This document shows positions 1 to 18,060 of a stretch of 18,060 nucleotides of DNA, piece after piece. This DNA comes from a virus (Duplodnaviria; Heunggongvirae; Uroviricota; Caudoviricetes), in IMG/VR virus record IMGVR_UViG_3300028048_000115, positions 1 to 18,060 of that record, one strand, 5' to 3'. Under the pieces are notes generated by a model that was not told where the DNA came from, searched no databases, and worked only from the letters and a program-made list of their open reading frames with translations. Positions within the stretch are counted from its first letter, which is position 1. Each line of letters begins with the position of its first letter. The translations under genes were made by a program, and so were the position numbers.

Positions 1-315
1 ACAAATATTATCCAAGCTCTCAGGTCTGTTCTAAATGTGGAGAAAGGCATCCAGAAATGAAAGATGTTACCAATCGTACACTAAAGTGTAAATGTGGTAA
101 TATTATTGATAGAGATTATAATTCAGCAATTAATATTTTAAAATTCGGTGAGACTGTTGTTTACAACAAATCTCACCAAACTCTTGGGAAGGACCTCTCG
201 GAGTATAAAGCCTTCAAACTTCAAGATTTTTGTGTTACACGCACAAGTCCAAATGTTTGAACTAGAATTAGTTTCTAAATGGAAGCATCTATCCTTCAGG
301 GTAGATGTAGGTCAC
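1..315 (+). mobile_element. Right part of an IS200/IS605-family (tnpB) element; right end at TCAC 312-315
   Basis: TnpB C-terminus followed by a typical right-end layout: GAAG, hairpin CATCTATCC-TTCA-GGGTAGATG (286-307), TAGG, TCAC. Left part lies outside the window. Confidence 0.8.
3..260 (+). CDS. tnpB: TnpB RNA-guided nuclease, C-terminal part (5' truncated by window edge)
   Basis: The frame of ORF 57..260 is open from nt 3: KYYPSSQVCSKCG...CKCGNIIDRDYNSAINI, the TnpB zinc ribbon plus the RuvC-III DRD-x-NA/SA-x-NI motif. Confidence 0.88.
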   Translation, partial: KYYPSSQVCSKCGERHPEMKDVTNRTLKCKCGNIIDRDYNSAINILKFGETVVYNKSHQTLGKDLSEYKAFKLQDFCVTRTSPNV

Positions 316-335
316 CTTGAAAATCCTCAGCTAAT
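185..335 (+). ncRNA. Putative TnpB omegaRNA (scaffold to 315, guide from the ~20 nt of 3' flank); 5' boundary approximate
   Basis: Established position for omegaRNA (overlaps the tnpB 3' end and right end). Visible stems: TTCAAAC 213-219 with GTTTGAA 255-261, TTGTG 230-234 with CACAA 242-246, and the terminal hairpin 286-307. Confidence 0.55.
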
Positions 336-849
336 TAAAGAGAATATCCCAATGGAAACTATGGGTTCCTTAATTGTTGGTGATTATGATTTGACCAACA
401 TCAATGATAGAAAATCTTTTATCAACGAACTTAAAGAAACTTGTACAATGTGCGATGATTTAGGCATTTCAAAAATGATGTTTGGAATGTCAAGATTTAG
501 AAAATCACCTAATTTAAAATTTTTTGAAGAACTTTATTATATATGTAAAGATAAAAATAAAATTCTTATGTATGAAGCAATTTCAAAAGACCCTTTTATT
601 TCTACTCACAAAGAATTAATTGAGTTTTCAAAACGTTTAGGAATTGATGGAATTCACGTTGATTTTGGAACCATTTTAAAAAACAATGAGGATTTTAAAG
701 AAATCGAAAAATCGTATAATATATTAAACATTCATTTCCCATTTGGAATGCAACCGAATATAAATCATAATATATCGCTTGAAAATTATTCTGGTACCAA
801 ATTGTCACAAAAGGAGATTGAAAATTGGTTAAAAAACCTAAAGCAATAG
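316..849 (+). CDS. Sugar-phosphate isomerase/epimerase-like TIM-barrel protein (xylose isomerase-like); 3' portion downstream of the IS, native N-terminus probably displaced
   Basis: Motifs TMGSLIVG, DDLGISKMMFG, LMYEA, GIHVDFG, NIHFP fit the AP-endonuclease-2/xylose isomerase fold. The part of the listed ORF 148..849 before 316 lies inside the IS end. Confidence 0.55.
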   Translation, partial: LENPQLIKENIPMETMGSLIVGDYDLTNINDRKSFINELKETCTMCDDLGISKMMFGMSRFRKSPNLKFFEELYYICKDKNKILMYEAISKDPFISTHKELIEFSKRLGIDGIHVDFGTILKNNEDFKEIEKSYNILNIHFPFGMQPNINHNISLENYSGTKLSQKEIENWLKNLKQ

Positions 850-1808
850 TTGTTGGCGCTGGTTTTTATGGGTTAATGCTTGCGACCTTTCTCAAAAAGA
901 AATACGATGTCTTGATTTTAGAGGAGCAAGCAGAACCAATGACTCAAGCATCCAATCTGTGCCAAATGCGTATTCATACTGGTATGATGTACCCCAGAAA
1001 TATTACTACTGCTATTTCCTGTTTAAAAACATTTAAACCATTTATGCTTAGATTTAAGGATGCTATCGTTGATGATTTTATAAGTCTGTATGCAGTCGCA
1101 AAGGACTCCAAAATTTCGGCATCCGATTTTTACAATGTTCAAAAAAGTTTAGGACAGAATATCAAAAAAGCAAAATTTGATATTTTTGATAACGTTCAGG
1201 AAGTTTTTGAATGTACCGAATTTACGTTTGACATTGAAATAATCAAGCAAACACTTTTAAATGAAATTGATAATGTTTTATATAATAAAAAGGTAACAAA
1301 CTTATACAAAAACACTTTAGTATGCTCTGACTCATCAATTTATATGTTTGATAAAGTCTTTTTGTGCTCTTATGCTGGAATAAATGACATTTTATTAAAT
1401 TCAGACTTGCCTATTTTTGAAAACTATAAAACCGAAATTTCAGAAAAGATTTATTTTAGGGATAATCTTGACAATGTTGCTCTTTGTGTGGTTGACGGAA
1501 ATTATTTTTCGTCTATGTGTTTACCTAAACGTTTCAATGGTCTTAAAACATTAACTGGTGCTGACTTAACCAACAATCTAATTTCAAAAACCTCTAATTA
1601 CGAAAAGGTTTTTGAAAGAGTTAGAAAGTATATTCCAGAAATTAAACTTGAGTACAAGTTTTCTGATTTTGGGGAAAAATGTTATATCCAAACGCCAGAT
1701 AATCAAAACCGAATCTGTCACGTTTTAAAAACTGACAATGTATATTCTATTTTGGGTGGTAAAATTAATAATGTCTTTGACTTATTTAAGGAGTTGAAGA
1801 ATGTTTAA
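825..1808 (+). CDS. FAD-dependent oxidoreductase (DAO-like)
   Basis: N-terminal GAGFYG Rossmann motif, ASNLCQMRIHTGMMYPR, C-terminal GGKI. TTG start 8 nt after AAGGAG (811-816). Confidence 0.8.
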   Translation: MVKKPKAIVVGAGFYGLMLATFLKKKYDVLILEEQAEPMTQASNLCQMRIHTGMMYPRNITTAISCLKTFKPFMLRFKDAIVDDFISLYAVAKDSKISASDFYNVQKSLGQNIKKAKFDIFDNVQEVFECTEFTFDIEIIKQTLLNEIDNVLYNKKVTNLYKNTLVCSDSSIYMFDKVFLCSYAGINDILLNSDLPIFENYKTEISEKIYFRDNLDNVALCVVDGNYFSSMCLPKRFNGLKTLTGADLTNNLISKTSNYEKVFERVRKYIPEIKLEYKFSDFGEKCYIQTPDNQNRICHVLKTDNVYSILGGKINNVFDLFKELKNV

Positions 1809-2529
1809 ATTTCCAAATAAATTCCTCAAGCAAAGATAACTGGTATTCCGATGAATATAACATTCCTGTGTTATTGTAGCATTTATCAAAGTTCTTTTTT
1901 AAATTGAAAGAGTAATTATATCCACATTTATTAAATACATTGATAATATCAGAAATCCAAACTGGTTCCGAAAATCTATTTAAAACCCTTATATCCTTTG
2001 CTTTTAACATATCAAAGTCGTGCTTAAGATTATCAAGACAGTACAACTGCATTGTATAATCTTCCTTGATATTTTCAAGAAAATGCCCATTCATTAAATC
2101 ATAGATAATATTTTTTCTTAGGTTATTGCCAAACAAGCAACCAATTCTCAATGTATAGCAATTAAAAAAATCCTGACAATACTTTTCAAAAATTAATCTA
2201 TGGGTTCCGTATTTTGTTGGCGGAATATCAAAAAAATTCTCATTGGAAAAGGTGTTTGCGTTGCAATCTTGAGAGGAAACCAAAAAGAAATTGTCACAGG
2301 TTATCTCTTTTAGCTTAGTTAGAATTTTGAGAATGTTCTGTAGGTCCTCAAGTGGTTTAGCATTAGCAATATATTTTACACCAGGAACACAGCAACAATA
2401 AACATTATCAAAATGTCCTTTTAAATCGGAAAAGTTCTTTGAGTTATAACACTCTAATCCTTCCTTGTCGAGTTGGTCGTACAAATTTGAACCAACAAAT
2501 CCAGTATAGCCTAATAACGCATTTCTCAT
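1786..2529 (-). CDS. NAD-dependent epimerase/dehydratase (extended SDR)
   Basis: ALLGYTGFVGSNL Rossmann motif and catalytic YxxxR-like KYGTHRLIFE. ATG at 2529 follows a GAGG RBS; the track's TTG at 2538 is less likely. Confidence 0.78.
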   Translation of the reverse strand: MRNALLGYTGFVGSNLYDQLDKEGLECYNSKNFSDLKGHFDNVYCCCVPGVKYIANAKPLEDLQNILKILTKLKEITCDNFFLVSSQDCNANTFSNENFFDIPPTKYGTHRLIFEKYCQDFFNCYTLRIGCLFGNNLRKNIIYDLMNGHFLENIKEDYTMQLYCLDNLKHDFDMLKAKDIRVLNRFSEPVWISDIINVFNKCGYNYSFNLKKNFDKCYNNTGMLYSSEYQLSLLEEFIWKFKHSSTP

Positions 2530-2601
2530 AAAATCCAATCCTCTTTTTTAGATTTCAAAAATTGGTTCCAAGTTTTTTAAAAAGTAAAAATACAACTTTC
2601 A

Positions 2602-3546
2602 TTAGAACCTCGCTAAAATACTTGCTCTTACGTTTTCTGCTTCAAGGATGGCACACACATCTCCACTTCCATTTATAGAACAGGAATTTTTAGAAACCAT
2701 TTCAATCTCAACGGTTTGGGAAATAAATGTGATTTTTGGATCCTTATCGTAATTTGTTTTGTACTTACAGGTGATAACGTTTCCTTCCTTGACCAATTCT
2801 AAAGGTTCAATATACAGTCTTGCTGAGTAATCAACCTCATCTTGGTTAAGAACCCTATGCTTTGGGGCAAATTGAGGTTTACCGTCAATAACTTTAAAAT
2901 CGGTTTCCTCTGTTTCTCTATAAGGAGTATTAAAATTCATTGTTAATTGCTTAATCAATGGATACTCTTTAATTGGTTGGAAAAGATAACCAGATAATGT
3001 AAACTCAGCACTAACTGTACAAATGTTCATAGATTTATCTTCAAATCCTTCGGTTTCTATTCCTATACTTCCTAACTGAATTGGAACTCTTGTAGGGGTG
3101 CTTTCGTTTTCAGCGTCAAAAACATCAATCGCCACATTTGGATTGAATTTTGGTGCTATTTCCTCAACAATCTGACATGCTTCGTTCATTCCTCTACACA
3201 GAATTTTAAGTGAATATACAAACGTATAAGCAACCGAATTGTATTGATATTCCTGGCTTTGAGGAAGTCTTAACTGATGAATCTTGTTGTATTTTGAAGA
3301 CTGTCTGCTTGTATCAACACTAAAACTTGATAATTCTAACACCGCTCTTGGGAGTACATTAAGATTTCCTGTAACAATTTGGTCTTCTGTTTGAGTCATT
3401 AAAATTTCCTTTTCCCTAAATTTATAGTGAATTGGAATTTTCTTTTGAATGATTTGCTCACGCTCATTTTTGTACTCAACTTCTAGGTTGCTAAAGAAAT
3501 TGAGCATAGCTAATGTATATTTTCTTATAGTGTTATGATGAAACAT
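2602..3546 (-). CDS. gp15: T4 gp15-like tail sheath stabilizer/completion protein
   Basis: N-terminal F...TIRKY...FFSNLEV, KIPIHY, LPRAVLEL, YNSVAY, CQIVEEIAPKFNP and F-x-LSGYLF resemble gp15-family proteins. A late promoter lies 31 nt upstream. Confidence 0.75.
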   Translation of the reverse strand: MFHHNTIRKYTLAMLNFFSNLEVEYKNEREQIIQKKIPIHYKFREKEILMTQTEDQIVTGNLNVLPRAVLELSSFSVDTSRQSSKYNKIHQLRLPQSQEYQYNSVAYTFVYSLKILCRGMNEACQIVEEIAPKFNPNVAIDVFDAENESTPTRVPIQLGSIGIETEGFEDKSMNICTVSAEFTLSGYLFQPIKEYPLIKQLTMNFNTPYRETEETDFKVIDGKPQFAPKHRVLNQDEVDYSARLYIEPLELVKEGNVITCKYKTNYDKDPKITFISQTVEIEMVSKNSCSINGSGDVCAILEAENVRASILARF

Positions 3547-3547
3547 A

Positions 3548-3575
3548 TTGACATTCTGTTAAAATTTACTATAAT
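3548..3575 (+). promoter_or_regulatory. Consensus sigma70-type (early) promoter for the topoisomerase operon
   Basis: TTGACA (3548-3553), 16-nt spacer, TATAAT (3570-3575). Confidence 0.8.
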
Positions 3576-3576
3576 G

Positions 3577-3588
3577 TATTTATAAATA
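3577..3588. promoter_or_regulatory. Overlapping divergent T4-type late promoters (TATAAATA on both strands)
   Basis: Palindrome TATTTATAAATA: TATAAATA on + at 3581-3588 and on - at 3584-3577. Confidence 0.6.
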
Positions 3589-3612
3589 AATGTTTTAAAG
3601 AGAAAAAAAAAT

Positions 3613-3771
3613 ATGTTTGAGATTATAGAAGAAAAAGAGGTTATTAAAAAAAATGTTGAAACCGCAGAAACGGATATTAAGGATCCTATCGAGAAAAAGA
3701 TTGAGGAACTTGAAAAGAAAATCAAGGACCTGGAAACACGTTTAGAAGAAATCGAATGGAGATTTGAGTAA
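3613..3771 (+). CDS. 52-aa acidic coiled-coil protein (MFEIIEEKEV...LEEIEWRFE), not in the ORF track
   Basis: Open frame between the promoter and gp39, heptad pattern IEEKIEELEKKIKDLETRLEEI-like, and its stop overlaps the gp39 ATG (TAATG). Confidence 0.7.
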   Translation: MFEIIEEKEVIKKNVETAETDIKDPIEKKIEELEKKIKDLETRLEEIEWRFE

Positions 3772-5291
3772 TGGAAAATTACCTTAAAAAGACCTCACGT
3801 GAGCATATTCTTGAAAGACCAAATATGTACATTGGTGCTAACAATCTTGTTAAGTCCAATGAATACGTTTTGATCAACGACTCCCGCATTGGTATCAAAG
3901 AAGTCGAGTATGTTCCTGGGCTGCTTAAAATCATCAATGAAATTATTGACAATTCCGTTGATATTGCAATCAAGACGGGTTTTAAAGGTTGTAATGAAAT
4001 TTCCGTAAAAATGTACCCAGACTACGTGGAAGTTGTAGATAATGGACCTGGTATTCCTGTAAAGAAAAACACCGACGGGGAGTGGATCCCATTTGTGTGT
4101 TGGGGTTATGCAATGTCTGGTTCCAATTTCGGAAATGACCAAAACAGAACTCAAATTGGTATGAACGGCGTTGGTTCTTACTGCACTAATGTTTGGTCCA
4201 AGAAGTTTACTGGTATTTCTGATGACGGGGAAAACCGTTATGAGATTACCTTTAAAGATAATGCTAGTACCTTTGTTGATACCGTTAAAAAGTCCGTAGG
4301 ACATGGAGTTTCAGTAAAATTCTATCCTGACTTAGAAAGATTTGGATTAGAGAAAATCACTCAAGAACACATTGACCTAATTAAGCAAAGACTTGTAAAT
4401 CTGAATGTAACATTTCCTGAAATCACTTTTAAATTTAACGGAAAAAAGATAGGTATTACTTCTTTTAAGAAGTACATCAAACTTTTTGGTGACCAATACG
4501 AAGTTTTTGAAACCGAAAATTATCAGTTTGCAATTTTACCATCGGACACAGATGAATTCCAACAGTTTAGTTATGTAAACGGACTTAACATCAAAGACGG
4601 TGGAACCCACATTGATATTATCAGTTCTTACGTTTCTAATGGTATTAGGGACAAGTTAATCAGAAAGTACAAAACCTTAAAGCCAGCCGATATTAAGAAC
4701 AAACTTATGGTGGTTGCCTTTATCAAGAATTTTGCAAATCCAAAATTTAACTCACAGACTAAAGAAAAGATTACCAATACCACAGGTGAAATGAATGCCT
4801 ATTTTGGTGATAGTTCTTGGGAACCAATCATTAAGTCTGTTTTAAAAAATTCTGCCATCATTGACCCTATCGTTGATGTCTTCAAAATCAAGGAAGAGTT
4901 AAAGCGTAAAGCAGAAATGAAGGCAATTAGTAAACCTAAGAAAATCAAGAATGACAAATATGTTCCTGCAAATAAAGAAAATAAGTATCTAATGATTACC
5001 GAAGGTGAATCAGCCGCAGGTTCATTAATGCCAACTTTTGGAATGGAAGAGTGCGGTTATTATATGTTGAAAGGTAAACCATTAAATGCTTGGGACGTTT
5101 CTCAGCAGAAATTCACTTCCAATAAAGAATTATCTGATCTGTATAATATTATTAAAAATACAACTCACGAATCACCTGAAGAAGATGGCGACTGGTATGA
5201 AATAGAAATAGATGGCAAAATGCAAATAGTTAATGAGAATGACGAAATCTTTTATAAAGGTTCTTGGAAATTAGTTAAGGATTTACTATAA
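3771..5291 (+). CDS. gp39: Type II topoisomerase large subunit (GHKL ATPase, transducer, N-terminal half of TOPRIM), T4 gp39-like
   Basis: EHILERPNMYIG, EIIDNSVD, DNGPGIP, GMNGVG, ITEGESA, LKGKPLN. Ends before the DxD motif and carries a 43-aa extra tail. Confidence 0.95.
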   Translation: MENYLKKTSREHILERPNMYIGANNLVKSNEYVLINDSRIGIKEVEYVPGLLKIINEIIDNSVDIAIKTGFKGCNEISVKMYPDYVEVVDNGPGIPVKKNTDGEWIPFVCWGYAMSGSNFGNDQNRTQIGMNGVGSYCTNVWSKKFTGISDDGENRYEITFKDNASTFVDTVKKSVGHGVSVKFYPDLERFGLEKITQEHIDLIKQRLVNLNVTFPEITFKFNGKKIGITSFKKYIKLFGDQYEVFETENYQFAILPSDTDEFQQFSYVNGLNIKDGGTHIDIISSYVSNGIRDKLIRKYKTLKPADIKNKLMVVAFIKNFANPKFNSQTKEKITNTTGEMNAYFGDSSWEPIIKSVLKNSAIIDPIVDVFKIKEELKRKAEMKAISKPKKIKNDKYVPANKENKYLMITEGESAAGSLMPTFGMEECGYYMLKGKPLNAWDVSQQKFTSNKELSDLYNIIKNTTHESPEEDGDWYEIEIDGKMQIVNENDEIFYKGSWKLVKDLL

Positions 5292-6279
5292 TGTTGCATT
5301 ATGTTTATAGATTAACAGATACAAATCCTAGAGGTGATCTTAAACATTATATAGGAAAAAGGTCCTCAAAATATATTGATATTGGTAAAGAATATTTTAC
5401 TTCATCAAAAATTTTAAATGAATATTTTAGACACAATGTAAAACAGTTTAAAATAAAAGTTGTCAAAATTTTTAATACAAGTGCCGAAGCATTAATGTTC
5501 GAAAAACAATATTTAAATAGAGTTAAAGCATCCAAATCACCTCTTTTTTATAACAGATGTAATTCCGGTAGTAATGGCCGAAATGACAATGCAGGTATTG
5601 TTCACGTTCTTTTAAAAGAAAATGGTTTACCAATATCTGTATCTTGCGAAGAATACTATTCTCACCAAGAAAAATATATTCCTCTAAATAAAGGAAAAAC
5701 AATTTATAGAGATTCAAAAGGAAATTTGGTTCATTGTACCAAAGAATATGCTAAGGAAATAATTTAGTCGGTTTGAATTATGGATTTGTTTATACTAAAG
5801 ATAAAAACGGAAATAAAGTAAAAGTTTCAAAAGAATATTATAATTCTCATAAAGATGAATTTGAATTTAGAGAAAAAAGAATCATGGCATACAATATTAA
5901 AACTAATGAGAACGTATGCGTAACAAAAGAAGAATTTGAAAATAACGAAAATTTAAAAGGAATGTATGCCAAATATCAACGTGAATATAAACAATGTCCT
6001 TATTGTAATAATATGATTTCTGTTCAAAATTATGATAGACATATTTCAACATATAAAAACAGATATTATTGGGTATCTGATGGGGAAAATATTTTTAAAT
6101 GTAGGCAAGATGTTTATTGGTTGCATTATAAAAAAGATTATGTTATACTTAATAATATTAATGATCATCATAAATCATTAAATAATAATTATGTCCCATT
6201 AAATGGAAAATTGTATCACATTAGATATGTTGCAAAAATTAGAAAAAATTGTTATATAGGTAAAGAATATGAAAATTAA
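5291..6279 (+). pseudogene. Free-standing GIY-YIG (Seg-like) homing endonuclease, frameshifted near 5755-5760
   Basis: YVY...HYIG, YFTSSK, EALMFE...L, LFYN catalytic domain followed by repeated G-x-V-x-x-K/R-D/E-x-x-G...V-S/T-x-EEY/F modules that continue in ORF 5773..6279. One extra A in AAGGAAAT joins the two frames. Confidence 0.75.
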
Positions 6280-6814
6280 TAAATTAAAAACAATCACAGA
6301 TGAACAATTATCAGCATATAAGAATAATCCTAATATTAGACGAAGAAAAGTATTAAAGAGTGGATATCAATATATTGTTTATGCAACCGATCAGGATTTA
6401 GACTGACCCTTTGGGGGGGGTCAGTATAATTAAGGAAAAAAAGACGGCATACACATCCGTTCGTTACTTAGTGGGTTTATTCACAAGTATTTACCTGAAT
6501 ACGAAGGCCGTGTAGGTATTCTTGATACACCTGTTGTCGCATTTTTCAAGAATGATAAAATTCAGCATTGGATTTACAATCTTAATGAAGATATTGAAAT
6601 AAAGAAAGGCGAAAAGTCATTTTATTTCAAAGGTCTTGGTTCTTGGGACAAAAACGATTTACAGGAAGTTATTAAGGTCGATGGAATTGAAAAGATGATA
6701 AGTATCATCAATTTTGAAAACGGTGAGGAAAATCTTAATGATTGGTTAGGTTCTGATAGTGCTCCTAGAAAGAAGTTTATTCTTGAAAATACTTTTAGTA
6801 TAGCAGACGCTTAG
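6269..6814 (+). CDS. gp60: Type II topoisomerase small subunit, T4 gp60-like: 45 codons (6269-6403), 42-nt coding gap (6404-6445), 122 codons (6446-6811); predicted 167 aa by translational bypass
   Basis: Manual translation gives MKINKL...YIVYATDQDLD | GIHIRSLL...LDTPVV...YFKGLGSW...RKKFI, supplying the TOPRIM DxDG and KGLG motifs missing from gp39. Confidence 0.9.
6401..6445 (+). other. Putative programmed ribosomal bypass (hop) element
   Basis: Take-off GAC 6401-6403, stop TGA 6404-6406, hairpin ACTGACCC 6402-6409 with GGGTCAGT 6418-6425, second in-frame stop TAA 6431-6433, AAGGA 6432-6436, landing GAC 6443-6445. Confidence 0.8.
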
Positions 6815-6830
6815 TGTGATTTTAGTCACA
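6815..6830. promoter_or_regulatory. CRP-family-like operator
   Basis: Exact TGTGA-N6-TCACA, intergenic. Confidence 0.45.
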
Positions 6831-6847
6831 TTTTGAAATTAAAATTG

Positions 6848-6876
6848 TTGTTTTCCTTATTATAAAGATCTATATT
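6848..6876 (+). promoter_or_regulatory. Putative phage promoter for rtcB
   Basis: TTGTTT-17-TATATT, within the same AAAAT..GTTGTTTTC(C)TTAT context as the four copies at 11381-11670. Confidence 0.55.
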
Positions 6877-6911
6877 ATACATAGTAAGAAATGACTTTTT
6901 ATGGAGTTAAG

Positions 6912-8015
6912 ATGAGTTCTACCATTACATTGACTGGTTCTACCATTACATTGACTGGAAAATATGCAGATGCATTTTTTCATACCAAAAATGTTGACCA
7001 GAATACACTTTTTCAAGTCAAAGCGCTGATTGACTGTGACCTTTCAGAGGGTAGTGTTATCCACATAATGCCTGATTGCCACACAGGCAAAGGTTGCACC
7101 ATTGGAACTACAATGACTATCAATGATAAATTGTGTCCTAACCTTGTGGGTGTTGATGTGGGGTGCGCCATTTTATGCTTAAAGGTACAGGGAGATTTTT
7201 CAGTTGATGACTTCTTGGATGCTTGTGAGAAAGTCCCAGCTGGTGTAGGTAAATACAACTCGGAAATGAAGGAGTTTGATGACCTTAAGAATTTATCTTT
7301 TAAGTTAGATAACCCAGATCAAATTTTGCGTTCTATCGGATCGTTAGGTAGTGGTAACCACTTCATTGAATTAAACGAAGACGAAGACGGTAACCGTTAT
7401 ATTGTTATTCATAGTGGTTCAAGAAATCTAGGAATTCAAGTATGCAGTCACCACATGAAAATTGCAAAGCAAACCAATCCAAGAGGTGACCTGTCTTTCT
7501 TAACAGGAACCAATTTTGATGACTATCTGAATGATATGCGGATTTGTCAAACCTATGCTCAGAAAAATCGTTTAGAGATTGGTGACACCATTCTAAGAAA
7601 TTTAGGAAATACTAGAATAGTTGGTGCATTTGTAACAGTTCACAATTACATAGATTTTGATGATAAAATTCTAAGAAAGGGTGCTATTTCCTGTAGTAAG
7701 GGTAAAAAAGTTCTAATTCCATTTAATATGAGAGATGGAAGTGTAATCGCAATTGGTAAGGGAAACCCTGATTGGAATTTCTCTGGTCCACATGGTGCAG
7801 GTAGAATTTTATCACGTACCCAGGCAAGGAAGAGTTTAACTCTTGAAGATTTCCAAAACGCTATGACTGGAATTTCTTCAAGGACTGTATGTCAGAAAAC
7901 AATTGATGAGGCTCCACAAGTTTATAAGGATGCTAAAGAAATTGAGAATTTAATTTCGGAAACAGTAGAAGTTCAAAAGCACTTGAAGGTTGTTGCAAAT
8001 TTCAAGGGAATTTAA
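6912..8015 (+). CDS. rtcB: RtcB-family RNA ligase
   Basis: MPDCHTGKG, VGVDVGC, GSLGSGNHFIE, IHSGSRNLG, VHNY, RKGA, PHGAGR, DEAPQVYK. ATG 6912 follows GGAG (6903-6906). Confidence 0.93.
   Translation: MSSTITLTGSTITLTGKYADAFFHTKNVDQNTLFQVKALIDCDLSEGSVIHIMPDCHTGKGCTIGTTMTINDKLCPNLVGVDVGCAILCLKVQGDFSVDDFLDACEKVPAGVGKYNSEMKEFDDLKNLSFKLDNPDQILRSIGSLGSGNHFIELNEDEDGNRYIVIHSGSRNLGIQVCSHHMKIAKQTNPRGDLSFLTGTNFDDYLNDMRICQTYAQKNRLEIGDTILRNLGNTRIVGAFVTVHNYIDFDDKILRKGAISCSKGKKVLIPFNMRDGSVIAIGKGNPDWNFSGPHGAGRILSRTQARKSLTLEDFQNAMTGISSRTVCQKTIDEAPQVYKDAKEIENLISETVEVQKHLKVVANFKGI
6916..6957. repeat. Perfect 21-bp tandem duplication (STITLTG twice)
   Basis: GTTCTACCATTACATTGACTG at 6916-6936 and 6937-6957. Confidence 0.95.
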
Positions 8016-8039
8016 AATGTACTAAAGGTTGTAGCAGAT

Positions 8040-8525
8040 ATGAATTTTTTGATCGAAAATGCAGATGAAATTTTAAAAACCCAAGAAGCAGAACGTGAAA
8101 AACTTTGGAAGTTTGATGAACTTTGTAAGGAAATGTTAAAGGAGCGAGGGAGCAATTATGTAACCATAAGGAAGTTTTGTATAAAGAACTTCAGAAGTGC
8201 TCCTTTATGGGACATTGAAAAGGTTTTTACACTTTTAAAATCTCAAGATCCAACACTTGATAAAGAGTGGAGTTTAAACTACATAGCATATTTTAAAAAA
8301 TATTATGAACAGTTTCCTAATGATAACCTTTGGAATAAGGAAATGATAAATCATTATAATAAGTTATCAGACGGAGATAAAGCATATTACAAAGTTCTTT
8401 CAGACTTAAAAAAATCAATCAAAAAAAATTTTAAAAGGTATACAGTTAAAGATCTTTGTGATATAATAAAGAAAAATGAAAAATTTAGACAAGCAATGTT
8501 AATAAACTTAATGGAAACTTGGTAA
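8040..8525 (+). CDS. Hypothetical protein (161 aa)
   Basis: Long ORF tightly packed between rtcB and gp52 (TAATG overlap); no motif recognised. Confidence 0.75.
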   Translation: MNFLIENADEILKTQEAEREKLWKFDELCKEMLKERGSNYVTIRKFCIKNFRSAPLWDIEKVFTLLKSQDPTLDKEWSLNYIAYFKKYYEQFPNDNLWNKEMINHYNKLSDGDKAYYKVLSDLKKSIKKNFKRYTVKDLCDIIKKNEKFRQAMLINLMETW

Positions 8526-9832
8526 TGCAGGAAATTTCAATCAAAGATTTACTCAATGGACAGTTAGTTAATTATGCAAGCTATGACAATATCCGAAAAA
8601 TCGGAAGTGCGATTGACGGATTAAAGAACGCGGCTAGAAAGGTTATCTTTACTGTTCACGAAAAAAAGATTAAAGATAAAACAAAGGTTTTACAGTTATC
8701 AAATAAGTGTGCGGAATATGCAGACTATTTACACGGTTCCTTAGATGGTGTTGTCGTAACATTGGGCCAAGATTTTGCTGGAACCAATAATATTCCTTTA
8801 ATTCAGAAATTTGGTAACTTTGGAACAAGATGTATTCAGGAGGCATCAGCACCAAGATACATTTTTGCAAAAGGTTCCGATGCTCTGTTTGAACTGTTTA
8901 AGTACGAAGATGACGAAATCCTAGACCAACAGTTTTTTGAGGGTTCCCGAATTGAACCTAAGTTTTATGTCCCAACTTTGCCAATGCTTTTGGTGAACGG
9001 AAGTGAGGGCGTATCTAGTGGTTTTGCTCAAAAGATTTTACCTAGAAATCCAGAAAAACTAAAGCAATATATCTTAGAAAAGTTGTCTGGAAAGGAACCT
9101 TCAACTGAATTATTAAACCCTTGGATCAAGAATTTTAACGGCTCTTTTGAACAGGGTGAGGAACCAAACAAGTGGATTGTCAAGGGAAAGATTGAACACG
9201 TAAAAGGAAATGAATATCTGATTTCTGAAATTCCATTTACCTATGACTTAAAGAGTTATGTTAAGGTGCTCGATGATTTATCAGATAAGAAGAATATTAT
9301 CAGATATTCAAATGAGAGTGACGGTGAAAACACCTTAAAATTCAGAGTCACCCTCCCAAGAGGAATTGATACATCTGAAGACGCCTTGTTAGAGCGTTTA
9401 AAACTTTTAAAACCAATTTCAGAAAACTATACAAGTATTGATGATAATCTCAAGGTTAGAGAATTTAAAAATTCCAAAGAAATTATTGACTTTTATATAG
9501 ATATAAAATTAAAATATTTAAATAAGAGAAAGATATTTTTAATTGAAAAAATCAATACAGAATTAAGCATTTTAAAGATGAAGTCAAAATTTTTAAATGA
9601 ATATATTTCTGGGTCCATCAAAATTCAAAATGTTTCAAAGTCTGAAATTGAAAAACAGTTAGTAGATTATTTAAAGGTTGATGGAAGTTATAACTATCTT
9701 ATCGGAATGCCAATTTACTCTTTAACTTCAGAAAAACTTGAGGAGTTAGAAAAGACAATTGCTCAAACTGAAAAGACTCTTTCAAAAACCCAGAAAACAA
9801 GTATCGAAAAAATGTGGAGCTCTGAACTTTGA
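8525..9832 (+). CDS. gp52: Type II topoisomerase medium subunit (GyrA/ParC-like), T4 gp52-like
   Basis: DGLKNAARKV, YLHG, GNFG, ASAPRYI (catalytic Tyr), PMLLVNGSEGVSSGFA. Start placed at the TAATG overlap. Confidence 0.95.
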   Translation: MQEISIKDLLNGQLVNYASYDNIRKIGSAIDGLKNAARKVIFTVHEKKIKDKTKVLQLSNKCAEYADYLHGSLDGVVVTLGQDFAGTNNIPLIQKFGNFGTRCIQEASAPRYIFAKGSDALFELFKYEDDEILDQQFFEGSRIEPKFYVPTLPMLLVNGSEGVSSGFAQKILPRNPEKLKQYILEKLSGKEPSTELLNPWIKNFNGSFEQGEEPNKWIVKGKIEHVKGNEYLISEIPFTYDLKSYVKVLDDLSDKKNIIRYSNESDGENTLKFRVTLPRGIDTSEDALLERLKLLKPISENYTSIDDNLKVREFKNSKEIIDFYIDIKLKYLNKRKIFLIEKINTELSILKMKSKFLNEYISGSIKIQNVSKSEIEKQLVDYLKVDGSYNYLIGMPIYSLTSEKLEELEKTIAQTEKTLSKTQKTSIEKMWSSEL

Positions 9833-10359
9833 TAATAACTATTTCAGGTCCCGCAAGAAGTGGCAAAGACTATATTGCGGGTCTTTTAAAAGAAAGATTA
9901 AATAATGCTAAGTTATATACTTTATCAAGCACTTTAAAGGAATATCTATGTGAGATTTTTTCTTTAAGTTTAGAGGAGCTTGATAGATTTAAAAACTCAA
10001 CGGAACCATTCACAGTAAATGGAACCACAATGAGAACTATTTTGCAGAAATTTGGAACCGAAATTTTTGTGAATAAGGTCGATAAGTTATTTTGGGTTAA
10101 TAAGATAAAAGAAAAGATAATTGCTGATAATGTTGATTACGCAATTATTACGGATGCTCGATTTCTCCACGAAATTGAGAGTTTTAATGGTGCTTTAAAA
10201 ATAAAGGTGATTGCAGATGACACGATAGCAGAAAATGAACACATATCAGAACGGGAATTGGATAATTATAAGTTTGATTATCTGATTGATAATAGAAATA
10301 AACCAGATTTAACAAAGGTTATTGACAAACTGGTTAAAAAAATTAAGGAAAATAAATGA
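9829..10359 (+). CDS. Deoxynucleoside monophosphate kinase (T4 gp1-like)
   Basis: P-loop ISGPARSGKD, R-x-ILQKFGTE, ITDARF, HISE, FDY-x-IDN. Confidence 0.85.
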   Translation: MIITISGPARSGKDYIAGLLKERLNNAKLYTLSSTLKEYLCEIFSLSLEELDRFKNSTEPFTVNGTTMRTILQKFGTEIFVNKVDKLFWVNKIKEKIIADNVDYAIITDARFLHEIESFNGALKIKVIADDTIAENEHISERELDNYKFDYLIDNRNKPDLTKVIDKLVKKIKENK

Positions 10360-10829
10360 TTACTTGTATTTTTTCTTGCGATTTAAACGGCGTAATTGGC
10401 GTAAATGGCACTCTTCCTTGGGATATTCCTTCAGACTTAAAGAATTTTAAAAAGGAAACCACAGGAAAGACTGTGATTATGGGCAGAAAGACTTTTGAGA
10501 GCATTGGAAAAGAACTTCCTGACCGTAGAAATATCATCATCACAACACACCCTGTTAAGGACGTTGAATGTTATTCAAGTATTAAAGAAGCATTAGCTAA
10601 AATTGATGGTGATGTTTACCTCATTGGCGGTAAGGGAATTATTGAGGAGGGATTTGAATTAGCAGACAGACTGTTAATCACTTCCGTTCCAATTGTTGTG
10701 CCTGATTATGAGGGTCCTTTAGTTAAGGTTGATATGTCAAAGAAGAAAGGTTTTGACATTGTTTCAATTGACCACGTTGAAAACCCAAATGAGATGGACT
10801 ATTATCTTATGGAATATAGGAGAAAGTAA
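10356..10829 (+). CDS. frd: Dihydrofolate reductase
   Basis: VIGVNGTLPW, DLKNFK, VIMGRKTFESIG, LPDRRNII, LIGGKGI. Confidence 0.95.
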   Translation: MITCIFSCDLNGVIGVNGTLPWDIPSDLKNFKKETTGKTVIMGRKTFESIGKELPDRRNIIITTHPVKDVECYSSIKEALAKIDGDVYLIGGKGIIEEGFELADRLLITSVPIVVPDYEGPLVKVDMSKKKGFDIVSIDHVENPNEMDYYLMEYRRK

Positions 10830-11290
10830 TGAAGTTTAAGCAGATTTTAGAAAAGGAAGAAACACCTGTTTCAACTGAAAAAGACGTTCCTGTAGCAGAA
10901 GTTGAGGACGCTAGTGTTATTGAACCATCAGAAGTTTCAGAAAACAAAGAAGCAATTGCAAAACCTGAAGAAGTCAAAGACTACGATGTGTTTGCTCGTC
11001 TCCGTGATGGTCTTGAAACTGATGAATGGATTTATATCATTAAACAGAACGATGATTGGGTAGCCAAGAAGATGATTAATGGTTCAATGCAGGATATGAT
11101 TTTACCAAATTCTCCTGACGAAACCGACGCAAAGTCGGTCTTATGTGCTGTTGAGAAAGTTTTACAAACTCCTGATATTCAGTACATTAGAACTATGGAA
11201 GAACCAATCATTCCAGATGTTCCATCTTCAGAGGAACCTACTGAAAAAGAAGAACCCGAAATGATTTCGGATTATACAACTTACGTCTAA
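10829..11290 (+). CDS. Acidic hypothetical protein (153 aa)
   Basis: ORF coupled to DHFR by TAATG and followed by a terminator; E/P-rich termini. Confidence 0.75.
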   Translation: MKFKQILEKEETPVSTEKDVPVAEVEDASVIEPSEVSENKEAIAKPEEVKDYDVFARLRDGLETDEWIYIIKQNDDWVAKKMINGSMQDMILPNSPDETDAKSVLCAVEKVLQTPDIQYIRTMEEPIIPDVPSSEEPTEKEEPEMISDYTTYV

Positions 11291-11296
11291 AAATAA

Positions 11297-11321
11297 GGGG
11301 ACTTTTTAAAAGTCCCTTTTT
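11297..11321 (+). terminator. Intrinsic terminator
   Basis: GGGACTT-TTTAA-AAGTCCC followed by TTTTT, just after the 11290 stop. Confidence 0.75.
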
Positions 11322-11524
11322 ATATAAATTAAATCACAAATAAGGAACTTTTAAAAGTTCCTTTTTAACAATTAAAAAATGTTGTTTTCTTATATATAAT
11401 TAATTAAAATTAAATCACATAAATTCTTATATAAATTAAATCACAAATAATGAACTTTTAAAAGTTCCTTTTTAACAATTAAAAAAATGTTGTTTTCTTA
11501 TATATAATTAATTAAAATTAAATT
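11320..11524. repeat. Two near-identical ~95-100-bp direct repeats (period 107), each with a stem-loop and a promoter
   Basis: Copies start at 11320 and 11427. Copy 1 contains the perfect palindrome AAGGAACTTTTAAAAGTTCCTT (11342-11363); copy 2 has one G>T change and one more A in an A-run. Confidence 0.9.
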
Positions 11525-11670
11525 CTTATATATAATTAATTTGAATTAAATCACATAAAATAGTTGTTTTCTTATAATAAACATATTATAATTAATATGT
11601 GAAATGAAAACGCAAATGTGTTTTTAAATCACATAAAATAGTTGTTTTCTTATAATAAACATATTATAAT
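11382..11670 (+). promoter_or_regulatory. Four tandem sigma70-like promoters
   Basis: TTGTTT-17-TAAAAT at 11382-11410 and 11490-11518; TTGTTT-17-TATAAT at 11564-11592 and 11642-11670. Confidence 0.65.
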
Positions 11671-11678
11671 TAATATGT
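11547..11678. repeat. Two identical 54-bp direct repeats (period 78)
   Basis: TAAATCACATAAAATAGTTGTTTTCTTATAATAAACATATTATAATTAATATGT at 11547-11600 and 11625-11678. Confidence 0.95.
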
Positions 11679-11698
11679 AAAAAAGAGAGGAACAGAAA

Positions 11699-11947
11699 AT
11701 GATTTACGAATTAACTCCTATTTATGACGCCCGTCAGTCCTTCTATGCAAAGGCATTAGTTCAGGTTTTTGAGGGTGTTGAAGTTCTGTTAAGTTATACA
11801 ATGCCAGTTGCTAAGTATGAAAACGGTGTTTTAAAACTCCTTGAAATGTGGGACTATTCTCCAACAACTTTAAGACACGTCAAGGAATTTGCAAAACAGC
11901 ACAATATTTTCGTTAACACAAAGAAAGATTTATTACAGTATGTTTGA
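11699..11947 (+). CDS. Small phage protein of unknown function (82 aa)
   Basis: RBS GAGAGGA. The pattern SFYAKA...LLSY...VA...SPTTLRHVKEF resembles small phage proteins of unknown function. Confidence 0.8.
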   Translation: MIYELTPIYDARQSFYAKALVQVFEGVEVLLSYTMPVAKYENGVLKLLEMWDYSPTTLRHVKEFAKQHNIFVNTKKDLLQYV

Positions 11948-13394
11948 GGAAATTCTTTTAAAGTCCCTAGTCTATGACGGGACTTTTTTTAACAAATGCT
12001 TTAACCTCTTAAAGTCCGATTATTTTAAGACAATTGGTAACAAAGAGGTTTTTAAACTTCTTAAAAAATACTACGCAGAGTACAAAGAACGACCATCGGA
12101 AGTTGCTCTTGTAACAATGGTCAAAGACGTTCCAAATGCGGAACTTAGAAAGACTATTGTGGAGTCCTTAAAAAATATCTCAAAAACGGATTTAAACTCT
12201 AACACAGATTTTATGTGCAATGAAACCGTCAGATTTATCAAGGATTCCATCTATTACAAGTCACTTGAAATAGGTTCCGAAGGTCTGATGAACAAAGACG
12301 AAAGCAAAATCAAAAAGGCACAATCGCTTGTGGAAGAAATGTCAAAGATTCAGATTGACAGCGATTTAGGACTTGATTTTGATGACATTAATGCTCAAAT
12401 TGAGTATTATTCAAAAAGAGAATTTGGAATTAAAACCCACTTAAAAACAGTCAACAAGCGTATTGGAAGTGGTTTTCTTCCTGGAACTCTTAACGTCATT
12501 TTGGCAGCCCAAGGTGTTGGTAAGTCATTACTGATGTGCGATTTTATTTCTGGTATGCTTCAAAATAATAAAAACGTTTTGATGGTGTCCCTTGAAATGT
12601 CTCCAAATGAGATGATGAAACGTATTCAAGCAAATGTTTTTGACATTGGTGTCAATACCTTTAGAGATCTATCAAAGACTGATGTTGAGATTTCCGCTCT
12701 TGAAAGAGCACCAACAACAAAAGATGATATTTTAAATGCTTATCAAAAGTACAAAATGCAGGGTTCCTGTGGAAAATTGTTTGTTAAGGAATATCCAGCG
12801 GGTTCGTTTAGTGCATTGATGTTAGCAGATTTAGTTGATAAATTCCGAGTTGAAAAAGGTATCACTTTTGATATAATCTTTATTGATTATTTAGGAATTA
12901 TGAAGTCTGATTTAGTGAGTGCAAATGCTGGTTTGTATTCTTATGTTAAGAGCATTTCTGAAGAAGTAAGAGCACAAGCAGTAAAACTTGGTGTTCCAAT
13001 TGTAAGTGCCTCACAGTTAAATCGTTCAGCAATCAACAAGGTTGACGGAGTTGATAACTCTGCGGTGTCCGATTCGTACGGTACAAATGCAACTGCTGAT
13101 TTAATGATGTTCATTCTCCAAAATGAAGCAATGAAAGAAAAATCAGAGGTCCTTGTTAAGTTCACAAAAAATCGTTATACAGGTATTACCGATAGTTTTA
13201 TGCTTGATATTGACTATCAGAAAATGAGATTTAGTGATCCAATCGGGGAAACCGATTTTAAGACAGTTGAGGACAAAAAGAATGCCGAACAGTTTGCAAA
13301 ATCGGAAATTAGAGAGATCCACAAAAAGGATGTCCAAATAGACAAAGCAGAAAAAATGACAACTGATGATATTTTATCAATGATAGGAATATAA
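11940..13394 (+). CDS. gp41: Replicative DnaB-family helicase (T4 gp41-like)
   Basis: Walker A AAQGVGKS, SLEMS, Walker B IFIDYLGI, ASQLNR, KNRY. ATG 11940 (MFEEILLK) overlaps the upstream gene; the track start 11889 is probably too early. Confidence 0.92.
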   Translation: MFEEILLKSLVYDGTFFNKCFNLLKSDYFKTIGNKEVFKLLKKYYAEYKERPSEVALVTMVKDVPNAELRKTIVESLKNISKTDLNSNTDFMCNETVRFIKDSIYYKSLEIGSEGLMNKDESKIKKAQSLVEEMSKIQIDSDLGLDFDDINAQIEYYSKREFGIKTHLKTVNKRIGSGFLPGTLNVILAAQGVGKSLLMCDFISGMLQNNKNVLMVSLEMSPNEMMKRIQANVFDIGVNTFRDLSKTDVEISALERAPTTKDDILNAYQKYKMQGSCGKLFVKEYPAGSFSALMLADLVDKFRVEKGITFDIIFIDYLGIMKSDLVSANAGLYSYVKSISEEVRAQAVKLGVPIVSASQLNRSAINKVDGVDNSAVSDSYGTNATADLMMFILQNEAMKEKSEVLVKFTKNRYTGITDSFMLDIDYQKMRFSDPIGETDFKTVEDKKNAEQFAKSEIREIHKKDVQIDKAEKMTTDDILSMIGI

Positions 13395-14129
13395 ATGATA
13401 GAACTTTATAATGGTGATTGTTTAGAAGTTATGGATTCCCTCATTGAAAAAGGAATTAAAGTCAATGCTATCATAACCGATCCTCCGTATGGATCTACAG
13501 CTTGCAAATGGGATTCTATAATTCCTTTTGATGAAATGTGGAAACGTCTTAATGCTTTGATAATTCCAAAAGGAAATATTGTTTTGTTTGGTAATGGTAT
13601 TTTTTCTTATAAGTTGGCATTATCCAATGAAAAAAGATTTAGATATGAACTTATTTGGAAAAAATCCAAATGCGGAAGTCCTTTGACAGCAAAATATATG
13701 CCATTGAAAAAACACGAGAATATTCTTGTTTTTGGTCAGAGTGCTAGCGTCTATAATCCTCAAATGACAGAAGGAACGCCTTATAAACGAAATTATACCC
13801 CAAACAAAATAAACAATATGGAGTATGGTATTGCTGGTGTTCAAACAGACAACAAAGGAACAAGATATCCTATAAGTATTCTTGATTTTCCACAAAAATG
13901 GAGAAGACAAGATCAACTCCATCCGACTCAAAAACCTGTTGAGCTGCTTGAATATCTGGTCAAAACATATTCTAATGAAAATGACCTAATTCTTGATTTC
14001 ACTATGGGTTCCGGTACTACAGGAGTTGCTTGTAAGAATTTAAACAGGCAATTTATAGGTATTGAACTAGATAAAAACTACTTTGAAATTGCAAAAAGTA
14101 GAATAGAGAATACGGTAGTAAATATATAA
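13395..14129 (+). CDS. N4/N6 DNA methyltransferase, beta class
   Basis: IITDPPYG precedes HPTQKP and LDFTMGSGTTG (catalytic motif before the SAM-binding motif). Confidence 0.93.
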   Translation: MIELYNGDCLEVMDSLIEKGIKVNAIITDPPYGSTACKWDSIIPFDEMWKRLNALIIPKGNIVLFGNGIFSYKLALSNEKRFRYELIWKKSKCGSPLTAKYMPLKKHENILVFGQSASVYNPQMTEGTPYKRNYTPNKINNMEYGIAGVQTDNKGTRYPISILDFPQKWRRQDQLHPTQKPVELLEYLVKTYSNENDLILDFTMGSGTTGVACKNLNRQFIGIELDKNYFEIAKSRIENTVVNI

Positions 14130-14149
14130 ATTAAAGAGAATTTAGAAGA

Positions 14150-14975
14150 ATGGTAAGATCTCCAATAGTTTATAGTGGTAGTAAATTTTCGTTGATGAAA
14201 CAATTACTGCCGTTATTTCCAAAAAATATAGATACTTTTTATGATGTCTTTTGTGGCAGCTGTACAGTATCTTTGAATGTTAATGCCAATCATTATAAGT
14301 GTAATGATATTTGTAAACCGTTAATAGACCTTTATAATTATTTTAAGACTGAATATCAAGAAAACAAATTACAAGAATATATTGAAAAATATGATCTTTA
14401 TAATATAAAAGATGAAGCTTTTTATAATATAAGGACTCTATATAATTCATCAAAAGACCCTTTGCTTCTGTATATTCTTTCAAGATGTTCTTTTAATCAT
14501 ATGATAAGGTTTAATTCCAAAAATGAGTTTAATGCAGGATTTGGAAATTTGTTTAAAATAAACGGGAAGCATCACTATGATTTAGACATTTTTAAATTCA
14601 AAAACAAAGATTTTTACAGTCAGAATTTTGATGATTTTTTTAAATGCTTTTGAATATAAGGAAAATGACTTTATTTATTTAGATCCTCCTTATCTGATTA
14701 CTAATGCAAATTACAATTCTGGTTGGACAGAAAAGGAAGAGCTGAAACTACAAGATTTTTGCAGTCAGACAAGTGCTAAATTTGGAATTTCAAATGTTTT
14801 TGAACACAAAGGACGTTCAAATGAATTGCTTAAGGAATTTGCAAAGGAATACAATGTATATTATCTAAATAAATCTTATAATGCTTGGAACAATTCGAGC
14901 AAAAATAAATCAGACAAAACAGTTGAAGTGTATATATGTAATTATGAAATTACTGAAGGTTTGGAAAAATGGTAG
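14150..14975 (+). pseudogene. dam: Dam-like (D12/alpha class) adenine methyltransferase split by a +1 frameshift at T7 (14635-14641)
   Basis: YSGSK, YDVFCGS, FNHMIRFN...FNAGFG in frame 1; FIYLDPPY, FGISN, EVYICNY in frame 2. A T6 run would give the continuous QNFDDFLNAFEYKENDFIYLDPPY. Confidence 0.85.
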
Positions 14976-15022
14976 AATTGCATAACGGCGATCGCCTTGA
15001 GGTAATGAACCAACAAGTGTAG
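14969..15022 (+). pseudogene. 17-codon relic of a second beta-class methyltransferase
   Basis: MVELHNGDRLEVMNQQV* versus MIELYNGDCLEVMDSL at 13395. Confidence 0.65.
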
Positions 15023-15038
15023 TTTTAAAAGGAAAAGT

Positions 15039-15248
15039 ATGACCCTAAATGAATTAATAAGAAGTTCCGAAATAACATTTGATAAAGTTATTTTGCGAAC
15101 AAAAGAACATAAAGAAATTAACATAACAAATGAATTGGAAAAGTACAAACCATTTGATGTTATTTCCTTTAATATCACTTCAGAAACTCACCAAAATTAT
15201 GAAACGGTAGATCGTGAATATACTCTATATGTGAAACTTTTGTGGTAA
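15039..15248 (+). CDS. Hypothetical protein (69 aa)
   Basis: ATG preceded by AAAGGAAAAG; same strand as neighbours. Confidence 0.7.
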   Translation: MTLNELIRSSEITFDKVILRTKEHKEINITNELEKYKPFDVISFNITSETHQNYETVDREYTLYVKLLW

Positions 15249-15253
15249 CCAAA

Positions 15254-15275
15254 AAATGTGATTTAGATCGCTTTT
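15254..15275. promoter_or_regulatory. CRP-like operator
   Basis: AAATGTGATTTAGATCGCTTTT matches 19 of 22 positions of the CRP consensus AAATGTGATCTAGATCACATTT. Confidence 0.45.
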
Positions 15276-15309
15276 CTGAATAATTATTCAGTATTTTTTA
15301 CGCTTTTTG

Positions 15310-15380
15310 AAAAGTCTTTATAAATCAATAACTTAGTTAAAGATCTATTTTTATTAAGTCTTTGATTTGTAAAGACTTTT
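15310..15380. repeat. 19-bp inverted repeat with a 33-nt loop
   Basis: AAAAGTCTTTATAAATCAA (15310-15328) and TTGATTTGTAAAGACTTTT (15362-15380), one T-G pair. Confidence 0.85.
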
Positions 15381-15410
15381 TTATTTTAGGCAAAAAATTT
15401 AAAAAATATA

Positions 15411-15439
15411 TTGAAATTGTATATAAAATATTTTATAAT
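15411..15439 (+). promoter_or_regulatory. Strong sigma70-type promoter
   Basis: TTGAAA-17-TATAAT. Confidence 0.75.
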
Positions 15440-15469
15440 TAATTTGTAAGTTAAAGAGAGAAAAGAAAA

Positions 15470-15607
15470 ATGTTAAAATTATTTTTTGCTGGAATTTGTT
15501 GTACAATGTTTGGTTATGAATTTTTTATGAGTGGAGACATTAAACAAATGCTTGCGTGTTTAGTTTCTGCAATTGCAATGATTTTTGTTGGAAATGAGAT
15601 GATTTAA
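15470..15607 (+). CDS. 45-aa small membrane protein with two hydrophobic segments, not in the ORF track
   Basis: MLKLFFAGICCTMFGYEFFMSGDIKQMLACLVSAIAMIFVGNEMI; first ORF after the promoter, purine-rich leader. Confidence 0.65.
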   Translation: MLKLFFAGICCTMFGYEFFMSGDIKQMLACLVSAIAMIFVGNEMI

Positions 15608-15623
15608 AAAGGAAGGAAATAAA

Positions 15624-15902
15624 ATGTTTAACGTTGTAGCTAATGATGAGACCCAGGTCGTTTTAAAAGTAACTGTTAAGGATAATCTTCAGATTGCCTT
15701 AAACCCATACATTCAGAGTGATTATGATTATATCACCGTTACAAAGGGACCAAATCACACTCTAACAGTCATCAAAAAGGATGGAACAACATTTTCTTTT
15801 GTTTGGGGAGTAGGTGGATTTACACTTATTTCTGATAATTTAGAACGCTTAAGAAAGGAAGTTGTAAAATTCATTGAGTCACAAAATATTTCTTTAAGAT
15901 AA
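15624..15902 (+). CDS. Hypothetical protein (92 aa)
   Basis: Strong RBS AAGGAAGGA; no motif recognised. Confidence 0.75.
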   Translation: MFNVVANDETQVVLKVTVKDNLQIALNPYIQSDYDYITVTKGPNHTLTVIKKDGTTFSFVWGVGGFTLISDNLERLRKEVVKFIESQNISLR

Positions 15903-15935
15903 GCAATATGTGATCATTTGTTTCACCTAACACAA

Positions 15936-15955
15936 AAGGAGCTGAAAAGCTCCTT
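15936..15955. terminator. Hairpin, probable intrinsic terminator
   Basis: AAGGAGCT-GAAA-AGCTCCTT. The U-tract is better on the minus strand and only TT on plus. Confidence 0.55.
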
Positions 15956-15962
15956 ATAAATA
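15955..15962 (+). promoter_or_regulatory. T4-type late promoter TATAAATA
   Basis: Exact T4 late consensus 27 nt upstream of the ATG at 15990. Confidence 0.55.
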
Positions 15963-15989
15963 TTTTGTGTTAATTAAAAGGTGATCTAA

Positions 15990-16763
15990 ATGATTGAGAA
16001 AAAAATTTATTATTTTTGGTACGGAAGTTCGGAACCTAAGTATGTTCAAAATGACATAGACTCTTGGAAACGTTGTAACCCTGATTTTGAGGTTATTAAA
16101 ATTCCAGAAGAATATATTGATATGAATTTGGAATGGAATAAAAAAGCGTTTAAGAGAAAAAACTGGTCTTATCTTTCGGACCCTGCTAGATTTAATTTTA
16201 TGCGTTCACATAGTGGCATTTATCTTGATACAGATACCTTTATGATAAATCCATTTACACAGGATATGTTGGAATCCTCAATTTTTTTATATTGTGAAAG
16301 CGCCAAATGTATTTGTCCTGGTGCAATTGGTTCTGATGGATCCGACTTTTCAAAACAATTTCTAAATGATTGGTATGCAGTATATGAAAACTGGAATGAA
16401 GGTTCTTTGATTTCAAGTCCAGTTATGTTTAAGCCAATTGGTGAAAAGTATAATCTTAAACCAGTAAAACGTGATTTTGTTGAATATCCTAATAATGTTA
16501 AAATTTATGCTAAGGAATATTTTAGACCATTCTCTTATACCTCATCAGCAATTAATGGCGCTTCAATAAATGAAAAAACTATTGCCGTTGATTTAGGAAT
16601 GGCTAGTGCTATTCCTACAAGTGGTTGGGCAAAAAATCTTAAAACAAAATTTGACACCTTAGAGCAGGAAATTAAAGAAGGTATCAAAAAATATGGTACC
16701 GCAGATAGTTGGAAATACTATTCAAGAGAAGTGACTATTGATCCCTTTTCAAAGGTAATTTAA
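15990..16763 (+). CDS. GT32-family (OCH1/Gly_transf_sug) glycosyltransferase
   Basis: KKIYYFWYG, SWKR-x-NPDFEV, LSDPARF, GIYLDTD (DxD). Confidence 0.88.
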   Translation: MIEKKIYYFWYGSSEPKYVQNDIDSWKRCNPDFEVIKIPEEYIDMNLEWNKKAFKRKNWSYLSDPARFNFMRSHSGIYLDTDTFMINPFTQDMLESSIFLYCESAKCICPGAIGSDGSDFSKQFLNDWYAVYENWNEGSLISSPVMFKPIGEKYNLKPVKRDFVEYPNNVKIYAKEYFRPFSYTSSAINGASINEKTIAVDLGMASAIPTSGWAKNLKTKFDTLEQEIKEGIKKYGTADSWKYYSREVTIDPFSKVI

Positions 16764-16789
16764 ATAAAATTTTATTTAGTATTAAAAAA

Positions 16790-16819
16790 TTGTAGGTTTT
16801 ACAGTAAGGATGCTATGAT
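16790..16819 (+). promoter_or_regulatory. Possible extended -10 promoter
   Basis: TG-C-TATGAT (16811-16819) with TTGTAG 18 nt upstream of the hexamer. Confidence 0.4.
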
Positions 16820-16863
16820 TTTCGGTTATGGCGTTAAAAAATATTTAGAAGTAAGAGGATAAT

Positions 16864-17802
16864 ATGACTTTAGATGAGTACATTGCTATAAACAAAAAGG
16901 ACTTAACAGGTATCGATGAGTTTGTAAAGGATGTGGAATTAGTTCCTGTTTTTGTTCCAACTTATAAAAACAGACCAAAGGCAAATGTTTTGGGATTAGT
17001 GAAAGACCTTAATGCTATTTTGGTTATTGATGAAGACGACATTGAGTCCTATAAAGATGTGGATGCTCAGAAAGTTATTATTCCAAAAACAGATATTGAC
17101 AAGTTTGTCCTTGAAAGACGAATTGTTGAAAAACGCAGATGGATCCTAGAGTACGCAATTAAAAACGGAATTAAAAAATTTTTTACGACAGATGACGACT
17201 TGGCATATTGTAAGATGAACCCAGGTGAGTCATTCAAGGAGCAGAAAGGTGCGTTATTAAAGAAGTTATCTATCACAACAGCATTTAAAATTATGCAGAA
17301 AATTCAGGAAGAAACTAATTGTGCCGTATGTGCGATTAGAGACTCCGAGATGTTGCCTTTACACTGGGACTATAAAAACGCATATAAGCCAGGTATTGCG
17401 ACCCAGACATACATTGTTGATGTGGAGCAATTGGTTGAGAAAAATATCAATTACAGACTTGAAAAACATTCAGCTGAAAACATTATTTTTTCATTAGATT
17501 GTGCAAGGGAAGGTTTAGTTTGCAATATTCCAACATTTATCAAAGCAGAATTTCCTTGCAACAATGACAAAGATACCTTACTTGTTCATTTACCTTGGAT
17601 CCAATTATTGATGAAGGTTGCAGGATTATTTCCAGAGTACGCACGTATTAGACAGCTTAACGGTAAAATTAAAATTTTCTTTGTTCCAGTTGCATCTAAT
17701 AAAGTTGATTTGGAACTTGCTGAAATTTGTAAGACTATGGACGAGGAAAAACTTTCTGCATATCTAAATAAAAGCACTACTATAACGGTTGAGGATTGGT
17801 AA
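16864..17802 (+). CDS. GT-A glycosyltransferase of the beta-glucosyl-HMC-alpha-glucosyltransferase / TET-associated GT (TAGT) type
   Basis: VFVPTYKNR, ILVIDEDD-x-x-SY, IVEKRRWI, FFTTDDDL follow the family pattern IPSY-R...Y...R-x-x-I...DDD. Confidence 0.72.
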   Translation: MTLDEYIAINKKDLTGIDEFVKDVELVPVFVPTYKNRPKANVLGLVKDLNAILVIDEDDIESYKDVDAQKVIIPKTDIDKFVLERRIVEKRRWILEYAIKNGIKKFFTTDDDLAYCKMNPGESFKEQKGALLKKLSITTAFKIMQKIQEETNCAVCAIRDSEMLPLHWDYKNAYKPGIATQTYIVDVEQLVEKNINYRLEKHSAENIIFSLDCAREGLVCNIPTFIKAEFPCNNDKDTLLVHLPWIQLLMKVAGLFPEYARIRQLNGKIKIFFVPVASNKVDLELAEICKTMDEEKLSAYLNKSTTITVEDW

Positions 17803-18060
17803 TGAATTTAGAGGAGTTAATTTTAAATCATAAAGTCAAAGAAGCGTTGGAATTAGTGCATAATGATAAACTACCACCTGTGTTTATTCCAAGTTACAAG
17901 AATAGAAAAGGTACAATTATCCCCAATCTTGGGGATATTCCTGGCGAAGTTCATTTATTCATTTACGAAGATGATCGCCACAATTATCCAGAGTCATTCC
18001 CTGGAAATGTTACCGTTCACGAAATCAGAAAAGAAGAATTTGACTCAATGGGACTTGAAT
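17802..18060 (+). CDS. Second glycosyltransferase of the same type (3' truncated by window edge), not in the ORF track
   Basis: TAATG-coupled ATG; MNLEELILNH...PVFIPSYKNR...HLFIYEDD-x-x-NY, paralogous to the preceding gene. Confidence 0.72.
   Translation, partial: MNLEELILNHKVKEALELVHNDKLPPVFIPSYKNRKGTIIPNLGDIPGEVHLFIYEDDRHNYPESFPGNVTVHEIRKEEFDSMGLE

Follow-up and report, generated by a model that had tools for sequence, protein, structure and literature searches.

A described system close to the locus analyzed here is the gene 39/mobA/gene 60 region of phage T4. The T4 cassette consists of mobA together with a 50-nt hop, as summarised in bioRxiv 2022.08.31.505936, where the MobA experiments are credited to ref. 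19. In the T4 enzyme the gp39 tail and the gp60 head form a domain that holds the TOPRIM halves, as seen in PDB 8yo3, and this pendant TOPRIM insertion has been proposed to be an assembly chaperone (PMC11461880). The same preprint, by Manning & Atkins, already reports conserved tail and head extensions and two clades (9 and 10) that have swapped MobA for a GIY-YIG nuclease. Among its metagenomic cases most use GAC as the take-off codon, three have UGA, and the loops are mostly UUUG. Two further systems are useful for comparison. Gene 60 of Aeromonas phage Aes012, for which GenBank gives a predicted 17-nt bypass, has its GAC take-off and landing after the third Asp of DxDxD with the stop immediately following, but it differs from our locus in that its nuclease is a relic of the MobA type, its gap is far shorter and its hairpin is minimal. 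The Campylobacter Firehammerviruses CP220 and CPt10 are the closest cultured relatives of the topoisomerase core (52% identity in the N-part and 48% in the C-part), and they too have a split topoisomerase with a homologous tail and head. They differ in having neither nuclease nor gap, and their halves lie about 22 kb apart.

Our locus lies in the window, by which we mean the whole stretch of 18,060 nucleotides that was analyzed, from a phage of the bovine rumen. The topoisomerase of this phage most resembles that of the Campylobacter Firehammerviruses. The locus shares with T4 the TOPRIM site, homologous tail and head, a nuclease that overlaps both, and a recoded strand. Its gap shares with that of T4 the matched codons, the adjacent stop, the take-off hairpin and the mini-SD. 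The differences are a GIY-YIG-type nuclease of about 330 aa in place of the HNH MobA, an insert of 1283 bp against about 1100 bp in T4, take-off at an Asp codon (GAC) one codon upstream of the T4 Gly (GGA), TGA rather than TAG as the stop, and a gap of 42 nt (36-38 in sister strains) against 50. The topoisomerase core is just 36-39% identical to that of T4, with 36% for the gp39-like N-part against gp39. We consider it highly probable that the locus belongs to a known type of mobile cassette, one that enters the gene for the topoisomerase II large subunit in T4-like phages, and equally so that this is the type of element which work on T4 first described as mobA together with the gene 60 bypass. 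A gp52-like subunit is encoded further along the window, at 8519-9832. The features of the locus are collected in Table 1.

Table 1. Positions of the topoisomerase halves, the insert and the elements of the coding gap in the window.
Feature	Position	Strand	Remarks
gp39-like ORF	3771-5291	+	506 aa, ends in the 43-aa tail
gp39-like core (ATPase, transducer, first TOPRIM half with EGESA)	3771-5159	+	Pfam DNA_gyraseB, HATPase_c
Insert	5160-6442	+	1283 bp, inside TOPRIM; alignment to unsplit allele L021
43-aa C-terminal tail (CTE) and stop	5160-5291	+	homology to L021 stops at 5159
Nuclease N-part, GIY-YIG-type catalytic domain	5291-5767	+	PHROG 314; premature stop after frameshift
Nuclease frameshift, A3 run, one A fewer than in relatives	5757-5759	+	comparison with L016
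Nuclease C-part, repeat modules and CxxC...H...H zinc-finger-like motif	5761-6279	+	shifted frame
Head ORF	6269-6403	+	45 codons; ends ...ATDQDLD, then TGA
31-aa basic head (NTE) of gp60-like gene	6269-6361	+	translation; profile match to T4 gp60
Recoded TOPRIM strand GYQYIVYATDQDLD, 14 aa	6362-6403	+	replaces 42 bp deleted from parental gene
Take-off codon GAC (Asp45), then TGA stop	6401-6406	+	GAC 6401-6403, TGA 6404-6406
Take-off stem-loop	6402-6425	+	covers last two GAC bases and stop; G8 at 6413-6420
Coding gap	6404-6445	+	42 nt, starts TGA, ends with landing GAC
In-frame TAA in gap	6431-6433	+	sequence
AAGGA mini-SD	6432-6436	+	GGA 6 nt, AGG 7 nt 5' of landing GAC
A7 run	6436-6442	+	sequence
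Landing codon GAC	6443-6445	+	matched to take-off GAC
C-terminal large-subunit part (rest of TOPRIM, tail domain)	6446-6817	+	PHROG 7229, 543, topoisomerase II

The whole reading of this locus is already known from the same sequence. Manning & Atkins list it as MGS7, clade 9, bovine rumen (Table S2, Files S2, S6), with the source Ga0256405_100009377 / IMGVR_UViG_3300028048_000115. Their supplement matches the window letter for letter in ORF1, nuclease, ORF2 and gap (G8, A7), and carries an X in the MGS7 nuclease where the nuclease of the window frameshifts; in the locus itself there is no difference between the two. What is added here is a near-isogenic unsplit allele, the variation in gap length at the strain level, and a frameshift and a G8 run that are private to this record. 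In the supplement of the preprint we did not find the junction peptide of the unsplit allele (NIIKNENYQYIVY).

Ends of the insert and the protein extensions

The unsplit allele, L021, comes from another sample and encodes a 600-aa unsplit protein (P0033). Its DNA is 98.8% identical to the window up to 5159 and 98.4% identical from 6443, and this almost isogenic empty allele fixes the ends of the element to the base. Relative to it, 42 bp of the parental gene inside TOPRIM are deleted and replaced by the insert, which has a GC content of 25.9%, lower than the flanks at about 34%. The insertion site is that of T4 as defined relative to RB69. The earlier note had described a T4-style split of a GyrB-like subunit within TOPRIM with a cassette beginning at 5160; the alignment to L021 and the T4 site confirm the split, and the coordinate is the first base of the insert. 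The AGAC repeats that it reported are present at 6400-6403 and 6442-6445. Since the alignment maps the insert to 5160-6442, the tail is exactly 43 aa long, and this boundary together with the translation bears out the lengths given before for the tail (43 aa) and the head (about 31 aa). The recoded strand matches the deleted parental segment at 30 of 39 bases, and the differences are almost all synonymous. Downstream, the frame restarts with GIHIRSLL at 6446, and when the halves are joined across the gap they give the parental protein, ...TDQDLD-GIHIRSLL.

Both extensions have counterparts in T4. A profile of the tail matches residues 473-512 of T4 gp39 (PDB 8yo3) with an E-value of 1.5e-12, and a profile of the head matches residues 1-45 of T4 gp60 (PDB 5np6_C) with an E-value of 5e-4. 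Both alignments to the T4 termini are significant, so the proposal that tail and head are shared with T4 holds, and the T4 gp39 tail is as the earlier note gave it. In the unsplit relatives Va1, CPX, RB69 and P0033 neither the tail nor the head is present. Being homologous to those of T4 and absent from unsplit relatives, both extensions travel with the insert. The relatives used for comparison were drawn from a protein index, and an IMG/VR locus search found no relatives of the C-part. Over modules of only 39-43 aligned residues, the tail is 44-64% identical to tails of Straboviridae, against 38-42% for the core. It reaches 62-64% with the tails of Proteus and Acinetobacter phages and 44-49% with L018, L019 and CP220, which are nearer in the core. 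That the tail is nearer to those of Proteus and Acinetobacter phages than the kinship of the core would have it is only suggestive. Co-folding of tail and head gave a score of 0.28 against a mark of 0.32, from alignments of just 7 and 8 rows.

A GIY-YIG-like nuclease between the halves

The nuclease gene overlaps both of its neighbors out of frame. The stop of the tail overlaps its ATG (TAATG, 5289-5293), and its 3' end overlaps the start of the head by 11 nt (6269-6279). Its best PHROGs family is phrog_314, homing endonuclease (E-value 1.6e-10); phrog_10820, labelled HNH endonuclease, gives a weak match (E-value 0.0022). Against an intact 325-aa homologue, P0025, the identity is 55% over residues 1-155 and 62% over residues 158-325. 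GIY-YIG-type motifs are found as HYVYRLT and KHYIGK(RS), and E71 and N88 are invariant in six homologues. The Pfam gathering thresholds are not reached, neither for GIY-YIG (PF01541, 18.9 against 22.6 bits) nor for SegE (PF19835, 21.9 against 25), with similar results for P0025. The AF2 model of P0025 has a mean pLDDT of 68 (54-69 in the N-domain), and the Foldseek matches of highest probability are the I-TevI catalytic domain (probability 0.97, TM-score 0.54-0.59) and the UvrC N-domain, though at an E-value of 0.16. In the C-part there are weak matches to zinc fingers. Searching PDB sequences with a nuclease-family profile gave just a weak zinc-finger match, NCBIfam holds no family for it, and tblastn with the nuclease returned just two weak matches in Campylobacter phages. 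With Pfam, no MobA-type HNH domain was detected in either the nuclease of the window or P0025. A GIY-YIG-like rather than HNH assignment is thus supported by the motifs, the sub-threshold Pfam matches and the medium-confidence model. This agrees with the view taken in the earlier note, in which a GIY-YIG endonuclease stands in place of the HNH MobA.

Six relatives of this nuclease were found in 5.8 billion proteins, and all six are flanked by a gp39-like gene on one side and a head ORF of 45-46 aa on the other. One locus, L016, carries an intact nuclease gene with 90% DNA identity, from which the missing A is the sole internal indel. The extra A that keeps the frame intact is found in contigs from three other studies, and the frameshift is private to the record of the window. 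This is evidence that the nuclease is intact in most natural copies. The copy in the window, being frameshifted, is not mobile on its own. A programmed frameshift was considered and rejected, as the relatives simply have one more A.

The coding gap, its ancestry and its decoding

The take-off hairpin has a predicted folding energy of -15.5 kcal/mol (z -3.4), and none of 200 shuffled sequences folds as well. Equivalent hairpins are found in L012, L016, L019 and T4. All seven distinct gaps keep GAC-TGA at the start and land on GAC or GAT followed by GGN. They span 32-43 nt and all three frames, with lengths in the relatives of 36, 38, 36, 43, 40 and 32 nt. Even strains that are at least 98% identical have gaps of 36, 37, 38 and 42 nt, again covering all three frames. 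Part of this variation is in homopolymer runs. The hairpin loop has G4 in three other samples and G8 in the record of the window, to which G8 is private, and the A run between mini-SD and landing codon is A5, A6 or A7 among strains that are 98-99% identical.

In our view tail, head and gap probably came as one ancestral unit common to T4, of which the nuclease alone has been exchanged. The main alternative is that tail and head are a shared module but nuclease and gap were gained independently of T4, which would make the gap convergent. This was the view of the earlier note, and it would fit a gap that is 42 rather than 50 nt long, takes off from GAC rather than GGA and has TGA rather than TAG as its stop, as well as a weak gap alignment across clades (49% mean column identity). 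Against this, the gap interrupts the same TOPRIM motif as in T4, one codon further upstream, the order of its parts is identical, and both have the same 9 nt (AUAAUUAAG) on the 5' side of the mini-SD. The head, which in T4 contains the nascent-peptide signal, is homologous to its T4 counterpart, and the predicted bypass of Aes012, from the MobA lineage, uses the same GAC codon. Additionally, L019 and L020, which belong to the GIY-YIG group, retain a T4-type hairpin with the CCUUCGGG tetraloop, through such relatives the gap grades into the T4 form, and the alignment in Fig. 5 of the preprint points toward continuous intermediates between MobA-type and GIY-YIG-type gaps. Homology of the gap with that of T4 is thus suggested by position, architecture and the 9-nt match, on an alignment that is not statistically strong. 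One ancestral cassette of tail, head and gap with a swapped nuclease is the simpler reading, and we regard an independent origin of the gap as unlikely.

As to decoding, our reading from the sequence and by analogy with T4 is that ribosomes would pass over the gap and produce a single joined polypeptide. The insert supplies the tail, a GIY-YIG-type nuclease, the head, the recoded TOPRIM strand and the 42 nt of gap that would be left untranslated. A ribosome on the 45-codon head would stall at GAC-TGA within the hairpin, and the peptidyl-tRNA(Asp) would detach and re-pair at the GAC 42 nt downstream, just past AAGGA. Translation would then resume to give the exact parental junction, in a joined product of about 167 aa from 6269-6817, and tail and head may fold with each other into an additional small domain that keeps the TOPRIM halves together. 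Three observations support bypass indirectly: there is no start for the downstream part, closely related strains have gaps in all three frames, and the joined product is the parental protein. The nascent-peptide signal of T4 includes the residues Y16, Q19, V22, R24 and others. In the head, YKNNPNIRRR aligns with YKLQNNVRRS of T4, with the Y and the RR kept and Q19 and V22 not identical. CP220 has a homologous head with a similar leader motif and no gap, so the motif alone is no proof of bypass function.

It could be argued that there is no bypass, and that the downstream part is either a third polypeptide initiated at AAGGA or the dead remnant of a gene 60-like part. AAGGA with its A-rich spacer resembles a ribosome-binding site, and in L013 and L014, which have no nuclease, an in-frame ATG stands directly before the landing codon, so that in these two the C-part could be initiated separately. 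In the window no ATG, GTG or TTG start is found for 6446-6817 and no ORF with a start is listed, and L012, L015, L016, L018 and L019 likewise have no in-frame start at this place. Matched Asp codons are kept in every gap, a break here would cut the motif between its acidic DxDxD cluster and the residue that follows, and the downstream frame is intact and 98.4% identical to the unsplit allele. On balance this alternative is very improbable. Read-through of TGA by an alternative code or suppression, which would add a TOPRIM loop of 13-14 residues, is hardly credible: the gap is a multiple of three in the window and L012, and in L012 a gene caller took TGA for W and continued past it, but the gap of the window also has an in-frame TAA, gaps of 37, 38, 40, 43 and 32 nt in relatives or near-identical strains shift the frame, and TGA is an ordinary stop of neighboring called genes.

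What the cassette may mean for its hosts

The recoded strand and the gap together would presumably abolish the site that the nuclease itself recognizes, and the gap may shield this target as the earlier note suggested, by analogy with T4 MobA as the preprint presents it in citing its ref. 19. Two further suggestions concern the present state of the cassette, and taken together we find them doubtful. One is that the lengths of the G-run and A-run could be a slippage-prone dial for the efficiency of bypass and hence for the amount of complete large subunit. The other is that the GIY-YIG cassette may now be polymorphic in phages of the ruminant gut, with empty and insert-bearing alleles coexisting and the nuclease intact in most samples. 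If true, a polymorphic cassette would offer a second independent natural system for asking what makes a bypass gap necessary to a homing nuclease. The natural series of gap lengths, 36, 37, 38 and 42 nt against a single genetic background, could go straight into bypass reporters.

For the family as a whole, the T4 gene 60 hop, which was long viewed as a one-off, belongs to a widespread mobile element. The nuclease of such cassettes is exchangeable while tail, head and gap persist, a point already made in the 2022 preprint.

Gene order and limits of the insertion

The gene content of the window is that of a T4-like phage, and the IMG/VR record that holds it is 87.7 kb long with an estimated completeness of 48%. 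For the resumed frame of the large subunit, ATG, GTG and TTG were sought as start codons and none serves that part. AGAC occurs at 6400-6403 and again at 6442-6445.

Features around the split topoisomerase large subunit in the window
Feature	Position	Strand	Remark
gp15-type tail sheath stabiliser	2602-3546	minus	
GyrB-like protein, 506 aa	3771-5291		ORF ends within TOPRIM
Nuclease, first ORF	5291-5767		
Nuclease, second ORF	5761-6279		in another frame
45-codon ORF	6269-6403		C-terminal end ...YATDQDLD, then TGA
Resumed frame, GIHIRSLL...	6446-6817		same frame as the 6269-6403 ORF, past second stop TAA 6431-6433
RtcB	6891-8015		
gp52-like topoisomerase subunit	8519-9832		

The insertion could be delimited with an empty allele, contig L021 from another sample, whose 600-aa unsplit protein P0033 is nearly identical to both window halves. 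This contig is 98.8% identical to the window through 5159 and 98.4% from 6443 on, and because its homology stops and restarts there we place the insert at 5160-6442 (1283 bp), in exchange for which the parental gene loses 42 bp. Mapping the insert to the base gives lengths of exactly 43 aa for the tail and 31 aa for the unique head. The product of the lost bases is ENYQYIVYSTDQDL; the insert has its own strand copy, GYQYIVYATDQDLD, in which 9 of 39 aligned bases differ from the parental ones, nearly all synonymously. GC content is 25.9% in the insert against about 34% in the flanking gene parts.

The RtcB RNA ligase gene, into whose start the empty allele extends, sits between the gp60-like and gp52-like genes; it is absent at the equivalent place in the related contigs L013 and L016, where a 157-aa ORF separates the gp60-like gene from the gp52-like one. 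The two parts of the large subunit also differ in their closest relatives, the N-part (3771-5159) being nearest to Firehammervirus (52% identity, against 39% for Vibrio phage Va1) and the C-part (6446-6814) to the Va1 group (58%, against 48% for Firehammervirus), a mosaic pattern that, judging from these identities, would fit exchange around a homing site.

A described cassette with T4-like extensions

The locus itself is already known. Dozens of such cassettes have been described, with the extensions termed CTE and NTE (Manning & Atkins 2022, bioRxiv 10.1101/2022.08.31.505936). According to that study, take-off in metagenomic examples is usually at GAC; it also reports UGA in three instances, loops of the UUUG type, a Firehammervirus split form without a gap, and metagenomic clades 9 and 10, nearest the Campylobacter clade, where MobA has been replaced by a nuclease of the GIY-YIG type. 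In that work the window locus is MGS7 of clade 9, from bovine rumen (Ga0256405_100009377 / IMGVR_UViG_3300028048_000115), and Table S2 and Files S2 and S6 include its ORF1, ORF2, the G8/A7 gap and the nuclease with an X at its break. Since this entry matches the ORFs, gap and nuclease break of the window, the T4-style cassette reported in the earlier note is confirmed and is a correct rediscovery.

Most of the interpretation offered there was also right, including the claim that tail and head are a module shared with T4, for which the T4 gp39 tail reads as given there. Neither of two observations that would have told against that module, failure to align with the T4 termini or presence of the segments in unsplit relatives, was made. 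A profile built from seven of this clade's tails matches T4 gp39 residues 473-512 (PDB 8yo3, E 1.5e-12), and one of eight heads matches the 46-aa leader of T4 gp60 (PDB 5np6 chain C, E 5e-4). Both segments are absent from the unsplit large subunits of Va1, Campylobacter phage CPX, RB69 and P0033, in which ...IIKN joins (E)NYxYIV.ATD.D.DG directly. To Straboviridae, the window tail is 44-64% identical against 38-42% for the core. Cryo-EM of the T4 enzyme shows the two extensions together as a pendant TOPRIM insertion, about 70 aa in size, which makes no DNA contact and is proposed to aid assembly (PMC11461880). Campylobacter phage CP220 has tail and head without nuclease or gap, its halves lying about 22 kb apart.

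The nuclease between the halves

The nuclease matches PHROG 314 (homing endonuclease, E 1.6e-10), while its Pfam matches to GIY-YIG and SegE are both sub-threshold. A MobA-type HNH domain was not detected, with zero Pfam HNH matches, and in PHROGs a family labelled HNH endonuclease matches weakly (E 0.0022), far behind phrog_314. Six homologues have HYVYR.T, K.Y.GK, E71 and N88 in common. In a medium-confidence model of an intact 325-aa homologue, the I-TevI catalytic domain (probability 0.97, TM 0.54-0.59) and the UvrC GIY-YIG domain are the most probable structural matches. Residues 1-155 of this homologue align with the first ORF and 158-325 with the second. Compared with the intact gene of L016 (90% identical), one A is missing from the run at 5757-5759; because contigs from three other studies all have this A, the break is private to the window record or an assembly error. 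All homologues found among 5.8 billion proteins are flanked by a gp39-like gene on one side and a head ORF of 45-46 aa on the other, so the family is dedicated to the cassette.

Other nucleases occur nearby in relatives. Contig L018 has, besides the cassette nuclease, a second, canonical homing endonuclease just upstream of its gp15-like gene (405-1193; Pfam GIY-YIG, NUMOD3 and I-TevI DNA-binding domains), and CPX has another at the same operon, the 541-aa Hef15, between the unsplit large subunit and the gp52-like gene (L006, 3403-5028).

The gap, its variation and its origin

Joining the two GAC codons regains exactly the parental TDQDLDGIHIRSLL. Among relatives, seven distinct gaps (42, 36, 38, 36, 43, 40 and 32 nt) represent all three frames; all seven have GAC-TGA-CC at the 5' side, and at the 3' side GAC or GAT precedes a Gly codon and.HI. 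Contigs that share 98% or more identity with the window have gaps of 36, 37 and 38 nt, which result from shorter G and A runs, and one of them has GAT as its landing codon. Those length changes that are not multiples of three, between strains with unchanged flanking frames, argue that the gap is not decoded. A hairpin across the take-off and stop codons, also present in relatives and T4, folds more stably than shuffled versions do (z -3.4).

The window's G8 (6413-6420) and A7 (6436-6442) are not the common state, G4 and A5 or A6 standing in their place in the contigs of three other studies (3/3 runs) and in L012; with G4 the hairpin has a perfect stem of 8 bp capped by a UUUG tetraloop, and the G8 of the window could reflect either true variation or a fault in the assembly. 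In L013 (4972-5003) and L014 the nuclease is cleanly gone, with tail, head and a 38-nt gap kept. Their C-part could also start independently, because an in-frame ATG directly precedes the landing GAT, 4-5 nt past AAGGA. A short goat-gut contig (run X7 record 14, depth about 313) matches the take-off hairpin region (6392-6423) only, has different flanks ending ...GATGGATTCCACAT, and probably belongs to a different abundant phage whose gap is related.

The part of the earlier interpretation that is not supported is that the gap was acquired independently of T4. Take-off is at the Gly of DxDxDG in T4 and at the Asp just before it in the window phage; these codons are adjacent, and the annotated bypass of Aeromonas phage Aes012, which has a MobA relic, uses the same Asp codon, GAC. 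Additionally, the T4-type hairpin tip CCUUCGGG is kept in L019 and L020 of the GIY-YIG group, and AUAAUUAAG ahead of the mini-SD is common to T4 and the window gap. From these sequence likenesses we infer that the gap is probably not independent.

Novelty here is incremental and lies in population details: a near-isogenic empty allele, whose junction peptide NIIKNENYQYIVY was not found in the Manning & Atkins 2022 supplement, a strain-level gap series and a private frameshift. The parsimonious history is one single tail/head/gap cassette whose nuclease has been exchanged.

Follow-up and report, generated by a model that had tools for sequence, protein, structure and literature searches.

Gene 60 of bacteriophage T4, with the nascent-peptide signal KKYKLQNNVRRSIKSSS, is the textbook case of ribosome hopping, with a bypass of 50 nt. 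Translation of NC_000866 gave a T4 leader of 46 residues with YKLQNNVRR at positions 16-24, as the original prediction stated. In the T4 take-off ribosome, Tyr16 contacts Arg95 of L22, and Arg24 and Ser28 contact L4 (PMC5462505), and the nascent peptide has an approximately 9-fold effect on bypass efficiency (bioRxiv 10.1101/2024.12.09.627546). Manning and Atkins (bioRxiv 10.1101/2022.08.31.505936) described the cassette family from six genome clades and from 13 metagenomic cases. According to the same preprint, the MobA endonuclease is replaced by a GIY-YIG enzyme in clades 9 and 10, most metagenomic sequences take off from Asp with GAC, three have UGA stops, and UUUG loops occur; the conservation of the ORF2 leader is treated there as well, in an alignment with the T4 residues to which cryo-EM and mutagenesis point, and the gapless clades 7, 8 and 20 retain this leader (bioRxiv 10.1101/2022.08.31.505936).

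The DNA analyzed here, an 18,060-nt stretch that we call the window, makes up the opening 18 kb of an IMG/VR virus record of 87.7 kb and derives from an AT-rich T4-like phage. Its source contig, IMGVR_UViG_3300028048_000115 from bovine rumen, is MGS7 of clade 9 in Table S2 and File S2 of Manning and Atkins. ORF1 (cl9_ORF1_MGS7), the endonuclease (MGS7_endo, flagged 'has f/s'), ORF2 and the gap DNA with its run of eight G are identical to the preprint entries, such that, among the clade 9 and 10 metagenomic bypass cassettes, the contig is MGS7 with no difference at the locus. The finding on the leader is therefore already known, both the contig and the conservation of its leader having been published in 2022. 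What we add are relatives with gaps of 32-39 nt, a near-identical un-inserted relative (P0055), a re-fused form (P0053), and counts of conserved residues in gapped and gapless forms.

The features of the locus, collected in Table 1, follow the gene 60 plan. The large subunit of a topoisomerase II is split inside its TOPRIM domain: ORF1 encodes the ATPase and the first TOPRIM half and ends in an element-encoded C-terminal extension, a homing endonuclease gene lies between ORF1 and ORF2, and ORF2 begins with a leader (MKINKLKTITDEQLSAYKNNPNIRRRKVLKSGYQYIVYATDQDLD) made up of a 32-residue unique N-terminal extension and a 13-residue topoisomerase-like segment up to the take-off Asp. The leader ORF overlaps the 3' end of the endonuclease gene by 11 nt. 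[quoted passage not shown] Toward the 3' end of the gap, which is A/U-rich, GGA is followed by six A and then the landing codon, placing the mini Shine-Dalgarno within the 5-7 nt range.

Table 1. Coordinates of the split topoisomerase cassette in the window, with the basis of assignment where one is recorded.
Feature	Position	Strand	Basis
ORF1 (506 aa), N-terminal part of the large subunit of topoisomerase II, gene 39-like	3771..5291	+	Pfam HATPase_c, DNA_gyraseB
C-terminal extension (CTE) of ORF1, acidic, invariant VNEND core	5157..5288	+	BLASTP against T4 gp39 tail; alignment of tails
GIY-YIG homing endonuclease gene, two ORFs (5291-5767, 5773-6279) via frameshift	5291..6279	+	
Leader of ORF2 (gene 60-like), 45 codons, ATG at 6269	6269..6403	+	
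Motif YKNNPNIRR, leader residues 17-25	6317..6343	+	alignment
Take-off codon GAC (Asp45, 6401-6403), then stop TGA (6404-6406)	6401..6406	+	
Take-off stem-loop of 10 bp, two of them G-U, with a 4-nt loop	6402..6425	+	
Second in-frame stop TAA (6431-6433); mini Shine-Dalgarno GGA (6434-6436), 6 nt before landing	6431..6436	+	
Landing GAC (6443-6445), then 122-residue rest of TOPRIM domain (GIHIRSLL...), stop TAG (6812-6814)	6443..6814	+	

The endonuclease ORFs gave weak matches to Pfam SegE_GIY-YIG and GIY-YIG and a PHROG homing endonuclease match at E 1.6e-10. The frameshift between them (5767-5773) separates the nuclease domain from the C-terminal part. MobA is inactive in laboratory T4, and the frameshifted enzyme of the window is probably inactive as well. 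An RtcB-like RNA ligase gene (6891-8015) was found between ORF2 and the gp52-like subunit (8519-9832); its start contains a 21-nt direct repeat that encodes STITLTG twice, and the gene is absent at the same place in relatives such as L007.

The prediction that the window leader preserves the T4 nascent-peptide signal was borne out in part, in that several comparisons showed the two leaders to be homologous. The leader matched that of T4 by BLASTP at E 0.005, and the unique leader part, represented by a profile of 23 sequences confined to the N-terminal 32 residues with the topoisomerase-derived end left out, matched T4 residues 1-32 with an hhalign probability of 96.9% and E 1.3e-10. These two E-values rule out a chance resemblance of the leaders. 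Tyr17 and Arg25 of the window align with Tyr16 and Arg24 of T4, and the position of the motif in the 45-residue leader and the predicted distances to take-off (28 codons to Asp45 here, 30 codons to Gly46 in T4) held on translation; measured to the shared Asp45 equivalent, the distances are 28 and 29. As judged from these alignments, the window leader is genuinely homologous to its T4 counterpart, in which the nascent-peptide signal resides. It is also under purifying selection, with dN/dS among relatives of 0.08-0.35.

A word-based search with the 45-aa leader returned two near-identical ORFs only. Among 1.84 billion representative proteins, a profile of the leader had 29 matches, most of them ORFs of 43-53 aa that end exactly at the last (take-off) Asp of DxDxD. 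The acidic tail of ORF1 has a counterpart in T4 as well, with its 43 residues (EDGDWYEIEIDGKMQIVNENDEI...) matching the gp39 tail at E 4e-11 with 47% identity by BLASTP. MAFFT repeatedly placed the tail segment IVNENDE on IVYATDQD, and the idea that the tail is a decayed copy of a TOPRIM strand was rejected (hhalign probability 0.85%, E 0.065).

[quoted passage not shown] Within the leader the window has SAYK where T4 has KKYK, and thus lacks the lysines before Tyr, and it is one residue shorter between the Arg and the TOPRIM strand. The endonuclease is of the GIY-YIG type, whereas T4 MobA is an HNH enzyme. The ORF1 tail, leader, split site and gap architecture are all homologous to those of T4 and were jointly inherited as one mobile cassette. 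The original prediction had treated the motif as independent support for bypassing, which does not follow, because the whole split-topoisomerase cassette is one mobile-element family in which the motif, the ORF1 tail, the split site and the gap plan are inherited together.

Evidence on whether the gap is bypassed came from the gaps of relatives. Six gap variants were found in the window and its close relatives, with lengths of 42 (the window), 36, 39, 32, 37 and 37 nt, the last two being distinct sequences; their frames are 0, 0, 0, 2, 1 and 1, respectively. In all six, take-off is from GAC followed by TGA, and the landing codon is GAC or GAT. More distant relatives have gaps of 28, 31, 41 and 42 nt. 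In-frame readthrough of TGA and TAA was rejected as an explanation, as the gaps of relatives fall in all three frames. The hairpin is kept in relatives, including one A-to-G change that turns a U-A pair into U-G, although the fold of the 91-nt region is unremarkable overall (z -1.0). The frame varies, the Asp codons match, and the window, like most relatives, lacks a start codon ahead of the landing codon; these features argue for hopping rather than for readthrough or a separate start.

We also considered the possibility that no bypass occurs, and that the 45-residue peptide and the C-terminal part are separate pieces of a three-piece enzyme in which the leader never acts as a nascent-chain signal. 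One subclade lends itself to this explanation: in L007 (3968-4006) and P0006-P0011 an ATG directly precedes the landing GAT with AAGGA upstream, and gene callers annotate a 124-aa protein starting MDGTHIR, so that in this subclade the C-terminal part could start on its own. We consider the explanation extremely improbable for the window, where, as in most relatives, such a start codon is missing, where the split would cut the metal-binding DxDxDG motif between Asp and Gly, and where the T4 plan is followed in the matching of the Asp codons, in a stop enclosed by a hairpin and in a mini Shine-Dalgarno at 6 nt.

Several other variants of the gap region were observed. In the window the hairpin contains 8 consecutive G (6413-6420) and 7 A precede the landing codon (6436-6442), where all relatives that were read have 4 G and 4-6 A at the corresponding runs; the gap of 42 nt, compared with 36-39 nt in the closest relatives, is accounted for by this variation in homopolymer length or by assembly noise. 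In L022 (515-680) the leader has 51 aa and finishes with GAT TGA, and only 4 nt after the take-off codon the C-terminal part continues from GAC GGT. This form, known from one contig only, may represent a minimal hop, a +1 shift or an error in the contig. In L034 and L036 (positions ~2150-2210) the leader is two codons shorter at its end than is usual, stopping at ATDQD (GAC, then TAG), and the frame resumes at GAT TTA GAC GGA with GAGG 6 nt before the GAT. L034 matches MGS2, for which an odd Shine-Dalgarno spacing of 12 nt was reported (bioRxiv 10.1101/2022.08.31.505936); landing at the GAT would give the normal 6-nt spacing. L023 (496-680), which encodes P0043, has CGG instead of a stop after take-off and a hairpin CGGC-GUAA-GCCG with a GNRA-type loop, and at the protein level P0026 continues past the take-off Asp into Arg codons.

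The central question is whether the leader motif is tied to bypassing, and it was approached by comparing 22 gapped with 8 gapless leaders in one alignment. The gapless set consisted of four split proteins that the profile had retrieved (P0023, P0027, P0033 and P0038), two found through their C-terminal part (P0012 and P0013), Campylobacter phage CPt10 and the re-fused Aeromonas phage CC2, making this a small sample that was obtained in part with the leader profile, which favours sequences that retain the motif. The Tyr and the second Arg were present in 22/22 gapped and 8/8 gapless leaders. The Ile/Val/Leu position and the Gln/Asn position were each kept in 21/22 gapped and 6/8 gapless leaders, and the first Arg/Lys in 17/22 and 6/8. 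The Tyr-to-Asp spacing was 28 in 19 of the 22 gapped and 6 of the 8 gapless forms, and the Arg-to-Asp spacing was 20 in 21 and 6, respectively; the window, in which Asp45 is 28 residues away from Tyr17 and 20 from Arg25, has the modal spacing of the family. A column-by-column scan of gapped versus gapless leaders gave a smallest p-value of 0.011 over 270 tests, and no difference survives correction. The core residues are thus equally conserved in gapless homologs, and conservation of motif and spacing is not linked to the presence of the gap in the way that a nascent-peptide recoding signal would lead one to expect. Equal conservation in gapless homologs is the outcome that the original prediction itself had named as refuting it, and it counts against a motif specific to bypassing. 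Of the residues proposed to be key (Y, K, N, I/V, R and R), the Tyr, the Ile/Val and the second Arg are conserved family-wide, while the Lys, the Asn and the first Arg proved moderately conserved.

A census that was blind to the leader gave the same picture. IMG/VR was searched with an alignment of the C-terminal part as query, which succeeded where a single C-terminal part had found nothing. Among the 51 loci recovered, 43 encode fused forms that lack a leader; the other eight are split, four with a gap and four without, and all eight keep Y..[IV][RQ]R. Y..[IVL/T]xR is kept throughout the gapless forms found independently of the leader, namely P0012, P0013, CPt10, the re-fused P0053, L035 and the three Campylobacter phage genomes L041-L043, of which CPt10 is one. 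Gapless clade 20, which lies outside our sample, is reported to have lost Tyr16 (bioRxiv 10.1101/2022.08.31.505936). In the Campylobacter Firehammervirus phages (CPt10, CP220 and CP21), ORF2 has the same leader length plan (MDISIKEIQPSSEQLKQYKAQRITQRKRIVKGG...) and a C-terminal part 48% identical to that of the window, but it is gapless, has no endonuclease next to it and occupies a different place in the genome; the leader therefore persists without bypassing.

These results bear on an explanation in which the motif is kept specifically for bypassing and the gapless forms lost their gap too recently for the motif to decay. Mutagenesis and cryo-EM of T4 implicate Tyr16 and Arg24 (PMC5462505), some residues were selectively lost in gapless clades 7, 8 and 20 (bioRxiv 10.1101/2022.08.31.505936), and in our alignment Gln/Asn19 and Val/Ile22 show a weak trend in this direction (p 0.17 each). 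Recent loss is nevertheless difficult to reconcile with gapless forms that are mutually divergent, being representatives of 50%-identity clusters, or with the Campylobacter phages and P0012/P0013, which have moved ORF2 away from ORF1, and the weak trend stands beside a Tyr, an Arg and a spacing that are fixed in gapless leaders. We regard this explanation as unlikely.

The opposite explanation, that the motif serves only the assembly of the split topoisomerase and that take-off depends on the stop codon, hairpin and matched codons alone, would account for retention of the motif where the gap is missing, in split as well as re-fused forms (P0053, Aeromonas CC2 and the Campylobacter phages); the acidic ORF1 tail, the basic leader and the absence here of the KK that precedes Tyr in T4 are also in keeping with it. 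It appears very unlikely, however, given that the two invariant residues are those that contact the tunnel constriction in T4 (PMC5462505), that the T4 nascent peptide affects efficiency to the extent noted above (bioRxiv 10.1101/2024.12.09.627546), and that the take-off spacing is so uniform in the gapped forms.

P0055, a fused protein of 600 aa whose C-terminal part is 99% identical to that of the window, reads IIKNENYQYIVYSTDQDLDG without an ORF1 tail or leader, and ...LYNIIKNENYQYIVYSTDQDLDGIHIRSLL... without tail, leader or gap. Its sequence matches the window exactly as far as the split, and the strand that the element replaced shows a single difference (S for A), which points to a recent insertion of the cassette. 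Since P0055 is without tail, leader and gap, the leader belongs to the mobile cassette and not to the topoisomerase fold; un-inserted fused relatives in general wholly lack it. P0053, a fused large subunit of 666 aa in this clade, has retained both the ORF1 tail and the ORF2 leader, inserted internally, but has neither an endonuclease nor a gap. Such a 'hit and run' state was described earlier for Aeromonas phages.

Our preferred reading, to which we assign a probability of roughly 0.8, is that the leader is an element-encoded N-terminal extension of a split topoisomerase II in the T4 gene 60 cassette family, and that it would serve both as a tunnel signal and as an assembly tag. Its Tyr-x7-Arg core is an inherited, family-wide feature, kept alike in gapped and gapless descendants and absent from un-inserted topoisomerases. 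By homology with T4, we infer that bypassing takes place in the window phage and that the leader has a tunnel role in it. When GAC45 is in the P site and UGA in the A site, the nascent leader would lie in the exit tunnel with Tyr17 28 residues and Arg25 20 residues from the P-site residue, near the same tunnel constriction as in T4 although two residues closer to the peptidyl transferase centre. There the leader may help peptidyl-tRNA-Asp to leave the take-off GAC and re-pair at the landing GAC, as in T4.

In the finished protein, the basic leader and the acidic ORF1 tail may help the halves of the split enzyme to reassemble. This second role is suggested by the persistence of the residues and their spacing without a hop, and by the charge complementarity of the two extensions. 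A predicted complex of the ORF1 tail with the unique leader part scored 0.30, against a mark of 0.32. It is possible, though in our view not probable, that Tyr and Arg are held mainly for docking on the ORF1 tail, with the T4 signal being a re-used assembly tag, or that in gapless forms the leader induces a slowing of translation that favours co-translational assembly.

The natural variants of the T4 leader are useful for dissecting a nascent-chain signal, and this locus, already catalogued, offers one more test substrate, with an Asp take-off codon, a UGA stop, an in-frame gap of 42 nt and no lysine pair ahead of the Tyr. Leader conservation should not be read as evidence of bypassing. The published picture of the family is sharpened in that the two tunnel-contact residues and their spacing are equally fixed in relatives that no longer hop, suggesting that the leader has a second, post-translational role.

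Follow-up and report, generated by a model that had tools for sequence, protein, structure and literature searches.

The window analysed here (18,060 nt, positions 1 to 18,060 of the IMG/VR virus record IMGVR_UViG_3300028048_000115) contains the gene for a topoisomerase II large subunit, which is split into two open reading frames with a homing endonuclease gene adjoining (Table 1). ORF1 resembles gene 39 of phage T4 and matches phrog_543 (E 1e-135) as well as the Pfam families DNA_gyraseB and HATPase_c. ORF2 resembles gene 60 and is itself interrupted. It opens with the ATG at 6269, and its first 45 codons, read directly, end with ...YIVYATDQDLD, where a stop codon follows; the homologous sequence resumes past a short coding gap. 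The interruption is located in the TOPRIM DxDxDG motif of the split subunit, and the reading frames carry CTE and NTE tails. Joining of the two coding segments of ORF2 gives a product of 167 aa (45 + 122). The gap is measured from the stop codon through the landing codon, the same convention as for the annotated 50-nt feature of T4.

Table 1. Positions of the split topoisomerase gene, the endonuclease and the elements of the predicted bypass cassette in the window.
Feature	Position	Strand	Remark
ORF1, gene 39-like	3771..5291	+	Covers the N-terminal ~463 residues of the topoisomerase II large subunit; the C-terminal tail belongs to the element
ORF1 C-terminal extension (CTE)	5161..5291	+	5' end of the element near 5160; tail without counterpart in unsplit L024
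GIY-YIG homing endonuclease, N-terminal half	5291..5767	+	158 aa; matches residues 1-154 of the 315-aa enzyme that is intact in L031 (42% identity)
GIY-YIG endonuclease, C-terminal half	5773..6279	+	Other frame; aligns with residues 160-314 of the same L031 protein at 40% identity
ORF2 first coding segment, gene 60-like	6269..6403	+	45 codons; a unique leader joined to a stretch with homology to the topoisomerase sequence that was replaced (YQYIVYATDQDLD)
Take-off codon GAC (Asp45)	6401..6403	+	Read directly; corresponds to D477 of unsplit L024
Take-off stem-loop	6402..6425	+	Arms 6402-6411/6416-6425; contains take-off codon and stop
UGA stop, A site at take-off	6404..6406	+	Read directly; UGA or UAG in all relatives
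42-nt coding gap	6404..6445	+	3' end of the mobile element; without counterpart in unsplit homologs
Internal Shine-Dalgarno-like AAGGA	6432..6436	+	6 nt (six A) 5' of the landing codon
Landing codon GAC	6443..6445	+	Read directly; GAC or GAU in relatives, both tRNA-Asp
ORF2 second coding segment	6446..6814	+	122 codons and TAG 6812-6814; opens GIHIRSLL...

Comparison with related phages that carry an unsplit gene allowed us to place the gap within the protein. ORF1 is 64% identical to residues 2-461 of the 599-aa large subunit encoded by the unsplit locus L024 and then diverges from it. The two segments of ORF2 abut on the gp60-like profile phrog_7229, with the first covering positions 8-47 and the second positions 48-170 (E 6.5e-22). 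Moreover, residues 465-477 of L024 align to residues 33-45 of ORF2, and residues 478-598 align to the second segment with 69% identity, where D477 corresponds to the take-off residue D45 and G478 to the first residue past the landing codon. Since this alignment is collinear, the protein is restored exactly, neither longer nor shorter by a residue, when D45 is joined to the glycine at 6446. The gap is absent in the unsplit loci L020, L023, L024 and L025 and in Vibrio phage Va1, and in Va1, L020, L023 and L025 the motif reads ...DLDG.H... uninterrupted. The nearest cultured relatives of the second segment are the Vibrio phages Va1 and phiTY18 (58% identity), followed by Campylobacter phages. A search with a three-sequence alignment retrieved four loci in IMG/VR, two of them unsplit, and three homologs in the metagenome collection, all unsplit, while the second-segment protein used singly found no match in IMG/VR. 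Searching cultured-phage DNA with positions 5700-7000 yielded just weak matches to Campylobacter phages inside the second segment.

A related phage from the same kind of sample (record 17 of run X4, a 14-kb contig) has no gap over window positions 6374-6500. Here, 27 nt replace positions 6403-6471, which is exactly 42 nt fewer, and the sequence reads D-G-F-H-I-R-G-L-L-N. This contig may represent an uninvaded allele.

The GAC codons at 6401 and 6443 would be read by the same tRNA, as in gene 60-type cassettes, and the take-off codon is GAC in all 13 of 13 cassette copies examined. A second in-frame stop, TAA, is present within the gap at 6431-6433. The AAGGA motif lies in an A/U-rich stretch, and its 6-nt spacing falls in the range of 5-7 nt 5' of the landing codon that is characteristic of an internal Shine-Dalgarno-like element; relatives keep AAGG at a spacing of 5-6 nt. 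A stable stem-loop with the take-off codon and the stop inside it is likewise a feature of gene 60-type cassettes. In the window it consists of 10 bp, namely 8 Watson-Crick and 2 U-G pairs, with a UGGG loop, and folds at -15.4 kcal/mol (z = -3.46), with 0 of 200 shuffles folding as well. When a wider stretch of 91 nt spanning the gap was folded, the result did not stand out from shuffles (z = -1.0); significance is limited to the hairpin itself. In relatives the folding energies range from -13.8 to -15.4 kcal/mol, and the take-off hairpin of T4 folds at -14.7 kcal/mol. All cells of the relatives' hairpins (100%) are paired, with two compensatory pairs and one U-G wobble. Both compensatory pairs arise from a switch of the stop codon from UGA to UAG, which is accompanied by a change from UCA to CUA in the 3' arm. 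The loop of the window is the G8 variant, and the UUUG tetraloop form is commoner among the copies; as the cassette alignment made with MAFFT had the G4 insertion in the wrong place, the register of the commoner form was used to count the CCC/GGG pairs. In an initial annotation of this DNA, the two GAC codons, TGA, TAA, hairpin, AAGGA and 167-aa product had been described, together with an 8-bp stem extendable by two G-U pairs. Direct reading confirmed each of these elements, and the extended stem is the 10-bp hairpin reported above with its z value of -3.46.

Two DNA-pattern scans of IMG/VR mostly returned chance matches in unrelated GC-rich contigs, and only L013, L016 and L031 were found to be real cassettes. 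The gaps of the four IMG/VR cassettes measure 42, 42, 37 and 41 nt. An exact look-up of the 45-aa leader identified 22 contigs. Among the leader-sharing contigs examined (about 10 of the 22), the gap was 42 nt with the G8 loop in four cases, 37 nt with the UUUG loop in six and 36 nt in one, and the landing codon was GAC or GAU. Thus, even strains about 98% identical to the window differ in gap length (36, 37 or 42 nt). Contigs of four public runs differ from the window by the absence of four G's at 6413, by the absence of one or two A's at 6436 and by C>T at 6445. The sites of length variation are the homopolymers at 6413-6420 (G4 or G8) and 6437-6442 (five to seven A, or AAAATT). As the gap lengths vary while take-off and landing stay GAC/GAC or GAC/GAU, it is the matching of the codons that is conserved, and not the frame. 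The G8 form was found again in contigs of at least three other samples and is hence not a one-off assembly error. In all, the gap was assembled in at least six samples and 22 contigs, and because these assemblies are independent it must be regarded as real DNA.

Our data further show that the cassette forms the 3' end of a mobile element. Compared with L060, which has a different topoisomerase backbone, the identity of the window rises from 60-83% to 93-98% at about position 5161. Over two stretches, 5161-5291 and about 6230-6409, nucleotide identity to L060, L066 and L067 reaches 93-100%. Elsewhere it is only 50-86%, with 60-83% for the part of ORF1 before 5161 and 46-86% beyond the landing codon, and identity to the L060 backbone collapses directly past the gap. 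Because identity jumps at these borders, the ORF1 tail forms a single element together with the endonuclease, ORF2 leader and gap, which spans about 5160-6445 and ends at the landing codon. At least two diverged topoisomerase backbones carry this element; the shared leader and cassette are 97-100% identical between rumen-phage backbones (at least two) whose proteins are only about 73% identical.

The first half of the endonuclease matches the homing endonuclease family phrog_314 and, weakly and under the curated cut-offs, the Pfam families SegE_GIY-YIG and GIY-YIG. The gene is broken by a frameshift near 5765-5773, as is that of L059, and is hence likely a pseudogene. The endonuclease is a single intact ORF of 329 aa in L062, L065 and L068. 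In L060 it is internally deleted, with the first codons and the last ~90 nt left, and in L016 ORF2 begins 3 nt past the end of ORF1 with no endonuclease ORF between. Upstream of the endonuclease of L031 (positions 300-2007; IMGVR_UViG_3300028048_000060, from the same metagenome), we observed a weak match to Intein_splicing. An intein in one metagenomic ORF1 has been reported previously (10.1101/2022.08.31.505936). With regard to backbones, endonuclease alleles, gap lengths, G4 versus G8 and GAC versus GAU landing codons, we see an even chance that the clade 9 element is currently mobile and naturally polymorphic. If all alleles bypass efficiently, they would provide a natural allelic series, and a gene 60-type hop would tolerate changes of loop and length with an Asp tRNA.

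The contig on which the cassette is found (G000, 87,673 nt) has a GC content of 31.8%. ARAGORN detected no tRNA genes on this 87.7-kb contig, hence no tRNA-Asp of its own is visible on the fragment. A gene for an RtcB RNA ligase (6891-8015) lies between ORF2 and a 161-aa ORF followed by a gp52-like topoisomerase subunit. L060, L066 and L067 have these neighbours immediately behind ORF2 and lack the ligase gene at this place, so that RtcB looks like a lineage-specific insertion. Upstream, and encoded on the other strand, is a gp15-like tail sheath stabiliser, an arrangement shared with Va1.

Overall, we propose that the locus carries a gene 60-type programmed translational bypass cassette, which forms the 3' end of a homing-endonuclease element that, in a T4-like rumen phage, has split the gene for the topoisomerase II large subunit. 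We assign this reading a probability of roughly 0.88. The mechanism is modelled on T4 by homology, and compatibility of the host ribosome and tRNA-Asp is assumed. The 45 codons of the first segment would be translated, and the nascent leader (YKNNPNIRRR...) would prime the ribosome. Once peptidyl-tRNA-Asp occupies the GAC at 6401 and the A site holds UGA, the take-off hairpin would form and the anticodon would be released. The ribosome would then traverse the A/U-rich gap without decoding, until AAGGA binds the 16S rRNA's anti-Shine-Dalgarno sequence by pairing and brings the GAC at 6443 into the P site, for possible re-pairing by the same tRNA. Translation would restart at GGC 6446, and the resulting 167-aa subunit would have its DxDxDG TOPRIM motif intact. 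Such a hop predicts the junction peptide ...ATDQDLDGIHIR (as ...YIVYATDQDLDGIHIR). The leader YKNNPNIRRR, a putative nascent-peptide signal, can be aligned to YKLQNNVRRS of T4 (KYKLQNNVRRSIKSSS, the nascent-peptide region) with 11 of 30 residues identical (E 0.005).

Genes 39, 52 and 60 of T4 are DNA-delay genes and not strictly essential. As a T4-type topoisomerase is not strictly essential, the persistence of the cassette in a lineage is weaker proof of function than it would be for an essential gene. One could imagine a decaying gene, where only the 45-aa peptide is made, the 122 downstream codons are an untranslated remnant and the phage lacks an intact large subunit or uses the host gyrase. 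The viability of T4 topoisomerase mutants, which are DNA-delay mutants, and the frameshift that has already disrupted the adjoining endonuclease would fit such a scenario. Yet the second segment is open over 122 codons wherever the contig extends far enough and 57-69% identical to unsplit homologs. Differences between strains in the two coding segments are mostly synonymous (8 of 11 in the frames defined by the hop), and both flanks of the gap are evidently under purifying selection. The matched codons, the covariation in the hairpin and the Shine-Dalgarno spacing are also kept across backbones. Given this conservation, we regard decay as improbable.

A second possibility is an enzyme made of three pieces, with the second segment translated separately from a non-canonical start downstream of AAGGA. 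The motif and its A-rich spacer do resemble a ribosome-binding site, SD-like motifs precede 41 of the 64 long ORFs of the contig versus a background of 14%, and an ATA is present at 6449. Nevertheless, the earliest in-frame ATG, GTG or TTG of the second segment is codon 84, and the ATA is replaced by ATC in close strains and by ATT or TTT in relatives. Separate initiation would also leave unexplained why the codon 6 nt past the Shine-Dalgarno motif always matches the take-off codon and why the hairpin covaries with the stop. This makes a three-piece enzyme very improbable in our opinion.

That the gap is taken out of the mRNA, as a small intron or through cleavage followed by religation (for instance by an RtcB ligase), appears more improbable still. 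It is true that RtcB is encoded directly downstream of ORF2, but the gene is missing beside the same cassette in L060, L066 and L067 and beside L031. A functional link of RtcB to the cassette was dropped, as RtcB is not conserved next to it. The gap, at 42 nt and with two in-frame stops, is far below the size of group I or II introns and contains neither the conserved catalytic RNA structure of a self-splicing intron nor the in-frame Hint domain of an intein, and an Rfam search gave no family match. In two RNA libraries, each from a different study, the contigs still have the gap and no joined form was seen among them, although these contigs may stem from contamination by DNA and rare spliced forms are lost in contigs. 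The mRNA of T4 also retains its gap.

That the 14 gap codons are translated by in-frame read-through or under an altered genetic code, or that the gap is an assembly artefact, has next to no probability: the gap of the window happens to be a multiple of three and stop-codon reassignment is known in some gut phages, but both UGA and UAA would need decoding, TAA, TAG and TGA each terminate long ORFs on the contig, 14 extra residues would fall within DxDxDG, and the gap was assembled independently in many samples. Moreover, close relatives have gaps of 36, 37 and 41 nt. As linear decoding across the family is impossible with gaps of 36, 37, 41 and 42 nt, this series refutes in-frame read-through.

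Programmed bypassing is among the most extreme departures from collinear decoding, and for decades gene 60 of T4 was its sole phage example. The cassette of the window is a natural variant, differing by its Asp codon, its UGA, its shorter gap and its endonuclease, and is therefore useful for testing which features of the T4 mechanism are required. It also matters for annotation, since gene callers miss the 167-aa topoisomerase subunit.

The cassette discussed here is already known as a predicted bypass and is not a discovery. Manning and Atkins have described dozens of homologous cassettes in a computational study (bioRxiv, 2 September 2022, 10.1101/2022.08.31.505936). The entry 'MGS7' in their Table S2 belongs to clade 9 and derives from a bovine rumen metagenome (Lethbridge; Ga0256405_100009377, IMGVR_UViG_3300028048_000115). 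Its ORF2 nucleotides, including the gap, are letter-for-letter identical to the window, the joined 167-aa protein is identical too, and the row notes the frameshift in the endonuclease. The same sequence is named MGS7 in Table S2 and clx9_nMG10 in File S3, so these labels do not correspond. The authors found GAC/GAC take-off at the upstream Asp in Aeromonas phages and in most metagenomic sequences, along with shorter gaps, and a UGA stop in three metagenomic sequences. Hairpins of clades 9 and 10 were reported to have one more C/G pair and a UUUG loop (CCC-UUUG-GGG tip), and GIY-YIG endonucleases replace MobA in the metagenomic members of these clades. A comparison of clade 9 with a parental sequence or between backbones is absent from the preprint (all 10.1101/2022.08.31.505936). 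In the literature searched, we found no peer-reviewed version of it and no experiment, by protein or ribosome data, on any Asp-codon cassette. Beyond the preprint, our analysis adds minor detail, namely the strain gaps of 36 and 37 nt, the borders of the element and its second backbone, the allele states of the endonuclease and the RNA-library contigs.

In the light of this earlier work, the initial annotation needs to be revised in several points. It had presented the element as a new bypass, while the identical sequence and protein already stand in Table S2 and File S3 of the preprint (10.1101/2022.08.31.505936), and its remark on the small number of known natural bypass elements is outdated. 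The differences from T4 that it listed are real and are known variants of one homologous cassette. In-frame spacing holds for the window but is incidental, as near-identical strains have gaps of 36 or 37 nt. To call the TOPRIM motif essential was an overstatement, T4 genes 39, 52 and 60 being DNA-delay genes. The proposed hop of tRNA-Asp from 6401 to 6443, giving a 167-aa subunit, is favoured by all of the comparative evidence obtained, and gene callers indeed report just the 45-aa ORF and fragments at ORF2. An assembly artefact, which it had named as a possible refutation, was not upheld in view of the same gap in at least six samples and 22 contigs.

The system most similar to the window is gene 60 of T4. 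The same gene is interrupted at the same site in the TOPRIM DxDxDG motif, with matched take-off and landing codons and a stop codon after take-off. An SD-like GAG is found 6 nt before the landing GGA in T4, and AAGGA 6 nt before the landing GAC in the window; the 9-mer AUAAUUAAG is located 8 nt before landing in both cassettes. The leader YKNNPNIRR aligns to YKLQNNVRR of T4 gp60 and may be a related nascent-peptide motif. In T4, with gene 39 and mobA, a homing endonuclease gene is likewise situated between the two topoisomerase ORFs. There are also clear differences. T4 takes off from the Gly codon GGA at codon 46, whereas the window would use the Asp codon GAC at codon 45, one codon upstream, and the stop is UAG in T4 versus UGA in the window. 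The gap comprises 50 nt in T4 and 42 nt in the window. The tip of the hairpin is CC-UUCG-GG in T4 and CCC-UUUG(GGGG)-GGG in the window, with the same architecture. T4 carries the HNH endonuclease MobA in contrast to the GIY-YIG enzyme of the window, and similarity to the T4 gp60 protein is low (33% identity, with only one 61-residue stretch of the second segment aligning). Judged by their sequences, the T4 and window cassettes are homologous and not convergent.

Elements of the 'byp' type cause ribosomes to skip a non-coding insert between matching codons. They occur in the mitochondria of Magnusiomyces capitatus, and candidate bypassing has been described for Streptomyces phage (PMC10732093). 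Sequences, genes and hosts are unrelated in these cases, and they have no homology to the cassette of the window, which instead belongs with gene 60 of T4.
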